From Clostridiales bacterium (GTDB taxonomy: Bacteria; Bacillota; Clostridia; Christensenellales; UBA1242): a stretch of DNA of 64,000 bases. The notes beneath the pieces are model-generated. The model was not told the DNA's origin. It searched no databases and saw only the letters and a program-made list of their open reading frames with translations. Made by a program: the position numbers and the translations under genes. The stretch is from positions 63,044-127,043 of the forward strand of contig DPGI01000005.1 of the NCBI GenBank assembly GCA_003522085.1, read 5' to 3'. How positions within the stretch are numbered: position 1 is the first letter of the stretch; the number at the start of each line of letters is the position of its first letter. Positions 1 through 64,000 of this stretch are shown piece by piece.

Positions 1-1
1 T

Positions 2-661
2 GGAAGAAATCAAATTAGACCTATAATCAACACAAATCCCACTATTGTGGTTGGTCCAACGGGAGCGCAAGGTCCGATTGGCCCACAAGGTATACAAGGT
101 CCAGTAGGCCCAGCAGGTCCAGTAGGAGCAACGGGTCCACAAGGCCCAGTAGGAGCAACGGGTCCACAAGGACCAGTAGGAGCAACGGGCCCACAAGGCG
201 CACAAGGCCCAGCAGGACCAGTAGGAGCGACAGGACCACAAGGGCCACAAGGTCCAACAGGTCCAGCGCTAAACGAAAATGCTACAATTTATAATGCAGC
301 ATCGCAGTCGCTGACAAGTGGAACAGCCGTTTCGTTGCCAACAGTTTTAACAAACAATTCGCTTACGACAACCACTGCAAACACAATTACAGTGCCTTCT
401 GCAGGAGCATATCAAATTTCTTATACTACTTCCGTTGCCACAGGAGCAGTGTCTGGCGACAATGTTGCGATTGCGGTAAATGGGGTTGTTCAAACTCCAA
501 CTCAAAGATCGCTTTCGACAACACAGGGCGTTAGTGCAACTTATGTATTAAACCTTTCTGCAAACGATGCAATCACAATCGTTCCAACAGTTACTGGCGC
601 CACAACGCTGACGAACACAGGCGAACCTAGTGCGACATTGACAGTTATACGCGTTGGTTAA
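2..661 (+). CDS. collagen-like triple-helix repeat protein with BclA/C1q-like C-terminal domain (5' end probably outside the window)
   Basis: The frame is open from the window edge; the ORF track starts at GTG 47. There are 24 uninterrupted G-X-Y triplets (GPQ/GPV/GAT), then a ~130-aa T/S/V-rich beta-type domain like exosporium BclA proteins. A terminator follows. Confidence 0.75.
119..199 (+). repeat. 27-bp tandem repeat x3 (coding, PVGATGPQG unit) inside the collagen-like gene
   Basis: Units at 119-145, 146-172 and 173-199 differ by 1-2 nt (ccagtaggagcaacgggtccacaaggc). A degenerate fourth copy lies near 217-243. Confidence 0.85.
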
Positions 662-673
662 AAAATAAAAAAA

Positions 674-703
674 GAAAACGAGCAGATTTATGCTCGTTTT
701 TTA
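674..703 (+). terminator. rho-independent terminator of the collagen-like gene
   Basis: Stem acgagca (678-684) pairs with tgctcgt (691-697) around a 6-nt loop. A T-run follows at 698-702 and an A-run precedes the stem. Confidence 0.8.
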
Positions 704-857
704 TTGTTTAAGCATATATAATCATTTGCGGACGGCGAAAGAGAAGAAAAAATTAAAATTTATAATTTTAAAAGGTTGAAATTGTAAGTAAAAACATTTC
801 ACATTTTCAATTTTTTATTTTATAATTAAAGTGTAAGTATAGATAAGGAGAATACGT

Positions 858-1808
858 GTGGACAGCATAATCGAAGTTGACAACCTAACAAAAGACTACG
901 GTTTTGGCCGCGGCGTTTTTGACGTTTCATTTAAAGTAGGCAAAGGCGAAGTCTTTGGCTTTTTAGGGCCAAATGGAGCGGGAAAATCAACCACAATTCG
1001 CCACTTGATGGGCTTTTCAAAGCCGGATAAGGGTCAAACAAAAATTTTTGGCAAACCAACTTTTGACCGATATTATGAAATCTTAAACCATGTGGGCTAT
1101 ATTCCGGGCGAAATTGCTCTGCCACAAGGCCTTACTGGCATAGAATTTTTACATATGATGCAATCGCTGCAAAAAATTCACAATGAGCAGCGCCTAAACG
1201 AACTTTTGGATCTTTTCCAACTAGACAGTGTGACATTAAAGGGCGAAACAAAGCGCATGAGCCTTGGCGTAAAGCGTAAACTTGCCATAGTCGCCGCATT
1301 TATGAGTGATCCTGAAGTGTTAATTCTCGACGAGCCAACCAGCGGGCTTGATCCAGTGATGCAAGAAGTATTTATTGAATTTATCAAAAAAGAAAAAGAA
1401 CGTGGCAAAACAATTTTGCTTTCCAGCCACATTTTCACCGAAGTAGACGCCACTTGCGACCGCATCGCAATAATCAAAGACGGCAGAATCGTATCGGAGT
1501 TTATAGCAAACGATTTAAAACACGCAAAAACAAAATTCTATCAAATTGAGTTTGAAAGCAAAAAGGATTATGAAGATTTTTGCTCAGCCAATCGCAAAAG
1601 CAAAATAATGAAAATACTTAATATAAATGACGAACAAAATCAACTTATGATTTCTACACATGACGACAAAATCAACGAAGTGGTCGACCAACTTTCAAAT
1701 TACAAGATTGCCGAATTTACTAATATTAAAGAAACGCTTGAAGACTATTTTATGAAGTTTTATAAAGAAGACAAAAACTTTGGAGGAGTTCAATGGAAAA
1801 AGAAATAA
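858..1808 (+). CDS. ABC transporter ATP-binding protein (ABC-2 type, NBD 1 of 2)
   Basis: Walker A GPNGAGKST, Walker B LILDEPTSGLD and H-loop SSHIF are present. The start is GTG with RBS aaggag 846-851. The gene overlaps the next one by 16 nt. Confidence 0.9.
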   Translation: MDSIIEVDNLTKDYGFGRGVFDVSFKVGKGEVFGFLGPNGAGKSTTIRHLMGFSKPDKGQTKIFGKPTFDRYYEILNHVGYIPGEIALPQGLTGIEFLHMMQSLQKIHNEQRLNELLDLFQLDSVTLKGETKRMSLGVKRKLAIVAAFMSDPEVLILDEPTSGLDPVMQEVFIEFIKKEKERGKTILLSSHIFTEVDATCDRIAIIKDGRIVSEFIANDLKHAKTKFYQIEFESKKDYEDFCSANRKSKIMKILNINDEQNQLMISTHDDKINEVVDQLSNYKIAEFTNIKETLEDYFMKFYKEDKNFGGVQWKKK

Positions 1809-2743
1809 AAGTTGTTGCGCCTCAAAGCGAAGAATATCCAATCATAATCGACAATCTGACCAAAGACTATGGTCAAGGTCGCGGAGTGTTCAACATCAAC
1901 CTTAAAATCAAAAAAGGTGAAATGATGGGCTTTGTCGGAACAAATGGTTCTGGGAAAACTACAACAATCCGCAATTTACTGGGCTATATTAAGCCAACCA
2001 GTGGGCAGTGCATGGTTCTCGGCAAAGAATCGTGGACGCACGCCAGCGAAATCGCCAGCCACGTCGGTTATGTGCCAGGCGAAATAGGTTTTCCGGATTT
2101 GCCGACCGGCACAGCATTCATTAAAAGTCAAGCAGATTTTTTTGGAATTAAAGATTTAAGTTATGCAAATTCGCTGATAAAACAACTTCAACTTGACCCA
2201 CGTGCAAATTTAAAGCGTATGAGTAAAGGCATGAAACAAAAAACCGCACTTGTGGCAGCACTTATGAACAATGCTGAAATTTTGATTTTAGACGAACCAA
2301 CCACAGGTCTTGACCCTCTTATGCGAGATGCGTTCATAAGCATAATCAAAGAAGAGCATAAAAAGGGTAAAACTATATTTATGTCCAGCCATATGTTCAA
2401 CGAAATGGAAGACACGTGCGACCGAGTTGCACTTATAAACAACGGACATATAATTGACGTCGTCGATATGAACGACATTCATAATCGCAAAGTTAAAGAT
2501 TTTAAGATTGAATTTAAAAATGAAAACGATTACAAAACATTCAAAAAGTTACGATACAAAGTAATAAGAGACCAACAGCAATACAATCAAGTTACAATCT
2601 CTATTTCAAACAAACAAATAAACAAATTATTTAAAGACTTGAAAGCATTTGATGTGAAATTCATATCTGAAGTAAAATACACACTCGAAAAGCATTTTAG
2701 AGAGGTTTTAAAAAAGCAAAAGGAGGAGAAAAACAATGTTTAG
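1793..2743 (+). CDS. ABC transporter ATP-binding protein (ABC-2 type, NBD 2 of 2)
   Basis: Walker A GTNGSGKTT, Walker B LILDEPTTGLD and H-loop SSHMF are present. RBS ggagg lies upstream. The gene overlaps the permease gene by 8 nt. Confidence 0.9.
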   Translation: MEKEIKVVAPQSEEYPIIIDNLTKDYGQGRGVFNINLKIKKGEMMGFVGTNGSGKTTTIRNLLGYIKPTSGQCMVLGKESWTHASEIASHVGYVPGEIGFPDLPTGTAFIKSQADFFGIKDLSYANSLIKQLQLDPRANLKRMSKGMKQKTALVAALMNNAEILILDEPTTGLDPLMRDAFISIIKEEHKKGKTIFMSSHMFNEMEDTCDRVALINNGHIIDVVDMNDIHNRKVKDFKIEFKNENDYKTFKKLRYKVIRDQQQYNQVTISISNKQINKLFKDLKAFDVKFISEVKYTLEKHFREVLKKQKEEKNNV

Positions 2744-4358
2744 CAGAGCACTATTCAAACAGTCATGCAAAGCCAATGGCTTAATGTGGGCGATAATAAC
2801 GTTCGCCGTATGCTTTATGCTTGCCTGTGTAATGATGATCGCAGGCGGAGGCAACATTGGCACAATCCGTTCAGGCATAACAAACACAATCATAGAAAGT
2901 TCGGTTGAAGCGCAAGCCAAAACACGTGCGTCAACATATTACAGCATAGTTACTCCGGGATTAAAACAATTTGACGAAACATTTGCGGCAGCATACGCTC
3001 AAAAATACACCGAAATCAAAACAGCTGACCCAAGCGTGCCAGATGAGACAGCATCAGCACAAGCGGGAGCATATGCGCTCAGCACAGGAGTAGGTGTGGT
3101 CAACGTTTATATCAATGACGTTTGCACAAAAAACGGATACGAAGACGGCAGCGTTGAAAAGCAAGAGCTTCAAGGTCTTATGTTTGCGTGCTTTAATCTT
3201 GACATGAATGGCGACGGAACAGCAGATTTCGATTATTTCTATGATGCATATGGAGCAGACGTTAAGCCATACACAACACTACTTTCAACAGTTTCAAGCC
3301 CAAATCGTGACACTGAGCGAAAAGAATATGCCCGCAATTATTGCAGTGTGTTCTTTGCTGGCAATATGGTGAGTGAAGACAACGTTGACAAATTGGTTGT
3401 ACAACTTGAAAAATTTAAAATATCAAAAGAAGGTTATCAAAATCTTACTTACACAAACAAAGCTGGTGAGGAAGTATCAAAATACACAGGCACAAGCGGC
3501 TATTTGTATATTAAAGACCTTGCCACAGACACAATCGTAACACTCCAAGCGCGACTTGATTATGAAATCGCTAAAATCGAAACAACCGACCCAGTCGAAT
3601 ATCAAAAAGAAGTAGCGCGCATCACAAATGAAATCATAGCCGAAAACGGCAAAACATTCCTTTCATCTCTTCCAGAAGATGTGTCGACATCTCTTCAAGA
3701 GGTAGGACAGCTTGATATTTTTGGAATGATAACCGGTTCAGTATATTTCAAAATGGCAGGCTTGTTGCTTCCAATCATCTACATCATCATGGTTTCAAAC
3801 AACTTAATAGCAGGTCAAGTCGATACAGGTTCAATGGCATATGTGCTTTCAACATCAACAAAAAGAAAACAAGTTACCTTCACACAATCAATCTATTTAA
3901 TTCTTTCACTTTTTGTTATGTTTGCGTGCGTAACAATAACGGGAATGGTGTGTCTAGCGTGTCTAAACAGTTCGATGGTTACAGTTTCATATTACGAGCT
4001 CGGCATGCTCAGTCTTGGCGCGTTTATAACACTGTTTGCAATGAGTGGAATCTCATTCTTGGCATCATGCTGGTTCAACCGAAGCAAGCATTCAATGAGT
4101 ATAGGCGGAGGCATCAATATGTTCTTCCTTGTCGCCACAATGCTCGGCTTGTTTGGCAGTAAAGTGCTCCCATCAATCGTGCGTCTCAATTCGCTTAATT
4201 TCTTCAATTATTGCTCAATAATTTCGCTGTTTGACGAAGTTTCAATTTTGGAGGGAACGACAACATTTGCTTGGAAACTTGCCATCTTAGCCGTTATCGG
4301 CATAGTATGCTATATCGTCGGCGCAATCAAGTTTGAAAAGAAAGACTTGCCACTATAA
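2736..4358 (+). CDS. ABC-2 family permease with a large (~300 aa) extracytoplasmic domain
   Basis: One N-terminal TM is followed by a long hydrophilic domain and a C-terminal cluster of ~5 TM helices. The gene is translationally coupled to the two NBD genes, with RBS aaggagg. Confidence 0.7.
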   Translation: MFSRALFKQSCKANGLMWAIITFAVCFMLACVMMIAGGGNIGTIRSGITNTIIESSVEAQAKTRASTYYSIVTPGLKQFDETFAAAYAQKYTEIKTADPSVPDETASAQAGAYALSTGVGVVNVYINDVCTKNGYEDGSVEKQELQGLMFACFNLDMNGDGTADFDYFYDAYGADVKPYTTLLSTVSSPNRDTERKEYARNYCSVFFAGNMVSEDNVDKLVVQLEKFKISKEGYQNLTYTNKAGEEVSKYTGTSGYLYIKDLATDTIVTLQARLDYEIAKIETTDPVEYQKEVARITNEIIAENGKTFLSSLPEDVSTSLQEVGQLDIFGMITGSVYFKMAGLLLPIIYIIMVSNNLIAGQVDTGSMAYVLSTSTKRKQVTFTQSIYLILSLFVMFACVTITGMVCLACLNSSMVTVSYYELGMLSLGAFITLFAMSGISFLASCWFNRSKHSMSIGGGINMFFLVATMLGLFGSKVLPSIVRLNSLNFFNYCSIISLFDEVSILEGTTTFAWKLAILAVIGIVCYIVGAIKFEKKDLPL

Positions 4359-4420
4359 AGCGCGACGCTAAAAAATAAATATTTAAAATGCAATAAAGAA
4401 AGCGCTTAACACACAACACG

Positions 4421-4448
4421 AAAAAACAGGCAGACACCTGTTTTTTTG
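4421..4448 (+). terminator. rho-independent terminator of the ABC operon
   Basis: Stem aacagg (4425-4430) pairs with cctgtt (4437-4442), followed by a T-run. Confidence 0.8.
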
Positions 4449-4529
4449 TTGAAATTTTTGCAGCAAATCAAAATAAATTGACTTTTTTTTAGTAATGATT
4501 ATTATATAAGTATATTTTTAGGAGAATTT

Positions 4530-6533
4530 ATGGAAAATTTTGTTAGACCAAGACCAGTATTTCCAAAACGTGCCGTAATTACAGCAGGCATGCCATATGG
4601 CAACAAATTATTGCATTATGGTCATGTGGGCATGGCGGTGAGAGCGGATATTTTTGCTCGTTTTATGCGTGATAGAATCGGAAAAGACAACGTAATATTT
4701 GTTTCAGGTACAGACTGTTATGGTTCGCCAGCAGTTGAATCCTATCGCAAACTTAAAGAAAACGGACAAATCACAAACGAAACGATCCAACAATACATCG
4801 AAAAAAATCATCTTGCTCAGGCGCAAATTTTTAAGGATTATGAAGTAGGTTTCAACCTTTATGGTGCGTCAGCACTTGGCAGAAGTGGACAAATTCACAA
4901 CCAAACAAGTGAAGAGTTTATTGACGCTTTAAACAATGCGGGAATGGTCAGCAAACATAGTTCGCTTCAATTTTACGACACAACTTTTAAAACACTGTTA
5001 AACGGCAGACAAGTTGTCGGCAAATGCCCAATTCAAGGCTGCCAAAGCGAAAAAGGATATGCCGACGAATGCGGCCTTGGTCACCAATATCTTCCACAAG
5101 ACCTTATCGACCCAGTCAGCACGCTCTCTGGCAAACGCCCTGAACTTGTAAAAATCGAAAACCTTTATTTCAATCTCGAACAATGCACGCCGCTTCTTGA
5201 AGAGTGGATTTCATCAATAGAAAGACAGCCAGACACAGCGTCGTTTATGGTTAAAGAAATCAAAGAATTTTTCAAAAAACCAGAAGTTTACATCAAGCGC
5301 GAATACTTTGCAAAACTTGATGAAATCAAAAATCAACTTCCACACTTCCAGCAAGCCGAAATTGGCGAAAAAACGCCAAGCACAACCATAGTGTTTGACA
5401 CTTTGGCAGATCGTGAAAAAGCGTGTGAAATTCTCGCTGCAAACTCAATCCGCTATCGCACAGGCAAAACGTTGACTCCATTCCGCCTTACAGGCGACAT
5501 CCAATGGGGAGTCCCATGCAAAGAAATTCAAGGCGTAAAAAATCAAACCTTCTATGTTTGGCCTGAAAGTTTGTGGGCTCCAATATCGTTCACAAAAACC
5601 TATCTCGAACAAATTGGTGCACCAAAAGACGAATGGAAGAAATATTGGTGCAGCAAAGATGCTCAGGTTTATCAGTTCTTAGGTGAGGACAACCTTTATT
5701 TCTATGGTCCAGCGCAACAAGCAATGTTCATGGCAACGCAAGGCAAAAATTTCAAATTTGATGCACCGGAGGGTCAACTTCAAATCACCAAAATTTGCCC
5801 AATCAAATCAATTCTTTACATGAATTCAAAAGCAAGTTCGTCAGGCGCATTAAAGCCACCAATGGCAACTGAATTTTTGAATTACTACACGCCAGAACAA
5901 TTCAGAATGCACTTTATGGCAATGAATCTTTCAAACAACAATGTCAGCCTAAGCCCAAAAGCGTTTGATAAAGACGCCGATCCAAACGCTGTCGACCCAA
6001 TGGTGCTTGAAGGCAACTTGCTTACAAACGTCTACAATCGAGTGCTTAGATCAGTGTTTTACTCAATGCAAAATGGCTTTTCTTCAACAATTCCAAACGA
6101 AACAGTAGACCAAGAAATTTTGGATAGTTGCAAAAAAACAATCTTAGACGTTGAAATGTTTATGGCAAACAAAAAGCTTCATCAAGTCTACAACGCAATC
6201 GACGTGTTTATCAGAAATATAAACAAGTATTGGGTAAAAGAGTCAGCTGCAGCAGTCGATGAAAAACAAAAGGCAAAACTTATTGTAAACACTTTGCAAA
6301 TGATAGTCACAGCGGACATCTTGCTGCACCCAGTTGTTCCATCGGGGGCAGAAAAAGTAGCGGCAATGCTTGGTCTTGACGCAAACAAAACTTTTAATTG
6401 GGACAATATTTTCAAGCCATTCCAAACAATGCTTGATGTGGCAAAAGGCGGAAAGATAGTTGAAATAAAAGAAAAGGAAGACTTTTTCAAACGTCATCCA
6501 TGGCAACTCGAACAACTTGCAAAACAAAACTAG
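4530..6533 (+). CDS. metG: methionine--tRNA ligase-like class I aminoacyl-tRNA synthetase (divergent)
   Basis: It has the N-terminal PYGNKLLHYGH (HIGH-type) motif, a TDCYGSP motif, and a knuckle insertion CPIQGC...ADECGLGH like E. coli-type MetRS. The KMSKS position reads MNSKASSSG. RBS is aggag. Confidence 0.65.
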   Translation: MENFVRPRPVFPKRAVITAGMPYGNKLLHYGHVGMAVRADIFARFMRDRIGKDNVIFVSGTDCYGSPAVESYRKLKENGQITNETIQQYIEKNHLAQAQIFKDYEVGFNLYGASALGRSGQIHNQTSEEFIDALNNAGMVSKHSSLQFYDTTFKTLLNGRQVVGKCPIQGCQSEKGYADECGLGHQYLPQDLIDPVSTLSGKRPELVKIENLYFNLEQCTPLLEEWISSIERQPDTASFMVKEIKEFFKKPEVYIKREYFAKLDEIKNQLPHFQQAEIGEKTPSTTIVFDTLADREKACEILAANSIRYRTGKTLTPFRLTGDIQWGVPCKEIQGVKNQTFYVWPESLWAPISFTKTYLEQIGAPKDEWKKYWCSKDAQVYQFLGEDNLYFYGPAQQAMFMATQGKNFKFDAPEGQLQITKICPIKSILYMNSKASSSGALKPPMATEFLNYYTPEQFRMHFMAMNLSNNNVSLSPKAFDKDADPNAVDPMVLEGNLLTNVYNRVLRSVFYSMQNGFSSTIPNETVDQEILDSCKKTILDVEMFMANKKLHQVYNAIDVFIRNINKYWVKESAAAVDEKQKAKLIVNTLQMIVTADILLHPVVPSGAEKVAAMLGLDANKTFNWDNIFKPFQTMLDVAKGGKIVEIKEKEDFFKRHPWQLEQLAKQN

Positions 6534-6555
6534 CATAAACTTATTATATAAAAAA

Positions 6556-6592
6556 ATACACGAACTATCAAAACTAGTCCGTGTATTTTTTT
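6556..6592. terminator. bidirectional hairpin terminator between metG and the (displaced) tRNA-Leu 3' half
   Basis: Arms atacacgaac (6556-6565) and gtccgtgtat (6577-6586) pair at 9/10 positions. The loop is 11 nt. The hairpin is flanked by an A-run and a T-run. Confidence 0.75.
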
Positions 6593-6595
6593 GTG

Positions 6596-6650
6596 TGGTG
6601 CCGGTGGTCGGGGTCGAACCGACACTTGGTTGCCCAAACGAGATTTTGAG
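6596..6650 (-). repeat. truncated copy of the tRNA-Leu(CAA) 3' half (att-like direct repeat, left end of island)
   Basis: These 55 nt are identical to 14603-14657. They cover the CCA end, T arm, variable arm and 3' anticodon stem up to the first anticodon-loop base. No 5' half is present. Confidence 0.9.
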
Positions 6651-6800
6651 GGAGTAATGGATATTCGTTTGGCAATATTTCGGGGTGTTTTCATTACTTA
6701 AAAAATAAAATCTTCTACTTGTGTTATTCTATATTTAGCCAGTATGTAATGGCAAGAAAAGGTATTGAAATCATATGTGAAAGGAATTTTTATAAAAGAC

Positions 6801-6830
6801 TTGACAAATCATCATGAAATTAGGTAAAAT
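6801..6830 (+). promoter_or_regulatory. sigma-A-type promoter of the island operon
   Basis: TTGACA (6801-6806), an 18-nt spacer, then TAAAAT (6825-6830), about 30 nt upstream of the first island gene. Confidence 0.55.
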
Positions 6831-6858
6831 AGACAAAAAGTTAAATGCGTGAGGTTTA

Positions 6859-8133
6859 ATGCGATACAAAGAGGTTAAAGCTTTACAAAATAACATAATA
6901 AAAGATTTTATTGATGATAATAATTTATTCGCAATATTTAAATTGCCAGTAAATATTTTATTTGCTGATAATTTTGTCGCTAATATAAAAAACATGAAAG
7001 ATATTTTTAAACAGAACTGTCTGCGTGAAAATATCTTTTTTTCTTGCAAATGTAATAAAAGTTTTGCCTTCCTTAAAGTGGCTGCTGATTGCGGTTGTGG
7101 TATTGAAGCTTCGTCTAAATTTGAACTTAGAGATGCATTGAAATACACTAAAAAAATAATTGCCACAGGGCCTGGAAAGGACGATGAATATCTTAAATTG
7201 GCGATAGAGAATGAAGTAATAATTTCAGTTGACGACATTGAAGAATTAAAATCAATTGTGAAATTTGATAAACGCGTAAGCGTATTATTACGATGTTCAA
7301 GCAATTGGATAGGAATTCCTAGTCGCTTTGGTATTCAAAAAAATGGAATCGATGATTGCTTAGAATTAATAAAGGATAATCACATTGATTTGTTAGGTTT
7401 TTCTTTTCACATCAATAATTACAATTTAAACGACAGAATTAGAATAGTAAAAGAAATCCTTGATTTAGTTAAAAATAAAAAATTAAGTATTAAAGTTATT
7501 GATATAGGCGGTGGGATTCCTGTAAATTATTGTTCTAAGGAACAGTTCGAGGATTTTATATTAAATAACAAAAAAGAGTTTTACTTTGCTAATAAAAACA
7601 TTAAGAGCTTTTATCCTTATTTTAATAAAGTAGCAGAAAATGAATTTTTAAACAAAATTTTACAGGAAATAAGGAAAGATTTAGGAGACATTGAAATATA
7701 CGCAGAACCTGGTAGGGTTTTGGTTAATAATTGTGGTATCAGTGTTTATAAAGTCGAATATGTGAAAGAAACTCAAGATGGTAATATTGTTGTAGTAAAC
7801 AGTAATATAAACAATTTATCTGAACAGTGGTTTAACACTGATTACCTAATAGAACCCAAATTATATTTAAAAAATCAAACTAACTCGAGGGTTTATTTTG
7901 CTTCTGTGGCAGGTAATTTGTGCTTGGAAAATGATATGGTTACTTGGCGCAAAATTAAATTTTTGCATAAACCTAAATCTGGGGATTTGCTTATATATTA
8001 CAATACAGCAGGTTATCAAATGGATTCCAATGAAAGCATGTTTCATAAAATCCCTTTTGTTGAAAAATATGTTGTCCATAAACAAGATGATATTTATGTG
8101 ATAAGAAAGGATAAAGAATATGATAGGGAATAA
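6859..8133 (+). CDS. PLP-dependent decarboxylase, Orn/DAP/Arg decarboxylase (alanine-racemase fold) family
   Basis: Candidate PLP-lysine motif FFSCKCNKS, glycine loop IDIGGGIP, EPGR, and C-terminal CLENDM, which resembles the active-site Cys region. RBS is gtgagg. Confidence 0.75.
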   Translation: MRYKEVKALQNNIIKDFIDDNNLFAIFKLPVNILFADNFVANIKNMKDIFKQNCLRENIFFSCKCNKSFAFLKVAADCGCGIEASSKFELRDALKYTKKIIATGPGKDDEYLKLAIENEVIISVDDIEELKSIVKFDKRVSVLLRCSSNWIGIPSRFGIQKNGIDDCLELIKDNHIDLLGFSFHINNYNLNDRIRIVKEILDLVKNKKLSIKVIDIGGGIPVNYCSKEQFEDFILNNKKEFYFANKNIKSFYPYFNKVAENEFLNKILQEIRKDLGDIEIYAEPGRVLVNNCGISVYKVEYVKETQDGNIVVVNSNINNLSEQWFNTDYLIEPKLYLKNQTNSRVYFASVAGNLCLENDMVTWRKIKFLHKPKSGDLLIYYNTAGYQMDSNESMFHKIPFVEKYVVHKQDDIYVIRKDKEYDRE

Positions 8134-9115
8134 TATTTTGGATTTAATTGGGCATACCCCTTTATTAAAATTAAACATGAAAATGAACAATTGGAAAATT
8201 TATCTTAAACTTGAAAAGTTTAATCCAGGGCAATCAATGAAAGACAGAATGGCTTTAAATATGATTGAACAAGCAGAAAAACGAGGAGATTTAAAACCAG
8301 GTGGGACGATAATTGAATCATCTTCTGGGAATACGGCTACCGGGTTGGCGATTGTGGCGGCAGTAAAAGGGTATAAGTTCATTGCTGTAGTGGATCATCA
8401 TGCATCAGAGGATAAAATAAAAATTATTAAAGCTTATGGCGGACAAATAGTTATGGTGGGTGATTCAAAAAAAGCAGATGAAGTGGCAGTCGTTGAACGA
8501 GAAAATAAGGCATTGGAACTATCAAAAAAAATCAAGAATTCTTATGTACCAAAGCAACATGAAAATGTCGACAATAGAGGAGCTTACATTGATTCACTTG
8601 CCAAAGAACTAATTGATGAACTTGTGGTAATTGATCTGCTTTATGGTTCAATTGGAACTGGTGGCTCTATATGTGGTACTGCTCTTGGTATGAGAAAATA
8701 TAATTCAAAGTGTAGAATAAATGCTGTTGAACCTGTGGGATCTATTATTTTTGGTGGGAAAGGAGGACCATATTTTCAATCTGGGACAGGGAATCCACCA
8801 GATGCAGAAATTCCACCCATTATTGATTATTCGCTTATTGATAATAATTTTTATGCAAGTGATAAAGAAGCTTTTAATACTTGTAGATATATAGCTAAAA
8901 ACTTCGGCGTTATGTTAGGTGGATCTGGCGGAGGAGTATTATATAAAGCTTTGGAAGATATAAATTCAATGAGTGGCTCAGGCACGGCCGTTGTCATTGT
9001 TTGCGATGGGGGAGAAAAATATTTAGATAGTGTATTCAATGATTGTTGGATGAAACAAAACAATATGCTGGACCCTTCTGTCAATGAAAAATTGAATAAA
9101 TGGTTAAGGAGGTAA
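8120..9115 (+). CDS. PLP-dependent beta-replacement enzyme, cysteine synthase (CysK/SbnA-like) family
   Basis: PLP-lysine motif NPGQSMKDR and SSSGNTATGLA loop, with fold-type II length (331 aa). It overlaps the upstream gene by 14 nt. Confidence 0.8.
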   Translation: MIGNNILDLIGHTPLLKLNMKMNNWKIYLKLEKFNPGQSMKDRMALNMIEQAEKRGDLKPGGTIIESSSGNTATGLAIVAAVKGYKFIAVVDHHASEDKIKIIKAYGGQIVMVGDSKKADEVAVVERENKALELSKKIKNSYVPKQHENVDNRGAYIDSLAKELIDELVVIDLLYGSIGTGGSICGTALGMRKYNSKCRINAVEPVGSIIFGGKGGPYFQSGTGNPPDAEIPPIIDYSLIDNNFYASDKEAFNTCRYIAKNFGVMLGGSGGGVLYKALEDINSMSGSGTAVVIVCDGGEKYLDSVFNDCWMKQNNMLDPSVNEKLNKWLRR

Positions 9116-10248
9116 AGTTGGAACTAAACTCTTGGGAAAAAAAATCATTAAAGAAGTTAACTAAAAAATATATAGATCTTTATGTGGCGTTATCAAAAGA
9201 AAGCAAAAAATGTTTTAGAATTGATTCTCATACCATATTTAATTCAGATACAAAAGAATTAACTCAACAACAAAAAAATAAAATAGTTGATTATTGGCAT
9301 AACTATACAAAAGATTTTGATATTAATTATCATAAATATTACATAGATAAAACTGGTATGTTTGATGTTCGTTTTATTCCAGACGATATTTTTGCGGGAT
9401 ATATAGATCCTTATTTAAACAATAGAGAGATAGAACCGGGAATAGCTGATAAGAATTATTTTGATTTGTTTTTAAAAGGATTCAAAATGCCAAAGACTTA
9501 TGTAAGATTGATAAATGGCATTTATGAAGATGAAAATTATAACATAATCCCCCGTTGTAAAGTTTTAGAAAAATTAACAAGTATAAAAAAATTTGTGGTT
9601 AAACCTAGTACGGCTTCATACGGTGGCAAAAATGTTACTTTTTTTGAAAATGCAACACTTGAAGAAATTGAAAATTTCATAAATATAAATAAAACGAGGA
9701 ATTTAATATTTCAAGAAATTGTGGATCAGCATGAATCAACAGCATCGATTCATCCAAAATCTTTAAATACAATTAGAATTATGACTTTAATAATTGATAA
9801 TGATGTTAAAGTTTTGCCTTGTGCTTTTAGAATGGGGGTTGGGGCGGCAAGAGTCGATAATGCTAGCTTTGGAGGAATATACTGTAAGATTTTTGAAGAT
9901 GGAACCTTATCTGATTTTGCATACGATGCTTTAGGCCACAAATTTTATAAGCATCCAGATGGGAAAGAGTTTTCAAGCGTTAAAATTGATTGCTTAGATA
10001 AAGTAAAAGATTTAGTTAAAAAGGCGGCACAAAGATTTCCTCATTTCAGATTGATTGGTTGGGATATTGGAATTGATAAAGAAGGAGAGCCTATTATTAT
10101 TGAAGCTAATCTTACAATGAGTGGGTTAGACGTGATTGAAACAATATGTGGGCCACTTTTTGGTGACTATACAGATATGGTTTTAAATGAAGTTTTTAAA
10201 AATCCAAAAAAGAAAGAAATTAGTATGGATATTTCACAATATGTTTAG
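9100..10248 (+). CDS. ATP-grasp amidoligase (sugar-transfer-associated/TupA-like ATP-grasp type)
   Basis: Motifs FVVKPSTASYGGKNV, IFQEIV, RVDNASFGGI, and a C-terminal IIEANL catalytic-loop-like motif. An alternative start is TTG 9118, 5 nt after AAGGAGG. Confidence 0.6.
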   Translation: MVKEVKLELNSWEKKSLKKLTKKYIDLYVALSKESKKCFRIDSHTIFNSDTKELTQQQKNKIVDYWHNYTKDFDINYHKYYIDKTGMFDVRFIPDDIFAGYIDPYLNNREIEPGIADKNYFDLFLKGFKMPKTYVRLINGIYEDENYNIIPRCKVLEKLTSIKKFVVKPSTASYGGKNVTFFENATLEEIENFININKTRNLIFQEIVDQHESTASIHPKSLNTIRIMTLIIDNDVKVLPCAFRMGVGAARVDNASFGGIYCKIFEDGTLSDFAYDALGHKFYKHPDGKEFSSVKIDCLDKVKDLVKKAAQRFPHFRLIGWDIGIDKEGEPIIIEANLTMSGLDVIETICGPLFGDYTDMVLNEVFKNPKKKEISMDISQYV

Positions 10249-10257
10249 GAGAAAAAT

Positions 10258-11247
10258 ATGGAAAATAAAGAAGAATACATTTATGCAGGTGTGTCTACCT
10301 TTATGGGCAGCAAAATGATTACTCAAGAAGAAATTAAAAATTATGATATTGTTTTTCTTGGAGTGCCATGTGACTATGGTGCATCTTATAGATTGGGGGC
10401 AAAATATGCGCCACGACAATTAAGAGAATATTCGTTTTGGGACAGGATAAATGGACAAGAATTGTACGATTTAGACCATAATAAATATATCAAAACAAAT
10501 AATTTACGTATTGCAGATTATGGAGATGTGTATGTTTATCCAACTAATCCAAATAAGAATCAAGATGAAATTACAAACACTGTGTATAATATCACTAAAG
10601 AATCTTTTCCTTTGATTTGTGGTGGTGATCATTCAATTACATATGGAAGTTTTAGGGGGTTTTACAGGGCTATTAAAGAACGATTTCCTGATTACGAAGT
10701 TGGAATTATACATTTTGATGCTCACCTAGATGTTGAAAAAGAATACTTAAATATGCCAAATGTATGGCATGGTAACGTTTTCAGAAAATTGATTGAAGAT
10801 GGATTCTTAAAAGGAGAAAACCTTTTTAGCATTGGGCCACGAGGGGTTGTGGATAAGCAGTGGTTTAATTATGAAAAAGAACAAAAAATAAATTTATTTA
10901 CATCAAATCAAGTTAAACAACAAGGTATTGAAAATGTAATCGATAAAATAAAAGAGGTTAATAAGAATAAGAAGATCATATTTTATATATCTTTTGATAT
11001 AGATGCAATAGATATTTCTTATATATTCGGTACGGGAACGCCGCAATGTAATGGATTGTCGCCTTATGAATGCGACAATGCCTTAAGAATGTTGAATGAA
11101 TTAAAAATTGGTGGATTTGATATCGTTGAATTAAATCCAAAGTTGGATCCATCAAATACTGCTTTTGTTATTGCTTGTGAATTAATTTATCATTTTTTAG
11201 CGTTGGGGTATGGAGGTATTAATGGAAAAAATAGCAATATTATTTAA
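10258..11247 (+). CDS. arginase/agmatinase/formimidoylglutamase-family ureohydrolase
   Basis: The Mn-binding motifs of the family are present: GGDHSITYG, HFDAHLD and SFDIDAID. Confidence 0.85.
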   Translation: MENKEEYIYAGVSTFMGSKMITQEEIKNYDIVFLGVPCDYGASYRLGAKYAPRQLREYSFWDRINGQELYDLDHNKYIKTNNLRIADYGDVYVYPTNPNKNQDEITNTVYNITKESFPLICGGDHSITYGSFRGFYRAIKERFPDYEVGIIHFDAHLDVEKEYLNMPNVWHGNVFRKLIEDGFLKGENLFSIGPRGVVDKQWFNYEKEQKINLFTSNQVKQQGIENVIDKIKEVNKNKKIIFYISFDIDAIDISYIFGTGTPQCNGLSPYECDNALRMLNELKIGGFDIVELNPKLDPSNTAFVIACELIYHFLALGYGGINGKNSNII

Positions 11248-12181
11248 TTTAAATCGCCATCAATTTGACTATGAAACGGAATTTGATTCCCCGGTTACCA
11301 TAGAATCAATTTATAATTCTCTAAAAGATAAATATGAAATTAAATTTATAGAAGCGGTAAGGGATTTTTCGTGGATTAAAGAGATTATTGATTTTAATCC
11401 TAATTTAGTATTCAATATTTGCGAGGGTTATTATGGGCCCGCAAGGGAATCTGTTTATGCTGCGATTTTAGAACAGCTTAATCTCAACTATTCCGGTCCT
11501 GACAGTACGAATTTATTAATATGTCATAATAAAATTTTAACAAAAAGATTACTGGAAAATAAAATTTTAGTTCCTAGAGGGTATTGCATCACAAGTATTG
11601 AGCAGTTAAAAAACATCGAATTAAGCTTTCCTTTAATAGTAAAGCTTAATTCAGAAGGATCAAGTTTAGGGATGAGTGAAAAATCAATCGTTAATAACTT
11701 TAAAGAATTATCAGAACAGGTAAATGAGATGATTCAAAAATTTAATAGAGGAATATTAATTGAAGAATTTATTGATGGACAAGATATCAGCATGATTTTT
11801 GTAGAGGGTATTGGTGCCTTGGGGCCATGCGAAATTGATTGCGGTGCAACTTTTTATGATTATGATATGAAATCCATTAAAGATGATACAGTAGACATCA
11901 AAGAGTTAAAAGGTGATTATCAACGTCTTAAAAATATTGTTGATTATGTAGCTAATAGGTTAGATATAAAAGGTTATGCGAAATTGGATTTTAGGATTAA
12001 TGATGGCAACTATTACCTTATAGAGGTTAATTCACAAGTAAGTTTCCATCCCCATGGAGAGTTTATTACTTGTGCAAAAGCTGATGGCTATTCTTTTGAC
12101 CAAATCATAAATCATGTTGTGAATTATGCTTTACGCAATAAAATAAAATATAGTTCTATAGGAATAGGGGGCGACAAATGA
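11222..12181 (+). CDS. D-alanine--D-alanine ligase-like ATP-grasp ligase
   Basis: Ddl-like N-domain (LNYSGPDSTNLLICHNKILTKRLL), LIVKLNSEGSSLGM, and C-terminal YLIEVN. I chose ATG 11222 (GGAGG 5-6 nt upstream); the ORF track starts at 11210. It overlaps the ureohydrolase gene. Confidence 0.75.
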   Translation: MEKIAILFNLNRHQFDYETEFDSPVTIESIYNSLKDKYEIKFIEAVRDFSWIKEIIDFNPNLVFNICEGYYGPARESVYAAILEQLNLNYSGPDSTNLLICHNKILTKRLLENKILVPRGYCITSIEQLKNIELSFPLIVKLNSEGSSLGMSEKSIVNNFKELSEQVNEMIQKFNRGILIEEFIDGQDISMIFVEGIGALGPCEIDCGATFYDYDMKSIKDDTVDIKELKGDYQRLKNIVDYVANRLDIKGYAKLDFRINDGNYYLIEVNSQVSFHPHGEFITCAKADGYSFDQIINHVVNYALRNKIKYSSIGIGGDK

Positions 12182-13251
12182 TAAATGAAATAGTGGATCA
12201 AGAAATTTTAACTACATACAATTATTTGGTGGAAAAAGAATCATTGCTTCCTATTAAAATTTCAAATTTTTATATGAAAAAAGTTGTTGAAGAGTTTCAA
12301 ACAATAGGTGTAAACGGACCATTATTTAGGTCGGTTTTACCAACAAAAAACAGGTGGGAAGTAAAAACTAGCGAAGAAACAAGAGATTATGTGGAAGAAG
12401 TCAAGCATAATCCTATTGAGAATGTCGATTATATAATTCAGAAATATGATAATAGATTAGTGTTTATTATCACCGACGTATGTTTTTCGCATTGCCAATA
12501 TTGTTTTAGATCATATAATTTATCTAAATTTCAGCAAAGCAATTTAAAAGAAACAATAAAAAATAAAGTTAAAACATTAAAAGAATATTTAAGTAAAAAT
12601 CCTTTGATTGAAGAGGTAATTTTTTCGGGAGGAGATCCATTAAGTATAGGATATGCAAATTTAAAATTTGCTTTAGAAGAGCTGAAAGGCTTTAAAATTA
12701 GGATACATACTCGTGCAATAGTTTACAATCCTTTTGTGTTTGATAAAAAAATTATAAAATTATTTAAGAAACATAATATTAGATTGGTATTTCATATTAA
12801 TCATCCATATGAAATATGCAGTGAAGTTGAAAAGATTATAAATAATATAGATCATGCGGGAATTCATATGTATGCTCAATTCCCATTGCTTAGGGGAATA
12901 AATGATCACTATTTAGTTTTAAAAATGCTTTTAGAAAAGATGGACGAGTTGCATATCCGCCCAATTTCAATATTCATTCCAGATCCAATTTCATATAGTG
13001 CGGATTATAGATTATCCTTTAATAGAATTCTTGAAATTATGGATGAATTAAATTGGAAAACAGCTTCTTGGATTAATTCTGTAAGATTTACAATGGATAC
13101 AACAATAGGTAAAGTAAGAAGAGAAAATATAACACAACATGTTGGCAAAAGAATTGTATTATCTAGAGAGGGGAAAAATGTTGATTATTATGATTTAGAT
13201 CAAGGCATCGACAAACCATCGGATGTGAATATCTTATTGTGGAAAAGATAA
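12178..13251 (+). CDS. KamA-family radical-SAM amino acid 2,3-aminomutase (lysine/arginine aminomutase or EpmB-like)
   Basis: CxxxCxxC cluster CFSHCQYCFR preceded by YDNRLVFIITDV, plus GGDPL. At 357 aa it has the short EpmB-like size. It has an ATGA overlap with the upstream gene. Confidence 0.85.
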   Translation: MINEIVDQEILTTYNYLVEKESLLPIKISNFYMKKVVEEFQTIGVNGPLFRSVLPTKNRWEVKTSEETRDYVEEVKHNPIENVDYIIQKYDNRLVFIITDVCFSHCQYCFRSYNLSKFQQSNLKETIKNKVKTLKEYLSKNPLIEEVIFSGGDPLSIGYANLKFALEELKGFKIRIHTRAIVYNPFVFDKKIIKLFKKHNIRLVFHINHPYEICSEVEKIINNIDHAGIHMYAQFPLLRGINDHYLVLKMLLEKMDELHIRPISIFIPDPISYSADYRLSFNRILEIMDELNWKTASWINSVRFTMDTTIGKVRRENITQHVGKRIVLSREGKNVDYYDLDQGIDKPSDVNILLWKR

Positions 13252-13252
13252 T

Positions 13253-13281
13253 TTGACTTTTTGAAAGATAAAAATTATAAT
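13253..13281 (+). promoter_or_regulatory. near-consensus sigma-A promoter in front of the rsgA-like gene
   Basis: TTGACT (13253-13258), a 17-nt spacer, then TATAAT (13276-13281). RBS aaaggaggg follows. Confidence 0.65.
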
Positions 13282-13298
13282 GTAAAAAGGAGGGCATT

Positions 13299-14363
13299 AT
13301 GCCACATTATGAAAGTTATCAAAGTTTTCAAACGAAAAAAAGTATAAATAAAAAAAATAAAGCTAAAGAAGTTTCTGCGAATAAAAGCATAGACGAGGCC
13401 TTTGTCATATCTAGAAAAAAATTAGGCGATATTGATTTGCCTATTGTAATAGAAACAACATACAAAGAAGCGAAGGTGTTATATAAAGGTGAAATAATAA
13501 CGGTGTATGGGATGCAACGAAATATTCCATGCAATCAATTAGTTTTTCCAGGTGATTATGTAGTTTTAGATGGCGACAATAAAAAAATTACGAATGTACT
13601 GGAACGTTCTACTATTCTGTCGCGTGATCACAAGGATAGAGCGAGAAGATCAAATGTCGTATTAAATAAAGTTGTTGCAACTAATATTGATACTGCTGTT
13701 ATCGTAGTTTCAGCATACTCACCACCATTGCATCCTAAATTTATAGATAGATATCTAATGATTTTGCAAAATTGTGGAATTGAACCGATTATTTGTTTGA
13801 ATAAGGCGGATTTAAAAACTAAACAAGACGAAGAAGTTTTAGATATTTATAGACATTTGAACATTCCAGTTGTAGAAACTTCTGCATTAAATAACGAGGG
13901 CGTCGAAAATTTAAAAAATTATTTGTATAACAAAAGGGCTATTTTTGTTGGGCATAGCGGAGTCGGTAAATCTACATTAACAAATGCTTTAATGAATTTT
14001 AATGAAATTAAGACTGGAGATGTGGGCAATAAAAGCTTAAGAGGACGACACACAACAACGTCATCAAAATTTTATTATTGGAACGACCATTCATCCATTA
14101 TTGACACTCCTGGTATAAGGGCTTTAGATGTGTCAAGTTTTCAACCATCAGAAGTACAATACTACTTTCCAGAGTTTCTAAATTATCTCAATTGTAAATA
14201 TCGTTCTTGCGATCATGTAGAGGTTAAAACAGAAGATTGTGGAGTTAAAACTGCTGTTAAAGATGGCTTAATAAAGTCGAGCAGGTATGAAAGCTATGTT
14301 AGAATTATGGAAGATTTAACACAAAATGAAAAAAAAACAAAAAATGATGAGCTCTGTATATAG
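13299..14363 (+). CDS. rsgA: RsgA/YjeQ-like circularly permuted ribosome-biogenesis GTPase (island-borne paralogue)
   Basis: OB-like N-domain, then permuted G motifs NKADL (G4), GHSGVGKST (G1) and DTPG (G3), then a C-terminal zinc motif CKYRSCDH...C. It has a K-rich N-terminal extension and AT-rich codon usage like the rest of the island. Confidence 0.8.
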   Translation: MPHYESYQSFQTKKSINKKNKAKEVSANKSIDEAFVISRKKLGDIDLPIVIETTYKEAKVLYKGEIITVYGMQRNIPCNQLVFPGDYVVLDGDNKKITNVLERSTILSRDHKDRARRSNVVLNKVVATNIDTAVIVVSAYSPPLHPKFIDRYLMILQNCGIEPIICLNKADLKTKQDEEVLDIYRHLNIPVVETSALNNEGVENLKNYLYNKRAIFVGHSGVGKSTLTNALMNFNEIKTGDVGNKSLRGRHTTTSSKFYYWNDHSSIIDTPGIRALDVSSFQPSEVQYYFPEFLNYLNCKYRSCDHVEVKTEDCGVKTAVKDGLIKSSRYESYVRIMEDLTQNEKKTKNDELCI

Positions 14364-14556
14364 CAATATTATCTTGCATAATTTATTAATGTATTTTGTT
14401 TGGGAAAGTGACAGAAATTTTGAGTTTAAATATAAACGAAAATTTATAAAAAACAACTATTCCATATATAACGAATTATTTTGTTAAAAAGTCAGATATG
14501 CTACATAATGAATCAAAAAATCTTTAAAGTGTTATTATCGATGTTCAGTTTAATAA

Positions 14557-14599
14557 ATACACGAACACTAAGTTTGTCTTAATTGTCCGTGTATTTTTT
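14557..14599. terminator. second copy of the metG/tRNA-Leu hairpin (same arms, different loop)
   Basis: Arms atacacgaac (14557-14566) and gtccgtgtat (14585-14594) are identical to 6556-6565 and 6577-6586. The 18-nt loop is unrelated. A T-run follows. Confidence 0.65.
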
Positions 14600-14602
14600 G
14601 TT

Positions 14603-14688
14603 TGGTGCCGGTGGTCGGGGTCGAACCGACACTTGGTTGCCCAAACGAGATTTTGAGTCTCGCGCGTCTGCCATTCCGCCACACCGGC
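14603..14688 (-). tRNA. tRNA-Leu (anticodon CAA), type II, CCA encoded
   Basis: 86 nt. Acceptor GCCGGTG/CACCGGC, 3-bp D stem GCG/CGC, anticodon stem CGAGA/TCTCG with loop CTCAAAA, long variable arm (TTGG-GCAA-CCAA), T arm GTCGG-TTCGACC-CCGAC, and discriminator A plus CCA. Confidence 0.95.
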
Positions 14689-14707
14689 AAGTGTCATAAA
14701 CAGGTAT

Positions 14708-14736
14708 ATTCTAACACAAACAAAAAAAATTTACAA
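14708..14736 (-). promoter_or_regulatory. promoter of tRNA-Leu
   Basis: On the minus strand: TTGTAA (14736-14731), a 17-nt spacer, then TAGAAT (14713-14708), about 20 nt upstream of the mature 5' end. Confidence 0.6.
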
Positions 14737-14898
14737 GAAAATTACGCAAATTTGTTTTAAAAAACATTTTTTACAAAAATGCCCTATTTTAGGGTAATTT
14801 TGCCGTCATAAATAAGTTATTTTAATGTCAATGTGGCGTCAAATTTCGACATTTTTGTAAAAAAATCGCAAAAACGATTAAATTTTTGGCACTAAGGT

Positions 14899-14927
14899 TT
14901 GACTATTAAAATATCCAATTTTATAAT
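14899..14927 (+). promoter_or_regulatory. sigma-A-type promoter of the sigma-region-4-like gene
   Basis: TTGACT (14899-14904), a 17-nt spacer, then TATAAT (14922-14927). Confidence 0.6.
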
Positions 14928-14960
14928 TTTAGCAGTGAAAATAAAAGGGGAGATTTAGAT

Positions 14961-15467
14961 ATGCAAAATCACATTTGGGGCAAAACACTTCTTTCAGCTT
15001 ATCGTTTTTTAGAGCGTATTGCAGGAGCAATAGACAAAATAATTGAGAAAAAAGCACTTGCTTCTTCTTGGGCAACTTCGTTCAGCAGTGTGGCAAACAG
15101 CACTTTAGAGCTTGCTGACCAAATCATCGAACTTTCCGAGCGCAAAGTAAAGTTAATCAATATCAAATTGTTGATTGAAAAAGCGTTAAAAAAGCTTGAT
15201 AAAAAAGACGCGAAAATTTTAATTTGCAAGTATTTTGATAAGATGGGACCTGAAGAAATTATCGCTTCGTTTGGCCTTTCGCGCCGCTCATATTTCAGAC
15301 GCATACAAGATGCCGAATCAAGTTTTGAGTCATCGTGCGCGTCGCTTGGTTTTCCGATATCTCGTCTGCAAACTTATCTTGACAGCGAAGAATGGATTAA
15401 GCAAATTGCAGCTACATTTCAAGCAAAACAAGCCAAAGAAAAAAAGGGCAGCGCCCTTTCAATTTAA
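14961..15467 (+). CDS. sigma-70 region-4-like HTH protein (phage late-gene activator, ArpU/RinA-like)
   Basis: The C-terminal half LDKKDAKILICKYFDKMGPEEIIASFGLSRRSYFRRIQDAESSF has the region-4 HTH pattern. The gene sits just upstream of a terminase large subunit gene, as late activators do in siphophages. Confidence 0.45.
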   Translation: MQNHIWGKTLLSAYRFLERIAGAIDKIIEKKALASSWATSFSSVANSTLELADQIIELSERKVKLINIKLLIEKALKKLDKKDAKILICKYFDKMGPEEIIASFGLSRRSYFRRIQDAESSFESSCASLGFPISRLQTYLDSEEWIKQIAATFQAKQAKEKKGSALSI

Positions 15468-16262
15468 GTCATCTTCATTAAATTCATAATAATCTCTTCC
15501 TCTTTTAAGTGGTGGAGATTTTTCTTTTCTGCCTTTGGCAAAAAGTCTGCGTTTTTTCGGACTTAAAATCAAATACAAAATCACAAGGCAAGGCAGCGAA
15601 ACACCCAAAATAATCATTGCTTTTGACGTATCGCTCAGTCCACCGCCGCTAGGCAAATCGCCCGAAAAGTTAAGTGGAGTTGTTATTTCGGGAAAGTATT
15701 CCATGTTTTCGCTTGCAAGCGTCAAATTGTCACAAAAATATGAAAACGCATAACCTTTGATTTCTTCGCCGCCGTTAGAAAGCGAGCAATAATACCATTT
15801 ATTTGTTGATTTCGGAAACAGTTCGTCGCCATAGCAAGTTCCATAAAGCACAACATTTTCTTGCAAAAAACTCAGTTTTCCACACTTTGCTGCGCCGGCC
15901 ATTGGTGCTGAAAACACGTCAAGGCCGTTTTGTGCAAACGCCCGAAAACTTTGACTGGCATATGGCGTCGAAGGCACGCCGTCCATAGGCGTCACTTCAT
16001 CTTTTTTAACATAGCCTTGAAGCGAAGCATACTTGGCGTAATAAAAGTCATCTTTTTCGTTTATAAGCAGCACGAAATACGAGTTTGGCAAGATAAAAAG
16101 TTTACTCTCTTCGCTGTCGTTAGGGCTTGAGTAAAAATAGATATTTTCGCTTAAAACCTTTGCAAAATAAGTCTTGTTTTGACCGCTCACAGCAAAAGTT
16201 GTGCCCGTTTGCGAAGGCCACAAAATGAATAAAAATGAAAATAGAACAATCAACAATTTCAT
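15459..16262 (-). CDS. secreted/membrane-anchored protein with two bacterial SH3-like domains
   Basis: N-terminal signal peptide, two SH3b-like segments, and a C-terminal TM followed by a basic tail. Its 3' end overlaps the convergent gene by 9 nt. Confidence 0.5.
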   Translation of the reverse strand: MKLLIVLFSFLFILWPSQTGTTFAVSGQNKTYFAKVLSENIYFYSSPNDSEESKLFILPNSYFVLLINEKDDFYYAKYASLQGYVKKDEVTPMDGVPSTPYASQSFRAFAQNGLDVFSAPMAGAAKCGKLSFLQENVVLYGTCYGDELFPKSTNKWYYCSLSNGGEEIKGYAFSYFCDNLTLASENMEYFPEITTPLNFSGDLPSGGGLSDTSKAMIILGVSLPCLVILYLILSPKKRRLFAKGRKEKSPPLKRGRDYYEFNEDDLN

Positions 16263-16325
16263 AGCAAAATTATATCGTCAAAAAATGAAAATTTAAAATA
16301 AAAACATGTCATAAAGGGGGGAGAG

Positions 16326-17762
16326 ATGTCGCAAATAATAGAAAAGATTAAAGCGATTGATGCCGAAATAAAACGCCGCGAAGAAAGTGATAACTTGCTT
16401 CGCTACAACACCGGCGATAAGATACATTTAAAACAGGTTGCATTTCATAAATGCACAAAACGCAATCGTTGGGTCTTCGGTGGAAATCGCAGCGGCAAAA
16501 GCGAGTGCGGTGCGGCCGAAGTTGTCTATCTTGCCCGCGGCAATCATCCATATAAGCCCAACAAAAAAGAAGGCGTCGAAGGCTGGGTTGTGTCACTTTC
16601 ACGTCAAGTCCAAAGAGATGTTGCACAGCAAAAAATACTGCATTATCTAAATCCAAAGTGCATCGAAAAAATAGTCATGACATCTGGCCGAGCCGACAGC
16701 CCCGAAAGCGGTATAATTGATTTCATTTTAGTGCGCAATGAGTTTGGAAATCTCAGCAAAATTGGTTTTAAAAGTTGCGACCAAACTCGCGCAAAATTTC
16801 AAGGTTCATCGCTTGATTTTGTGTGGTTTGATGAAGAGCCGCCATTCGATATTTATCGCGAATGCCAGATGCGTGTGCTTGATAAACAAGGCGAAATATT
16901 TGGAACGATGACCCCGCTAAAAGGGCTGACATGGGTTTATAAAGAAATCTATCTAAACGCAAATAATTCGCCAGAAGTATGGCATGAAAGTATGTCTTGG
17001 CACGACAATCCCTTTCTTTCAAAAACCGAAATTGACTTCTTTTCGTCGTGCCTGCCCGAAGATGAACTCGCCAGCCGTCGTGACGGTAAATTTACTGCTC
17101 TTGGCGGTCAAGTTTATCCTGAGTTTGACGAAAACGTGCACATCATTGAGCCCTTTGATGTTCCGCTTGAATGGCAAGACAACATTTCAATCGACCCAGG
17201 TCTAAACAACCCGCTTTCCGCGCATTGGTATGCAGTTGATTTTGATGGAAACGTCTATGTCGTCGCCGAGCACTTTGAAGCTAAAAAAGACGTTGTTTAT
17301 CACGCTGAAAGACTCAAACAAATTTCTCAGCGCTTATCGTGGAAAAGAGAGCGCAACGGAATGCTTGGCGCACTTATCGACAGCGCAGCAACTCAGCGCA
17401 CGTTAGCGGCAACGAAAAGCGTTGTCGAACTGTTTTATGACAATGGCATCTTGGTCAATCCGCGAGTCAACAAAGATATGTTCAGCGGCATTTCAACAGT
17501 CAAACGCTATTTAAAAGACGGCGAAGGCAAGCCGCATTTGTTTATATTCAAAAATTGCACAAATTTAATTCGAGAGTTTAAATCATACTGGTGGGGCGAT
17601 CAGGATCTACCAATAAAAAATGATGACCACAGTTTGGACGAACTTAGATATTATTTAATGTCAAAACCAAAAATACCTCAAAAAAATGAAATAAAAAATG
17701 AATTATATGAAGAAAAAATGCGTTTAATGCGCAAATTAAAGGCGAAAAAAACAAGATTTTGA
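16326..17762 (+). CDS. phage terminase large subunit (Terminase_6/PBSX-like), orphan
   Basis: Walker A GGNRSGKS, Walker B LDFVWFDEE, and a C-terminal nuclease-type region (ISIDPG, DDHSLDELRYYLM). RBS is ggggggag. Confidence 0.8.
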   Translation: MSQIIEKIKAIDAEIKRREESDNLLRYNTGDKIHLKQVAFHKCTKRNRWVFGGNRSGKSECGAAEVVYLARGNHPYKPNKKEGVEGWVVSLSRQVQRDVAQQKILHYLNPKCIEKIVMTSGRADSPESGIIDFILVRNEFGNLSKIGFKSCDQTRAKFQGSSLDFVWFDEEPPFDIYRECQMRVLDKQGEIFGTMTPLKGLTWVYKEIYLNANNSPEVWHESMSWHDNPFLSKTEIDFFSSCLPEDELASRRDGKFTALGGQVYPEFDENVHIIEPFDVPLEWQDNISIDPGLNNPLSAHWYAVDFDGNVYVVAEHFEAKKDVVYHAERLKQISQRLSWKRERNGMLGALIDSAATQRTLAATKSVVELFYDNGILVNPRVNKDMFSGISTVKRYLKDGEGKPHLFIFKNCTNLIREFKSYWWGDQDLPIKNDDHSLDELRYYLMSKPKIPQKNEIKNELYEEKMRLMRKLKAKKTRF

Positions 17763-17835
17763 AATATTTTTTACATTTGTTTGGAAAAATAAAATAAATA
17801 TGATAAATTTAAATAGTAAGGAAAATATAAAAAAT

Positions 17836-20190
17836 ATGAAAAAAATATATTCATTTTTAATTTGTTTTTTACTTGCAATTTTGGCTCTCACTCCGCTTGT
17901 TACAAAAAGCGGTGAAAATTTAGATACCATTTATGCTGATGGCGAAAATCAAATCACCGTTTCGTCGGTAAGTGAACTTCGCGATATTGCCACAAAAGTC
18001 AATTCGGGCGAAGATACATATTCAGGCAAAACAATTCTTCTTACCAAAGACTTATTAGATGTCGGAACATGGACGCCAATCGGCCAAAAAGGAGCACCTT
18101 TCAAAGGCGTGTTTGACGGGCAGGGGCATACAATCTCAGGCATATCAGTCACAGACGGCCAAACCTATCAAGGTCTGTTTGGTTATGCAAGCGGCGCAAC
18201 AATCAAAAACGTGTGCGTAAAAGATTTTACATCAACCAACCTTTACAATGCTGACGGAGTTTATGTTGGCTCAATTTTGGGCGCAGGCATTCAAAACACA
18301 ACAATCGAAAGTTGCGAAGTTGATTCATCAGCATCAACCGATGCCGCATATGAAATCGTTTGCAATTCAGCAGTCGGCGGCGTAGTCGGCTATCTCGACG
18401 GTGGAAGAGTAACCAACACAAGTTCATTTATGAACGTCTATGCAACTTACAATCTCCGCAATGAATACACAATAAAAATCGGTGGTTTTGCAGGCAGAGT
18501 CGAAAACAGCATTTTTGTAAAAGCGTCATCATTTGGCGGCGTTAAAATTGAATATTCAGGCGAAGAAGCTCCAACATTAGATTCAAAATTTTATGTTGGC
18601 GGATTTGCCGGCGAAATATCTGGAGACAGCACACAAATGTTTGACGGAGTTGTAGGGGGAACCATCTCAGCCATCAATAATTATCCAGACACACAAACAA
18701 TGGTTGTGGGCAGTGTTGCAGGCGCGCTCATCGACGCTCCAACAACAGGCAAAATGACCTCAATCGCATACACACAAACTCGTGACGCATTCGGACAAAA
18801 TAACAGCGGTTATTTGACTGCAAACAATTATATTATGCAGGTTTCTGAAGGCTTAATCTCAGCGCAAGCATTCTATCAATCAGATTCATACACTTATGAG
18901 ATGAACGGCGCACAATACACCTTTGTTTGGAGCCAAGGCACCAATAAATGGGATTTCGACAGCGTATGGGTAATGGCAAATGATAAATTGCGCTTGCAAA
19001 TTTTCCAATTCTTTGACCTTTCACTTGCTGACTTTTTGGACAATGACGGCTTGCTTGAAAGAACAAGCGCAGCGCCAACGCCAGCCGACCCATCAAGAAA
19101 ACCATATGCTTACAACGAAATAGTAAACATGTCAGTAAAATTCAAAAACAGCGAAAACAACAAATATTATGACATATCTGACATTTTACTTAACGGACAA
19201 AGCCTTAACTTATCTGAATTTATCGAAACTACGTCACCAGATTATGGCACAGTTAAAACATCAAAAACAGGAGAAATTACTTTCTATAAAGACGGCGACA
19301 CCTTTCATTTGGATGTAAAAGCAACAAACTCAACCGAAGGCAAGTATTCGTTCAGATTAAAAGCGATTGAATATAAAGTTTACATCATGTCTGACGAAAA
19401 TGGGGCTGTGCGTTACAGTGGTTCATCAACACTTGCGCAAGTTCTCACTCGCGATATGTCAGCGTCAAGCAATCAAATTTCAATCGAAGCAGTAAGCAAC
19501 AAAAAATACAAGTTCAATGGCTGGTCAATCTATTATGAAGACTCAACAGCAGGCGACAAAGAATATGACCAAAAACTCTGGAAAAAGCAATCAATTTCGC
19601 TCCCAGCAACAAACCCACTTGCAATCAAATTTGCAAACGGCGCATACAATCAAAACTTCTTGTTGATGGCAAATTTTGCGTTTGACCCATGCACATTTAG
19701 TTTTGCATTTGACTCGTCAATGATCGCAAAAATCACAGTTAACAACACCGATGTTGTTTCATCTTCGGGCGAAACAGTGACGCTCGACAAAAACGAAGCG
19801 GTTTCAATTAAAGTTTTTGTAAAAGAAGAAGTTGAATTTGACAGTGCAAACCTTGAAAAAGTAATCAAATCATTCTTCTCGCGTGACACACTTTCACTCA
19901 AACTCGACACCTATAAAGACTCAATCGATCCAACGTTAACGGTCTATGAATACACATTCTCAACCTCATCGCTTGATTATGGTTCAGCATCAACTTTCAA
20001 TTTCTCGCTCACAACAAAAATAGCCGAAAAAAAAGAAGACCCAAACACAACACTTTACATTGTGCTAGGCAGTGTAGGCGGCGCACTTTTGCTTGCAGGA
20101 ATTGGCATAACAATTTGGCTTGTAATGCGTAAAAAAGCTTATGGGAAAACAGCTGCGCCAAAAGACGACTATAAAAACTATTACTATTAA
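17836..20190 (+). CDS. GLUG-motif repeat surface protein with C-terminal TM anchor
   Basis: Signal peptide MKKIYSFLICFLLAILALTPLV; the ORF track start at 17800 is an alternative. Repeated GLFG/VGG(V/F)(V/A)G motifs, and a C-terminal TM plus KK-rich tail. Confidence 0.55.
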   Translation: MKKIYSFLICFLLAILALTPLVTKSGENLDTIYADGENQITVSSVSELRDIATKVNSGEDTYSGKTILLTKDLLDVGTWTPIGQKGAPFKGVFDGQGHTISGISVTDGQTYQGLFGYASGATIKNVCVKDFTSTNLYNADGVYVGSILGAGIQNTTIESCEVDSSASTDAAYEIVCNSAVGGVVGYLDGGRVTNTSSFMNVYATYNLRNEYTIKIGGFAGRVENSIFVKASSFGGVKIEYSGEEAPTLDSKFYVGGFAGEISGDSTQMFDGVVGGTISAINNYPDTQTMVVGSVAGALIDAPTTGKMTSIAYTQTRDAFGQNNSGYLTANNYIMQVSEGLISAQAFYQSDSYTYEMNGAQYTFVWSQGTNKWDFDSVWVMANDKLRLQIFQFFDLSLADFLDNDGLLERTSAAPTPADPSRKPYAYNEIVNMSVKFKNSENNKYYDISDILLNGQSLNLSEFIETTSPDYGTVKTSKTGEITFYKDGDTFHLDVKATNSTEGKYSFRLKAIEYKVYIMSDENGAVRYSGSSTLAQVLTRDMSASSNQISIEAVSNKKYKFNGWSIYYEDSTAGDKEYDQKLWKKQSISLPATNPLAIKFANGAYNQNFLLMANFAFDPCTFSFAFDSSMIAKITVNNTDVVSSSGETVTLDKNEAVSIKVFVKEEVEFDSANLEKVIKSFFSRDTLSLKLDTYKDSIDPTLTVYEYTFSTSSLDYGSASTFNFSLTTKIAEKKEDPNTTLYIVLGSVGGALLLAGIGITIWLVMRKKAYGKTAAPKDDYKNYYY

Positions 20191-20222
20191 AGATAGCAAA
20201 AAATTAAAAATTGCAAAAAAGT

Positions 20223-21422
20223 TTATTCTTCTCGATGATTTTTGCGATTGATAAATTTTTCGCTGTCACTAGCTTTATAAATCACATCACTTCCATACTT
20301 GGAGGTGATGTTTTTTATTCCAATAGCGGTCTTGCTAGGCTTTTCGTCAAAAAATGAAATTTGCTTAGCCTTGTCAATTTTGTCAAGATTTGTTATGTTA
20401 ACGCGAACGGCGCGAATAGGCAATGAATAATCATAAAAGCTATCCAAAATTTGCATAGCATGCGCAGTTATGGTTTCGCTTGCAAAGCATGGTGCATAAG
20501 ATGCGGACTTGCCATAACGCTTCAATTCATTTGACTTAATCGAAATACTTATGGTCTTGCCTTCAAAGTGTCCGGCGATAAGACGTTTGCTGATTTTTTC
20601 CGCCAAAAAAGCGACCACTTTTTCAATATCTTCGCGCTTTTGAATATCTTTTATAGTGGTTGTCCCGTTGCCAACGCTCTTTGGCGCTGGTTGGTCATAA
20701 TAGCACATAACTTTGTCTTCTTCGCTGCCGCGCAAATTTTGCAGCAGTTTCACGCCTGTTATGCCCAAAAGGTCGTGAATATAACTTTCTTTCAGCGCGC
20801 AAAATTCGCCGATAGTGTTTATATTTATAAGTTTAAATTTGCTGTTAAGCCTTCTTCCAATCCCAACAATCGAGTTGAGTGGCAGGTGATAAGCAATCTC
20901 TTTAAATTTATCTTTTGGAATCACAGTCACTGCATCTGGCTTTTTCAAATCTGAGCCAAGTTTAGCGTAAATTTTCGAAAACGAAACGCCCACCGAAACG
21001 GTGAATCCAAACTCTTTCTTAATGCGTTCTTTAATCTCATAAGCAATTTCTTCGCCCGTCTTTCCAAGCACTTTAAGCGACGGCGTCACATCAAGCCAGC
21101 ATTCGTCAAGTCCCAGTGGTTCAACCAAATCGGTGTATTGCAAATAAACTTCATGCAAACGCTGTGAAATGTTTTCATAAAGACCGTAATGGGGAGAAAG
21201 GCAAACAAGTTCTGGGCAAATTCTTTTCGCTTCAAAAATTGTCTGACCTGTCTGAACGCCGCTCTTTTTTGCTATTTCGTTTTTGGCAAGAATAATGCCC
21301 GTTCTTTTTTCTGGGTCACCTGCAACAGCCACGGGCTTGTCTTTAAGTTCGGGGCGGGTGGCGCATTCAACCGAAGCAAAAAAATTGTTGACATCAGAAT
21401 GCAAAATAGTCCTTTCAATCAT
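20223..21422 (-). CDS. dinB: DNA polymerase IV (Y-family translesion polymerase)
   Basis: N-terminal ILHSDVNNFFASVE, SLDECWLDV-type catalytic region (LGLDECWLDV), and IGIGRR HhH motif. Confidence 0.9.
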   Translation of the reverse strand: MIERTILHSDVNNFFASVECATRPELKDKPVAVAGDPEKRTGIILAKNEIAKKSGVQTGQTIFEAKRICPELVCLSPHYGLYENISQRLHEVYLQYTDLVEPLGLDECWLDVTPSLKVLGKTGEEIAYEIKERIKKEFGFTVSVGVSFSKIYAKLGSDLKKPDAVTVIPKDKFKEIAYHLPLNSIVGIGRRLNSKFKLININTIGEFCALKESYIHDLLGITGVKLLQNLRGSEEDKVMCYYDQPAPKSVGNGTTTIKDIQKREDIEKVVAFLAEKISKRLIAGHFEGKTISISIKSNELKRYGKSASYAPCFASETITAHAMQILDSFYDYSLPIRAVRVNITNLDKIDKAKQISFFDEKPSKTAIGIKNITSKYGSDVIYKASDSEKFINRKNHREE

Positions 21423-21496
21423 TTGCTTTCGCCTCCCAAAAAATGTATAATATGAATGTAATTATTCTCTAATATTTTACAAGTTAAAGGAAATTT

Positions 21497-22204
21497 ATGC
21501 AACAAAATATGCTACAAAACTTTACAAATTCATTTTGCATAGATGGCGAAGGTGTGATAGAAAAAAACGTCGCAGCAGGTGTCAAAACGCTTAATTTGTT
21601 GACGTCAAATCCGCTTTTGGCCGCAAAAAAATATCAACAACACTCTCTCGCAGGCAAAATCATAGTCAAACCTGACGAGATTAAATTCTCAACAATAAAA
21701 AAACTGCAAAAACAAGGCATTGACCTTGCATTATATATTGATTTATCTTGTTATGATGAAAAGCAACTAGAAAAATTTTCGGCATTAAATATGCCTGTTT
21801 TTATTCCGCTTTTTGACAACTTAAAAAAGACGGGAGAAATCGCCAGCCAGTATGGCATCTCGCCCGCAAAACTGATTGAAGATATGGGATTTTTAGACCG
21901 CGATTGCACAATAGTCGGCGGCGAATATGCCGACAAAGACGACCTTGAAATTTTGGGCTTATATGGCGCGAAAATGGCGGTTTGTCCAATCTTTCAGTCG
22001 CAGCAAGGTGAAACCTTTTCAAACGTTGTGCTCATGCAAAAAATGGGGCTTAAAGTGCAGTTAGGCAGCGGCGGAAATGCTGAAATCAACATGACAGGCG
22101 AAGCCAACTATCTTTATCTTACAACGTTGTCACTGCTTGAAAACCCACAAGCGGTGTCGCGCGAAGAAATACAAAGAATGACAGGAGAAAATTATGAAAA
22201 TTGA
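21497..22204 (+). CDS. amidohydrolase-fold-like protein, short and apparently lacking catalytic residues
   Basis: The C-terminal half aligns by eye to the MtaD/chlorohydrolase C-terminal half (CP...S, LGSGGNAEINM versus LGTDG...S.DM). The His/Asp ligand positions are replaced and no HxH N-terminal half exists. It overlaps tex by 11 nt. Confidence 0.35.
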   Translation: MQQNMLQNFTNSFCIDGEGVIEKNVAAGVKTLNLLTSNPLLAAKKYQQHSLAGKIIVKPDEIKFSTIKKLQKQGIDLALYIDLSCYDEKQLEKFSALNMPVFIPLFDNLKKTGEIASQYGISPAKLIEDMGFLDRDCTIVGGEYADKDDLEILGLYGAKMAVCPIFQSQQGETFSNVVLMQKMGLKVQLGSGGNAEINMTGEANYLYLTTLSLLENPQAVSREEIQRMTGENYEN

Positions 22205-24338
22205 AGAAATCTTAGCAAGTGAATTTAGTCTTAAACAAGTTTATGCCGAAAACATAATCTCGCTTTTAGACGAAGGCAACACAATTCCATTTATCGCAAG
22301 ATACCGAAAAGAAATGCACGGCTCATGTGACGACCAAGTGCTCCGCGCTTTTTCTGACAGACTTAAATATTTAAGAAATTTGAATGAAGAAAAAGAAAAG
22401 GTTCAACGTGTAATCACCGAGCAAGGCAAGTGGACGCCAGAGCTTGAAAAAGCACTTTCAGCCGCTCAAACTTTGACAGAAGTCGAAGACATCTATCGTC
22501 CATACAAGCCAAAAAGAAAAACTCGCGCATCAGTCGCAATCGCAAATGGTTTAGAGCCTCTCGCTGACATTATTCAAAGCCAGAAGAAAGGCGTAAACAT
22601 TCAAGAAGAAGCCGCAAACTTTGTCAACGAAAACGTGCCAGATGTTGCAGCCGCAATCCAAGGCGCAAAAGATATCATCGCAGAAAGAATCAGTGACGAT
22701 GCCGAACTCCGCAAAAATTTGCGCGAACTTTTATGGGAAAAAGCCAGCCTTTTCTGCACGCTTTTAGACGGCGAAAACAAACTCACTTACGAAGGTTACA
22801 ATGGCTTTAAACAAGAAGTAAACAAGCTTCCAAGCCACCGAATCTTAGCGATAAATCGTGGCGAAAAAGAAAAGTGTTTAAAAGTTGAAACACAAGTAAA
22901 TATGGAACTTCTTTTAAACGAAATTCGCTCATCTTACAAAAAAGATAACGAACAAACCAACGAAATCATGGACGAGATAATCGAAGACTCGCTTGACCGT
23001 TTGCTTTTTCCAGCGCTTGAACGTGAACTTCGCTCAACGCTTACAGACAACGCTTGCGAACAAGCCATCAAAATGTTTGAAGTCAACTTAAAGCCACTTT
23101 TGATGGAAGCCCCACTCAAAAACAACATAATTTTAGGGCTCGACCCAGCGTATAGAACTGGCTGCAAAATCGCTGTAATCGACAAAAAAGGTGACGTATT
23201 AGACACAACAGTAATCTATCCAACACCACCACAATCAAAAACAGAAGAAAGCATCGAAAAACTTAAAGCGCTCATCGAAAAATACAATGTTGACATTGTT
23301 TCAATCGGAAACGGAACTGCATCAAAAGAAGCCGAAATCTTTGTTGCCGAACTTATAAAACACGTTTCGCGCCCAGTTTCATATGCGGTTGTAAGCGAAG
23401 CCGGCGCATCTGTGTATTCAGCATCAAAACTCGGCGCCGAAGAATTCCCAGACTATGACGTATCTCTCCGCAGCGCAGTATCAATTGCCCGCAGACTTCA
23501 AGACCCACTTGCTGAACTCATCAAAATCGACGTTAAAAGCATCGGCGTAGGTCAATACCAACACGACATGCCACAAGCACGCTTAACCGAAGTGCTTACA
23601 GGCGTTGTAGAAGATTGCGTAAACAGTGTAGGAGTCGACTTAAACACAGCATCTCCATCGCTCCTGTCATACGTTTCAGGTCTTAATATGTCAATCGCAA
23701 AAAACATAACAGCATATCGTGCAAAAATCAAAGGCTTTAAAAACAGAAGCGAACTTCTTTCTGTTCCAAAACTTGGACCAAAAGCGTTTGAACAATGTGC
23801 AGGTTTCTTGCGCATAACTGACGGAAACAACATTCTCGACAACACAGGCGTCCACCCAGAAGCATACGAAGCAACCGACAAGCTTTTGAAAATGTTTACA
23901 CTCACAGTTGACGATGTCCGTAAAGGCGAACTCAACCTTGAAAATCTCATCGCTCTTAAAGGCGAACAAAAAGTTGCCGATGAAATTGGAGTCGGCGTTC
24001 CAACACTCCACGACATCGCAAAAGAACTCGCAAAGCCGGGCAGAGACATCCGTGAAAGCATGCCAAAGCCAGTCCTTCGCAGCGACGTTTTAAGCATGGA
24101 AGACTTAAAAGAAGGCATGGTGTTCAGCGGCAAAGTGCGCAATGTTGTCGACTTTGGAGCGTTTGTTGACATTGGCGTGCATCAAGACGGCTTAGTCCAC
24201 ATTTCACAAATCTGTGATGCCTACATCAAACATCCATCAGAAGTTTTAAAAGTTGGACAAACAGTAGACGTTAAAATTTTAAGCGTCGACCTTGAAAAAA
24301 AGCGTATTTCGCTTACAATGAAAGGAATAGAAAAGTAA
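22194..24338 (+). CDS. tex: Tex-like transcription accessory protein (S1 RNA-binding domain protein)
   Basis: N-terminal IPFIARYRKE motif, central YqgF/RuvC-like and HhH regions, and a C-terminal S1 domain (GMVFSGKVRNVVDFGAFVDIG). Length 714 aa. Confidence 0.9.
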   Translation: MKIEEILASEFSLKQVYAENIISLLDEGNTIPFIARYRKEMHGSCDDQVLRAFSDRLKYLRNLNEEKEKVQRVITEQGKWTPELEKALSAAQTLTEVEDIYRPYKPKRKTRASVAIANGLEPLADIIQSQKKGVNIQEEAANFVNENVPDVAAAIQGAKDIIAERISDDAELRKNLRELLWEKASLFCTLLDGENKLTYEGYNGFKQEVNKLPSHRILAINRGEKEKCLKVETQVNMELLLNEIRSSYKKDNEQTNEIMDEIIEDSLDRLLFPALERELRSTLTDNACEQAIKMFEVNLKPLLMEAPLKNNIILGLDPAYRTGCKIAVIDKKGDVLDTTVIYPTPPQSKTEESIEKLKALIEKYNVDIVSIGNGTASKEAEIFVAELIKHVSRPVSYAVVSEAGASVYSASKLGAEEFPDYDVSLRSAVSIARRLQDPLAELIKIDVKSIGVGQYQHDMPQARLTEVLTGVVEDCVNSVGVDLNTASPSLLSYVSGLNMSIAKNITAYRAKIKGFKNRSELLSVPKLGPKAFEQCAGFLRITDGNNILDNTGVHPEAYEATDKLLKMFTLTVDDVRKGELNLENLIALKGEQKVADEIGVGVPTLHDIAKELAKPGRDIRESMPKPVLRSDVLSMEDLKEGMVFSGKVRNVVDFGAFVDIGVHQDGLVHISQICDAYIKHPSEVLKVGQTVDVKILSVDLEKKRISLTMKGIEK

Positions 24339-24545
24339 TTTAGATTAAAAAAGGAGAAAACTACGGAAAAAGACACATGCCCATATTGTGGCAGCACCTA
24401 CAAAATGATTAAAGAAAGCGGACTTGTTGGCTGTGAAAACTGCTATTTTGAAATAGCAGAACTTTCGCAAGCGGCACGCTCGCTTTTTGACGGCAAAACT
24501 TTTTCCGGCCGCGCTCCACAAAGGAGGGGACATGGACAATTTTAG
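24339..24545 (+). CDS. mcsA: mini-McsA-like zinc-ribbon ORF with no canonical start codon (possible McsB activator remnant)
   Basis: Open frame from the tex stop to TAG 24543-24545. It encodes CPYCGSTYKMIKESGLVGCENCY...GKTFSGRAP, like the second zinc ribbon of McsA. It overlaps the mcsB ATG by 14 nt. It is absent from the ORF track. Confidence 0.45.
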   Translation, partial: FRLKKEKTTEKDTCPYCGSTYKMIKESGLVGCENCYFEIAELSQAARSLFDGKTFSGRAPQRRGHGQF

Positions 24546-25548
24546 CAGTGTTGCAATCTCCTCACGAATTCGCTTAGCCCGCAACATTTCGGGCATCGAA
24601 TTTATGCCCAAACTCACCAGCGAAGACAAAATCGACTATATCTCATCTTCAATGCAGGCACTTTTGTCGGCATCTGGCGACTTTACAACGCAAAAACTAG
24701 CCGATTTGCCTTTGTCACGCTGCACATCGCTGTTAGAGCGTCACATAATCTCAAAAGCGCTTATCGAAAACAAAGACATTTCGCTTGTTTCAACAAATGA
24801 AGATGAGTCGATAATTGTTATGATTATGGAAGAAGACCACTTGCGTCTTCAAAGCATCTTGCCGGGGCTCAACCTGTTTGAAGCATATAATCAGCTCCTG
24901 CCACTCGACGAAAAAATCTCATCAAGTTTTGTCATCGCCTTTGACGACGAACTTGGCTATTTGACATCGTCGCCATCAAATCTTGGCACAGGAATGCGCG
25001 CATCAGTCATGGTGTTTATTCCAGCGCTCGAAAAAAGTGGTAGAATAAATCAGCTCATTTCCGAAGCCCGAAAGTTTGGATTGACTTTCCGCGGTGCGTA
25101 TGGCGAAGGCAGCGAAAGCAAAGGCTTTATCTATCAAATCTCAAATCAGGGTCTGCTCAGTTTAAGTGAAGAAGAAATAATCGACCGTGTAAACGACTTT
25201 TTCTTTAGCATATATGACGAAGAAATGCGTTTAAGAGCGCAAATTTATGAGCAAAATAAAGACGAACTCAACGACCAAATCATGCGTGCATATGGCATAC
25301 TCACAAATGCCTATTTGCTTGAAGAAGACGAGATGTTTTCGCTGCTTGGTATGATAAGGTTTGGGCACGAACTTGGTTTGCTTAAAATCAAAGATGTTGA
25401 CCTGTTTATGAAGCTTTTTTATCATGGCGGGGCAGCATTATTAAAAGAAATTCGACCTTTTTCGCAAGATGAAAAGGAAAACCGCATTCGAGCCGAGTAT
25501 ATAGTAAAAAGGGTAAAAAACCTAGTAAAAATAGGAGGTGAAAAATGA
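24532..25548 (+). CDS. mcsB: protein arginine kinase McsB
   Basis: SSRIRLARN, MEEDHLRLQS and NLGTGMRAS motifs of the ATP:guanido phosphotransferase family. I chose the ATG after RBS aaaggagggg; the ORF track start at 24487 is an upstream extension. Confidence 0.9.
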   Translation: MDNFSSVAISSRIRLARNISGIEFMPKLTSEDKIDYISSSMQALLSASGDFTTQKLADLPLSRCTSLLERHIISKALIENKDISLVSTNEDESIIVMIMEEDHLRLQSILPGLNLFEAYNQLLPLDEKISSSFVIAFDDELGYLTSSPSNLGTGMRASVMVFIPALEKSGRINQLISEARKFGLTFRGAYGEGSESKGFIYQISNQGLLSLSEEEIIDRVNDFFFSIYDEEMRLRAQIYEQNKDELNDQIMRAYGILTNAYLLEEDEMFSLLGMIRFGHELGLLKIKDVDLFMKLFYHGGAALLKEIRPFSQDEKENRIRAEYIVKRVKNLVKIGGEK

Positions 25549-27977
25549 ATATAGGCGGTAATTATTTTTCGGACACAATCGAAAAAGTAATCAAAAACGC
25601 AAGTCGTATAGCCTTGCGATTTGGAAGTGACGTCGTAGGAACCGAGCATATTCTTTATGGCATAACTTCCGTTAAAGAAAGTCTTTCAGCCAAAGCGCTT
25701 GCAGAATATGGAGTGACTGAAGAAGATTTATTCGAACTTTTCAGTGACAACTGTTATGAAGAGCAAGTTTTTGGCAGTGTAGAACTTTCTCCACGAGTAA
25801 AAGATCTTTTCAAAACAGCGCAACAAATCGCGCTTGAATACAACCATTCTTTCCTTGGCACAGAGCACCTTTTCTTAGCGCTTTTGTCATCGCAAGGATC
25901 GGTTGCATTAAAATTGCTTACAAATCATTATGGAGTCGACATTCAAGCGCTTTACAACAAAATTGCAATGTCGCTTGAACAATCATCGCTCTCATCAAAC
26001 GAGCAAAAATCGCAAAATCAATCAAAAAGCACTTTGCCTGAAAAGTTGCTTGAAATGGGCAGTGATATAACCTTAAAGGCAAAAGAACACAAACTCGATC
26101 CCGTAATAGGAAGGGAAGACGAAATCGAAAGAATCATCGAAATCCTTTGCCGAAAAACCAAAAACAACCCAGTGCTTATCGGTGAAGCTGGCGTCGGCAA
26201 AACCGCAATAATCGAAGGCCTTGCACAGGCAATCGTAAGCGGAAATGTTCCCGAACAATTAAAAGGCAAAATCATCTATTCGCTTGAAATTGGCGGACTT
26301 ATGGCAGGCACAAAATATCGTGGCAGCATGGAAGAAAAACTGAAAGATGCCATCGAAACAATTATTAAAGACAAAAACATAATTGTTTTCATCGATGAAA
26401 TCCACACACTTGCACAAGCCGGCTCAAAAGACGGCGAAACAAGCCCAGCTGATATGTTAAAACCATATCTCGCACGTGGTGAAATGCAAACAATCGGTGC
26501 AACAACAACTGACGAATATCGCAAATTCATCGAAAAAGACAAGGCACTTGAGCGTCGTTTCCAACCAATACTTGTATCGCCACCATCAGTCAGTGATACA
26601 ATTCAAATTTTGAAAGGCTTAAAAGACACATATGAAGCCTTCCACAAAATTAAAATCAGCGACGAAGCCATCGAAGCCGCAGCAGTGCTTTCAGACCGTT
26701 ACATTATGGACAGATCTTTGCCAGACAAAGCCATCGACCTTATTGATGAAGCGTGCAGCAAAGCAAAAGTCAACTTCTCAATCAAGCCACAAGCGATAAA
26801 AGACCTTGAAGACAAAATTGCAGCACTTTCATCATCGCGAGATGACGCATCTCTTCAAAGAAACTATGAAAAGGCGGCAAACCTTCAATCTGAAATTATA
26901 AAACTTGAAGACGAACTCAAGAAAAAACAATCCAAACTTCAACCTAAAAAGCAATCAGTAAATCAAATTGGCGCAAACGAAATTGCAGCAGTAGTTGCAA
27001 AATGGACAGGCATTCCAGTAACAAGAATTACTGAAAGCGAAAAGGAAAAATTGCTTCACTTAGAAGAAATTTTACACAAACGTGTTGTCGGACAAGACGA
27101 GGCCGTTCAAGCGGTTGCAAAAGCAATCCGCCGTTCAAGAGTGGGCTTGCAAGATTCAAAACGCCCAATCGGTTCATTCTTGTTCCTTGGTCAAACTGGT
27201 GTCGGTAAAACCGAACTTTCAAAGGCAATCGCCGAAGCGCTGTTTGACGATGAAAACAACATAATCCGAATTGATATGTCAGAATACATGGAGTCGCATT
27301 CGGTGTCAAAGCTCATCGGTTCGCCTCCAGGATATGTAGGTTATGACGAAGGTGGTCAACTCACCGAAGCCGTTCGCCGCAGACCATACAGTGTAGTTCT
27401 TTTCGATGAAATTGAAAAAGCTCATCCTGACATTTTCAACGCGCTTTTGCAAATCCTTGACGATGGCAGATTGACAGACGGACAGGGCAGAACAGTAAGT
27501 TTTAAAAACACAGTCATCATCATGACATCAAACGTCGGTGCAAGCGAAGTCAGCCAAAACAAAAAACTTGGATTCTCTGACGAAAACGAACAACCTGTCA
27601 CTGACAAAGAAATTTATCTCCACGCGCTCAAACAAAAATTTAAACCTGAATTTATCAACCGTATCGACGTTGTTTGCGTGTTTGAACCACTCACTCAACC
27701 TCAACTTGTTATGATTGCAAAAATCTTAATATCAAACATCAACAAACGTTTGCTTGAAAAAGGTCTTACAATCAAAATGACAGAAGAAGCGCTTGACTTC
27801 ATCGTTCAAAAAGGCTCAAACAGCGAATATGGTGCTCGTCCATTAAAGAGATATCTTCAACAAGAAGTCGAAGACAGAATTGCTGAAAAATTACTTTTAG
27901 GCGAACTTGAAGAAAAGGGAACGATTGTGATTGATTGCAAAGACGGCGAGCTTGAATTCACTTCACAAAATGCTTAA
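25545..27977 (+). CDS. clpC: ATP-dependent Clp protease ATP-binding subunit ClpC
   Basis: Double Clp_N repeat, two AAA+ modules ([18 protein letters not shown]), and a middle coiled-coil/UVR region. It has an ATGA overlap with mcsB. Confidence 0.95.
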
Positions 27978-28034
27978 AAACGCTTTGAAAAAAAGGCGAA
28001 CTTTGCTAGAATAATAAAGAAGGAGAAAACAAAT

Positions 28035-28559
28035 ATGAAAATTGAATTCTTAGAAAGAAATTACAAAATTTCAAACAAACTTAAAGACATAATCACAGAC
28101 AAAGTTGAAAGACTTTCAAAATATTTTGGTGATGATGCCAAAGTTAAAGTGCTTTGCAGCGAACAAAACAAAACACAAAAACTTGAGCTTACAATCGTAA
28201 ACAAAGGCATGCTTTACAGAAGCGAAGTATCAGGCGACGAAATGTATAACAACATCGACCTTGCACTTCCAAAAATCGAACGTCAAATCGTTCGTCACAA
28301 AGACAAAAAGATTGCAAAATCAAGAGTGAAAGAAGTTAATGCTTACGAGTTCATCAAAGAAGAACCAGAAGAAGAACTTGCAGACGTTTACAAGAAAAAA
28401 TCATTTAATCTTGACCCAATCACAGTTGACGAAGCAAAAGATTATATTGAACGTCTTGGACACACATTCTTTGTATTCTTAAATGCAGAAACAGGCAAAG
28501 TCAACGTGCTTTACAAAAGAAAAGACGAAAAATATGGCCTTATCGAAGTGAATTATTAA
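28035..28559 (+). CDS. hpf: ribosome hibernation-promoting factor (long HPF)
   Basis: RaiA/HPF N-domain plus the C-terminal dimerisation domain (PITVDEAKDYIERLGHTFFVFLNAETGKVNVLYKRKDEKYGLIE). Confidence 0.9.
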   Translation: MKIEFLERNYKISNKLKDIITDKVERLSKYFGDDAKVKVLCSEQNKTQKLELTIVNKGMLYRSEVSGDEMYNNIDLALPKIERQIVRHKDKKIAKSRVKEVNAYEFIKEEPEEELADVYKKKSFNLDPITVDEAKDYIERLGHTFFVFLNAETGKVNVLYKRKDEKYGLIEVNY

Positions 28560-28571
28560 GACATAAAAAAC

Positions 28572-28603
28572 AAAAAAATAGGTTGGTAACAACCTATTTT
28601 TTA
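28572..28603. terminator. bidirectional terminator between hpf and ung
   Basis: Stem aataggttg pairs with caacctatt around a 4-nt loop, flanked by an A-run and a T-run. Confidence 0.8.
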
Positions 28604-28639
28604 TTTTCTTTAATGCCAAATTATAATGCATTTTTTGCG

Positions 28640-29296
28640 CTATTTCCAGTCGATAGGGCTCTGTCCATTCTTTATTAAAAACTCGTTGCATTTTGAAAAA
28701 TGTTTGCAGCCGAAAAATCCGCGATAAGCCGAAAGTGGGCTTGGATGAGGCGCTTTCAAAACAAGATGTTGAGGCTCTATAATCGGTGCAAATTGTTGCG
28801 CGTGTGATCCCCAAAGCATAAACACGATTGGCTCTTTTCGCTTTGCCAAAAGTTCGATAATTTTGCCAGTAAATTGCTCCCAGCCTTTGCCTTTGTGGCT
28901 CATGGCGGCGTGTTTTCTGACAGTAAGAGTAGTGTTTAAAAGCAGCACACCTTGCTTTGCCCAGCGGCTTAAATCTCCGCTTTGAAGTGGCGTAACGCCT
29001 GTGTCAGATTTTATTTCTTGAAAGATATTTACAAGTGAAGGTGGCAGCGGAGTTGGATCAAGCACCGAAAAACTAAGTCCGTGCGCTTGTCCGGGTTCGT
29101 GATAAGGGTCTTGTCCTAAAATCACAACCTTAACCTTGTCATAAGGAACATAGTTTAGAGCGTTAAAAACAAGGTCGTCTTCGGGGTAAATATCATATTT
29201 TTCGCGTTCGCTTTTCAAAAAAGATTGCAGCGCAATAAAATAATCCTTGTTTGTTTCGTTTGCTAAAAGGTCAAGCCAGCTTTTTCTAATTTTCAT
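28640..29296 (-). CDS. ung: uracil-DNA glycosylase
   Basis: GQDPYH and HPSPLSA motifs. Length 218 aa. Confidence 0.95.
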   Translation of the reverse strand: MKIRKSWLDLLANETNKDYFIALQSFLKSEREKYDIYPEDDLVFNALNYVPYDKVKVVILGQDPYHEPGQAHGLSFSVLDPTPLPPSLVNIFQEIKSDTGVTPLQSGDLSRWAKQGVLLLNTTLTVRKHAAMSHKGKGWEQFTGKIIELLAKRKEPIVFMLWGSHAQQFAPIIEPQHLVLKAPHPSPLSAYRGFFGCKHFSKCNEFLIKNGQSPIDWK

Positions 29297-29398
29297 CTTA
29301 TGCCTCTAGAAAAATATTAACACAAAACAATCAAAAATGCAAATCACAGGCCATAATGTTTTGAAAAATAAGCAAAATATGCTATGCTCTAAGCATAA

Positions 29399-30709
<1,311 letters not shown>

Positions 30710-30718
30710 GGAGAAAAC

Positions 30719-31936
30719 ATGACAGACACAAAACTTTATGACACCTTAAAAGAAAGAGGATTATTATATCAATGCACCGACGAAGAGGGCTTGAAAAAAG
30801 CGCTTACATCAGGCGCGCCACTCGCACTTTATGAAGGAACTGACCCAACAATGGACAGCCTTCACCTTGGCCACTGCATTCCTTATTGCATTCTCCGCCG
30901 TTTTCAAAAGGCAGGGCACAAAGTTGTTCTTTTAATGGGCGGAGCAACAGCCTGCATCGGCGACCCAAGCGGGAAGAGCGAAATGCGCAGCATTATGAAC
31001 AAAGAAACAATCGCTCACAACATCGAAAAGATTAAAAATTCTCTTAAAATCTTCCTTGATTTTGATGGCGAAAACCCAGCCATAATTGTCAACAACGCAG
31101 ATTGGTTTACAGGTTATGATTACACCGATTTTATGCGTGAAATAGGAATTCATTTCAACGTAAACAAAATGCTTGCCAACGAACTTTACGCAAAGCGTAT
31201 CCAAGAAGGCGGGCTTACATTTTTTGAAATGGGGTATATGCTCATGCAAGCCTACGATTTTATTCGCTTAAATCGTGATTACGGCGTAACTCTTCAATAT
31301 GGTGGAGCAGACCAATGGGGGAATATCGTAGCGGGCGTAGAACTTCAACGTAAACTCAACTTTGCAAACAACACAAACATAAATCTTATCGGTGCAACAA
31401 ACCCACTTTTGGTTACTCCAGAAGGTGTAAAAATGGGCAAAACCGAACGTGGCGCAATATGGCTTGACCGTGACAAAATCACAGCCTATGACTTTTATCA
31501 AGGCATCTATCAAACACCCGACGCTTGCGTAGAAATGATGTTTGCACTCTTCACAGACATACCTATGCAAGAGGTTAGAGAGATGATTAAACGCGACATT
31601 GTCGCAGCAAAGAAAACTCTTTCATATGAAATCACAAAGTTTGTTCGTGGACAAGCTGACGCTGAAGAAGCACAACGCATGAGCGAAAACCTCTTTACCC
31701 ACGGCGGTGATGATGCGCCTACTTTTGTGTGCGCAGCCTCAGAATACCCACTAAATATTGTGGATGTTTTGGTAAAAGTTGGCTTTGCTTCATCAAAAGG
31801 CGAAGCGCGCAGACTTATCGAAGGTGGCGGTGTAAGTGTCGACGGCGAAAAAGTTAGTGCACTTGATTATCAAATAAGTGGCGATGCTCTCATCAAAAAA
31901 GGCAAGAAAAACTTTATAAAAGTGGTTAAAGAATAA
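30719..31936 (+). CDS. tyrS: tyrosine--tRNA ligase
   Basis: HIGH-type motif DSLHLGH, KMSKS-type KMGKTE, and a C-terminal S4 domain. It starts 9 nt after eno, with no leader. Confidence 0.9.
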   Translation: MTDTKLYDTLKERGLLYQCTDEEGLKKALTSGAPLALYEGTDPTMDSLHLGHCIPYCILRRFQKAGHKVVLLMGGATACIGDPSGKSEMRSIMNKETIAHNIEKIKNSLKIFLDFDGENPAIIVNNADWFTGYDYTDFMREIGIHFNVNKMLANELYAKRIQEGGLTFFEMGYMLMQAYDFIRLNRDYGVTLQYGGADQWGNIVAGVELQRKLNFANNTNINLIGATNPLLVTPEGVKMGKTERGAIWLDRDKITAYDFYQGIYQTPDACVEMMFALFTDIPMQEVREMIKRDIVAAKKTLSYEITKFVRGQADAEEAQRMSENLFTHGGDDAPTFVCAASEYPLNIVDVLVKVGFASSKGEARRLIEGGGVSVDGEKVSALDYQISGDALIKKGKKNFIKVVKE

Positions 31937-31952
31937 CAAAAAGCAATTTTAT

Positions 31953-32303
31953 ATGACAACAAAACAAGGCGTAATTGAAGTTAAAAAATCAAAGTTTTAT
32001 TATTATCGCTATGACGGTGACATGGCGGGCTTTGACGCGCTTTTGCCGAAAATAAAATCCGAACACAAAAAAGCCACGCACGTGGTTTATGCCTATTCGT
32101 TTTCGCAGCCATTCAACGAAAAATGCTGTGATGACGGCGAGCCAAAATCAACGGCAGGAGCACCGATTTTGTCAGTTATTCAAAAGAAGAAATTGTCAAA
32201 TGTCGCGGTAATTGTTGTTAGATATTTTGGCGGAATAAAACTTGGTGCTGGTGGTCTTGTCAGAGCGTATACAAAATCTGCAAGCGAAGCACTTTCGGAT
32301 TAA
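31953..32303 (+). CDS. YigZ/IMPACT-family N-terminal domain protein (short form)
   Basis: DDGEPKSTAGAPIL and VVVRYFGGIKLGAGGLVRAY signatures. Only the N-domain is present (116 aa). Confidence 0.7.
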   Translation: MTTKQGVIEVKKSKFYYYRYDGDMAGFDALLPKIKSEHKKATHVVYAYSFSQPFNEKCCDDGEPKSTAGAPILSVIQKKKLSNVAVIVVRYFGGIKLGAGGLVRAYTKSASEALSD

Positions 32304-32324
32304 AAATAAAAAATTGGAGCAGCA

Positions 32325-32945
32325 ATGCAAATTACAGAAATCAAAAAAATAGGCAAGGGAGATCGTTATTCGATTTTTATCGATGATATTTTTAATGGAA
32401 CTCTTGAAACCGAAATTTTGGTTAAAGAAAAACTTAAAACTGGCGATGAAATCAGTGAAGAGCGTTTAAAACAAATCAAACTCGACAACGGCAAACTCGC
32501 AGCGTTTTCGCGAGCCATTTCGTATATCGAAAAAGGTTTGCACACTGAAAAACAACTGCGCGCTTATCTTAAAGAAAAGGGCTTTTTGCCTGAAAGCATC
32601 GACGAAGCGATTGAAAAATTGCTTGAATATGGCTATATCGACGATACCTTGTATGCTGAAAGTTTTATCAACTCATACAAACATAAAAAAGGCAAAATCA
32701 AACTTAAATTTGAGTTGCGCACAAAAGGCGTTTCGCCTGAAATAATCGACGAAAAACTTGAAGAACTTTTGCAAGAAGACGAAACCGAAGAATCGGCGCG
32801 CAATCTTCTTCAAAAATATCTTAAAAACAAAACTTTTGACGCAAAAACAAAGCAAAAAGCATATGCGCATCTGATGAGCAAAGGCTTTGAAAGCGACGTC
32901 GTGTCAAAAGTGCTCAGCGAGGTAAAATATGAGAGTAGGGATTGA
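32325..32945 (+). CDS. recX: recombination regulator RecX
   Basis: Three-repeat helical pattern (EKQLRAYLKEKGF...IDEAIEKLLEYGYIDD...). Confidence 0.75.
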   Translation: MQITEIKKIGKGDRYSIFIDDIFNGTLETEILVKEKLKTGDEISEERLKQIKLDNGKLAAFSRAISYIEKGLHTEKQLRAYLKEKGFLPESIDEAIEKLLEYGYIDDTLYAESFINSYKHKKGKIKLKFELRTKGVSPEIIDEKLEELLQEDETEESARNLLQKYLKNKTFDAKTKQKAYAHLMSKGFESDVVSKVLSEVKYESRD

Positions 32946-33270
32946 CATCGAAGACATTTCGCGTATGAGCGAAAAACTCGCAGAAAAGATTGCGACCCCG
33001 TCAGAAAAGCAGTATTTGTCGCGCTTTAAAGAAGGCAAAGCCCAGCACATCGCATCGCTCTGGACAGCAAAAGAAGCCTGTGTAAAAATGCTTGATAAAA
33101 CAGACCTTAGTTTTTTAGAAATCGAAGTGTCGCACTCTGATTCGGGCAGACCTGCAATCGAGCTAAAAGGCGAAGCATTAAAGCGCTTTATTTCGCTTGG
33201 CCTTAAATCAATCGACATTTCAATTTCGCACACATCATCGCAAGCAATCGCAATAGTAATCGGCTGTTAA
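32929..33270 (+). CDS. acpS: holo-[acyl-carrier-protein] synthase
   Basis: GIDIEDISR, WTAKEACVK and ISISHT motifs. Length 113 aa. It overlaps recX by 17 nt. Confidence 0.85.
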   Translation: MRVGIDIEDISRMSEKLAEKIATPSEKQYLSRFKEGKAQHIASLWTAKEACVKMLDKTDLSFLEIEVSHSDSGRPAIELKGEALKRFISLGLKSIDISISHTSSQAIAIVIGC

Positions 33271-33345
33271 AATCGCAGAAATCGCTCCTAAAAACATCAA
33301 AAAAGAGATATTAAAAATTAAATAAAAATAAAATAAAATGATATT

Positions 33346-33384
33346 AAAAAACAGGGCACAAAAGTCCCTGTTTTATTTTTTTTG
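33346..33384. terminator. terminator between acpS and the convergent SBP gene
   Basis: Stem acaggg (33351-33356) pairs with ccctgt (33366-33371), followed by a long T-run and preceded by an A-run. Confidence 0.7.
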
Positions 33385-33415
33385 GTTTTTTCCATCAACG
33401 CATTTTCGCGCAGTT

Positions 33416-34444
33416 TTACAGTCCAAGGCGAGATGCGATTTCGGTGTTTACTATTTTGTTATAGTCGGTGTTTCCGTTAAGCATGCCCGCATTTTGCGTG
33501 ATTGCAAGAAGAGTGTCAAGCGATTGCCTGCTCATAACCATGTCATGTGAGAAAGCGTCGATTCGATAATAGGCCGCAACAGCGATTTTCAAATCGTCAA
33601 TGCTCATTCCTGTAAATGAGTCTTTAAGTGCTTGCGCAGCATCTTCTAAGTGGTTGTTTTCATAGCAGTCCTTCAAAAAGTCATAGCCGCGTCTAACAGC
33701 TTTTAAAAACTTTTCAGCAATGTCGCTGTGATTTTTTAAATAACTTTGCTTAGCGATAAAGCACGTGTAAGGAATCTTCTGATTTACAAGATCCGCAACC
33801 GACGCAACAATGTGATATTCTGGGTGAGCGGCAACCAAATTTGATGCGTTAGGTTCAAAAAGAGTGCAGTAGTTTGCATTTGAATTTTCAAACTCGCTGG
33901 CGATAGCGTTAAATGCTACGTCAGTTCGCAAATTAACCTTATCGCTGCCAACTCCGATTTGATAGCCAGCAACTCTTTCAATAGCATATTGCAGCGTCAT
34001 GGCTGGCATTCCGCCCGCACGGCCGCCGATTATAGTTTCACCCAAAAGGTCAGAGATTTTAAAGTCAGGACCCTTTTTTGAAACGATAAATGAGCCGTCA
34101 GTTTGAGTAAGTTGCCCAAAAACCATAGGCTGATCGGTTATGCCTTCCTGGCTTGTGTAAACAACTGTTTCAGGCCCAGCCAAAATCATATCTGCCGCAC
34201 CCGAAATAAGCGCAGTCATCGACACATCGCTTCCGCCACCGTTTGTAAGGTTGATTTGCAAGCCTTCGTCCTCAAAATAACCGAGATTGTTTGCGGCGTA
34301 GAAAGGCGCATAAAAGATGGAATGCGTCACTTCGTTGAAATTGATTTTTGTATAGTCTTTTCCGCCACAGCCAACGATAATGGTTGTGCAAACAGCAACG
34401 CAAAAACAAAGCAGCGATGCTACCAGTATTTTTATTTTTTTCAT
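33416..34444 (-). CDS. ABC transporter substrate-binding lipoprotein, NMT1/THI5 (sulfonate/nitrate/pyrimidine-precursor)-like
   Basis: Lipoprotein signal MKKIKILVASLLCFCVAVCTTIIVGCGG; I chose ATG 34444 after RBS gggagg. The body is SsuA/NMT1-like. No cognate permease or ATPase gene is adjacent. Confidence 0.65.
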   Translation of the reverse strand: MKKIKILVASLLCFCVAVCTTIIVGCGGKDYTKINFNEVTHSIFYAPFYAANNLGYFEDEGLQINLTNGGGSDVSMTALISGAADMILAGPETVVYTSQEGITDQPMVFGQLTQTDGSFIVSKKGPDFKISDLLGETIIGGRAGGMPAMTLQYAIERVAGYQIGVGSDKVNLRTDVAFNAIASEFENSNANYCTLFEPNASNLVAAHPEYHIVASVADLVNQKIPYTCFIAKQSYLKNHSDIAEKFLKAVRRGYDFLKDCYENNHLEDAAQALKDSFTGMSIDDLKIAVAAYYRIDAFSHDMVMSRQSLDTLLAITQNAGMLNGNTDYNKIVNTEIASRLGL

Positions 34445-34585
34445 TTTTCCTCCCTTTACAAGATTCATTTTATGCCACGAGCAAAAAATAGGTGAAAGTG
34501 CACATGCAAGAAGGAGGGCGTAAAAGAGAGCGGGCAAAAAGGAAGTGATTGCAGTGTGGTTGAAGCGTGGTTTAAAAAATAACTA

Positions 34586-34614
34586 TTGACAAAAAGACAA
34601 AAGCATGTTAGAAT
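34586..34614 (+). promoter_or_regulatory. consensus-like promoter with extended -10
   Basis: TTGACA (34586-34591), a 17-nt spacer ending in TGT, then TAGAAT (34609-34614). Confidence 0.7.
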
Positions 34615-34640
34615 AGAAAAGTAAATTTGGAGGACAAAAA

Positions 34641-34871
34641 ATGTCATTACTTCTTGATAACAATGTATGGGAAAGATTATTGCAGCCAAACGTTTTAACT
34701 GGCATTATTTTACTTGTAGTGGGAGTGATCGCGGCAATATTTGCTAAAAAGATTACAAAGCTTATAAGAAAAAGTGAAAAAGTAGAACCAAACGACAGAG
34801 TGCTTCTTACAATCAAAGCATTTGCACTTGTTGTTATTTTGGCAGCACTTATTGTAATGATAATTCAATAA
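34641..34871 (+). CDS. small two-TM membrane protein (76 aa), function unknown
   Basis: It has a strong promoter, RBS ggagga, two hydrophobic helices, and its own terminator. Confidence 0.6.
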   Translation: MSLLLDNNVWERLLQPNVLTGIILLVVGVIAAIFAKKITKLIRKSEKVEPNDRVLLTIKAFALVVILAALIVMIIQ

Positions 34872-34888
34872 CTTCCTAAAAGCATTTC

Positions 34889-34916
34889 AAACAAGCGAAT
34901 TCGCTTGTTTTTTTTT
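34889..34916 (+). terminator. rho-independent terminator
   Basis: Stem aacaagcg pairs with cgcttgtt around loop aatt, followed by a run of 9 T. Confidence 0.85.
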
Positions 34917-34973
34917 AACATATTTTGTATACTAACTTTGTTAGTATAACTTTTGGCAAGGAGAAGCACATCG

Positions 34974-37559
34974 ATGGATAAAACATACAATCCACATTCA
35001 TTTGAAAGCGAAATTTATAAAAATTGGATGGATAAAAAATATTTTAAAGCAACCCGCAATCCAAACAAAAAACCATTCACAATAATCATGCCACCACCAA
35101 ACGTAACAAGCAAGTTGCACATGGGGCATGCTTTTCAACAAACCATACAAGACATAATTATTCGTCGCAAAAGAATGCAAGGCTATGAAGCGCTTTGGCT
35201 TCCAGGAACAGACCACGCCGCAATCGCAACTGAAGCAATGGTTTCAAACAAACTTGCAAAGCAGGGCATAACAAAAGAAATGCTTGGCAGAGAAAAGTTT
35301 TTGCAAGAGATAAACGCATGGTATGATGAATACAAAAACACGATTATCGAACAATTCAAAATCATGGGCTATTCATGTGACTGGGATCGCCTTGCCTTTA
35401 CTATGGACGAACAAAACAACAAAGCGGTTCGTTGGGTTTTTGTTCACCTTTTCAAAAAAGGCTGGATTTACAAAGGAAAGCGCATAGTAAACTGGTGTCC
35501 ACATTGCAAAAGTTCAATTTCAGACGCCGAAGTAGAATTTAAAGAAGAAAAATCGCATTTCTGGCACATCAAATATCAAATTGAAGGAACAAATGACTAT
35601 CTTGAACTTGCCACAACGCGCCCAGAAACCATACTTGGCGACACAGCGGTTGCTGTCAATCCAAATGACAAACGCTACAAGCACCTTGTTGGCAAAAATG
35701 TAATTCTTCCAATCTTAAACAAGCCAATTCCAATTGTAGCCGACGACTATGTTGAAATGGACTTTGGAACAGGCGTTGTAAAAATCACTCCAGCGCACGA
35801 TCCAAACGACTTTGAAGTCGGCAGACGTCACAATCTCGAAGTTATCAAAATCTTAAACGACGACGCTACCTTAAACGACAAATGCGGCAAATACGCAGGC
35901 ATGAGTCGCGAACAAGCGCGCGAAGCGATCGTCGAAGACCTTAAAAAACTCGGCAACTTAGTCCGCATCGAAGATTATGCCCACAATGTTGGACATTGTG
36001 AAAGATGTAAAACAATCATCGAACCTGTCGTATCAAATCAATGGTGGGTTGATATGTCTCAACTCAAAATCCCAGCAATCAAAGTGGTTGAAGAAGGGAA
36101 GGTTAGATTTGTAGACGAACAATACAAAAAAACATATCTTCACTGGATGTATAATCTTAACGACTGGTGCATTTCGCGTCAACTTTGGAACGGTCACCGC
36201 ATTCCAATTTTCACTTGCCAAGATTGCGGCGAAGTAATATGCGAACTTGAAGATCCAACTGTTTGTCCAAAATGCGGCAGCAAACACTTGTTGCAAGAGC
36301 AAGACACACTCGACACATGGTTCAGTTCTGCACTCTGGCCACTTTCAACACTTGGATTCCCAGACAAGAAAGAAGACTTAGCGTATTTCTATCCAACTGA
36401 CGTGCTTGTGACAGCCCGCGAAATCATCAATTTGTGGGTTGCCCGCATGATATTCAGCGGACTTGAATATTATGGCGACATTCCATTCCGCGACATCGTT
36501 ATAAACGGTATCGTAAAAGACGCAAACGGCAAAAAAATGAGCAAAACACTCGGAAATGGAACCGATCCACGTGACGTAATCAAAGAATATGGCGTCGACA
36601 TTTTGAGATATTCGTTGTTCAACGGCATATCAATCAACATGGATTCACGTTTCTCTGAAAAGAAAGTAGAACTCAGCCGAAATTTCTTAAACAAAGTTTG
36701 GAACGCAAGCAAATATGTGCTTATGCAACTTGAAGGCAACGAGGTTAAAGACATAAGCGAAGTTAAACTCAACCTTGCCGACAAATGGATTATCACACAA
36801 ACAAACAAACTTATCGACAGCGTAAATCGCAAGTTCGACAAGTATGACATTGGCATGGCAGAATCAGAACTTGGCGACTTCTTCTGGACAAAATTCTGCG
36901 ATTATTACATCGAACTCAGCAAAACCGACATGGCAGGCGACAATGCCGAAGCGTCAAGGGCAACGCTCAACTATGTCTTGACCATTCTGCTTAAATTGTT
37001 GCACCCATTCATTCCATTTATCACCGAAAAAATCTATCTTGAACTTCCAAAGCACGACGAAAGCATTATGATTTCGGCATGGCCAGAAAAGACCCAAGAC
37101 TATGAAATAGAATCAAACGAAATGGAAGAGATTATAAAAATCATCGGCAGCATCAGAAACGCACGAAACGAGAAAAAAGTGCCAGACAACAAAAAAATTG
37201 TGATAAAAATTTTTCCAACCAAAAATAAACAACTCTTTAAGGCTGCAAGCGGTTACATTAAAAAATTGTGCTTAGCAAGTGATGTCTTGTCTATAAGCAG
37301 TGAAGAGCCATCACAAGGCGCAATCAACCTTACATTCAACGATTGCAAAGTTATTTTGCCACTTGAAAGCATGGTTGACATGGGCGAAGAAAAGGCACGC
37401 CGTGAAAAAGAAATTGAAAGCGTTAAATTCGAAATCGCAAGAAGTGAAGGTATGCTTTCAAATCCAAAATTCGTAGAAAAAGCACCTGCCGCACTTGTTG
37501 AACAAGAACGTCAAAAACTTGAAAAGAACAAACAACTCTTGCAAGAATTGCAAAAATAA
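34974..37559 (+). CDS. valS: valine--tRNA ligase
   Basis: PPPNVTSKLHMGH (HIGH), KMSKTLGN (KMSKS), the CP1 editing domain, and a C-terminal coiled coil. I chose ATG 34974 after RBS aaggag. Confidence 0.95.
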   Translation: MDKTYNPHSFESEIYKNWMDKKYFKATRNPNKKPFTIIMPPPNVTSKLHMGHAFQQTIQDIIIRRKRMQGYEALWLPGTDHAAIATEAMVSNKLAKQGITKEMLGREKFLQEINAWYDEYKNTIIEQFKIMGYSCDWDRLAFTMDEQNNKAVRWVFVHLFKKGWIYKGKRIVNWCPHCKSSISDAEVEFKEEKSHFWHIKYQIEGTNDYLELATTRPETILGDTAVAVNPNDKRYKHLVGKNVILPILNKPIPIVADDYVEMDFGTGVVKITPAHDPNDFEVGRRHNLEVIKILNDDATLNDKCGKYAGMSREQAREAIVEDLKKLGNLVRIEDYAHNVGHCERCKTIIEPVVSNQWWVDMSQLKIPAIKVVEEGKVRFVDEQYKKTYLHWMYNLNDWCISRQLWNGHRIPIFTCQDCGEVICELEDPTVCPKCGSKHLLQEQDTLDTWFSSALWPLSTLGFPDKKEDLAYFYPTDVLVTAREIINLWVARMIFSGLEYYGDIPFRDIVINGIVKDANGKKMSKTLGNGTDPRDVIKEYGVDILRYSLFNGISINMDSRFSEKKVELSRNFLNKVWNASKYVLMQLEGNEVKDISEVKLNLADKWIITQTNKLIDSVNRKFDKYDIGMAESELGDFFWTKFCDYYIELSKTDMAGDNAEASRATLNYVLTILLKLLHPFIPFITEKIYLELPKHDESIMISAWPEKTQDYEIESNEMEEIIKIIGSIRNARNEKKVPDNKKIVIKIFPTKNKQLFKAASGYIKKLCLASDVLSISSEEPSQGAINLTFNDCKVILPLESMVDMGEEKARREKEIESVKFEIARSEGMLSNPKFVEKAPAALVEQERQKLEKNKQLLQELQK

Positions 37560-37577
37560 AAACATAAAGGAAGGCAC

Positions 37578-38420
37578 ATGGACAACGCTCAAAAATATAT
37601 TCCAATGACCAAAAAAGAAAAGATTTTCCGTTGGCTCAACATCGCATTTGATATCGCAATCATGCTCGCCGGCATCGCTCTTGCAATTTATTATCACAGC
37701 ATTGGCGACCCCAACAATCGTTTTTTTATCAGCCTTGGAATGTTGGGCTTTGGTGTCCTTCCTTTTATTTACGAACTCATCTCACGCGCAAAACTCACAA
37801 ATTCTGTATTTTTGATTTTTAATATTTATTTGCTTATTGCTGGTCTGCTTGGCGGCGCGCTCAATGGCTACAATACGTATTTTTGGCTTGGCAGAGTGGT
37901 TCACTTTATAATGGGCTATATGATGGCAATGCTTGGATTATTCATCATTTGCCGCACAAAGCACAACACAAAAATGCACTATCTTATGGTCGCGCTTTTC
38001 TGCCTTGCGTTTTCGCTTTTCATCGAAGCAATTTGGGAAATAGGAGAGTGGAGTGCAGACAATCTTTTCAATCAAACAGCCCAAGGCGCAAAAATTGGCG
38101 AGTATGGTGCTCCACTAGTAACTGACACAATGGAAGACATCTGCTGCAACACCGGCGGCGCACTCTTGTTTGTGTTGCACTATCTCATAAGCAAGTGGTC
38201 AAAGAAAAATCTGCTTATTTCGTCAATGGAAAAAGAGTTTTCAATAAGACATAAATTATTTGAAAAATCATCAAATAAATCAAAGGAAACAAACGAACAA
38301 ACAAACGAAAAAAATGAAGCAATAATTGATGAAAATATTGCAGAAAATATTTCTTCACAAAATACTGCTTTGCCTGAAAATAACGCAGAAATAAATATTT
38401 CGGAAAATGATGAAAAATAA
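37578..38420 (+). CDS. polytopic membrane protein, function unknown, with low-complexity N/E-rich tail
   Basis: About 6 predicted TM helices and a conserved-looking EAIWEIGEW segment. No family is assigned with confidence. Confidence 0.5.
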   Translation: MDNAQKYIPMTKKEKIFRWLNIAFDIAIMLAGIALAIYYHSIGDPNNRFFISLGMLGFGVLPFIYELISRAKLTNSVFLIFNIYLLIAGLLGGALNGYNTYFWLGRVVHFIMGYMMAMLGLFIICRTKHNTKMHYLMVALFCLAFSLFIEAIWEIGEWSADNLFNQTAQGAKIGEYGAPLVTDTMEDICCNTGGALLFVLHYLISKWSKKNLLISSMEKEFSIRHKLFEKSSNKSKETNEQTNEKNEAIIDENIAENISSQNTALPENNAEINISENDEK

Positions 38421-38477
38421 ATATTTATGTCAATATATATAAATATTTTAAATAATTAAAATAAATATTTTAAATAA

Positions 38478-38510
38478 TAAAAAAATCGCAAATAATTGCG
38501 ATTTTTTTTG
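38478..38510. terminator. bidirectional terminator
   Basis: Stem atcgcaa pairs with ttgcgat around a 4-nt loop, flanked by an A-run and a T-run. Confidence 0.8.
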
Positions 38511-38514
38511 TTGT

Positions 38515-39366
38515 TTATTTAATAATTTCTGTCCAATCTGATGCAACAGCATATTTTCTTCCGTCGGGGTTTGAAAAATAGCTTTCAACTTCTCTGTTGC
38601 AAGAATCAATAATTTTGTCAATGTTATGATAAGTGTCAAGTGTTCCAACGTCCACGTTGTGGTAAGGCGCAATGTCATAAAAATAAACATCAGCTTCATT
38701 GTTTGTTACAAGCCAAGCAGGGAAGTATCCAGGGGCATCGCCGATATTGTTGCCTTTTTCCTTTTCTGCCATAAACTTGTGAATTTTTTTTGTGGTATCT
38801 GCGTTATATATATAAAACGCACCGCAAGCATAATTTCCGTCTGGCACGGCAGGTTTTTCTTGCAAACTTTCAATCTTGCAAGTTTTTGGATCAACATGAG
38901 CAACAGCCCCGCCGCGAAGAACTTTTTCGCTTGTTTCAAATTTTCCAAAAACAGTGTTGCCGCGATCTTTGCCGCGATAAAATTTGTAAATGTCACTGAT
39001 TTTAAAATCGAACCAGTTGTCGGCAACCAGGATCATTGATTCGCCCTCATATCCAATTTTGTTGAGTGCGAAAGCAACATCTCCAACTGCGCCCAAACGG
39101 TCTTCATTACTTGAAGTTCCGTCGTCTAAAATAGTAACGACTTTATCAGTAACCATTTTGCCGGCGCCTTTAGCATCAACAAAATTTTTGTAGAATTTGT
39201 GGTTTGAAATAATGACTACTTCGTCGATTTCTGGGATTTCGTTTAAGTTGTCAAGCAAAAGTTGAAGAAAAGATTTTCCTTGAACTTCCAAAAGTGCCTT
39301 AGGGGTGTTTTCTGTGAGTTTTCCAAGTCTAGTTGCGTAGCCAGCACAAAGAATAAAAGCTTTCAT
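38515..39366 (-). CDS. sugar-phosphate nucleotidyltransferase family protein
   Basis: N-terminal MKAFILCAGYATRLGKLTENTPKALL (G-x-G-t-R-l signature). Confidence 0.75.
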   Translation of the reverse strand: MKAFILCAGYATRLGKLTENTPKALLEVQGKSFLQLLLDNLNEIPEIDEVVIISNHKFYKNFVDAKGAGKMVTDKVVTILDDGTSSNEDRLGAVGDVAFALNKIGYEGESMILVADNWFDFKISDIYKFYRGKDRGNTVFGKFETSEKVLRGGAVAHVDPKTCKIESLQEKPAVPDGNYACGAFYIYNADTTKKIHKFMAEKEKGNNIGDAPGYFPAWLVTNNEADVYFYDIAPYHNVDVGTLDTYHNIDKIIDSCNREVESYFSNPDGRKYAVASDWTEIIK

Positions 39367-39473
39367 ATTTATCTCCTTTTTGTTTTGTTAGTTTAGCATA
39401 TTATTTTTAATTTGTAAAGACATAATGAGTTATCGTCAAATTGCAAAAAAAGTTGTTTCTTGAAGAGAGGAAT

Positions 39474-41270
39474 TTACTCTTCAACAATTTCTTTTGAATC
39501 GCCCTTTTCGTCAAATTGGCTAGAATATAAATCTGCATAAAATCCGCCAGCAGCCAAAAGTTGATTGTGTGTTCCGTATTCGACCACTTCGCCATTGTTC
39601 ATCACAATAATTTGATCGGCGTTTCGAATGGTTGAAAGTCGGTGAGCGATGACAAAACTTGTTCTGCCGTGTGTCAGCCTATCCATAGCTTCTTGAATCA
39701 GCACTTCAGTTCTAGTGTCAACCGAACTAGTTGCTTCGTCCAAAATAAGCATAGGCGCGCCTTGAAGCATAGCTCTTGCGATTGTCAGCAGTTGTTTCTG
39801 ACCTTGGCTGACCATGCTGTCTTCTTTTAAAATCATATCATAATTGCCGGGCAGGGTGGTGATAAAGTGGTGAACGTTGGCAGTCTTTGCCGCCTCAATC
39901 ATCTCTTCGTCGGTCGCGTCAGGCTTGCCGTATTTAAGGTTATCGCGAATGCTTCCTTCAAACAGCCAAGTGTCTTGCAGCACCATGCCGAAAAGGTTGC
40001 GAACATAGGTTCGAGTCATATCTTTAGTGTTAACGCCATCAATCAAAATTTCGCCGCTTCCAACCTCATAAAATCTCATCAAAAGGTTTACAAGAGTGGT
40101 CTTTCCAGCGCCTGTAGGACCAACGATAGCGATTTTTTGCCCAGGCAGAGCAGTAAACGAGAAGTCGCGAATAACGGGTTTGTCAGGGTCGTATCCAAAG
40201 CAAACGTTTTTGAATTCAACTTTGCCTTTAATTTTTTTAAGCGTAACGGCCTTTTGATCGGCAACTTCTTCTTTTTCTTCCAAAAATTCCATAACGCGTT
40301 CGCTTGCAGCAGCAGCCGTTTGCAAACTCGAGAAAATCGACCCGAATTGCGCGATAGGTTGGTTGAAAATTTTGATATAAGTTATAAAGGTTATAATTGA
40401 AGTGATAAACAGCAAATTGTTATTTGAAATAGCAATCCACGCGCCAAGCACGCAAACGCCAACATAAATAAGGTTTCCGATAAAGTTAATCGAAGGCATC
40501 ATAAGCGCTGAAAGAAATTGAGATTTGCGGGCAGAAGCGGCGAGGTCTTTGTTTATTGCATCAAACTTTTCCATAGCGTTTTGTTCGCCGTTAAATGCCT
40601 TTACAACGTTGTGAGCGGAATAAATTTCTTCAATGTGTCCGTTGATTTGTCCCAAATATTTTTGTTGGCGCACGAAATATTTTTGTGAAAACTTAACAAT
40701 CAAAGCAATCAATCCAAACGCCAGTGGAAGTTCAATTAAAGAAAACAGCGTCAGTTCCCAGCTTATAGTAAACATCATCACAGGGATGCCGATAATCATA
40801 GTTGTTGAAGTGATTAAACTTGCAAGTGAATCGTTTAAGGTTTGGCCGATTCTGTCAACATCGTTTGTCATGCGAGAAAGCACATCGCCATAGGTTGTCT
40901 TATCAAAATAAGCCAAAGGCAAGTGGTTGATTTTTTCGCTGATTTGACGTCTGAAATTCTCTGTAACCTTTGCCGAAACTTTGGCCATGATGAAGTTTTG
41001 CATATAGTTAAAGCCAAAAGCGAACACATACATAAGTGTCAGCGTGATTCCAAATCTTGTTATGACATCAAAGTCGAAAGGTGGGACGACAATATTTTCC
41101 ATCATTTTGTTTAAGACGAAAGGTCCCATCACTGATATAACAGTTCCAAGAGCGGCCAAAATCAAAGCAATGATTACTGCAGCTCTAAACGAACGCAAAC
41201 TGCGGAAAAGATATTTGATTGATTTTTTAAAGTCCTTTGATTTAGCAGGAGCATGTGCAAAAGGTGGCAT
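39474..41270 (-). CDS. ABC exporter, fused permease/ATPase (type I, MsbA/multidrug-like), subunit 2
   Basis: Six-TM domain plus NBD with GPTGAGKTT, LSQGQKQLL and LILDEATSSVD. Confidence 0.9.
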   Translation of the reverse strand: MPPFAHAPAKSKDFKKSIKYLFRSLRSFRAAVIIALILAALGTVISVMGPFVLNKMMENIVVPPFDFDVITRFGITLTLMYVFAFGFNYMQNFIMAKVSAKVTENFRRQISEKINHLPLAYFDKTTYGDVLSRMTNDVDRIGQTLNDSLASLITSTTMIIGIPVMMFTISWELTLFSLIELPLAFGLIALIVKFSQKYFVRQQKYLGQINGHIEEIYSAHNVVKAFNGEQNAMEKFDAINKDLAASARKSQFLSALMMPSINFIGNLIYVGVCVLGAWIAISNNNLLFITSIITFITYIKIFNQPIAQFGSIFSSLQTAAAASERVMEFLEEKEEVADQKAVTLKKIKGKVEFKNVCFGYDPDKPVIRDFSFTALPGQKIAIVGPTGAGKTTLVNLLMRFYEVGSGEILIDGVNTKDMTRTYVRNLFGMVLQDTWLFEGSIRDNLKYGKPDATDEEMIEAAKTANVHHFITTLPGNYDMILKEDSMVSQGQKQLLTIARAMLQGAPMLILDEATSSVDTRTEVLIQEAMDRLTHGRTSFVIAHRLSTIRNADQIIVMNNGEVVEYGTHNQLLAAGGFYADLYSSQFDEKGDSKEIVEE

Positions 41271-41271
41271 C

Positions 41272-43020
41272 TTACAATTCCTCCTTTTTCAGCTGCGACA
41301 GCGCAATTTCTTTATAAACAGGGCAGGACGAAAGCAATTCGTCATGCTTTCCAATGCCAACCATCTCTCCATCGCTTAAAACGATGATTTGGTCGGCGTC
41401 GCGAATAGTTCCGATTCTCTGTGCGACAATCAGGCAAGTCGTGCCTTTTGTATGCGATTTAAGCGCACGACGAAGAGCCTTGTCGGTCTTATAGTCAAGC
41501 GCAGAAAAACTGTCGTCGAAAATCAAAAATTCAGGCTTGCGAACAAGTGCTCTTGCGATCGAAAGGCGTTGTTTCTGTCCGCCTGAAACGTTATGTCCGC
41601 CTTGTGCAATGTTGTATTGCACGCCTTCAGGCTTAGCAAAAACAAATTTCGATTGTGAAATTTTAAGGGCTTCATTGACTTCATCTTCGGTGGCGTCCGC
41701 CTTGCCGTATTTAATGTTGTCTTCAATCGTTCCTGAAAACAGTACTCCCTTTTGTGGAATGTAGCCAATCTTGTCGTGCAAATCGGCAGTTTTATAATCC
41801 TTTACATCTCTGCCGTCAACCATAACTTCGCCTTCCGAAGCATCATAAAAGCGGGGAACAAGGTTAATCAGCGTGCTTTTGCCCGAACCTGTCGAGCCGA
41901 TAAAAGCAACGGTCTGACCTTTTTGTACTTTAAATGAAATGTTTTTCAAAACATAGTCGTCAGCGCCAGGGTATTTAAATGAAACGTTTTTAAATTCGAT
42001 TGTGCCTTTTTCTGTAAGCAAATTTTCGTCGACGCCCGCGCCGTCAGTGATGCTTGATTGTGATTTTAGCACTTCGTTGATTCTCTGCGCTGAAACAATT
42101 CCTCTTGGAACCATAACAAGCAGCATAGAAATCATCATGAAAGCCATAATAATTTGCATAGAGTATTGTGTAAAAACGGTCAAAATTTCAAAGTCGATTT
42201 TTCCATCGTTGATAAGATAAGCGCCCAGCCAAACCAGCGCAAGCGACGTTGCGGACATAATAAAACTCATGCTAGGTGAAACCAGTCCTGCAATGCGGTC
42301 GACAAAAATATCAGTTTTGGCAACTTCACGGTTGACGTTTTCAAACTTTTGTTCTTGGTTTTTCTCAGCGCCATAAGCGCGAACAACCTTTATTCCGGTC
42401 AGGTTTTCACGAGTGAGCAAATTGACTTTATCGGTCAACGATTGAATTTTCTTAAATTTAGGAACGACAAAAATAAACATAACTAAAACAAGCAAAATCA
42501 AAGCCACAACTGAAAGGGCGGTGACAATGCTGAGGTCGCCTGAAAGGTTTAAAATTTTAATAACGGCAACAATCCCAGTGATAGGTGCGGTCAATCCGAG
42601 ATTGATAATCATAAACAGTGTCTGTTGAAGTTGAGTAATGTCGTTTGTCGAGCGGGTGATAAGTGAAGGAATCGAAAACTTGTTGATTTCGGTCATTGAA
42701 AAATCGTTGACCTTTCCAAAAACTTGTTGACGAGCCTTAGCCATAGCGTCAGTAATAGCAAACGAACTTAAATAACTCACCAAAATAGTGGTTGTATAAA
42801 TTGCCGCCACAAAAGCCAGCATAATTCCACCGTTTTTAAGAATATCGCTCCAATAAAGACTTAAATCTCCCGCCATTGCGCCGGCCTTAATGTTGCCGAC
42901 AATCGCTCCCATATATTCAGGGAGTGTAAGGTTGCAATACACTTGAGCGCCCAGCAAAGCGAGTGAGAGAAAAATAAAAAGCCAATCTTTGGCCGAAAAA
43001 CATTTTAATAATTTTGACAT
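41272..43020 (-). CDS. ABC exporter, fused permease/ATPase, subunit 1 (heterodimer partner)
   Basis: GSTGSGKST, VSGGQKQRL and LIFDDSFSALD motifs. There is a 1-nt gap to the partner gene. The start is uncertain (ATG 43020, 43044 or 43056) and no clear RBS is present. Confidence 0.85.
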   Translation of the reverse strand: MSKLLKCFSAKDWLFIFLSLALLGAQVYCNLTLPEYMGAIVGNIKAGAMAGDLSLYWSDILKNGGIMLAFVAAIYTTTILVSYLSSFAITDAMAKARQQVFGKVNDFSMTEINKFSIPSLITRSTNDITQLQQTLFMIINLGLTAPITGIVAVIKILNLSGDLSIVTALSVVALILLVLVMFIFVVPKFKKIQSLTDKVNLLTRENLTGIKVVRAYGAEKNQEQKFENVNREVAKTDIFVDRIAGLVSPSMSFIMSATSLALVWLGAYLINDGKIDFEILTVFTQYSMQIIMAFMMISMLLVMVPRGIVSAQRINEVLKSQSSITDGAGVDENLLTEKGTIEFKNVSFKYPGADDYVLKNISFKVQKGQTVAFIGSTGSGKSTLINLVPRFYDASEGEVMVDGRDVKDYKTADLHDKIGYIPQKGVLFSGTIEDNIKYGKADATEDEVNEALKISQSKFVFAKPEGVQYNIAQGGHNVSGGQKQRLSIARALVRKPEFLIFDDSFSALDYKTDKALRRALKSHTKGTTCLIVAQRIGTIRDADQIIVLSDGEMVGIGKHDELLSSCPVYKEIALSQLKKEEL

Positions 43021-43131
43021 GATATTATATATACATGTTTCCATAAAAAAAGTCAAATAAATACAGTAAAACGTTTTTAATTTTTTGCGAGTTATGGTAT
43101 GATTTTAATGAAAGTTAAAGGAGAAAAAATT

Positions 43132-44076
43132 ATGTCATTCAATTTATTTAAATGCGACAAAGTTGTAGATCCAGTCATCCATGATGAAGAAGAAAACATC
43201 AACATTTCAATGGGTGTGCATATTTTAAGCGGCTGCAAAAACGTCAGTGTAAGCGGCAAAGCGGTAATTTTAGAAGCTATTGGCACGCATTTTAAAGAAG
43301 TAAGCGGCAAAGCGTTTATTCAAATGTTTGACGCTGGCTCAATCGAAAGTCTATATGGCAAAGCAAAAATCGGTCTTATGAAAAGCGGATTTATCGGCTC
43401 AGTATCTGGCAAAGCAAAAATCACAACAATCAACGACTGCGTGATCGACTATGTCAGCGGCAAAGCAAAAATCGGCACAATGAATGATGGATTCATACGT
43501 TTTTTAGATGAAAAAGCCGAACTTGCAACAATGACAAAAGGCAAGATAATGTTTGTCCGTGGTAAAGCAAGAATTGTTACACTTATCGACGGAGACATCA
43601 CAGGGATTGAAGACAATGCAGAACTTGTTAGTATGATGAACGGGAAAATCACATATTCGCTCAACAGTTCAAAAATTGGAACAATCAACAATGGTCAAAT
43701 CACACTTATTGCCGATGATGCAGAAATTTCAACATTAAATAAAGGCGAGATTAAAGAAATGATTGGCTCAAGCATGATTTCAGCCAATATGGAAGGACAA
43801 ATCAAATATATGTGTCCAAAGGCGCTTATTCTTTACAGCCCGGACAAAAGCGAACAAAGACGTGAAGAATTCAAACGCAATAAAAAAGAGCTTTTAAAAA
43901 ATGTAGAAGATGAAATTAAACCAGAGCCACAACAAATGGAACTTGATTTAGAAACTGCATCACAGGAAAAATCTGCCGAAAAAGCAGAAAACCCAACCGA
44001 ACAAACAAGTGAAACAAAAGAAGTAAAAAAAGTTACAACTGTTAGGAGAACAAACAAAACAAAGAAAACAAACTAA
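43132..44076 (+). CDS. beta-solenoid-like repeat protein (bactofilin-like, SGKAKI repeats) with K/E-rich tail
   Basis: About 11 tandem 16-18-aa units, each with an x-SGKA-x-I core then a G-x-I pattern. The C-terminal ~90 aa are charged and disordered. I chose ATG 43132 after RBS aaaggag. Confidence 0.45.
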   Translation: MSFNLFKCDKVVDPVIHDEEENINISMGVHILSGCKNVSVSGKAVILEAIGTHFKEVSGKAFIQMFDAGSIESLYGKAKIGLMKSGFIGSVSGKAKITTINDCVIDYVSGKAKIGTMNDGFIRFLDEKAELATMTKGKIMFVRGKARIVTLIDGDITGIEDNAELVSMMNGKITYSLNSSKIGTINNGQITLIADDAEISTLNKGEIKEMIGSSMISANMEGQIKYMCPKALILYSPDKSEQRREEFKRNKKELLKNVEDEIKPEPQQMELDLETASQEKSAEKAENPTEQTSETKEVKKVTTVRRTNKTKKTN

Positions 44077-44086
44077 AAGGTGAGTA

Positions 44087-44998
44087 ATGCAGATATTTTT
44101 ATCAGCACTTTCAGATGCTGCGCTAGACACGCTGAAAGTTCTGCCGATTTTATATTTAGCGTATTTACTTGTCGCATATTTTTCGCACGAAAAAAGCAAA
44201 AAATTTACAAATTTTTTGAATAAGTCTAAAAAAGCTGGTCCTCTTGTGGGAGCTTTTTTAGGTTGTGTGCCACAATGCGGCTTTTCTTCTGTTATGTCTG
44301 ATTTATATGCACGTCGCTCAATAACGCTCGGCACGCTGATAGCGGTGTTTATAGCAACTTCTGATGAAGCAATTCCAATTTTAATAGCAAATCCAAATTT
44401 TACTGTTGATTTGCTTATAATGATAGGGTTAAAAATAGCATTTGCGATTGCGTTTGGTTATTTGGTCGACATCACGTTAAACCTTTTCGAACGAAAACGT
44501 ATTAAAAAACAGTTAACTCAAATTGCCGAACACGATTTAGAACACACCCATGACTATTGCATGTGTAATGGGCACAGCGACACAAAGGAACATTGTCACG
44601 AAGAAAATATATTTCTTGATGCGCTTCATCACTCGGTTAGCATTGCTCTTTACATTTTTGTGGCAACGCTTTTAATCAACATAATCGTCGAATATGTAGG
44701 AATGGAGGCTCTCACAAGCTGGTTTGGAGGGAACGTATACATTCAAATCCTGCTGGCAGGGTTGATAGGTCTTATTCCAAATTGCGCAGCATCGGTATTC
44801 TTAGTCGAACTCTACATCAACGGCGGCATAGCCTTTTCAGCGATGTTTGCCGGGCTAAGTGTCGGAGCAGGGGTCGGAATAATAATTTTGTTCACAAAAA
44901 ATGTTGGCAAACATAAAATATGGCAAAACATTGCAATTCTGTCAATGCTTTACATATTCGGTGTCGCCAGTGGCATGATAGTAAGTTTATTCTACTGA
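44087..44998 (+). CDS. putative metal (Mn/heavy-metal) transporter, ArsP_2-like 10-TM family
   Basis: LGCVPQCGFS motif, multiple TM helices, and a central His/Cys-rich loop EHDLEHTHDYCMCNGHSDTKEHCHEEN. Confidence 0.5.
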   Translation: MQIFLSALSDAALDTLKVLPILYLAYLLVAYFSHEKSKKFTNFLNKSKKAGPLVGAFLGCVPQCGFSSVMSDLYARRSITLGTLIAVFIATSDEAIPILIANPNFTVDLLIMIGLKIAFAIAFGYLVDITLNLFERKRIKKQLTQIAEHDLEHTHDYCMCNGHSDTKEHCHEENIFLDALHHSVSIALYIFVATLLINIIVEYVGMEALTSWFGGNVYIQILLAGLIGLIPNCAASVFLVELYINGGIAFSAMFAGLSVGAGVGIIILFTKNVGKHKIWQNIAILSMLYIFGVASGMIVSLFY

Positions 44999-45162
44999 CA
45001 AAAACGACATAATACTGGCTATTATGAAACATAATACACAACATATAGTAGGTATTATGAAGAATTTTCAGCAAAACAACTTAAATCTAAAAATATAAGT
45101 TTAAAAGTCTTTGAAAAAAAATATAAATATGTTATCATTTCATAAACTAACATGGAGGGGTA

Positions 45163-45984
45163 ATGATTAAGATAATTGTAGATTCAACTGCATACATTCC
45201 AAAAGAGTTCATCGAAGAAAATGACATTCAAGTTGTTCCACTTCATGTTTTGTATATGGATAAAGAGTTTGAAGAAGGTTTGCCAGGCAGTTATGACGAG
45301 TTTTTTGCGTCATTTACAAAAACAAAAATATTCCCAAAAACATCTCAGCCATCGCCAGACCTTTTTACAAATGCTTACAACAAGGTTATTGATGAAGGCA
45401 ATGAAGCTATTGTTTTCACTATTTCATCATCGCTTTCAGGAACATTTTCAGTTGCAAATCTTGCAAAAGCTGATTGCAAAAACCCTGAAAAAATCTCAGT
45501 TATCGACTCAATGAGCACTGGTCAAAACATTTGGGGATATTGCATGGAAGTTATTGAAAAGGCAAAAGAAGGCTGGACGAGAGCGCAAATCCTTGAATAC
45601 ATTGCTCAGCTTCAAATAAACAGCCAAATTTGTTTTGTTCCTGATTCTCTTGACTATCTTAAAAAGGGTGGAAGAATCGGAAGAGTAAGCGCGACTCTTG
45701 GTTCGCTTTTGCAAATCAAGCCTGTTTTGACCTTTAAACAGGGCACACTTTTGTGCGCAAAAAAGATTTTTGGCACAGCAAAAGTCTTTGGCGAACTTAT
45801 ATCAATGGTTCCCAAAAATGTAAAACGTCTTTTTGCAATTCACATTGCAAACACAAAATATTTCGACACACTTTATGATAAAATGAAACAGGCATTTCCT
45901 GACACAGAAATTTATGTCGGGGAACTTGGGCCTGTAGTTGCTGCTCACATCGGACCAGCCATCGGAGTTTGCTATATATGTTAA
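45163..45984 (+). CDS. DegV family fatty-acid-binding protein
   Basis: N-terminal IKIIVDSTAYIP and overall DegV pattern (LSGT, YLKKGGRIG). Confidence 0.85.
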   Translation: MIKIIVDSTAYIPKEFIEENDIQVVPLHVLYMDKEFEEGLPGSYDEFFASFTKTKIFPKTSQPSPDLFTNAYNKVIDEGNEAIVFTISSSLSGTFSVANLAKADCKNPEKISVIDSMSTGQNIWGYCMEVIEKAKEGWTRAQILEYIAQLQINSQICFVPDSLDYLKKGGRIGRVSATLGSLLQIKPVLTFKQGTLLCAKKIFGTAKVFGELISMVPKNVKRLFAIHIANTKYFDTLYDKMKQAFPDTEIYVGELGPVVAAHIGPAIGVCYIC

Positions 45985-46685
45985 GAAAACAAGCACTTAT
46001 TACTGGTGCAACTGGTGATATAGGAAGGGTTATTGCAGCCGACCTTTCAAAGGCAGGCTACAATCTTTTATTATGCGGAAATAAAGGGGAGTTTGACACA
46101 TCTCAAATCGTGACCGATTACAGCGAATTTCGCTTCGACATCTCGTCAGCAGAGCAAGTGAAAGCCACATTTAAAAACATTTCAAAACAATTTGGCAAGA
46201 TTGATTTGCTTGTTTCGTGTGCTGGCGTTGCCGCTCCCGAACAAATGCTTATCGACATGTCCGACGACGTAATAGACAAGCTTATTTCGACAAACTTAAA
46301 CGGAACAATATATACCAACAAATATGCTCTTCCTCTTTTAAACAAAGGCGGAAGCATCGTCAACATCTCTTCATTTTTGGGCGAAACAGGCTGCTGCTGC
46401 GAAGCCGCATATGCCGCCGCTAAAGCCGGCGTAATCAACTTGACAAAATCGCTTGCGCAAGAATTTGCACCATTTTTGGTTAGAGTAAATTCAATCAGCC
46501 CAGGCTATATCGACACAAAAATGAATTCTGAATTTTCTCCAGAAGAAAAGCAACAAATCATTCAGCAAACGCTACTTAAAAGGCTTGGAAAACCTGAAGA
46601 CATTTCGTCCGCCGTGTTGTTTCTGGCGCAAAACACGTTTATTACAGGCGAAAACATAACCATCTCTGGCGGGTATACAATCTAG
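45978..46685 (+). CDS. SDR-family oxidoreductase (FabG-like)
   Basis: TGATGDIG cofactor motif, catalytic YAAAKAG, and NSISPG. ATG 45978 is preferred over TTG 45969. Confidence 0.85.
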   Translation: MLRKQALITGATGDIGRVIAADLSKAGYNLLLCGNKGEFDTSQIVTDYSEFRFDISSAEQVKATFKNISKQFGKIDLLVSCAGVAAPEQMLIDMSDDVIDKLISTNLNGTIYTNKYALPLLNKGGSIVNISSFLGETGCCCEAAYAAAKAGVINLTKSLAQEFAPFLVRVNSISPGYIDTKMNSEFSPEEKQQIIQQTLLKRLGKPEDISSAVLFLAQNTFITGENITISGGYTI

Positions 46686-46701
46686 TAAAATCAATTCGTT
46701 A

Positions 46702-46740
46702 AAACAACTGCTTATTCGACAAAAGCGGTTGTTTTTTTTA
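46702..46740 (+). terminator. rho-independent terminator
   Basis: Stem aacaactgct pairs with agcggttgtt (one G-U pair), followed by a run of 8 T. Confidence 0.75.
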
Positions 46741-46780
46741 TGTCTTAAAGATTTAGAATTGTAAAGCAAGGAGGAAGAAA

Positions 46781-47089
46781 TTGAAAATTAAATCCAGAAT
46801 TTACAATTCAACATTATATGTGCTTTTATCTGGCGAACTCGACTCAAACACCGCAGTATATGCCCGCGAAGAAATGGACAAAGCCTTTGCTAGTGGCCTG
46901 TTTAAGCAGATTATCATTGACTTATCCGAACTTGAATTTATGGATTCAACGGGAATAGGGCTGCTGATAGGCAGATACAAAAAGATGCAAGAAAAACACG
47001 TGCCGATATTCATATGCAATCCGTCGTCGCACGCAGAAAAAATATTCAAAATGTCGGGGCTCTACGAGCTTATGCCAAAAATTGGTTAG
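46781..47089 (+). CDS. spoIIAA: anti-sigma-F factor antagonist SpoIIAA
   Basis: STAS domain with a phosphorylatable-Ser motif (FMDSTGIGLLIGRYK). TTG start after RBS aaggagg. Confidence 0.9.
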   Translation: MKIKSRIYNSTLYVLLSGELDSNTAVYAREEMDKAFASGLFKQIIIDLSELEFMDSTGIGLLIGRYKKMQEKHVPIFICNPSSHAEKIFKMSGLYELMPKIG

Positions 47090-47097
47090 GAGGAAAA

Positions 47098-47538
47098 ATG
47101 AAAAATTATATGGAAGTGAAATTCAAAGCGATTCCTGAAAACGTAGCGTTTGCGCGCATGTGCGTTGCGGGATTTTGCCTTCAACTTAATCCCACAATCG
47201 AAGAAATTGACGACATAAAAACGGCGGTCTCCGAGGCGGTTACAAACTGTGTCGTTCACGCCTATCCCAAATCGGTCGGCGATGTAAGTATGCGTGTTGA
47301 AATTGAAAATGGCGAAGTTCAAATCAGCGTTTCCGACAAAGGCATTGGCATCAAAGATTTTGCCAAAGCGCGCGAGCCGTTTTACACAACCAAACTTTCT
47401 GAAGAGCGCAGCGGAATGGGCTTTTCGGTTATGGAAAGTTTTATGGACAATGTCGAACTGCAAAAAAACGACGAAAAGGGCTTAAAAGTGGTCTTAACAA
47501 AACATCTGTCAAAAAGCGCACAAAGCATTTCGTGCTAG
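47098..47538 (+). CDS. spoIIAB: anti-sigma-F factor SpoIIAB (serine kinase)
   Basis: HATPase_c motifs (EAVTNCVVHAY, DKGIGI, ERSGMGF). I chose ATG 47098 after RBS aggagg. Confidence 0.9.
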   Translation: MKNYMEVKFKAIPENVAFARMCVAGFCLQLNPTIEEIDDIKTAVSEAVTNCVVHAYPKSVGDVSMRVEIENGEVQISVSDKGIGIKDFAKAREPFYTTKLSEERSGMGFSVMESFMDNVELQKNDEKGLKVVLTKHLSKSAQSISC

Positions 47539-48254
47539 ATGCAGACAAAATCAGACAGCTTGTAAAAGAGGCTCAAGAGGGGGATGAAGATGCGAAAAAT
47601 GCGCTTATCGCTGAAAATTCCCCGCTCATTAAAAGCATAATACGCCGTTTTTCAGGCAAAGGACTTGAGTATGACGACCTCTATCAGCTTGGCTGTCTGG
47701 GCTTTGTAAAGGCTATCAAAAATTTCAACAGTGACTTCAACGTCAAATTTTCGACCTACGTAGTGCCAATGGTCATAGGCGAAATCAAACGTTTCATGCG
47801 AGATGACGGCGCGATAAAAGTCTCCCGCGCAATCAAATCGTTAAATATAAAAATCAACAAGTTTGTCGACGCCTATTTTGCTGAGCACAAATGCAAGCCT
47901 TCGATTGATGAAATAGCAAAGCAGTTTAATATCGAAGAAGGCGACGTCGTGATGGCTATGGACTCTGCGCGCATGCCAATATCGCTTTATATGCCGTTTG
48001 AAGAAGGGGAAGACGCTAGTCTGACGGTTATCGACAGGCTTGCGGGGCAGCAAGAAGGCGAAACGTTGACCGACCAATTATCGCTGAAAGAAGTGATAAA
48101 ATCGCTGCCTAGCCGCGACCGAGAAATCATTTTGATGCGATATTTTTATGATAAAACGCAAAGTGAAATTGCTAGTATACTTCACATTTCACAAGTCCAA
48201 GTTTCGCGTCTTGAAAACAAAATATTAGACGGTTTAAAAAAGAAATTAAGTTAA
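47532..48254 (+). CDS. sigF: sporulation sigma factor SigF
   Basis: Sigma-70 regions 2, 3 and 4 (DLYQLGCLGFVKAI, YVVPMVIGEIKRFMRD, SQSEIASILHISQVQVSRLE). The GTG start overlaps the spoIIAB stop. Confidence 0.9.
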   Translation: MLDADKIRQLVKEAQEGDEDAKNALIAENSPLIKSIIRRFSGKGLEYDDLYQLGCLGFVKAIKNFNSDFNVKFSTYVVPMVIGEIKRFMRDDGAIKVSRAIKSLNIKINKFVDAYFAEHKCKPSIDEIAKQFNIEEGDVVMAMDSARMPISLYMPFEEGEDASLTVIDRLAGQQEGETLTDQLSLKEVIKSLPSRDREIILMRYFYDKTQSEIASILHISQVQVSRLENKILDGLKKKLS

Positions 48255-48271
48255 AAAATTGCATAAAAATA

Positions 48272-48305
48272 AAAAACGACTCACTCATGCTGGTCGTTTT
48301 TTTTG
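48272..48305. terminator. terminator after sigF
   Basis: Stem acgac(t) pairs with (g)gtcgt, followed by a run of 8+ T. Confidence 0.6.
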
Positions 48306-48391
48306 TCGTTAAAACTGAAAGGCTTAAACTAAACTAAATTAACCTAACAAAATTTTATATTGTTAAATATTTTTGCTCTAAGAAGATGCGG

Positions 48392-50113
48392 CTATTTTAC
48401 AAGGTCTTCAATGTCTTTGTTGATGTCGGCGTTGACAACTGAAGTATGACCTTTTGCTTTTTCTTCGCCTTGCAAAGTTGTGTCATTTTCGGCGGCTTTG
48501 TCAGGTTGACTTTCACTTGCGTTTTCAGGTTGTGTAGGCGATTCGTTATTTTTGCTTGCGTTCGCATTTTCGCTAGGTTTAGCCTCAACAGACTTAACCT
48601 TTGCGTCTGCATCAATGTCAAGTTTTTGCGCCTTTTTAGGTTGAATCGAAGTCGCTCCGTCTTCAGCGTGTTTTGATGAGCTTACGATTTTTTCTATGTC
48701 ATTTGTTTCAACTTGCGTTTCTTGTTTTGTGCTTTCGTTTTTAAATTTTTCGGCATTTTCTGGCTTATTTGCTTCTTGTTTAGCTTCAGTCTTTTCTGTG
48801 ATTGTTTCCACAGGAATTGCCGTCTCATCGATCACTGATGTTGGCGTTTCTTGGTCATTTGATGCGTCGCTAGGAAGAATAGCAGTTATGCCATTGCTGC
48901 CGTTAAAGTGGCGCATTCCTTGCATGTTGTTTCCATTAAATCTGTTAAATCCGTTGTTATATCCATATCCGTATCCATTGCCAAACCCGTTTCTATATCC
49001 GTTGCCAGTATACCGATAAGTGTCAATGTTGGTTACTCCAGGACCATATGTGTCGGTGTTCCTTCCGGGGTTAAACAATCCGCGGTTCATTCCATATGCG
49101 TTGGTGTTTGCGATGTTGCCGTTATAGCAGTTTCCATTTGGACAATTTAAATTATAGTCATAACAATTCCCGTCAGGACAATTCGCGTTGTTGTAGCAAT
49201 TTCCGTCGGGGCAGTTTGCGTTGCCATTAAAACAATTTCCGTCAGGGCAGTAGCCGTTATAATTAAACGGAATTAGATTTTGATTGCTGCCGAATGAATT
49301 GCCTGAGTTGTTAGAGTTATTTGAATTGTTTGTATTATTCAAATTTTTTTCAGAAGAATTATATCCGTTGTTTGTGCCGTTTGGCTCGTTTGCATAATCT
49401 TCTGGAGTTTTGTTTCCCCAGTCTTTTCGGTTGGAACCATTCTGATTATTTGCATTTTGTCCCGCCGCATTTTGGCCTGTTGTGTTCTGACCGTTTTGAC
49501 TACCCGAAGTTTCGCCATTTGAATTGCTGGCGGTGTTTAAAATTCCTTCGACATTGTTAAGAGTATTTAAGATGTTATTTAAATAGCAGTCGCGCGACTC
49601 CAAGCAGCAAGACAGCCTAGTCAGTTTTGCATCGAATTGTGTGCCGGGATCGTTGAGTTTTGCCATGCTTCGAACAGTGTTGCGATAGTCGCTTTTAGTT
49701 CTTGTCAGTTCGGTGGTGTATTTTTGCATGCTGGTTGTAAGTTCTGAAATAGCGCGAGCGTTATCGTTGCCGAGTATAAGCGGGCCGCCCGTTATCGATT
49801 TTTTAATCGCCTTTGCTTTGCGCAAAATTTGATAACGGTTGTTTTCGATGTTTCGTGCAATCGCGCTAGCCGTCTGACCGCTGCCCGAAAGGCGAGAGAG
49901 TTGTGAGATTGTTTCCACATTTCCGTCAAAATCTTCGCGAGTGATTTCGTCAATATTCGCAACGCTGACGGCGGAAACTGTGTTCGTCACTCTGTCAAGT
50001 TGCGTAGAAAGTTTGTCGATAACTGCTTGGTCGTTGGTGGTATTATTGGTGCAGCCTGCTATGGCTAAAATTGCTGACAGGCTCAAGCCTAAAACAAAAG
50101 TTGATTTTTTCAT
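48392..50113 (-). CDS. lipoprotein with N/G/Y-rich low-complexity core and four CP(D/N)GNC repeats
   Basis: Lipobox LAIAGC after MKKSTFVLGLSLSAI; I chose ATG 50113 after RBS aggagg. The central part has N-rich tracts, CPDGNC x3 plus CPNGNC, and a GNGYGYGYNNGF tract. The tail is acidic and K-rich. Confidence 0.65.
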   Translation of the reverse strand: MKKSTFVLGLSLSAILAIAGCTNNTTNDQAVIDKLSTQLDRVTNTVSAVSVANIDEITREDFDGNVETISQLSRLSGSGQTASAIARNIENNRYQILRKAKAIKKSITGGPLILGNDNARAISELTTSMQKYTTELTRTKSDYRNTVRSMAKLNDPGTQFDAKLTRLSCCLESRDCYLNNILNTLNNVEGILNTASNSNGETSGSQNGQNTTGQNAAGQNANNQNGSNRKDWGNKTPEDYANEPNGTNNGYNSSEKNLNNTNNSNNSNNSGNSFGSNQNLIPFNYNGYCPDGNCFNGNANCPDGNCYNNANCPDGNCYDYNLNCPNGNCYNGNIANTNAYGMNRGLFNPGRNTDTYGPGVTNIDTYRYTGNGYRNGFGNGYGYGYNNGFNRFNGNNMQGMRHFNGSNGITAILPSDASNDQETPTSVIDETAIPVETITEKTEAKQEANKPENAEKFKNESTKQETQVETNDIEKIVSSSKHAEDGATSIQPKKAQKLDIDADAKVKSVEAKPSENANASKNNESPTQPENASESQPDKAAENDTTLQGEEKAKGHTSVVNADINKDIEDLVK

Positions 50114-50294
50114 TTTTCCTCCTGGATATGCTTTTAGTTTGAGCATAAAACGCAAGAATATTCTTTTCAAATATGGAAATAAATATGAAAACAAATAAAA
50201 AGATAATGAATGCAAATTGAAACAAATTAAATCCAATCAAAGCCAATCGAAAAACTGAAACAAATTAAATAAAAGCAAATTAAACGGAGAAAAT

Positions 50295-50753
50295 ATGAAA
50301 AATAAAAAACGAGATGAAGCATACAACGCCTATGTCGAAGCGCGAATTCCAAAAACCAAAGCCTGGCCGTCGCTTTTTAATTCGTTTTGGGTGGGCGGAC
50401 TTATCTGCGTGCTCGGCCAAGGCATCGACGAACTGCTTTTATTGTGGTTTCCGTCAATGTCGCAGCAATCGGCATGGGCTTGGACGCTGATTGTGCTCAT
50501 TTTTCTTGCGTCGCTGCTCACTGGGCTTGGCGTTTACGATAAAATCGGAAAATTTGCCGGTGGTGGCAGTATCGTGCCGATAACAGGATTTTCAAATTCG
50601 ATTTCTTCGCCAGCGATTGAGTTTAAACATGAAGGCATCATATATGGAACTTGCGTAAAAATGTTCACTATCGCAGGGCCAGTAATCGTCGTCGGCGTGG
50701 TTGCAAGCATAATCGTAGGAATTGTTTATTATATCGTGGGGTTAATCGGATGA
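50295..50753 (+). CDS. spoVAC: stage V sporulation protein AC
   Basis: Typical SpoVAC sequence (FWVGGLICVLGQG, PITGFSN), 152 aa. Confidence 0.9.
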   Translation: MKNKKRDEAYNAYVEARIPKTKAWPSLFNSFWVGGLICVLGQGIDELLLLWFPSMSQQSAWAWTLIVLIFLASLLTGLGVYDKIGKFAGGGSIVPITGFSNSISSPAIEFKHEGIIYGTCVKMFTIAGPVIVVGVVASIIVGIVYYIVGLIG

Positions 50754-51751
50754 CGCAGACAATAGAATTTAAAAACAGACCAAAAATCATAGGCAGTTAT
50801 TCGGTGGTTGGCCCGAAAGAAGGCAAGGGCCCTTTTGGAGAATATTTTGATTATGTCATGCAATGTGATTTGTTTGGCGAAAAAACGTATGAAAAAGCGG
50901 AACGCAAAATGCTTGAACAAGCCGTAACGGGCGCAATTCAAAAGGCAGGCTTGACGGCGGGTGACATCAACTTGCTGCTGGCGGGCGACCTGCTAAATCA
51001 AATCATATCTTCGTCTTACACGGCGCGTGCGTTTAATGTGCCGTTTTTAGGCATGTTTGGAGCGTGCTCAACAATGGCAGAAAGTTTAGCAATCGGCGCA
51101 AGTCTTGTAAACGGCGGACATTTTCAAAACGTCGTTTGTGCAACCGGCTCGCATTTTTCAACAGCTGAAAGGCAGTTCCGTTTTCCGCTTGAACTCGGAA
51201 ATCAGCGCGTCCCAACATCGCAATGGACGGTCACAGCGGCAGGCGCAAGCGTGCTTTCTTTAGAAGGTGAAGGTCCAGAAGTAGCAATGGCAACATTTGG
51301 CAAAGTTATAGATTTTGGCATCGTCGACGTCAACAATATGGGTGCTGCAATGGCTCCATCGGCAGCGGATACTATGCTTGCGCATTTCACCGACACAGGT
51401 CGCAAGCCAAGCGATTATGACCTTATCGTAACAGGCGATTTGGGCAAGTTGGGCGCCGAAATTTTGGTGGATTTATTGGAAGATAAAGGCATTAAATTAG
51501 GCCCAAATTACAGCGATTGCGGGCACAGTTTTTTTACAAGAAAACAAGACACAATGTGCGGCGGAAGCGGATGCGGATGCAGCGCATCAGTGCTAAATTC
51601 CTATATTGTTTCAAAACTAAAAAAACGCGAATTAAAACGCGTTCTTTTCGTTCCAACTGGCGCGCTTATGTCAACAACGGCGTCGCAACAGGGCGAGTCT
51701 ATCCCAGGTGTAAGTCATGCAATAGTCTTAGAAGCGGGAGGGAAAAAATAA
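50750..51751 (+). CDS. spoVAD: stage V sporulation protein AD
   Basis: Thiolase-like SpoVAD pattern (IIGSYSVVGPKEGKGPFGEYFD). The ATGA overlap with spoVAC sets the start at 50750. Confidence 0.9.
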   Translation: MTQTIEFKNRPKIIGSYSVVGPKEGKGPFGEYFDYVMQCDLFGEKTYEKAERKMLEQAVTGAIQKAGLTAGDINLLLAGDLLNQIISSSYTARAFNVPFLGMFGACSTMAESLAIGASLVNGGHFQNVVCATGSHFSTAERQFRFPLELGNQRVPTSQWTVTAAGASVLSLEGEGPEVAMATFGKVIDFGIVDVNNMGAAMAPSAADTMLAHFTDTGRKPSDYDLIVTGDLGKLGAEILVDLLEDKGIKLGPNYSDCGHSFFTRKQDTMCGGSGCGCSASVLNSYIVSKLKKRELKRVLFVPTGALMSTTASQQGESIPGVSHAIVLEAGGKK

Positions 51752-52107
51752 TGGAATTTTTATGGGCATTTTTAATAGGTGGTGCAGTCTGTATGCTGGG
51801 TCAAGTGTTGATTATAACAACAAAAATAACTTCCGCCCGAATCTTAGTTACGTTCGTGCTAATCGGTGTAGTCCTTCAAGCCTTTGAACTTTTTGATCCA
51901 ATATCAGGTTTCGCGAAAGCCGGCATAAATGTTCCAATCATCGGATTTGGAGCTTCGCTGGCAAAAGGTGCAATAAGTGGCGTAAAATCAACAGGACTTT
52001 TGGGCGCCTTTACGGGTGGATTACAAGCAACAGCAGGGGGAATCGCCGCAGCAGTAGGTTTTGCATTCTTATTTTCGCTTATCTTTAACTCAAAAACCAA
52101 GCAGTAA
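51751..52107 (+). CDS. spoVAE: stage V sporulation protein AE
   Basis: MEFLWAFLIGGAVCMLGQ..., 118 aa. TAATG overlap with spoVAD. Confidence 0.85.
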   Translation: MEFLWAFLIGGAVCMLGQVLIITTKITSARILVTFVLIGVVLQAFELFDPISGFAKAGINVPIIGFGASLAKGAISGVKSTGLLGAFTGGLQATAGGIAAAVGFAFLFSLIFNSKTKQ

Positions 52108-52282
52108 GGTTGGCGTTTTATCGCAACTGGTCAACAATTTCAACATATCATAGTCAATACTCACAACGCGACTTAAAAATCAACATAATACTGGCGCACA
52201 TTTAACATAATACTGACAAGCATGTCATAATAGCCACAATATATTGTGTATTTTTTCTTAAAACAATTTCATATATTATGAT

Positions 52283-52930
52283 ATGAAGTGCAAAAAAAAG
52301 AAAAGGCTTGCTTTTAAAGTCAAGGCAGCGATTTGTTTTGGCGTAGTTTTTTCTTTGATTTTAGCAGCGTTTTTGCACTTTTATTTTATAGTTGGGCCTA
52401 AAGTGGTCGAGGTTTCGCGAGCGCAAGTTGATTCAGTTGCCACAACAGTGGTGAGTGACGCAATTTACAACGTTATGCTTGATAAAAATTACAGTTATGA
52501 TGACTTCGTCGACATAAAATGCTCTTCAAACAATGAAATTTCTTCGATTTCAGCCAATTCAATCAACCTTAACAAGTTTGCGCGTGAACTTTCAACCGAA
52601 GCGCAAATATTGCTTGATGGGTTAGTTGACAGTTCTATAAAAGTACCGCTTGGGTCATTCACAGGAATCAACGCGCTTTCGGCATTGGGACCTAAAATTA
52701 GCGTTCACATCATGCCAATCGGATCCGTTATTACATCTTTTTCGTCGCAATTTGAAAGCGTAGGCATCAATCAAGTGCGCCATTCTATATTTATTGATGT
52801 CAACATAGCAATCAGTGTGATTTTGCCACTTGGCAGCAAAAATGTCGACTTTATAACTCAAGTTTTAATCTGTGAAAATATAATTGTCGGCAAGGTTCCA
52901 GATGTATATTTAAATGGCTTGTCGAAATAA
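52283..52930 (+). CDS. yunB: sporulation protein YunB
   Basis: N-terminal TM, then the YunB pattern (VPLGSFTGINALSALGPKISVHIMPIGSV, GINQVRHSIFIDV, IIVGKVPDVY). Confidence 0.75.
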   Translation: MKCKKKKRLAFKVKAAICFGVVFSLILAAFLHFYFIVGPKVVEVSRAQVDSVATTVVSDAIYNVMLDKNYSYDDFVDIKCSSNNEISSISANSINLNKFARELSTEAQILLDGLVDSSIKVPLGSFTGINALSALGPKISVHIMPIGSVITSFSSQFESVGINQVRHSIFIDVNIAISVILPLGSKNVDFITQVLICENIIVGKVPDVYLNGLSK

Positions 52931-52979
52931 ATTTTATGCAAATAAATTGTAAAAATCTAAAACAAAAAATGGCTTAATT

Positions 52980-53858
52980 TTATTTAAGCCAACTTGCAAA
53001 ATCTTCTGGTTTTGGCGCAAGAATATGAATATCTGCTTTGCTTGCGTCTAAAAAGCTTATCGTTGCTTCTTCGCAATGTAAAAGAGTGCGATTTGGTTTA
53101 TTTAAAAATGCTAAACTTTCCGCATTTCCATAAACTTGATCGCCAATAAGTGGGTGAGAGATCGAAGAAAGATGCACTCTTATTTGATGCGTTCGTCCTT
53201 GGCTTAAAATAAGTTTAACCAAGGCGTAGCCGTTAAAGTTTTTAACAACTTCAACGTGTGTCGTGGCAGCTTTGCCCAATAGGCTTGTCTTCCTTTGTTG
53301 TTGGTTGATTCCGTTTTCGCAAACAGTTTGAATTGGCGCGGAAATATTGAATTCTTTTTCGGTAAAATTGCCGACGCAAAGAGCCTGATAAGTCTTTTTT
53401 ATTTCAACCATATTGGCGGCATATTGATTTTTTGCAATCACAACAATTCCCGAAGTGTCCTTGTCAAGCCTGCCAAGCGCGCGAAAAACGAAATGTGGCT
53501 GTTTGCCCGCCATATATTTGCTCACAGCGCCCGCCAAGTTGTCGCTGTAATGTCGTTTTGACGGAATTGTCGCAACGCCTGCCGCTTTGTTTACTACCAG
53601 CAAGTCTTCATCTTCAAAAAGTATATCAAGGGGAAGATCATTGAAAGGGATTGAAGAACTTTTTTTATCTTCAAGCGTGATTTCAAGTTTTTGTCCGGTG
53701 CAAATCTTAGATCGCATATTTGCCTTTTCTCCGTTTATTTTTAACGCATTATCGTCGTGACGAAGAGAAGAAATTAAACTCTCAGAAAATTTCGAATCTT
53801 TTAAAAAGAAATATAGTTTATCATAATCGCAATTTGGCGATAAAATTAAATGTTTCAT
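52980..53858 (-). CDS. RluA-family pseudouridine synthase
   Basis: S4-like N-terminus, catalytic GRLDKDTSG, and HQIRVH. I chose ATG 53858. Confidence 0.85.
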   Translation of the reverse strand: MKHLILSPNCDYDKLYFFLKDSKFSESLISSLRHDDNALKINGEKANMRSKICTGQKLEITLEDKKSSSIPFNDLPLDILFEDEDLLVVNKAAGVATIPSKRHYSDNLAGAVSKYMAGKQPHFVFRALGRLDKDTSGIVVIAKNQYAANMVEIKKTYQALCVGNFTEKEFNISAPIQTVCENGINQQQRKTSLLGKAATTHVEVVKNFNGYALVKLILSQGRTHQIRVHLSSISHPLIGDQVYGNAESLAFLNKPNRTLLHCEEATISFLDASKADIHILAPKPEDFASWLK

Positions 53859-53879
53859 GGAAAAAGTATAACATAATGT

Positions 53880-53908
53880 TTGACAAAATTTTAGCAATTT
53901 GCTAATAT
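53880..53908 (+). promoter_or_regulatory. promoter of the pheST leader
   Basis: TTGACA (53880-53885), a 17-nt spacer, then TAATAT (53903-53908). Confidence 0.65.
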
Positions 53909-53914
53909 TTTTCT

Positions 53915-54146
53915 ATATAAATGCGATTGACGAAAGAACGTGGCTAAACGCAAAGCAGATTCAGAGAGGTTTAGGTTGGTGCGATAAACTGATGCGGGTT
54001 TGGTGAATTCACTTTCGAAGCAGCCTTGCTGATATGTAGGCATGAGCCGGAGCGCCCGTAACAGCGCAAATGAAGGGCATTAAACATGCTGAAATTAGGT
54101 GGTAACGCGGACTCTTCGCCCTAATAAAAAGGCGAGGAGTTTTTTA
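53915..54146 (+). promoter_or_regulatory. T-box riboswitch leader (Phe specifier) controlling pheST
   Basis: AGAGA-type stem I element, candidate specifier UUC followed by A at 54008-54011, T-box sequence aaattaggtggtaacgcgg (54092-54110), and terminator ctcttcgcc/ggcgaggag plus T-run (54112-54145). Confidence 0.85.
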
Positions 54147-54169
54147 ATATAACCGCAAAAGGAGACAAC

Positions 54170-55189
54170 ATGGAAGAAAAGTTAAATCAAATTTGTGAAA
54201 GTGCACAACAAGAACTTTCACTTGCTTCGGATAAGCAAGCGTTGAATGCGTGCAAAGTAAAATATCTTGGCAAACAAGGAGCATTAACCGAAGTTCTTCG
54301 TGGAATGCGTGATGTTCCAGCTGAAGACCGTCCAAAAATCGGTGCGCTTGTAAACAAAGTTCGCGACGTCTTAGAAGCTGCATTTGCCAAAAAAGAAGCG
54401 CAATTTGACTCTCAACAACTTGAAAAAGAACTTGCAAACTCATATATCGACATAACCGAACCAGGTGAAGGTCATGAAAAGGGAGCTTTGCATCCTCTTT
54501 CACGAACATTTGAAAAACTTGTTGATATATGCGTTGATATGGGCTTTCAAGTGGTTGACGGGCCAGAAGTCGAACTTGATTATTTCAACTTCGAGGCTTT
54601 AAATATTCCAAAAAATCACCCAGCGAGAGATATGCAAGACACATTCTTTGTGTCAGACAACATTTTGCTTCGTTCGCAAACATCATCTGTTCAAGCAAGA
54701 ACAATGCAAAAACTTAAACCACCTTTTAAGATTGTATCTCCGGGAAGAGTATACAGAAACGACAGCGATGCAACTCATTCGCCAGTATTCCACCAAATGG
54801 AAGGGCTTGTTGTGGATGAAAACGTGTCGATGGCAGACCTTAAAAGCATGTTGACAGTCTTGATGAGGCGAACATTTGGCGAAGAAACGCAAATTCGCTT
54901 CCGCCCATCGTTTTTCCCATTCACAGAACCAAGTGTAGAAGTAGACGTAACTTGCCCAAATTGCAAGGGAAGCGGTTGTCGCATTTGCAAAGGCACAGGA
55001 TTTATGGAATTGCTTGGCGCAGGCATTGTAAATCCAAAAGTTCTTGAAGAAAACGGAATTGACAGCAAAAAATATCGTGGATTTGCCTTCGGATTTGGGG
55101 CAGACCGTGTCGCAATGGTTAAAGACGGAATCAACGACATTCGTTCAATGTTTAGAAACGATATCCGCTTCTTAAAGCAAATGAAATAA
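54170..55189 (+). CDS. pheS: phenylalanine--tRNA ligase alpha subunit
   Basis: Class II motifs (HPARDMQDTFF, FRPSFFPFTEPS, GFAFGFGADR). Confidence 0.95.
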   Translation: MEEKLNQICESAQQELSLASDKQALNACKVKYLGKQGALTEVLRGMRDVPAEDRPKIGALVNKVRDVLEAAFAKKEAQFDSQQLEKELANSYIDITEPGEGHEKGALHPLSRTFEKLVDICVDMGFQVVDGPEVELDYFNFEALNIPKNHPARDMQDTFFVSDNILLRSQTSSVQARTMQKLKPPFKIVSPGRVYRNDSDATHSPVFHQMEGLVVDENVSMADLKSMLTVLMRRTFGEETQIRFRPSFFPFTEPSVEVDVTCPNCKGSGCRICKGTGFMELLGAGIVNPKVLEENGIDSKKYRGFAFGFGADRVAMVKDGINDIRSMFRNDIRFLKQMK

Positions 55190-55293
55190 TAGAAAGTGCC
55201 ATTATGTTATGCTAATATAACAAAATAGACGCAAACAAAACTATTATGTTATGTAAAAATAACCAATAAAAAAGAAAAATCAAAGGAGTAAAT

Positions 55294-57681
55294 ATGAAAA
55301 TTACTTATAAATGGTTGAAGGATTTTGTAGACATCGACGCACCAGCCGAAGAAGTTGCTGAAAAATTGACCAATGCTGGCCTTGAAGTTGAAGAACTTAT
55401 TCATCAAAACAAACATCTTCAACATGTCAGAGTGGGAAGAATTACAAAAATTGAACACCATCCTGATGCTGACAGGCTTCAAATTTGCCAAGTCGACCTT
55501 GGAGATGAGCATGTTCAGATTATAACAACGGCCACAAACGTGTTTGAAGGCGCAGTTGTTCCTGTTTCTTTGCCAGGTGCAGACCTTGCAAATGGCATTA
55601 AAATTCAAAAATCAAAACTTCGTGGCGTTGACAGCGACGGAATGTTCTGTTCTGGCGAAGAATTAGGTATTGATGACAGTGTTATTGAAGGGGCGTCAAT
55701 CAATGGAATCTTGATTTTCCCAAACAATTTCAAAATTGGACAAGCGGTTGAAGATGCTCTTGGTTTAAACGATGTGATTTTCGATGTAAATATCACTCCA
55801 AATCGTCCTGATTGCATGAGTGTTATTGGAATTGCGCGTGAAGTTTGCGCAATTTATGGCAAAAAGTTTATTGAACCACGACTTGACTATATTTCACTTG
55901 GCGATCGTGCATCAAATTATATTGATGTAGAGCGCAAAACGGATTCTTGCTCACGCTATATGGCGGCAGTAATTAAAAATGTTAAAATTCAAAAATCTCC
56001 TGATTTTATAAGACAAAGACTGTTTGCTGTTGGCATCAAATCAATCAATTCAATCGTCGATTTGACAAACTATGTTCTCATCGAAATGGGACAGCCTTTG
56101 CACGCTTTTGACCGCAACATGATTGCAGGCAAAACAATAGTTGTTCGTGACGGAATCGAAGGCGAAAAACTTGAAGTTTTAAATCACAGCACTTACACAT
56201 TAACTCCTGCTGATATTGTGATTGCTGACCTCGAAAAGCCTATGGTTATTGCAGGCGTTATTGGCGGAACAAACTCGTGTATTACTGACGCAACAAAAGA
56301 AGTTGTGCTTGAAGCAGCTGTGTTTGACCTGAAATCAGTTCGCCTTACAAGCAAGAGATATGGTGTTAGAACAGACTCATCTGCTCGTTTTGAAAAGGGC
56401 GTATATTTCGGCAGCGCTGAACAAGGCTTAAAGAGATTTTTGCACTATGTTTGCGAACTTGGAATAGGCGATATTCTTGGTGGTTATGTGGATAAATATG
56501 CTGAAAAACCTCAAGATAGAGTTGTTTATTGCAACGTTGAAGACATCGACAAGATTTTAGGAATCAATGTTCTACAAGACGATATGAAACGTATTCTCAA
56601 CGGTCTTGGAATTACAACAACAATCGAAAATGGGCTTATAACTGCTTATGTTCCTGCATATCGTGAAGACATCGAAAACGCCAACGATCTAGCCGAAGAA
56701 ATCATTAGAATTTATGGCTACGATGCCTATGAAAAATCAAACAAAGCACTTTTTGCTGAGTCAACAGTAACCGAAGGTGGGCTTGACGACAAAACTGCAC
56801 TCGAACGCAAAATCAAATCGGCACTTGCAAACAATGGCTTCTTTGAAGCGGTTAATTTCTCGATTTGTCCACCTGACATCTGTGAGAAATTGATGATTTC
56901 TGACAATCGCCGTTTCATGATTAAAATAGCCAATCCGCTTTCTGACGAAATTTCATGCTTGCGAACAACAATGGCGCACTCAATGCTCTCGACGCTTGCT
57001 TACAACTTTAGCGTCGGAAATAAACAAGCCAATTTATTTGAAGCGGGCAGAACATATTTGCCAAAACAACTTCCAATGACCGAACTTCCAGTTGAAACCA
57101 ACTATATTTCGCTTGGTTCGCTTGATATGTCGTTTAAAGAATTTAAGGCAGTTGTCGAACTTGCACTCGCTCAAACCGGATTGAATTATAAACTTGTTCG
57201 CAGTCAAGAAAAATATCTTCACCCTGGTGTTTCGGCTGATATTGTTGATGAACAGGGCAACAGATATGGCACATTTGGACAAATTCATCCAATGGTTGCA
57301 AAAAATTATGACCTTCCAAAAGCTGTTATGTATGGCGAACTTAACTTAGATGCGCTTATTCCATTTAAAGATAAAAAATTCTCATTAAAACCAATTTCAA
57401 AATTCCCAATAGTCGAGCGTGATATTGCGATTGTCGTAAAAGAAGAAATTGCAAACGCCGACCTTATGGCTGCCATCAAATCTGCCTGCGGAAAAATCTT
57501 CTATGATGTAAAACTGTTTGATATCTATCGCAGTGCAGCGCTTGGTGAAGGCATGAAGAGTTTGGCATACAACATCAAACTTTCAGATCCAGAAAAAACA
57601 TTGACCGATCAAGAAGTTACTGAAATTGTGGGCAAAGTTTTGAAGGCGTTGAAATTTAGATATGGAGCAACTTTAAGATGA
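55294..57681 (+). CDS. pheT: phenylalanine--tRNA ligase beta subunit
   Basis: N-terminal tRNA-binding domain followed by B3/4, B5 and FDX-ACB domain order. Length 795 aa. Confidence 0.95.
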   Translation: MKITYKWLKDFVDIDAPAEEVAEKLTNAGLEVEELIHQNKHLQHVRVGRITKIEHHPDADRLQICQVDLGDEHVQIITTATNVFEGAVVPVSLPGADLANGIKIQKSKLRGVDSDGMFCSGEELGIDDSVIEGASINGILIFPNNFKIGQAVEDALGLNDVIFDVNITPNRPDCMSVIGIAREVCAIYGKKFIEPRLDYISLGDRASNYIDVERKTDSCSRYMAAVIKNVKIQKSPDFIRQRLFAVGIKSINSIVDLTNYVLIEMGQPLHAFDRNMIAGKTIVVRDGIEGEKLEVLNHSTYTLTPADIVIADLEKPMVIAGVIGGTNSCITDATKEVVLEAAVFDLKSVRLTSKRYGVRTDSSARFEKGVYFGSAEQGLKRFLHYVCELGIGDILGGYVDKYAEKPQDRVVYCNVEDIDKILGINVLQDDMKRILNGLGITTTIENGLITAYVPAYREDIENANDLAEEIIRIYGYDAYEKSNKALFAESTVTEGGLDDKTALERKIKSALANNGFFEAVNFSICPPDICEKLMISDNRRFMIKIANPLSDEISCLRTTMAHSMLSTLAYNFSVGNKQANLFEAGRTYLPKQLPMTELPVETNYISLGSLDMSFKEFKAVVELALAQTGLNYKLVRSQEKYLHPGVSADIVDEQGNRYGTFGQIHPMVAKNYDLPKAVMYGELNLDALIPFKDKKFSLKPISKFPIVERDIAIVVKEEIANADLMAAIKSACGKIFYDVKLFDIYRSAALGEGMKSLAYNIKLSDPEKTLTDQEVTEIVGKVLKALKFRYGATLR

Positions 57682-58796
57682 TTTATCTTGACAACGCTGC
57701 TACAACACAAATGAGCAAAAAGGCACTTGAGGTGTATAGTGAATATGCAACCTCAAGGTTTTTTAATCCATCTGCAACCTATATAAGCGCGGTTGAAATG
57801 TCGCAAAAGCTTGACGAAGCGCGCGAAAAACTTAAAAAGATGCTCGGCGCAAAAAAAGGTGATATAATCTTTACAAGCGGAGCAACTGAAAGCAACAATC
57901 TCGCTGTTCGCGGAAGCCTTCGCGAAGGAAAGTGGGATTATGTATTTTCGCAAGGCGAACATGCCTCAATTCATAATTTAGCAATCGAGCTTGAACGCGA
58001 AGGGAAGTGTGTTTCTACTATTCGCCTTACAAAAACAGGCGAAATTGACTATGAAAACTTAGAGCATGTGCTTACTCCAAAAACGCGACTTGTAAGTTGC
58101 ATGCTTGTAAACAACGTTACTGGCGTTGTAAATGACATTGCAAAATTGTCAAAGATTGTCCGCAAACACAGCCCAAACGCAGTCATTCATGTCGACGGCG
58201 TGCAAGCCTTCCGCAAAATTGATTTTTCGGTTGACAAGTTGGGCATCGATTTGCTTTCAATCAGTGCGCACAAATTTCATGGGCCTAAAGGGGTGGGCGC
58301 GCTTTATGTTCGCAACAAGGCATCGCTGAAAAACTTGGTTTATGGCGGGGGACAAGAATACGGCATTCGTTCAGGCACTGAAAATGTCGCCGGAATTATG
58401 GCAATGGTCGCAGCGGCTGAAGAAATAAATGTTAAAGAATATTATAAAAAAGTGACCGAACTGAAAAAAGCGTTTTTGCAGCAGTTTGAAGGTTGCGACA
58501 AAGTTACAATCGTGGGCGAAAACACAAGCCCTTATATTTGTTTGATGCTGTTTAAGGGTGTCAATGGCGAAACACTGGTGCGCGCGCTTGAAAATCAAGT
58601 CATCGTTGGTCGCGGCAGCGCTTGCTCTTCCAAAAAATCGGGAAACCACGTGCTGGAAGCGATGGGGCAAAGTTTGCAGGCGATTAAAGGTGCGGTCAGA
58701 GTGAGCTTTGACGCGTCACTTTCAGAAAAAGACGTAACCACTGCGGCAAACATAATCAAACAAACTTATCTTGACTTATGGGAGAAACTAAAGTGA
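57678..58796 (+). CDS. cysteine desulfurase (class V aminotransferase, NifS/IscS-like)
   Basis: IYLDNAATT start, SAHKFHGPKG PLP-lysine motif, and GSACSS active-site Cys loop. It is adjacent to thiI. Confidence 0.85.
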   Translation: MIYLDNAATTQMSKKALEVYSEYATSRFFNPSATYISAVEMSQKLDEAREKLKKMLGAKKGDIIFTSGATESNNLAVRGSLREGKWDYVFSQGEHASIHNLAIELEREGKCVSTIRLTKTGEIDYENLEHVLTPKTRLVSCMLVNNVTGVVNDIAKLSKIVRKHSPNAVIHVDGVQAFRKIDFSVDKLGIDLLSISAHKFHGPKGVGALYVRNKASLKNLVYGGGQEYGIRSGTENVAGIMAMVAAAEEINVKEYYKKVTELKKAFLQQFEGCDKVTIVGENTSPYICLMLFKGVNGETLVRALENQVIVGRGSACSSKKSGNHVLEAMGQSLQAIKGAVRVSFDASLSEKDVTTAANIIKQTYLDLWEKLK

Positions 58797-59950
58797 AAAT
58801 AATATTATTAAGAGTGGGCGAGCTTTTCTTGAAAGGCGAAAATCGTTACATTTTTGAAAGCACGCTTATGCGCAACATCCGTGTAAAACTCGACGGGCTT
58901 AAATTTAAACTCGAACGCACTCAAGGCCGTTTGATTGTGTCAAACTTTGAAGATGAAGACGAAATTGTTGAAAGACTCAGCAAAGTCTTTGGTCTTTCGT
59001 CACTCAGTGTGGCTGATGAAGTCGAAGCAAGCCAAATCGCTATTGAAAACTATTTTTCGAAAATTCTTGACGTTGACGGAACATTTAAAGTTGACGTAAA
59101 TCGCGGCGATAAGCGTTTTCCTTTGACATCAATGCAGCTTGAAGCGCAACTTGGCGGCATAATTTTAGACAACAATCCAAATGCGATGGTCGACCTTTAC
59201 AATCCTGGCTATATTATAAAGGTTGACATTCGCCAAAACGGCAAGGCATATATTTTTGATAAAGTTATAAAAGGTCAGGGCGGGCTTCCACTTGGAACGT
59301 CTGGCAGAGCGCTCTTGCTTCTTTCTGGCGGCATCGACAGTCCGGTTGCGGGTTATCTTATGGCAAAACGCGGATTGAAACTTGAAGCGTTGCACTTCCA
59401 CAGTTATCCTTACACTTCGCCAGAAGCAAAACAAAAGGTTGTGACTCTTGCTAAAAAACTTACAGCATACACAGACGAAATAAAACTGCACTGCATTTCG
59501 TTTACAAAAGTGCAAGAAGCAATCCACGCAAACTGCTCTCCTGAATTTATGATTACAATAATGCGCAGAATTATGATGCGCATCGCCGAAATTATTTCAA
59601 AACGCGACGAACTTGGTGCAATAGTCACTGGCGAAAGTTTAGGGCAGGTGGCAAGTCAAACAATGCAAAGCATGACAGTGACAGAAGGTGTTGTGAAATC
59701 GCTGCCTATGTTTAGACCATGCCTTGCAATGGATAAGGAAGAGATAGTAAAAATTTCAAAAGAGATTGATTGCTTTGAAACATCAATTTTGCCATATGAA
59801 GATTGCTGCACAGTTTTCCTTCCAAAAAATCCTGTTATCAAACCAAAAATGAAACGTGTGCTTGATGAAGAGGCGCACCTTGACATTGACGGGTTGATTG
59901 AAGAGGCTCTTTCCAGTGAAGAGGTAATTGTCATCAAAAACGAACAATAA
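58778..59950 (+). CDS. thiI: tRNA 4-thiouridine(8) synthase ThiI
   Basis: THUMP region followed by PP-loop LLLSGGIDSPVAG. An alternative start is GTG 58793, 8 nt after gggag. Confidence 0.9.
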   Translation: MGETKVKIILLRVGELFLKGENRYIFESTLMRNIRVKLDGLKFKLERTQGRLIVSNFEDEDEIVERLSKVFGLSSLSVADEVEASQIAIENYFSKILDVDGTFKVDVNRGDKRFPLTSMQLEAQLGGIILDNNPNAMVDLYNPGYIIKVDIRQNGKAYIFDKVIKGQGGLPLGTSGRALLLLSGGIDSPVAGYLMAKRGLKLEALHFHSYPYTSPEAKQKVVTLAKKLTAYTDEIKLHCISFTKVQEAIHANCSPEFMITIMRRIMMRIAEIISKRDELGAIVTGESLGQVASQTMQSMTVTEGVVKSLPMFRPCLAMDKEEIVKISKEIDCFETSILPYEDCCTVFLPKNPVIKPKMKRVLDEEAHLDIDGLIEEALSSEEVIVIKNEQ

Positions 59951-60241
59951 AATAAATAATGAAAACATACAATAAACAACCATTAAATAATCATTAAATA
60001 AAGTCGGGCATGTCCCGTCTTTTTTATGTCAAATTTTAGTTCCTATTTTGTTTGTGGTGTTTTAAAATTTTCTGCCTCTCTTCAGATTTTCCTTCATTTT
60101 GTTAGGGCGGGGAAGAGCGAATGAGAAAATATATATTTTCATCAAAATGTATACTTGTTTATAAATATAAAAATGAAATTTATAAATTTGCATAAAGTCA
60201 AATTGTTATAAAAATTTATTGAATAAATATACAAAAATCAC

Positions 60242-60270
60242 TTGCATAAATATAAATTCTGTTGTATAAT
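60242..60270 (+). promoter_or_regulatory. promoter of argR-recN with overlapping AT-rich repeats
   Basis: TTGCAT (60242-60247), a 17-nt spacer, then TATAAT (60265-60270). Confidence 0.55.
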
Positions 60271-60362
60271 AATCAAAACTTGGCTTATAAATATAAATTT
60301 ATAAATATTCACAATCGCTATAGGCCTTTAAAATAAAGGAGAATAGCGAATTTGGAGGAAAG

Positions 60363-60815
60363 ATGGCAAGAAGCGCAAGACAGTCAAAAATCTTGGAACT
60401 CATCTCTACAAAAGAGATCGAAACCCAAGACGAACTTGCAAGAGAACTTCGAAATGCAAACTTCGAAATCACTCAAGCGACAATTTCAAGAGATATAAAA
60501 GAACTTGGTCTGACAAAAATTTTGACAAACTCAGGCAAGTATAAATACGCCATCGTTGGCTCAGATGAACAACAAATTTCAAACAAGTTTGTAAGCATCT
60601 TTCGTGAAGCCGTAATTTCTGCCAAAGCAGTGCTTAATATTGTTGTAGTAAAAACTTTAAAAGGTATGGGCGAAGGCGTTTGCAGTTTTATAGACAAACT
60701 CAACCTTACCGAACTTGTTGGCGCAGTCAATGGAGACGACACTGTTATGTTGATATTTCCAACAGCGGCATATGCTGCTGATGCAGTTTATTCAATTACT
60801 GATATGTTGGGATAA
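60363..60815 (+). CDS. argR: arginine repressor
   Basis: Winged-helix N-domain (RQSKILELI...TQDELARELRNANFEITQATISRDIKEL) and C-terminal oligomerisation domain (GDDTVMLI). Confidence 0.9.
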   Translation: MARSARQSKILELISTKEIETQDELARELRNANFEITQATISRDIKELGLTKILTNSGKYKYAIVGSDEQQISNKFVSIFREAVISAKAVLNIVVVKTLKGMGEGVCSFIDKLNLTELVGAVNGDDTVMLIFPTAAYAADAVYSITDMLG

Positions 60816-60824
60816 GGAGCGTGC

Positions 60825-62474
60825 ATGCTTAAAAGCTTGTCGATAAAAAATCTTGCCTTAATTGAAAAGCAAGAAATAGAATTTGATCAAGGGTTAAACA
60901 TAATCCTTGGCGAAACTGGTGCAGGAAAGAGTTTAATTTTCGATGCACTATTTTTTGTTTTATCATTAAAAACTGACAAAACCTTGCTTCGAACAGGCAG
61001 CGAACTTATGCGTGTCGATGCGCAATTTTATCCACTTTCACAATCTGTTAAAGAAATTCTTGCGTCGCTTGAAATCGAAGACGACGAACTCATCCTTTCA
61101 CGCTCGCTTCATGCTGACGGCCGCTCGTCAATCAAAATCAATGGTCTGCCATGCGCTCAGTCAACGGCAAAACGTTTGGCTGCCGAACTTGTTGACAGTT
61201 TTATGCAACATGAAGGCATGGAAATTTTAAAAAGCAAAAATCACCTTTCATACCTTGATAAGTTTTGCGAGTTTGGCGATTTAAAAAACAAATTGGCTGT
61301 CTTGCTCAGCGAGAAAAAAGACATTTGCTCTTCCATATCTTCGCTTGGCGGAAGCGATGAAGACAGACTTCGCAGAAAAGATATTTTGACTTATCAAATT
61401 GATGAAATCGAAAAAGCCGACGTTAAAATAGGCGAAGACGATGAAATTGAGGCGCGCATCAAATTGCTTGAAAGTTCTCAGCGCATAACCGAAAACCTTT
61501 CAGAAGTTGCTACACTTCTTGATGGAAATGGCGGCGCAATCCAAAACCTCGGAATGAGCGAACGACTTCTTTCAAAACTGTCCGATATCGACAATATTGC
61601 TGCACTTGCCGAACGCATTTCAAGCGCAGTAATCGAAGTTGATGACATAACAAGCGAAATAAAAGATGTCCTTTCAAATATTGGCTCTGATCCAAACGAA
61701 CTTGATCGCCTTGACAACCGTCGCGACAAGCTTAAAATGTTAAAACACAAATATGGCGGAACACTCGAAAACGTGCTTGAAAATCTTGAAATCTTCAAAA
61801 AAGAACTTGACGATCTCGACGCGGGCGCTGAAAAACTTGAAAGATTAAATGAACAACTTGCGCTTACAAACATTCAAATCTCTTCAATATGCGCGCAGAT
61901 TAAACATGCTCGTGAAAAAGGCGCGCTTAAAATCAAACAAGGCCTTGAAAAAGAACTTCACGATCTTGGCATGAAAGACGTCCGTTTTGAAGTTATGTTT
62001 AAAGAAAAAGCCGTATCTGTCGACGGAAACGACGATGTAAGTTTTGTCTTTTCGGCAAACAAAGGTCAAGAGCTTAAAGATCTTGCCAAAACTGCATCTG
62101 GCGGTGAAAGCAGTCGCATAATGCTTGCAATGAAAAATATGTTCGCTCGTGCAGACGAAAACAGAACGCTTCTTTTCGACGAAATCGACTCAGGAATAAG
62201 CGGCGAAGTCGGAAATATGATGGCGCTCAAACTCAAAAGCATTTCAACTCGCGACCAAGTTATTGCAATCACACACTTACCACAAGTTGCTGCTTCTGGA
62301 GATCATTTTTATAAAGTTGAAAAACATTCCGATTCTTCTTCAACTTACAGTGAAATTCGCCAAGTCGAAGGCACTGAAATTATTTCAGAAATTGCACATA
62401 TTATTGGCGGAAACAATCTGACAGACGCAATGCTAAAAAATGCTGAAGAACTCTATCAAAGAGGCAGAAAATAA
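60825..62474 (+). CDS. recN: DNA repair protein RecN
   Basis: SMC-like, with N-terminal Walker A GETGAGKS, a long coiled coil, and C-terminal signature ASGGESSRIMLA plus LLFDEIDSG. Confidence 0.95.
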   Translation: MLKSLSIKNLALIEKQEIEFDQGLNIILGETGAGKSLIFDALFFVLSLKTDKTLLRTGSELMRVDAQFYPLSQSVKEILASLEIEDDELILSRSLHADGRSSIKINGLPCAQSTAKRLAAELVDSFMQHEGMEILKSKNHLSYLDKFCEFGDLKNKLAVLLSEKKDICSSISSLGGSDEDRLRRKDILTYQIDEIEKADVKIGEDDEIEARIKLLESSQRITENLSEVATLLDGNGGAIQNLGMSERLLSKLSDIDNIAALAERISSAVIEVDDITSEIKDVLSNIGSDPNELDRLDNRRDKLKMLKHKYGGTLENVLENLEIFKKELDDLDAGAEKLERLNEQLALTNIQISSICAQIKHAREKGALKIKQGLEKELHDLGMKDVRFEVMFKEKAVSVDGNDDVSFVFSANKGQELKDLAKTASGGESSRIMLAMKNMFARADENRTLLFDEIDSGISGEVGNMMALKLKSISTRDQVIAITHLPQVAASGDHFYKVEKHSDSSSTYSEIRQVEGTEIISEIAHIIGGNNLTDAMLKNAEELYQRGRK

Positions 62475-62522
62475 TTGCGGTATTAAATTGATGAACCTTT
62501 CATAAAATCGCAAAAACTACAA

Positions 62523-62548
62523 AGACTACTTTTAAAGTGGTCTTTTTT
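62523..62548 (+). terminator. terminator after recN
   Basis: Stem agactact pairs with agtggtct (one G-U pair) around a 5-nt loop, followed by a T-run. Confidence 0.6.
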
Positions 62549-62549
62549 A

Positions 62550-63779
62550 TTGTCGGAGGGTGAAGTGAAGAAAAAGGGATTGTATTTAATCTGTCTGTGC
62601 GTGCTGATAGCGGTTTTGTTTATAACAAACATAGGCTTTAAAGAGATTTTTTCGTTGCCTGACGGATTTATGGCGACATATGAAGAAATTGCTTCATCAA
62701 ATCAAAATAAAAAATTCGGCTCGTTTGTCAGCGCTAAAATGGAACGAACCGACCAATCTGCGTCAAGCGATAAAGCCGGCGAGGGCGAAGTTGTCTTCAA
62801 ATTATTTGGCATAATACCGATTCGCAAAGTTCGCGTTATTTGTTCTAGCGAAAATGAAGTCTACATCGGCGGTGTTCCGATTGGAATCAGCATAAATTCG
62901 TCAGGTGCGATAGTTATAAATGAAAAGGTGGTTGAAACATCAGAAGGAACAAAAGAAACCGAAAAAAGCGAGAAATTTAAAGAGGGTGACCTTATTACGG
63001 CGATAAATGGCAAGCAAATAAGTTCGCTTAACCAACTTTCAGAGCAAATTGAAAATGGTGAAAGTGAAAACTTTGAAGTGACTTTCAAGCGCAAAAACAA
63101 GCTTCACACCGCACAAATTAAAGGTGTTATAGACAAAAACACAGGTAAATACAAGTTGGGGTTGTGGGTTCGGGACGATGTAAGCGGCATTGGAACGCTC
63201 ACATATGTCGATAAAAACACCAACTCATTTGCGGCGCTCGGTCACGCTGTAACTGATAATGAAAACAACGTCGAAGTCGGCTCTGGAAAAGTGTATGGAT
63301 GCAAGTTGATAGGCATTGACAAAGGTGAGAAAAATGATCCGGGACAACTGAAATGTATGTTTCTTCAAACTGACGAAGAAAAGGGAGACATTGTAAAAAA
63401 TACAAAATATGGAGTCTTTGGTCAACTTTCAAACACCGAAGGACTTGTAGATAAAAATCTATCAATGCGTCTTGGCGGCAGACTCTCGGTAAATCCGGGT
63501 AAAGCGCACATAATTTCAAGTGTCAGTGGAATAAGAGAAGAATATGAAATAGAAATTATAAAAGCGTCATATCAGTCAAAAGCGGACGATAAAAGCCTTG
63601 TGTTCAGGGTCAAAGATAAGCGACTTTTAGCTCTTACTGGTGGAATAGTGCAGGGAATGAGTGGCAGTCCAATCGTGCAAAATGGCAAACTTGTCGGCGC
63701 GGTGACGCACGTATTTATGTCTGACCCGACAAAAGGCTATGGTGTTTATAGCGATTGGATGGTTGAAAACGAATGTTAA
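62550..63779 (+). CDS. spoIVB: SpoIVB peptidase (stage IV sporulation signalling serine protease, S55)
   Basis: N-terminal TM, PDZ region (GDLITAINGKQI), and catalytic GMSGSPIVQNGKLVGAVTHVF. The likely real start is GTG 62565, 5 nt after GGAGGG. Confidence 0.9.
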   Translation: MSEGEVKKKGLYLICLCVLIAVLFITNIGFKEIFSLPDGFMATYEEIASSNQNKKFGSFVSAKMERTDQSASSDKAGEGEVVFKLFGIIPIRKVRVICSSENEVYIGGVPIGISINSSGAIVINEKVVETSEGTKETEKSEKFKEGDLITAINGKQISSLNQLSEQIENGESENFEVTFKRKNKLHTAQIKGVIDKNTGKYKLGLWVRDDVSGIGTLTYVDKNTNSFAALGHAVTDNENNVEVGSGKVYGCKLIGIDKGEKNDPGQLKCMFLQTDEEKGDIVKNTKYGVFGQLSNTEGLVDKNLSMRLGGRLSVNPGKAHIISSVSGIREEYEIEIIKASYQSKADDKSLVFRVKDKRLLALTGGIVQGMSGSPIVQNGKLVGAVTHVFMSDPTKGYGVYSDWMVENEC

Positions 63780-63887
63780 AAGGCATTTTGCAATCTATTA
63801 TGTTATATAAATATAACTATTTTTCTATTCAAAAATAGTTTGAATTTAATAAAGGATATGGTAAAATATTACTATAAGGGAAAACAA

Positions 63888-64000
63888 ATGAAAAAACAAC
63901 TAAACTTAGTTAAAGCCACACAAGCAAATACTACCAAAAGCACATTAAAAACCATATCAAAATGGATGTATACTTGGTGGGGAATTCGCCACAATTACAC
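63888..64000 (+). CDS. 5' fragment of an unidentified ORF (runs off the window)
   Basis: ATG after RBS-like aagggaaaa. It encodes MKKQLNLVKATQANTTKSTLKTISKWMYTWWGIRHNY. It is not Spo0A-like, and the local DNA is AT-rich. Confidence 0.3.
   Translation, partial: MKKQLNLVKATQANTTKSTLKTISKWMYTWWGIRHNY

Follow-up and report, generated by a model that had tools for sequence, protein, structure and literature searches.

A seven-gene operon in a probable CIME-type integrative island at a tRNA-Leu(CAA) gene

The DNA between two copies of a tRNA-Leu(CAA) 3′ half (positions 6651 to 14602) is probably a CIME-type integrative island of a gut Clostridia strain, non-autonomous and gained by horizontal transfer, with intact attL and attR sites and without genes for integration or transfer. 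Positions refer to the window, i.e., the whole 64-kb stretch of DNA that was analyzed. The data are best fit by an element of a kind already known, whose cargo is an uncharacterized operon of seven genes, also found on other mobile elements. A first-pass annotation had read the locus as an attL/attR integration footprint, and this reading is supported by an empty site in a conspecific contig (L061), by foreign composition, and by the finding that the left copy is not a tRNA. Its observation of att sites without a recombinase also stands, but the seeming anomaly does not, since this arrangement is a described category, the cis-mobilizable elements or CIMEs (PMC5704250).

Repeat anatomy, composition, and the empty site

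Positions 6596-6650 and 14603-14657 form an exact 55-nt direct repeat (TGGTGCCGG...GATTTTGAG; 0 mismatches). No further copy was found in the 64-kb window with up to 3 mismatches allowed, and the 55-mer was matched in 0 of 100 dinucleotide-preserving shuffles. With one mismatch tolerated, the repeat grows to 64 nt (starts at 6587 and 14594). ARAGORN calls a single tRNA in the window, the Leu(CAA) gene in Table 1 (anticodon at position 34), and Rfam makes the same call; neither program calls a tRNA at the left copy. The identity covers tRNA positions 32 to 86, from the entire 7-nt anticodon loop to the encoded CCA, and is lost on entering the 5′ strand of the anticodon stem, with GGAGTAATGG in the left copy and TCTCGCGCG in the tRNA gene. 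The first-pass annotation had thus correctly described a perfect 55-bp repeat of the tRNA 3′ half, whose identity stops at the 5′ edge of the anticodon loop by ARAGORN coordinates; its proviso that the left copy might belong to a second functional tRNA was not borne out.

Hairpins outside both copies share stem arms and an A·C mismatch and differ in their loops. Because the stem arms are the same, the homologous segment is really ~100 nt long. The left hairpin is identical in L061, where it precedes an intact tRNA. The right hairpin, which is identical in a strain (L085) whose chromosomal spacer is of another type, is predicted to be the present terminator for both the operon and the regenerated tRNA. 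Homology past the tRNA end is not needed by integrase chemistry and suggests either a longer history shared with the locus or the involvement of homologous recombination. The noncoding ends of the island measure exactly 208 nt (6651-6858) and 239 nt (14364-14602), as had been estimated.

Table 1 Features of the island and its boundaries
Feature	Position	Strand	Evidence or remark
A/T-flanked hairpin between metG and the tRNA fragment; predicted chromosomal bidirectional terminator, empty-site allele	6553..6592		−21.5 kcal/mol, z = −6.6
Displaced tRNA-Leu(CAA) 3′ fragment, putative attL core	6596..6650	-	Copy of 14603-14657; followed by island-specific GGAGTAATGG
Island-specific left arm	6651..6781		No homology to other carriers except a weaker L069 match from 6690
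Promoter-like site, TTGACA/18-nt spacer/TAAAAT	6801..6830	+	11/12 consensus positions; in segment conserved among carriers
PLP-dependent decarboxylase, Orn/DAP/Arg (alanine-racemase fold) family, 424 aa	6859..8133	+	Pfam Orn_Arg_deC_N 1.3e-26, Orn_DAP_Arg_deC
PALP-fold beta-replacement enzyme (SbnA/CysK/CBS-like), 331 aa	8120..9115	+	Pfam PALP 5e-57
ATP-grasp ligase, ATPgrasp_ST family, 382 aa	9100..10248	+	Pfam PF14397 1.5e-38
Arginase-fold ureohydrolase (agmatinase/guanidino-acid hydrolase-like), 329 aa	10258..11247	+	Pfam Arginase 2.1e-71
D-Ala-D-Ala-ligase-like ATP-grasp ligase, 323 aa	11210..12181	+	Pfam Dala_Dala_lig_C 1.2e-24
KamA-family radical-SAM amino-acid 2,3-aminomutase, 357 aa	12178..13251	+	Pfam Radical_SAM
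RsgA/YjeQ small-subunit GTPase paralogue, 354 aa	13299..14363	+	Pfam RsgA_GTPase 1.2e-51
Island-specific right arm	14364..14556		Present solely in this species' island
Island-borne hairpin, homologous to 6553-6592	14557..14599		−13.2 kcal/mol, z = −3.2; same arms, other loop
Intact tRNA-Leu(CAA); positions 32-86 (14603-14657) = putative attR core	14603..14688	-	ARAGORN; Rfam, 56.6 bits; exact repeat

The island is foreign in composition, k-mer content, and GC3. GC content is 0.299 (29.9%) over the 7,952 nt that separate the repeat copies and 0.400 ± 0.007 in same-size windows elsewhere in the 64 kb (n = 166, non-overlapping; minimum, 0.382), which puts the island 14 SD below them. In tetranucleotide L1 distance, it lies 0.46 from the remainder of the window, whereas other windows reach 0.13 at most, and GC3 is 0.20 to 0.25 in the seven island genes versus 0.31 to 0.42 in 15 flanking genes. 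Throughout the island, GC skew stays between +0.17 and +0.31. The full computation, in which the island is an outlier in GC, k-mer content, and GC3 alike, upholds the earlier contrast between an AT-rich island and its flanks and gives no sign of uniform composition; the flank value of 47 to 48%, taken from two hand-counted lines, gives way to ~40%.

L061, the conspecific contig, shows precisely the empty site that the first-pass annotation had proposed to look for in relatives: metG, an identical 62-nt hairpin spacer, intact tRNA-Leu, and DUF1492 are adjacent without the island. Its intergenic length of 420 nt equals the interval in the window minus 8,007 nt, and alignments end at window position 6650 and restart at 14585. 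The majority of strains lack the island and have another spacer (314 nt). It is highly improbable that no insertion took place and that native AT-rich genes lie beside a second functional tRNA, a relic of tandem tRNA duplication, or a chimeric assembly join. The window comes from a metagenome assembly, in which contigs can be mis-joined at short repeats, but independent assemblies whose k-mers exceed the repeat in length show the same arrangement, as do at least ten samples. Metagenome assemblies of several samples made with k=119/141 span the structure, and the breaks in Logan k=31 contigs lie exactly at the points expected for a repeat of 55 nt. The single tRNA call, the low GC content, and the occurrence of the operon in unrelated genomes, with flanking DNA of ~25 to 30% GC, likewise argue against a chimera or duplication.

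The operon and its other carriers

As the first-pass annotation had described, one co-directional gene block lies between the copies; all seven ORFs run in the same direction. The cargo is a discrete 7.6-kb operon, from promoter to RsgA stop codon. The decarboxylase scored under all NCBIfam equivalog cutoffs, and its PDB matches to DAP and ornithine decarboxylases are weak. For the PALP enzyme, the top NCBIfam model was the SbnA family (255 bits, below the 350-bit cutoff), with CBS, cysteine synthase, and SbnA as PDB matches. The ATPgrasp_ST ligase had no NCBIfam match and no PDB relative, and none of its 303 homologues at E ≤ 1e-10 bears an informative name. Top PDB matches of the ureohydrolase were agmatinase 2, guanidinobutyrase, guanidinopropionase, and proclavaminate amidinohydrolase. 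The Ddl-like ligase fell under the NCBIfam Ddl cutoffs, with PDB Ddl matches of 4.6e-19 or weaker. The aminomutase reached 153.6 bits with TIGR00238 (KamA family; cutoff, 199.2) and matched lysine 2,3-aminomutase 2A5H at 6.3e-24; it has the CxxxCxxC motif and an Asp that aligns with LAM Asp293. The RsgA paralogue scored above its cutoff (TIGR00157, 198.9 bits; cutoff, 100), and its alignment with RsgA structures of Salmonella and E. coli spans residues 124-345 of 354 and takes in the Cys/His cluster at the C terminus. From family-level domain matches, most of them under equivalog cutoffs, we infer that the operon would make an amide-linked, amino-acid- or polyamine-derived compound with a beta-amino acid. 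RsgA, the final gene in all carriers with the operon end sequenced, is present in every operon and may serve as an immunity factor, a target copy, or a partner.

Homology with other carriers is limited to the stretch from the promoter through the RsgA stop. By blastn, it begins at 6765-6782 for L067 and L076 and at 6690 for L069; the left arm, 6651-6781, is present solely in the island of this species, and for the right arm no homology to other carriers was found beyond 14345-14366. In L067 and L068, the operon lies 3.6 kb downstream of tRNA-Gly(TCC); MobL, HTH_17, and a Phage_integrase of 450 aa are encoded 1.9 to 5.2 kb past RsgA. The element at tRNA-Gly that carries the operon has MobL, Xis, and integrase. 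In L104 and L105, the operon follows the 3′ end of secA and is itself followed by a tyrosine integrase and an XRE regulator. L101 has an integrase-less cassette between att repeat copies of the secA 3′ end, in a five-copy tandem array. The operon stands alone in L076, where contig ends imply a 39-nt flanking repeat, and lies near a TraG/VirD4 coupling protein in L083. The first-pass annotation had reasoned that relatives with the gene block but without the repeat would speak against integration. Such carriers do exist in other taxa, but there the block sits in mobile-element or chromosomal contexts; it is therefore a traveling cassette rather than native DNA, which strengthens the integration reading. 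The operon probably travels between low-GC gut bacteria on a number of distinct integrative elements.

Origin and mobility of the island

No integrase was found inside the island, in agreement with the first-pass annotation. All seven island proteins (7/7) are enzymes or a GTPase by Pfam, and Pfam searches of the remaining window ORFs of ≥150 aa returned housekeeping genes exclusively. Neither tblastn with Int, Xis, and MobL of a related element nor a tyrosine-recombinase HMM gave a match in the six frames of the island or in the 64-kb window, and no recombinase or remnant of one was detected in either.

In circular form, the two arms would have enclosed the terminator hairpin and the island's 55-nt stretch of tRNA-Leu(CAA) 3′ half, giving an attP in the order right arm, hairpin, tRNA segment, left arm. 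Recombination with the chromosomal tRNA-Leu(CAA) gene within the 55-nt identity block would have pushed the chromosomal 3′ half and its own hairpin next to metG and regenerated a functional tRNA from the island-borne 3′ half and hairpin. An intact tDNA with a displaced fragment is an established island signature (PMC4383910). In the preferred model, the island would be a cargo module stripped from an IME-like element after loss of the integrase/mobilization module. Because the island holds no remnants of a lost integrase module, we infer this decay from the relatives. Present movement would depend on outside help, on RecA-dependent recombination, or on travel within a composite element.

Dependence on the integrase of another element ranks close behind module loss. 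In its full form, this alternative is possible but tentative: the island never had an integrase and is an actively mobile minimal hitchhiker, on which a tRNA-Leu(CAA)-specific tyrosine integrase of an ICE, IME, or prophage in the same cell acts in trans, recognizing its ~500-nt attP-sized ends. Both att cores are perfect, the noncoding ends sum to 502 nt (roughly one attP length), L076 is a second operon-only unit with a different inferred repeat, and Int+MobL elements occur in related species (L008 and L011). The occurrence of the island in a second chromosomal background speaks for this alternative as well as for the preferred model. In L085, an island 99.75% identical lies behind the other, B-type 314-nt spacer on the left, with the island-borne hairpin on the right, and the flanks are 98.5 to 98.7% identical; the 7.95-kb unit is thus found behind two chromosomal spacers, with a divergence five to six times lower than that of the flanks. 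However, a swap of the left spacer through homologous recombination can also explain the island in two backgrounds. Against both models, repeated (arm-type) motifs in the reconstructed 502-nt attP were no more frequent than chance, and no IMG/VR contig contained the 45-mer core, so that no attP-bearing contig was recovered there. No helper element or tRNA-Leu(CAA)-specific integrase was identified, with the island's own genome seen for 64 kb. In L085 and L090, the PALP gene is frameshifted, and such decaying cargo looks more like a passive passenger.

Arrival and spread by homologous recombination alone, with no site-specific recombinase in this species, is unlikely. The island would have entered as a circle through one Campbell-type crossover at the 55- to 64-nt identity, or on an imported donor segment with flanking homology. 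The ~100 nt of homology reaching past the tRNA into the hairpin stems would favor such routes, as would a dense, donor-like SNP patch at 14691-14833, just right of the tRNA in the window strain. The strains are all mosaics at 98 to 99% identity, the population is highly recombinant, and a C/T SNP segregates within the repeat core in a pattern compatible with crossover outside the anticodon loop. On the other hand, the identity ends exactly at the 5′ edge of the anticodon loop, where chance homology would not. This edge is the classic crossover sublocation of tyrosine integrases, as reportedly set out by Williams in 2002. Moreover, an element with a tRNA 3′ half still needs an earlier event that created it, and relatives of the cassette adjoin genuine integrases and att repeats.

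Comparison with known systems

Firmicutes CIMEs, such as those flanking ICESt1/ICESt3-type elements, resemble the island in being flanked by attL/attR direct repeats containing the target gene's 3′ end and in carrying cargo only, with integrase, excisionase, relaxase, and T4SS genes absent. The likeness extends to relatives of the island cargo, which adjoin integrase elements or tandem att arrays (L101 and L104/L105). Unlike CIMEs, the island has no recognizable decayed ICE/IME remnants and no accretion partner in the window; it belongs to an uncultured Clostridia lineage, with tRNA-Leu(CAA) as its target, and its mobilization is putative.

With Islander-type tDNA islands (tyrosine-integrase islands in tRNA/tmRNA genes; PMC4383910), the island shares an intact tDNA and a direct displaced 3′ fragment, identity from the anticodon loop to the 3′ end, a tRNA regenerated by island DNA, an empty site in relatives, and foreign composition. 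It differs in lacking the required integrase gene and in its small size (7.95 kb). The MobL and tyrosine-integrase IMEs of L067/L068 share the seven-gene operon, at 79.7% nucleotide identity over 7.6 kb, and likewise have a tRNA gene upstream (theirs, tRNA-Gly). In contrast, the L067 element has MFS, MobL, HTH_17, and integrase genes, none of which is in the island, and the island arms are unrelated to it.

Staphyloferrin B (Sbn) and other pseudopeptide pathways build amino-acid-derived products with SbnA-like PALP enzymes, PLP decarboxylases, and amide ligases. The operon similarly brings together an SbnA-family PALP enzyme, an Orn/DAP/Arg-fold decarboxylase, and ATP-dependent amide-bond enzymes, all as family-level matches. 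Compared with Sbn, it is without SbnB, NIS synthetase, exporter, and receptor and has ATP-grasp ligases, a KamA-family aminomutase, an agmatinase-like hydrolase, and an RsgA GTPase.

The direct repeat and the composition of the island

The 3′ half of the tRNA-Leu(CAA) gene has an exact 55-nt copy on the same strand at the other end of the island. This direct repeat, described in the first-pass annotation, was reproduced at both positions (see the table), and its length rises to 64 nt once one mismatch is allowed. No further copy was found in the window with up to 3 mismatches allowed, and the 55-mer was matched in none of 100 dinucleotide-preserving shuffles. ARAGORN called a single tRNA in the window, with its anticodon at position 34, and Rfam agreed on tRNA-Leu(CAA). 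The left copy had no Rfam match and the left fragment does not form a tRNA fold; the objection that it might belong to a second functional tRNA was therefore not borne out.

Coordinate conversion placed the identity block at tRNA positions 32 to 86, that is, from the CCA end to the 5′ edge of the anticodon loop, as the annotation had it. The block takes in the whole anticodon loop (CUCAAAA), the stem strand on its 3′ side, the long variable arm, T arm, and acceptor strand, and the encoded CCA; identity breaks at the 5′ strand of the anticodon stem. Because identity stops exactly at the edge of the anticodon loop, a purely RecA-based origin of the island is less likely. Homologous recombination probably contributes to the spread of the island within the species.

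Between the copies lies one co-directional gene block, as first proposed, and it comprises seven genes. The GC content of the island is 29.9% over 7,952 nt, compared with 40.0 ± 0.7% (minimum, 38.2%) in 166 windows of the same size elsewhere. Its tetranucleotide distance is 0.46, whereas no window elsewhere exceeds 0.13, and GC3 is 0.20 to 0.25 in island genes and 0.31 to 0.42 in flanking genes. The AT-rich character suspected earlier thus held in GC, k-mer, and GC3 measures, and uniform composition was not what a proper computation gave.

Features of the window, of the metG-tRNA-Leu interval in conspecific contigs, and of other contigs carrying the operon
Feature	Locus and position	Content
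Spore-surface protein	Window 47-661	BclA-like, collagen repeats
Left repeat copy	Window 6596-6650	Displaced tRNA-Leu(CAA) 3′ half
Island	Window 6651-14602	Seven-gene operon
Gene 1	Window	PLP decarboxylase, Orn/DAP/Arg fold (family level)
Gene 2	Window	PALP enzyme nearest SbnA, CysK, and CBS families (family level)
Gene 3	Window	ATPgrasp_ST ligase (family level)
Gene 4	Window	Arginase-fold hydrolase nearest agmatinases/guanidino-acid hydrolases (family level)
Gene 5	Window	Ddl-like ATP-grasp ligase (family level)
Gene 6	Window 12178-13251	KamA-family radical-SAM aminomutase (family level)
Gene 7	Window 13299-14363	Full-length RsgA GTPase (above equivalog cut-off)
Right repeat copy	Window 14603-14657	Within the intact tRNA gene
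tRNA-Leu(CAA)	Window 14603-14688 (-)	Sole tRNA of the window
SNP patch	Window 14691-14833	Just upstream of the tRNA-Leu 5′ end
Phage-type gene set	Window 14961-20190	Right of tRNA-Leu
Orphan Terminase_6N	Window 16326-17762	Within the phage-type gene set
attP junction (reconstructed)		...GTCCGTGTATTTTTTGTTTGGTGCC - 55-nt core - GGAGTAATGGATATTCG
attB junctions		A- or B-type spacer - core - TCTCGCGCG
Allele A	L061	420-nt interval: metG, 62-nt hairpin spacer as in window, intact tRNA-Leu; exact empty site
Allele B	L049-L066, e.g. L049:9329-9643	Majority (14 of the contigs listed); 314-nt spacer with own terminator, unrelated
Allele C	L006:12005-17453 (CAVCJG010000002.1)	Different 5.4-kb AT-rich phage-like block, ~31% GC
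Allele D	Window	Allele A plus island
Frameshifted PALP gene	L085:9022-10016; L090:1518-2512 (window 8524)	A-run one-base deletion; two 163-aa ORFs
Operon carrier	L067/L068	Operon 3.6 kb downstream of tRNA-Gly(TCC); upstream of operon, MFS and a gene of unknown kind; downstream, two genes of unknown kind, MobL relaxase, HTH_17 protein, 450-aa tyrosine integrase
Tandem duplication	L067:4094-4421	164 nt, 91% identical, begins inside tRNA-Gly(TCC) 3′ end
Operon carrier	L104/L105	Cassette directly after intact secA; ~280 nt past RsgA, tyrosine integrase with Arm-DNA-binding domain, then XRE regulator
Paired GGAGCCA motif	L104 7470-7680, 15517	Flanks the cassette, right beside the integrase gene
Operon carrier	L101	Same cassette, 97% identical, no integrase, between ~150-nt repeat copies
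Repeat array	L101:421-13324	Five copies, bracketing the cassette and a 289-aa ORF
Operon carrier	L076	7,833-nt contig, operon alone, 92.6% identical to L067 copy
Operon carrier	L069	Operon start ~60 nt past tRNA 3′ end
Operon carrier	L083	Operon near TraG/VirD4 coupling protein
Operon carrier	L099/L100	Cassette among ordinary genes, no repeats

Alleles at the metG-tRNA-Leu junction

Conspecific contigs were found through the conserved right-hand neighbours of the locus, DUF1492 and TerL, and the metG-DUF1492 interval was extracted from each. Four alleles were present. The search for an empty site that the annotation had proposed was answered by one conspecific contig, L061, where metG, the spacer, and the intact tRNA-Leu gene adjoin, giving a precise attB in a relative. 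The metG-DUF1492 intergenic region is 420 nt in L061 versus 8,427 nt in the window, and L061 aligns to window positions 1-6650 and 14585-27762 with a 75-nt overlap that corresponds to the duplicated segment. The island is a minority allele, present in at least 10 samples, and a 242-kb ENA metagenome contig is identical to the window. Carrier samples include SRR6487913, SRR33881038, ERR4330054, and the runs of ERZ27250446. An assembly artefact was rejected: k=119/141 assemblies bridge the metG-island-tRNA arrangement, and the breaks in Logan k=31 contigs, at window positions 6625, 6621, and 14632, fall exactly where they are expected with a 55-nt repeat.

With at least four alleles, the metG-tRNA-Leu junction marks an integration hotspot. 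In related species, adjacency of metG and tRNA-Leu was not conserved beyond the species, and the corresponding interval of one further contig, L018, holds ordinary genes. The terminator next to the 3′ end of the tRNA differs from allele to allele, as though it had been replaced by one element after another. The block in the allele C contig, L006, encodes an XRE repressor, two paralogous ORFs of 292 and 304 aa with duplicated promoters, a Terminase_4 small subunit, a ParB_N protein, a 186-aa protein of unknown kind, and a radical-SAM protein; neither a tRNA-fragment repeat nor an integrase was found in it. The B-type spacer was considered as a deletion product of this block and rejected, since the two have in common the first ~37 nt only.

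Right of tRNA-Leu, the phage-type gene set (a DUF1492 phage-type regulator, a 267-aa minus-strand ORF, the orphan Terminase_6N, and a membrane-anchored protein of 796 aa that Pfam did not match) was present in every strain examined across the region and looks like a fixed phage remnant. The terminase small subunit of L006 lies on the opposite side of the tRNA from Terminase_6N. At the left end of the window, the BclA-like protein varies from 225 to 243 aa among conspecific strains, presumably through differing numbers of collagen repeats. Related MAGs are labelled Candidatus Onthoplasma, and the host is an uncultured gut Clostridia species.

A second strain background was provided by the contig L085, whose island differs from that of the window at 20 of 7,952 nt (99.75% identity). 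The chromosomal flanks of the two are 98.5 to 98.7% identical, so the island is younger than the divergence of the strains. In L085 the order is metG, the 314-nt B-type spacer, the tRNA 3′ half, GGAGTAATGG..., the island hairpin, and the tRNA. The two att cores are identical (55 nt), and in both backgrounds the left core borders the chromosomal flank, the right core the island-borne flank. That the displaced fragment retains the host's flank, while the regenerated tRNA always comes with the island's hairpin, is predicted by Campbell-type integration at attB. Together, the empty site in L061 and the second background in L085 support the attL/attR interpretation offered at first pass. Comparison of L085 with the window does not prove two independent integrations, as homologous exchange with one crossover in the 55 to 64 nt of identity, swapping the spacer, would give an identical picture.

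The population is visibly mosaic. The patch beside the tRNA-Leu 5′ end differs at 16 SNPs from all other strains and is probably the boundary of a recombination tract beside the island; some of it agrees with the L006 lineage, which is more divergent. Core position 38 (window 14640/6633), in the variable arm of tRNA-Leu, is a C/T polymorphism. L085 has C in the left, displaced copy and T in the right, functional copy (L085:15504+37), and the empty-site strain L050 has T (L050:9644+37). The crossover fell either in the anticodon loop or 3′ of this SNP, depending on which partner carried T, and the SNP could serve to map the crossover point.

The hairpins beside the two repeat copies have common stem arms and the same A·C mismatch, indicating that the attP flank of the island is homologous to the A-type chromosomal spacer. 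We infer that this flank was once captured by the element, or else that the A-type spacer was left behind by a related element at an earlier time. In the reconstructed 502-nt attP, arm-type repeats were no more numerous than in shuffled sequence.

The cargo operon in the window and in other contigs

The seven tightly packed island genes lie 3′ of a promoter-like site (TTGACA-18-TAAAAT), and no riboswitch or small RNA was found in the operon leader with Rfam. RsgA alone of the seven proteins exceeded an equivalog cut-off (TIGR00157, 198.9 bits versus a cut-off of 100). It is a circularly permuted GTPase with a C-terminal zinc-binding cluster, and its alignment to RsgA structures covered NKxD, GxSGVGKS, DTPG, and the C...C.H...C cluster. 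The KamA-family protein scored 153.6 bits against a TIGR00238 cut-off of 199.2, contains a CxxxCxxC motif (CFSHCQYC), and matched 2A5H at 6.3e-24. One of its Asp residues aligns with a LAM residue that we take to be the binder of the substrate's distal amine.

The combination of a KamA aminomutase, a decarboxylase, a guanidino hydrolase, PALP beta-replacement, and two ATP-grasp amide ligases tentatively suggests, at the level of family assignments, that the operon would join basic amino acids or polyamines into a small compound with amide linkages, one that includes a beta-amino acid. The window's copy of the operon has no exporter gene. A defence system was also considered and rejected, PADLOC matches being weak and to generic radical-SAM and GTPase proteins. 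In L085 and a further contig, L090, the PALP gene is frameshifted, and the cargo there is decaying or phase-variable.

The ATPgrasp_ST protein had 303 homologues at E ≤ 1e-10, which among the matches listed came from metagenomes or MAGs only; of 120 listed, none had an informative name. One homologue of 504 aa (P0114) is a fusion of the ATPgrasp_ST domain with the N-terminal domain of a seryl-tRNA synthetase (PF02403). Many contigs, found by context look-ups and a metagenome scan, have the seven genes in identical order, and the operon is enlarged to 10 to 12 genes in some. Nucleotide homology to the window starts at 6690-6782 and stops at 14345-14366, a span that runs from the promoter to the stop codon of RsgA; contexts outside this block differ among carriers. 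Flanking DNA in two carriers, L070 and L069, is 25 to 30% GC like the operon itself, which suggests that the operon is native to lower-GC lineages.

The RsgA paralogue is the last gene in every carrier in which the operon end was sequenced. This invariance suggests a link to the 30S subunit, where RsgA may serve for immunity, as a copy of the target, or as a functional partner. No literature combining RsgA, aminomutase, and ATP-grasp was found in the searchable library, and RsgA appeared with self-resistance in a generic marker table alone. A broader reading, drawn from gene content and one that we regard as improbable, is that the operon might be a biosynthetic cassette of gut Firmicutes that is new and widely mobile, making a predicted beta-amino-acid pseudopeptide or polyamine conjugate that would act on the 30S subunit or its assembly. 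RsgA would then be the producer's resistant target copy or protection factor, and integrases of different specificity would hand on the minimal att-flanked forms (the island, L076, and L101) to one another as cargo units. If the operon yields a bioactive compound, the gut microbiome of humans and animals would have in it a mobile trait so far undescribed. Conserved and unannotated, the cargo operon, together with its RsgA paralogue, deserves to be pursued and is a more useful lead than the mobile-element aspect.

The absent integrase and comparison with known elements

The annotation had noticed no integrase, excisionase, transposase, or remnant inside the island, and every search gave the same answer. 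Pfam and NCBIfam found no integrase, excisionase, relaxase, or transposase domains in the seven island proteins. The integrase, Xis, MobL, and neighbouring proteins of the carrier L067 had no tblastn match in the window. An iteratively built tyrosine-recombinase HMM, which recovered ten integrase ORFs, both Xer-like and phage-type, in eight other loci, found nothing among window ORFs or six-frame translations of the island and its ends (bit scores ≤0.8). Neither tblastn nor the six-frame HMM search detected a remnant of an integrase module inside the island.

Searches for a mobile form were likewise negative. A 45-nt core was absent from IMG/VR, where an attP-bearing phage was looked for; the ATP-grasp protein had no match in INPHARED phages, and its matches in PLSDB plasmids were distant (≤30% identity) and in exopolysaccharide clusters. 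A circular form suggested by an 8,012-nt Logan contig was rejected because a 55-nt repeat in a k=31 graph yields exactly the ends that this contig has.

Related cassettes form a series: near genes for an integrase and a relaxase, beside an integrase, beside one that has become a pseudogene, and between att repeats with no integrase. L105 carries an intact integrase gene; that of L104 is interrupted by an in-frame stop. The repeat of L101 consists of the secA 3′ end (SEC-C motif), a terminator, and GGAGCCA-N4-GGAGCCA, and its five-copy array is a tandem accretion. The paired GGAGCCA also found in L104 may be a recombinase binding site. The ends of L076 overlap by 21 nt, from which a flanking direct repeat of 39 nt follows; k-mer arithmetic of the same kind also reproduces the 55-nt repeat for another contig, L005. 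The duplication at tRNA-Gly(TCC) in L067, upstream of the block with the operon, MobL, and integrase genes, suggests repeated integration at that att site. The cassette rides elements targeting tRNA-Leu, the secA 3′ end, and probably tRNA-Gly.

Given this series, we favour the view that the island would be a CIME-type element (a cis-mobilizable element, retaining attL and attR) whose recombination module has been lost. A close alternative is that an integrase encoded in another part of the genome would act on it in trans; Pfam found no recombinase among 30 further window ORFs of at least 150 aa, which encode housekeeping and sporulation functions.

The island retains attL and attR and carries no integration or transfer genes, so that its absent integrase is accounted for by a known category, the CIME. 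It is unlike IMEs, ICEs, and PICI-type elements in that its seven proteins contain no integrase, relaxase/oriT, T4SS, replication, or packaging-interference domains. CIMEs often lie in tandem with incoming elements (PMC5704250). The tandem att array around the related cassette of L101 gives indirect support to the idea that such an island might be mobilised once joined to an incoming element of like att specificity. In an uncultured gut Clostridia lineage, the island, with its exact empty site and second strain background, is a clean natural case of an att-flanked island that lacks an integrase. Finders that require an integrase, such as Islander, would miss it, as there is no tyrosine integrase gene inside. 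Compared with tDNA islands, whose signature is standard (PMC4383910), it has the same anatomy, an intact tRNA at one end and the cognate 3′ fragment in direct orientation at the other, minus the integrase.

What the first reader, a model, noticed from the sequence alone, without database searches (positions are those of the whole stretch)
13253..14363. Island-borne RsgA (30S-dependent GTPase) paralogue with its own consensus promoter, next to the biosynthetic operon
The last island gene encodes a complete RsgA/YjeQ-type protein. It has an OB domain, the permuted G4-G1-G3 order (NKADL, GHSGVGKST, DTPG), and a Cys/His zinc motif (CKYRSCDH...C). It also has a K-rich ~35-aa N-terminal extension. 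Its composition is as AT-rich as the rest of the island. A 47-nt gap separates it from the operon, and that gap contains TTGACT-17-TATAAT plus a strong RBS. Housekeeping rsgA in Firmicutes normally sits in the prkC-rsgA-rpe neighbourhood, not on an island. One inference is that it is a passenger. The more interesting inference is that it is a ribosome-directed self-protection or target-related factor for a product acting on the 30S subunit, since beta-lysine-containing streptothricins do bind the 30S subunit. A third possibility is that it is part of a ribosome or translation-factor modification module together with the KamA-like and ATP-grasp enzymes.
Basis: inference. Interest (0 to 1): 0.62.

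Follow-up and report, generated by a model that had tools for sequence, protein, structure and literature searches.

The report
Mobile biosynthetic cassette with dedicated RsgA GTPase
The gene is a real, complete second-type copy of the ribosome-checking GTPase RsgA that always travels as the last gene of a mobile seven-gene cassette in uncultured gut bacteria; it most likely protects the small ribosomal subunit from the small cationic compound that the other six enzymes make, but that role is inferred, not shown.

Summary
ORF 13299-14363 encodes a full three-domain RsgA-family GTPase. A TTGACT-17-TATAAT promoter and a GGAGG ribosome-binding site fill the 47-nt gap after the KamA-like gene.

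The low-GC island is an 8.0-kb insertion flanked by a 74-nt repeat of the tRNA-Leu 3' end. It holds only these seven genes.

The "passenger" reading is rejected:
- All 21 distinct complete copies of the cassette end in this RsgA type. Hosts are Bacilli, Clostridia and candidate-phylum MAGs.
- None of 78 ordinary rsgA loci carries cassette genes.
- The RsgA tree is largely congruent with the six-enzyme tree.
- A promoter directly upstream of RsgA recurs in 11 of 18 loci.
- One carrier contig also holds an ordinary rsgA-rpe pair, only 32% identical to its cassette copy.
- Four stand-alone copies nest inside the cassette clade.

The GTPase motifs and the catalytic histidine are invariant in the clade.

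The best reading (about 0.4) is ribosome-directed immunity against a cassette-made, amine-rich, non-NRPS product. The rivals are a ribosome or translation-factor modification module and a dedicated 30S assembly factor.

The product is unknown, and no exporter is linked. I found no literature on this association.

The parts
6577..6650 (.). Left attachment-site repeat. It is a partial copy of the 3' end of tRNA-Leu plus 18 nt beyond it.
   Evidence: It is a 74-nt direct repeat, 97% identical to 14585-14657, with 8007-8008 nt start-to-start spacing.
6801..6830 (+). Promoter-like site of the six-enzyme operon (TTGACA-18-TAAAAT), 29 nt before the first ATG.
   Evidence: One search gives an 11/12 match. 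It is one of five >=11/12 sites, against 0.75 expected.
6859..8133 (+). Fold-III PLP decarboxylase of the Orn/DAP/Arg decarboxylase family, 424 aa.
   Evidence: Pfam Orn_Arg_deC_N gives 94 bits. Its best NCBIfam match is lysA at 127 bits, below the cutoff of 298.
8120..9115 (+). Fold-II PLP beta-replacement enzyme (CysK/CBS/SbnA-like), 331 aa.
   Evidence: PALP gives 194 bits. The SbnA family gives 255 bits, below the cutoff of 350. PDB matches are CBS, CysK, SbnA and O-ureido-L-serine synthase.
9100..10248 (+). ATP-grasp ligase of the ATPgrasp_ST family, 382 aa. It was used as the marker gene for the cassette.
   Evidence: Pfam PF14397 gives 133 bits. There is no solved relative by sequence. 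Homologues of >=48% identity all lie in the same cassette.
10258..11247 (+). Ureohydrolase (agmatinase / guanidinobutyrase / proclavaminate amidinohydrolase-like), 329 aa.
   Evidence: Pfam Arginase gives 241 bits. The agmatinase models score below their cutoffs.
11210..12181 (+). Second ATP-grasp ligase, D-Ala-D-Ala-ligase-like, 323 aa.
   Evidence: Dala_Dala_lig_C gives 87 bits. The Ddl models give 127 bits, below the cutoff of 243.
12178..13251 (+). KamA-family radical-SAM 2,3-aminomutase, 357 aa. Its substrate is undetermined.
   Evidence: TIGR00238 gives 154 bits and EpmB 150 bits. The Lys, Glu and Arg aminomutase models give 116-124 bits. All are below their cutoffs. PDB 2a5h matches at E 6e-24.
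13253..13281 (+). Internal promoter-like site, TTGACT-17-TATAAT, directly upstream of the RsgA gene.
   Evidence: One search found it. Chance gives P = 0.0011 per 60 nt. Equivalent promoters (>=11/12, or TGnTAnAAT extended -10) lie upstream of RsgA in 10 further loci.
13287..13294 (+). Ribosome-binding site AAGGAGGG, 4 nt before the ATG.
   Evidence: Read directly from the sequence.
13299..14363 (+). Cassette-type RsgA-family GTPase, 354 aa. It has a basic N-terminal helix, an OB barrel, a circularly permuted GTPase domain and a zinc-binding C-terminal domain.
14585..14657 (.). Right attachment-site repeat. It overlaps the 3' part of the intact tRNA-Leu gene.
14603..14688 (-). tRNA-Leu(CAA), the integration target. 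Its 3' end faces the island.
   Evidence: ARAGORN. Rfam tRNA gives 56.6 bits.

Best explanation
The gene encodes an active, 30S-binding RsgA-family GTPase of a distinct clade. That clade is a fixed component of a seven-gene unit carried on integrative or mobilisable elements.

The other six genes are a PLP decarboxylase, a CysK/SbnA-type PLP enzyme, two ATP-grasp ligases, a ureohydrolase and a KamA-type aminomutase. Together they would assemble a small, amine-rich, non-ribosomal and non-NRPS pseudopeptide or polyamine-like compound.

The RsgA paralogue is transcribed from its own promoter, so it is made independently of the enzymes. It binds the decoding-centre face of the 30S subunit (h44/h18/h45), as RsgA does. 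It uses 30S-stimulated GTP hydrolysis to keep the producer's small subunits functional in the presence of the product. It could do so by displacing or occluding the compound, or by replacing an ordinary RsgA that the compound disables. Cells that keep only this gene gain immunity without production.

Shown here: the gene's family, its architecture and conserved catalytic residues, its invariable linkage to and co-inheritance with the cassette, the recurrent promoter, mobility, coexistence with an ordinary rsgA in one carrier, and orphan copies.

Inferred: 30S binding by this paralogue, the nature and target of the product, and the protective role.
For: Linkage.
- RsgA copies >=73% identical to the window's all sit after the same six genes, in three unrelated flanks.
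- I searched with the ATP-grasp marker against one genome per species. Every locus with a marker >=55% identical carries the cassette.
- All 16 of those loci that reach the 3' end finish with this RsgA.
- L072, L080 and the divergent L159 (marker 49% identical, with extra genes) do the same.
- None of 78 ordinary rsgA loci has a cassette gene within 10 kb, apart from one unrelated PALP homologue (33% identical, about 6 kb away, L081).

Co-inheritance. The NJ tree of the six concatenated enzymes is largely congruent with the RsgA tree.

Paralogy.
- L005 carries the cassette copy and an rsgA-rpe pair 8 kb apart. The two are 32% identical.
- The ordinary copy scores best against the T. maritima, A. 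aeolicus and B. subtilis proteins. The cassette copy scores best against the E. coli and Salmonella proteins.

Own promoter.
- Near-consensus or perfect TTGACA-17-TATAAT lies upstream of RsgA in the window, L007, L022 and L005.
- TGnTAnAAT lies at -32 to -54 in seven further loci.
- The background for that motif is 0.19 per kb.

Activity. G4, G1, G2 and G3 are invariant in 35 clade members. So are H251 (E. coli catalytic His248), T253/T254, D150 and R329 (E. coli Asp142/Arg325) and the four zinc ligands (residue roles from PMC5499641).

Overlap with drug sites. RsgA clamps h44 at A1492/A1493, and streptomycin blocks its 30S-dependent GTPase (PMC5499641; PMC9032327).

Orphans. L010, L011, L070 and L079 carry clade members without the enzymes. 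L010, L011 and L070 nest inside the cassette clade; L079 was not placed in a tree.

Mobility.
- Attachment-site repeats lie at tRNA-Leu in the window and at tRNA-Gln in L007.
- MobL, an excisionase and an integrase lie next to the cassette in L005.
- Serine or tyrosine recombinases are the only recurrent flank families.

Precedent. Duplicated translation genes, including rsgA, are used as self-resistance indicators for producers of protein-synthesis inhibitors (PMC9290621).
Against: - No exporter or regulator is linked to the cassette in any locus.
- The product is unknown, and nothing shows it is toxic or ribosome-directed.
- The enzymes score below every curated equivalog cutoff.
- In L013, L034 and L072 the RsgA gene abuts the upstream gene without a promoter, so independent expression is not universal.
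- Hosts include reduced-genome Bacilli and a candidate-phylum bacterium. In such hosts a physiological polyamine-like role is also plausible.
- Stand-alone copies might be the only rsgA of their genomes. I could not test this.
- Coexistence with an ordinary rsgA is shown for one contig only.
- RsgA is non-essential in model bacteria, so it is an unlikely primary drug target.
- No resistance phenotype is known for any RsgA paralogue in the literature searched.
Confidence: 0.42

Rival explanations
1. Ribosome or translation-factor modification module. The six enzymes build a beta-amino-acid / polyamine-type group and ligate it, through an ATP-grasp enzyme, onto a 30S component, a translation factor or the GTPase itself. 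The RsgA paralogue would deliver, position or quality-control the modified small subunit.
For: - The KamA-like enzyme scores almost as well on the EF-P beta-lysylation model EpmB (150 bits) as on the family model (154 bits).
- ATP-grasp enzymes are known protein ligases; RimK acts on S6 (my own knowledge).
- Arginine decarboxylase plus an agmatinase homologue take part in archaeal aIF5A modification (PMC5178350, title and abstract seen; details from my own knowledge).
- The absence of an exporter fits an intracellular end point.
- In L072 the cassette follows the S13-S11-S4-rpoA-L17 operon.
- The N-terminal motif of the GTPase is unusually conserved.
Against: - Four stand-alone copies would have no partner enzymes; three of them nest inside the cassette clade in the tree.
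- A separate promoter for the GTPase is not needed in this model.
- There is no EpmA-type ligase, and no efp or ribosomal-protein gene, in the cassette.
- Carriage on integrative elements that cross phyla is unusual for a housekeeping modification.
- The ribosomal-operon neighbourhood is seen in only one locus.
Confidence: 0.2
2. Dedicated 30S assembly or checkpoint factor for a physiological metabolite. The cassette would make a polyamine-like cation that benefits the cell, for example ribosome or nucleic-acid stabilisation in reduced-genome gut bacteria. The RsgA paralogue would adapt late 30S maturation to it. No toxicity or immunity would be involved.
For: - A decarboxylase plus an agmatinase-like ureohydrolase is the classical arginine-to-putrescine pair (pathway from my own knowledge).
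- No exporter is linked.
- In most carriers the cassette GC equals the flank GC, so it looks resident.
- Stand-alone copies in core-like neighbourhoods (ftsZ ... rnhB in L070) could act as general assembly factors.
Against: - The unit sits on att-flanked or recombinase-bearing elements and is patchy among related MAGs.
- Why a metabolite would need its own assembly GTPase, in all 21 cassettes, is unexplained.
- An ordinary rsgA is retained alongside it in L005.
Confidence: 0.15
3. Nucleotide-sensing regulator. The GTPase binds GTP or (p)ppGpp like other RsgA proteins. It would couple translational or stringent status to the activity of the pathway, rather than act on the ribosome for protection.
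For: RsgA proteins bind (p)ppGpp (titles and abstracts of PMC8579695 and PMC5845004, listed). The GTPase pocket is fully conserved.
Against: - Nothing specific supports this.
- The OB and zinc domains and the 30S-coupled residues are conserved as in ribosome-bound RsgA.
- Orphan copies would have nothing to regulate.
Confidence: 0.05
4. Passenger, or simply the host's ordinary rsgA that happens to lie next to the operon.
For: The protein passes the general RsgA model TIGR00157 and is annotated as ordinary RsgA in public records.
Against: - Linkage is 21 of 21, the trees are largely congruent, and 78 ordinary loci lack the cassette.
- The gene lies inside an att-flanked insert of foreign GC.
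- It is 32-34% identical to the ordinary copy of L005.
- It fails the E. coli-type equivalog cutoff, 218 bits against 360.
Confidence: 0.03

Closest known systems
RsgA/YjeQ of E. coli and Salmonella (long form, about 350 aa)
   Same: It has the same three-domain architecture with a basic N-terminal extension. These are the best PDB sequence matches (154-156 bits) and the best fold match (7boi_W). The catalytic switch-1 His, the G2 Thr, the hydrophobic residue after DxPG, the Asp142/Arg325 pair and the zinc ligands are conserved.
   Different: - It falls below the equivalog cutoff of PRK12288, 218 bits against 360.
- It has its own conserved N-terminal motif, MPHYxxYxSFxTKKS.
- The zinc loop is two residues longer (H-x7-C instead of H-x5-C).
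- E. coli Leu245 is Arg or Lys here.
- It is encoded on a mobile cassette with six enzymes, not as a lone chromosomal gene.
CpgA/YloQ, the ordinary Firmicute RsgA in the prkC-rsgA-rpe neighbourhood
   Same: It belongs to the same family (TIGR00157). One cassette carrier has such a copy next to rpe (L005:19262-20272).
   Different: - It is only 32-34% identical to that copy.
- The ordinary copy is short (284 aa with table 11) and lacks the N-terminal extension.
- It sits in a different part of the NJ tree.
- Its gene neighbourhood is different.
Ribosome-protection or rescue GTPase paralogues that confer antibiotic resistance: Tet(M)/Tet(O), HflXr, and by analogy ARE-ABCF ATPases
   Same: It is a paralogue of a ribosome-associated NTPase that is carried on mobile DNA alongside an ordinary copy. 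This is the functional model proposed here. The HflX and ABCF literature is listed; the Tet(M)/HflXr details are from my own knowledge.
   Different: It comes from a different GTPase family: an assembly checkpoint factor rather than an EF-G or HflX relative. No resistance phenotype has been shown. It is linked to a producer cassette rather than to resistance islands.
Self-resistance by a duplicated housekeeping gene inside a biosynthetic cluster (ARTS / Psi-footprinting logic; for example DcsI, a D-Ala-D-Ala ligase, in the D-cycloserine cluster)
   Same: It meets the three usual criteria: duplication, proximity to the cluster and a foreign phylogeny. rsgA is on the list of duplicated translation genes seen in a producer of a protein-synthesis inhibitor (PMC9290621). 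The D-cycloserine cluster also combines an arginase homologue, a CysK homologue and an ATP-grasp enzyme (my own knowledge). The CysK homologue DcsD, O-ureido-L-serine synthase, is a 143-bit PDB match of the cassette's PLP enzyme.
   Different: The product and target are unknown. The cluster is not from an actinomycete, and it has no exporter. The cassette differs in its other enzymes (a KamA-type aminomutase and a fold-III decarboxylase).
Building-block enzymes of the tuberactinomycin and streptothricin pathways (lysine 2,3-aminomutase plus an SbnA/CysK-type enzyme; ribosome-targeting products)
   Same: A KamA-family aminomutase and a CysK/SbnA-family PLP enzyme occur together, which hints at beta-amino-acid and diamino-acid units. 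The comparison itself is from my own knowledge.
   Different: There is no NRPS, no SbnB/VioK partner and no streptolidine or sugar genes. Ligation here would be by ATP-grasp enzymes. This is an analogy only.
EF-P beta-lysylation (EpmA/EpmB) and archaeal aIF5A modification through agmatine
   Same: The cassette has a KamA/EpmB-like radical-SAM enzyme, and a decarboxylase plus an agmatinase-type enzyme (PMC5178350 seen).
   Different: There is no EpmA-type ligase, no deoxyhypusine synthase, and no efp or aIF5A gene nearby. The cassette is mobile and has two ATP-grasp ligases instead.

Membership tests
[quoted passage not shown] | Curated family HMM score above threshold | tested here: met
   TIGR00157 gives 198.9 bits against a cutoff of 100. 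Pfam RsgA_GTPase gives 175.4 bits against a cutoff of 30.
[quoted passage not shown] | Circularly permuted GTPase with motif order G4 ... G1-G2-G3 | tested here: met
   NKADL is at 168-172, GHSGVGKS at 218-225, GRHTTT at 249-254 and DTPG at 269-272. All are invariant in 35 clade members.
[quoted passage not shown] | N-terminal OB-fold domain | tested here: met
   The AlphaFold2 model has a beta-barrel at residues 49-112 with pLDDT mostly 82-93. Foldseek aligns 305-317 columns to full-length RsgA structures. Pfam RsgA_N was not hit.
[quoted passage not shown] | C-terminal zinc motif Cx(F/Y)xxCxHxx(E/D)xxC (definition from PMC9032327) | tested here: met
   C299-K-Y-R-S-C304-D-H306-VEVKTED-C314. 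The four ligands are invariant. The His-to-Cys spacing is 7 residues instead of 5.
[quoted passage not shown] | Catalytic histidine in switch 1 and a hydrophobic residue in place of the switch-2 Gln (E. coli His248 and Val270; PMC5499641) | tested here: met
   H251 is invariant. I273 follows DTPG.
[quoted passage not shown] | GTPase activity stimulated by 30S subunits; binding at the decoding centre | not testable with these tools
   This needs biochemistry or cryo-EM. Here it is only inferred from conserved residues.
E. coli-type RsgA equivalog (NCBIfam PRK12288) | Score above the equivalog cutoff | tested here: not met
   It scores 217.7 bits against a cutoff of 360, although the alignment is full-length (residues 18-348).
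Ordinary Firmicute rsgA (cpgA/yloQ) | Chromosomal synteny prkC-rsgA-rpe and grouping with the B. subtilis and S. aureus proteins | tested here: not met
   The gene lies in an att-flanked island after a KamA-like gene. In the NJ tree it sits apart from hk_L005, Bsu and Sau. PDB scores are Bsu 128 and Sau 95, against Eco 154.
Self-resistance gene of a biosynthetic cluster (duplicated-target / ARTS criteria) | A second copy of a core gene in the same genome | tested here: inconclusive
   This is met on the L005 contig: a cassette copy plus rsgA-rpe, 32% identical. It cannot be tested for the window's own genome, where no second copy lies within the 64 kb.
Self-resistance gene of a biosynthetic cluster (duplicated-target / ARTS criteria) | Conserved location within or next to the biosynthetic genes | tested here: met
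   21 of 21 complete cassettes carry it, and 78 ordinary loci carry none of the cassette genes.
Self-resistance gene of a biosynthetic cluster (duplicated-target / ARTS criteria) | Phylogeny that disagrees with the host's ordinary copy, or evidence of horizontal transfer | tested here: met
   It forms a separate clade. GC is 0.30 against 0.40, with att repeats. The cassette occurs in Bacilli, Clostridia and Ca. Nomurabacteria MAGs.
Self-resistance gene of a biosynthetic cluster (duplicated-target / ARTS criteria) | Confers resistance to the cluster's product | not testable with these tools
   The product is unknown. This needs expression and susceptibility assays.
EF-P beta-lysylation system (EpmA/EpmB/EpmC) | An EpmA (class II LysRS-like) ligase and an efp neighbourhood | tested here: not met
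   No such domain is found among the seven proteins or in the flanks. EpmB scores 150 bits against a cutoff of 369.
SbnA/SbnB L-2,3-diaminopropionate pathway | SbnA above cutoff, together with the SbnB dehydrogenase | tested here: not met
   The SbnA family scores 255 bits against a cutoff of 350. No SbnB or ornithine cyclodeaminase homologue is in the cassette.
Known anti-phage defence systems (PADLOC) | A match of any cassette protein to a defence-system model | tested here: not met
   Only weak generic radical-SAM or P-loop matches were found, at E of 1e-5 to 1e-7 over partial domains.

The most novel reading that the evidence does not exclude
This would be the first ribosome-protection (immunity) factor derived from a 30S assembly-checkpoint GTPase. 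It would guard producers, and orphan-gene carriers, against a new class of ATP-grasp-assembled, beta-amino-acid / polyamine-type inhibitor of the small ribosomal subunit. That inhibitor would be made by uncultured gut and rumen Bacilli, Clostridia and candidate-phylum bacteria, and the pair would spread as an 8-kb integrative cassette.
Probability: 0.35. Interest if true: 0.88.

Novelty: new variant of a known kind. Interest (0 to 1): 0.7.

Why it matters
If the immunity reading is right, the cassette points to two unknowns at once. One is an undescribed translation inhibitor made without NRPS or PKS machinery by uncultured gut anaerobes. The other is a new resistance mechanism based on an RsgA paralogue, already circulating on mobile elements and as orphan genes in gut communities.

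Even if the function differs, the result stands. A 30S checkpoint GTPase has been co-inherited with six small-molecule enzymes across phyla. That is a concrete, testable link between ribosome maturation and a metabolite or modification. [quoted passage not shown]

Tried and rejected
- PADLOC scan of all seven proteins: only generic radical-SAM and P-loop noise. The defence-system idea was dropped.
- Rfam scan of the island at E <= 1: only the tRNA, and no riboswitch or leader.
- Viral contigs: no clade member, only two weak partial RsgA hits. The cassette is not phage-borne in IMG/VR.
- JGI metagenome scan: only two clade members among 80 loci. That was too few to quantify the orphan fraction, but the rest served as a negative control.
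- Cluster look-up for names of the nearest outgroup representatives: no names or taxa.
- Literature: no paper combines RsgA with an aminomutase and ATP-grasp, or an aminomutase with ATP-grasp and agmatinase. None describes an RsgA paralogue as a resistance factor.
- The 109-149-aa ORF just upstream of RsgA in L021, L023 and L024 as a GNAT resistance enzyme: the best result is Acetyltransf_1 at E = 0.003 in one member. It shows no similarity to the real GNATs near L010 and L073. Left as inconclusive.
- L027 as a cassette without RsgA: rejected. Its contig ends inside the three-gene insertion that L044 carries before the Ddl-like gene.
- Assigning the product: all six enzymes fall below curated equivalog cutoffs, and the marker ATP-grasp has no solved relative. 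No specific structure is claimed.
- Identifying the window's species and searching its genome for a second rsgA: not possible.
- A third large protein search with the ordinary L005 copy: considered and not run. Only close relatives of L005 would have been listed.
Full report
**What is in the window**

The ORF 13299-14363 (+) encodes 354 aa.
- It follows the KamA-like gene (stop codon ends at 13251) after a 47-nt gap.
- The gap holds TTGACT (13253-13258), a 17-nt spacer and TATAAT (13276-13281). AAGGAGGG follows, 4 nt before the ATG.
- Seven co-directional genes (6859-14363) have GC of 0.28-0.35. The rest of the window is about 0.40.
- A 74-nt direct repeat (6577-6650 and 14585-14657, 97% identical) contains the 3' 55 nt of tRNA-Leu(CAA), which lies at 14603-14688 on the minus strand. 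The repeat brackets exactly these seven genes.

The 'island' is therefore an 8.0-kb site-specific insertion into a tRNA gene. It has no integrase of its own.

**What the protein is**

- Pfam RsgA_GTPase gives 175 bits. TIGR00157 gives 199 bits against a cutoff of 100.
- The best full-length model is the E. coli-type PRK12288. It gives 218 bits, below its cutoff of 360.
- PDB sequence search ranks Salmonella and E. coli RsgA first (154-156 bits), ahead of B. subtilis YloQ (128) and S. aureus RsgA (95).
- An AlphaFold2 model (pLDDT 78.8, pTM 0.76) shows a basic N-terminal helix (8-27), a beta-barrel (49-112), the GTPase domain and C-terminal helices.
- Foldseek's best PDB match is E. coli RsgA on the 30S subunit (7boi_W, E 5.6e-23, 317 columns).

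In an alignment of 35 clade members, these are invariant:
- the NKxDL, GxSGVGKS, GRHTTT and DTPG motifs;
- C299, C304, H306 and C314;
- H251, T253/T254, D150 and R329.

By the published E. coli structure, those last positions correspond to the catalytic switch-1 His248, the G2 Thr250, the A1408-contacting Thr251 and the Asp142-Arg325 coupling pair (PMC5499641). I273 keeps the hydrophobic switch-2 position.

The differences from E. coli RsgA are:
- a two-residue longer zinc loop;
- Arg or Lys in place of Leu245;
- a clade-specific N-terminal motif, MPHYxxYxSFxTKKSxxKKxRAKE.

**Is it a passenger?**

No.
- Homologues >=73% identical (P0001, P0004, P0010) all lie after the same six genes, in three unrelated flanks.
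- For the reverse test I aligned homologues of the cassette's most specific gene, the ATPgrasp_ST ligase. I scanned one genome per species with that alignment.
- Every locus with a marker >=55% identical carries the cassette. All 16 loci whose contig reaches the 3' end finish with this RsgA.
- The seven remaining loci are cut by contig ends. L027 breaks inside an insertion also seen in L044.
- L072, L080 and the divergent, expanded L159 (marker 49% identical) add three more.
- With the window, L005 and L007, that makes 21 of 21 distinct complete cassettes.
- Two order variants (ATP-grasp first, in L033, L034 and L072; rearranged in L159) still end KamA ... RsgA.
- Marker homologues below 45% identity sit in other contexts with none of the six partners.
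- None of 78 ordinary rsgA loci from metagenomes (<=42% identical) has a cassette gene nearby, apart from one unrelated PALP homologue 6 kb away.
- NJ trees of the six concatenated enzymes and of RsgA are largely congruent in their main groupings.

The GTPase has therefore been inherited with the enzymes since the cassette's common ancestor.

**Is it a paralogue?**

- On the L005 contig the cassette copy (84% identical to the window's) lies 8 kb from an ordinary rsgA followed by rpe. The two are 32% identical.
- The ordinary copy scores best on the T. maritima, A. aeolicus, B. subtilis and S. aureus proteins, and worst on E. coli. That is the reverse of the cassette copy.
- In an NJ tree the cassette copies form one tight clade inside a large radiation of long-N-terminus RsgA-like proteins. 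The ordinary L005 copy groups with the B. subtilis and S. aureus proteins.
- The window itself holds no other rsgA, and its whole genome could not be searched.
- The insert is bounded by near-identical att repeats and has foreign GC. The host therefore predates this copy. This last step is inference.

**Promoter**

The loose promoter class is not enriched in this AT-rich DNA (43 against 50.8). Near-consensus sites are enriched:
- Five >=11/12 sites occur in 6300-15200, against 0.75 expected.
- One lies 29 nt before the first operon gene, and one lies before RsgA.
- The probability of such a site in a random 60-nt stretch is 0.0011.

Comparison settles it:
- A >=11/12 or perfect TTGACA-17-TATAAT lies upstream of RsgA in the window, L007, L022 and L005. 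In L005 it sits inside the preceding gene.
- An extended -10 element, TGnTAnAAT, lies at -32 to -54 in L014, L015, L018, L025, L032, L044 and L080.
- The background for that motif is 0.19 per kb of cassette coding DNA.
- Seven loci lack such a promoter. L013, L034 and L072 abut the upstream gene. L033 has a 36-nt gap. L021, L023 and L024 have a small ORF just upstream.

In the window the -10 element ends 17 nt before the ATG, so the leader would be only about 11 nt long.

**Mobility and hosts**

- Besides the window, L007 has a perfect 48-nt repeat bracketing the cassette next to tRNA-Gln.
- L005 has MobL, an excisionase-type HTH, an integrase and tRNA-Lys downstream.
- L013 and L159 are followed by serine recombinases.
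- Among 59 flank ORFs from 14 loci, the only recurrent families are serine and tyrosine recombinases. No transporter recurs.
- The record titles name uncultured gut and rumen Bacilli, 'Tenericutes', Erysipelotrichaceae, Clostridia, Ca. Onthoplasma and Ca. Nomurabacteria.
- Cassette GC is 0.26-0.30 nearly everywhere. It departs from the flanks only in the window and in the Nomurabacteria contig.

**Orphans**

Four clade members have no enzymes nearby: L010, L011 (on a 1.38-Mb contig), L070 and L079. L010, L011 and L070 nest inside the cassette clade at two or more places in the tree; L079 was not included in it. Among contexts sampled starting from RsgA, the count is five cassette-linked to four stand-alone.

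**The six enzymes**

All match their superfamilies strongly but fall below every curated equivalog cutoff:
- a fold-III PLP decarboxylase;
- a CysK/CBS/SbnA-type PLP enzyme;
- two ATP-grasp ligases;
- an agmatinase / guanidinobutyrase / PAH-like ureohydrolase;
- a KamA-type aminomutase that scores about equally on the family model and EpmB, and only a little lower on the Lys, Glu and Arg aminomutase models.

Variant cassettes add other genes:
- a radical-SAM/SPASM-like protein;
- a second ATP-grasp ligase, a second decarboxylase or a second ureohydrolase;
- a small Cys-rich protein.

L159 is preceded by an APH-family kinase and two GNATs.

The reasonable inference is a small, nitrogen-rich, cationic pseudopeptide or polyamine conjugate made without NRPS. 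No structure can be assigned.

**Mechanism**

RsgA clamps the top of h44 at A1492/A1493, and its GTPase is switched on by h44/h45/h24. Streptomycin blocks that activation (PMC5499641; PMC9032327).

Five features of this paralogue match the pattern of an immunity or target-protection gene of a producer cassette:
- It keeps all of these coupling elements.
- It has its own promoter.
- It is never separated from the enzymes.
- It coexists with an ordinary copy.
- It survives as orphan copies.

Duplicated translation genes, rsgA among them, are used as indicators of such self-resistance (PMC9290621). I commit to this reading at about 0.4.

Points against it:
- No exporter is linked.
- The product is unknown.
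- Some loci are translationally coupled.
- Some hosts have reduced genomes.
- There is only one direct case of coexistence.

The main rival is a ribosome or translation-factor modification module (0.2). It is weakened by the orphan copies and by the missing ligase and target genes. Next come a dedicated assembly factor for a physiological polyamine-like metabolite (0.15), a nucleotide-sensing regulator (0.05) and a passenger (0.03).

**Comparison with the known**

The protein is a member of the RsgA family by every sequence and fold criterion tested. It is not the E. coli equivalog, and it is not the ordinary Firmicute cpgA.

It would work like Tet(M)/HflXr-type protection factors, or like a duplicated-target resistance gene. 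Membership of those classes cannot be tested here.

No defence-system model, RNA element or published description matches the cassette.

It is best filed as a new variant of a known kind. The finding that matters is the invariable, co-inherited link to a mobile biosynthetic cassette.

Noticed in passing
window 14961-20190: Right after tRNA-Leu lie three phage-like genes. They are a 168-aa DUF1492 / RinA-like sigma-r4 protein, a large terminase subunit (Terminase_6N, 478 aa) and a 796-aa ORF without Pfam hits. A >=11/12 promoter-like site lies at 14899-14927. This may be a phage or satellite remnant at the same tRNA hotspot.
   Followed up: partly
L001:4823-5817 (equivalent to window 8120-9115): In a sibling contig that is 99-100% identical to the window, the CysK/SbnA-like gene is called as two 163-aa ORFs, while RsgA is intact. 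The cause is either decay of the biosynthetic part in that strain or an assembly error.
   Followed up: no
L002 and L003 (whole contigs, 8014 and 8010 bp): Two independent short-read assemblies give a contig that equals the island unit between the att repeats. Its two ends overlap by 30 nt. This could be an excised circle, or just a repeat-induced loop in the assembly graph (k-1 = 30).
   Followed up: partly
L073:1-15139: The nearest outgroup RsgA-like protein (P0242, 47% identical) follows a RimK-like ATP-grasp, two tandem LeuRS-like genes, a TyrRS, a MetRS-like gene and a small deaminase. It is followed by a PBECR3 nuclease-like gene and three GNATs. This is an odd pile-up of translation-related duplicates and acetyltransferases.
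   Followed up: no
L159:1691-5706: Directly upstream of the divergent, expanded cassette, and co-directional with it, lie a NUDIX protein, an APH-family kinase, a histidine phosphatase, a HAD hydrolase, two GNAT acetyltransferases and an ASCH protein. APH and GNAT are typical families that modify aminoglycosides and tuberactinomycins.
   Followed up: no
L005:19262-20272: The ordinary rsgA next to rpe is on record as a 336-aa product. With table 11 it stops after 284 aa, so the recorded gene call reads through a stop codon into the start of rpe.
   Followed up: no
L161 and L162, 10001-11071: A 46-47% identical ATPgrasp_ST homologue sits between the tail-fibre and holin/endolysin genes of prophages. 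None of the other cassette genes is there.
   Followed up: no
P0234 (504 aa, on a 468,816-bp contig): An ATPgrasp_ST homologue (63% identical over 68% of the query) carries a Pfam Seryl_tRNA_N (PF02403) hit. This is either a fusion or a coiled-coil artefact.
   Followed up: no
window 12492-12519: A further near-consensus promoter-like site (TTGCCA-16-TATAAT, 11/12) lies on the + strand inside the KamA-like gene.
   Followed up: no
L072:1-3347 and 11348-13030: In a spore-former the cassette is wedged between the S13-S11-S4-rpoA-L17 operon and the Asp23/NusB genes. That is a core, ribosome-related neighbourhood rather than an obvious mobile element.
   Followed up: no
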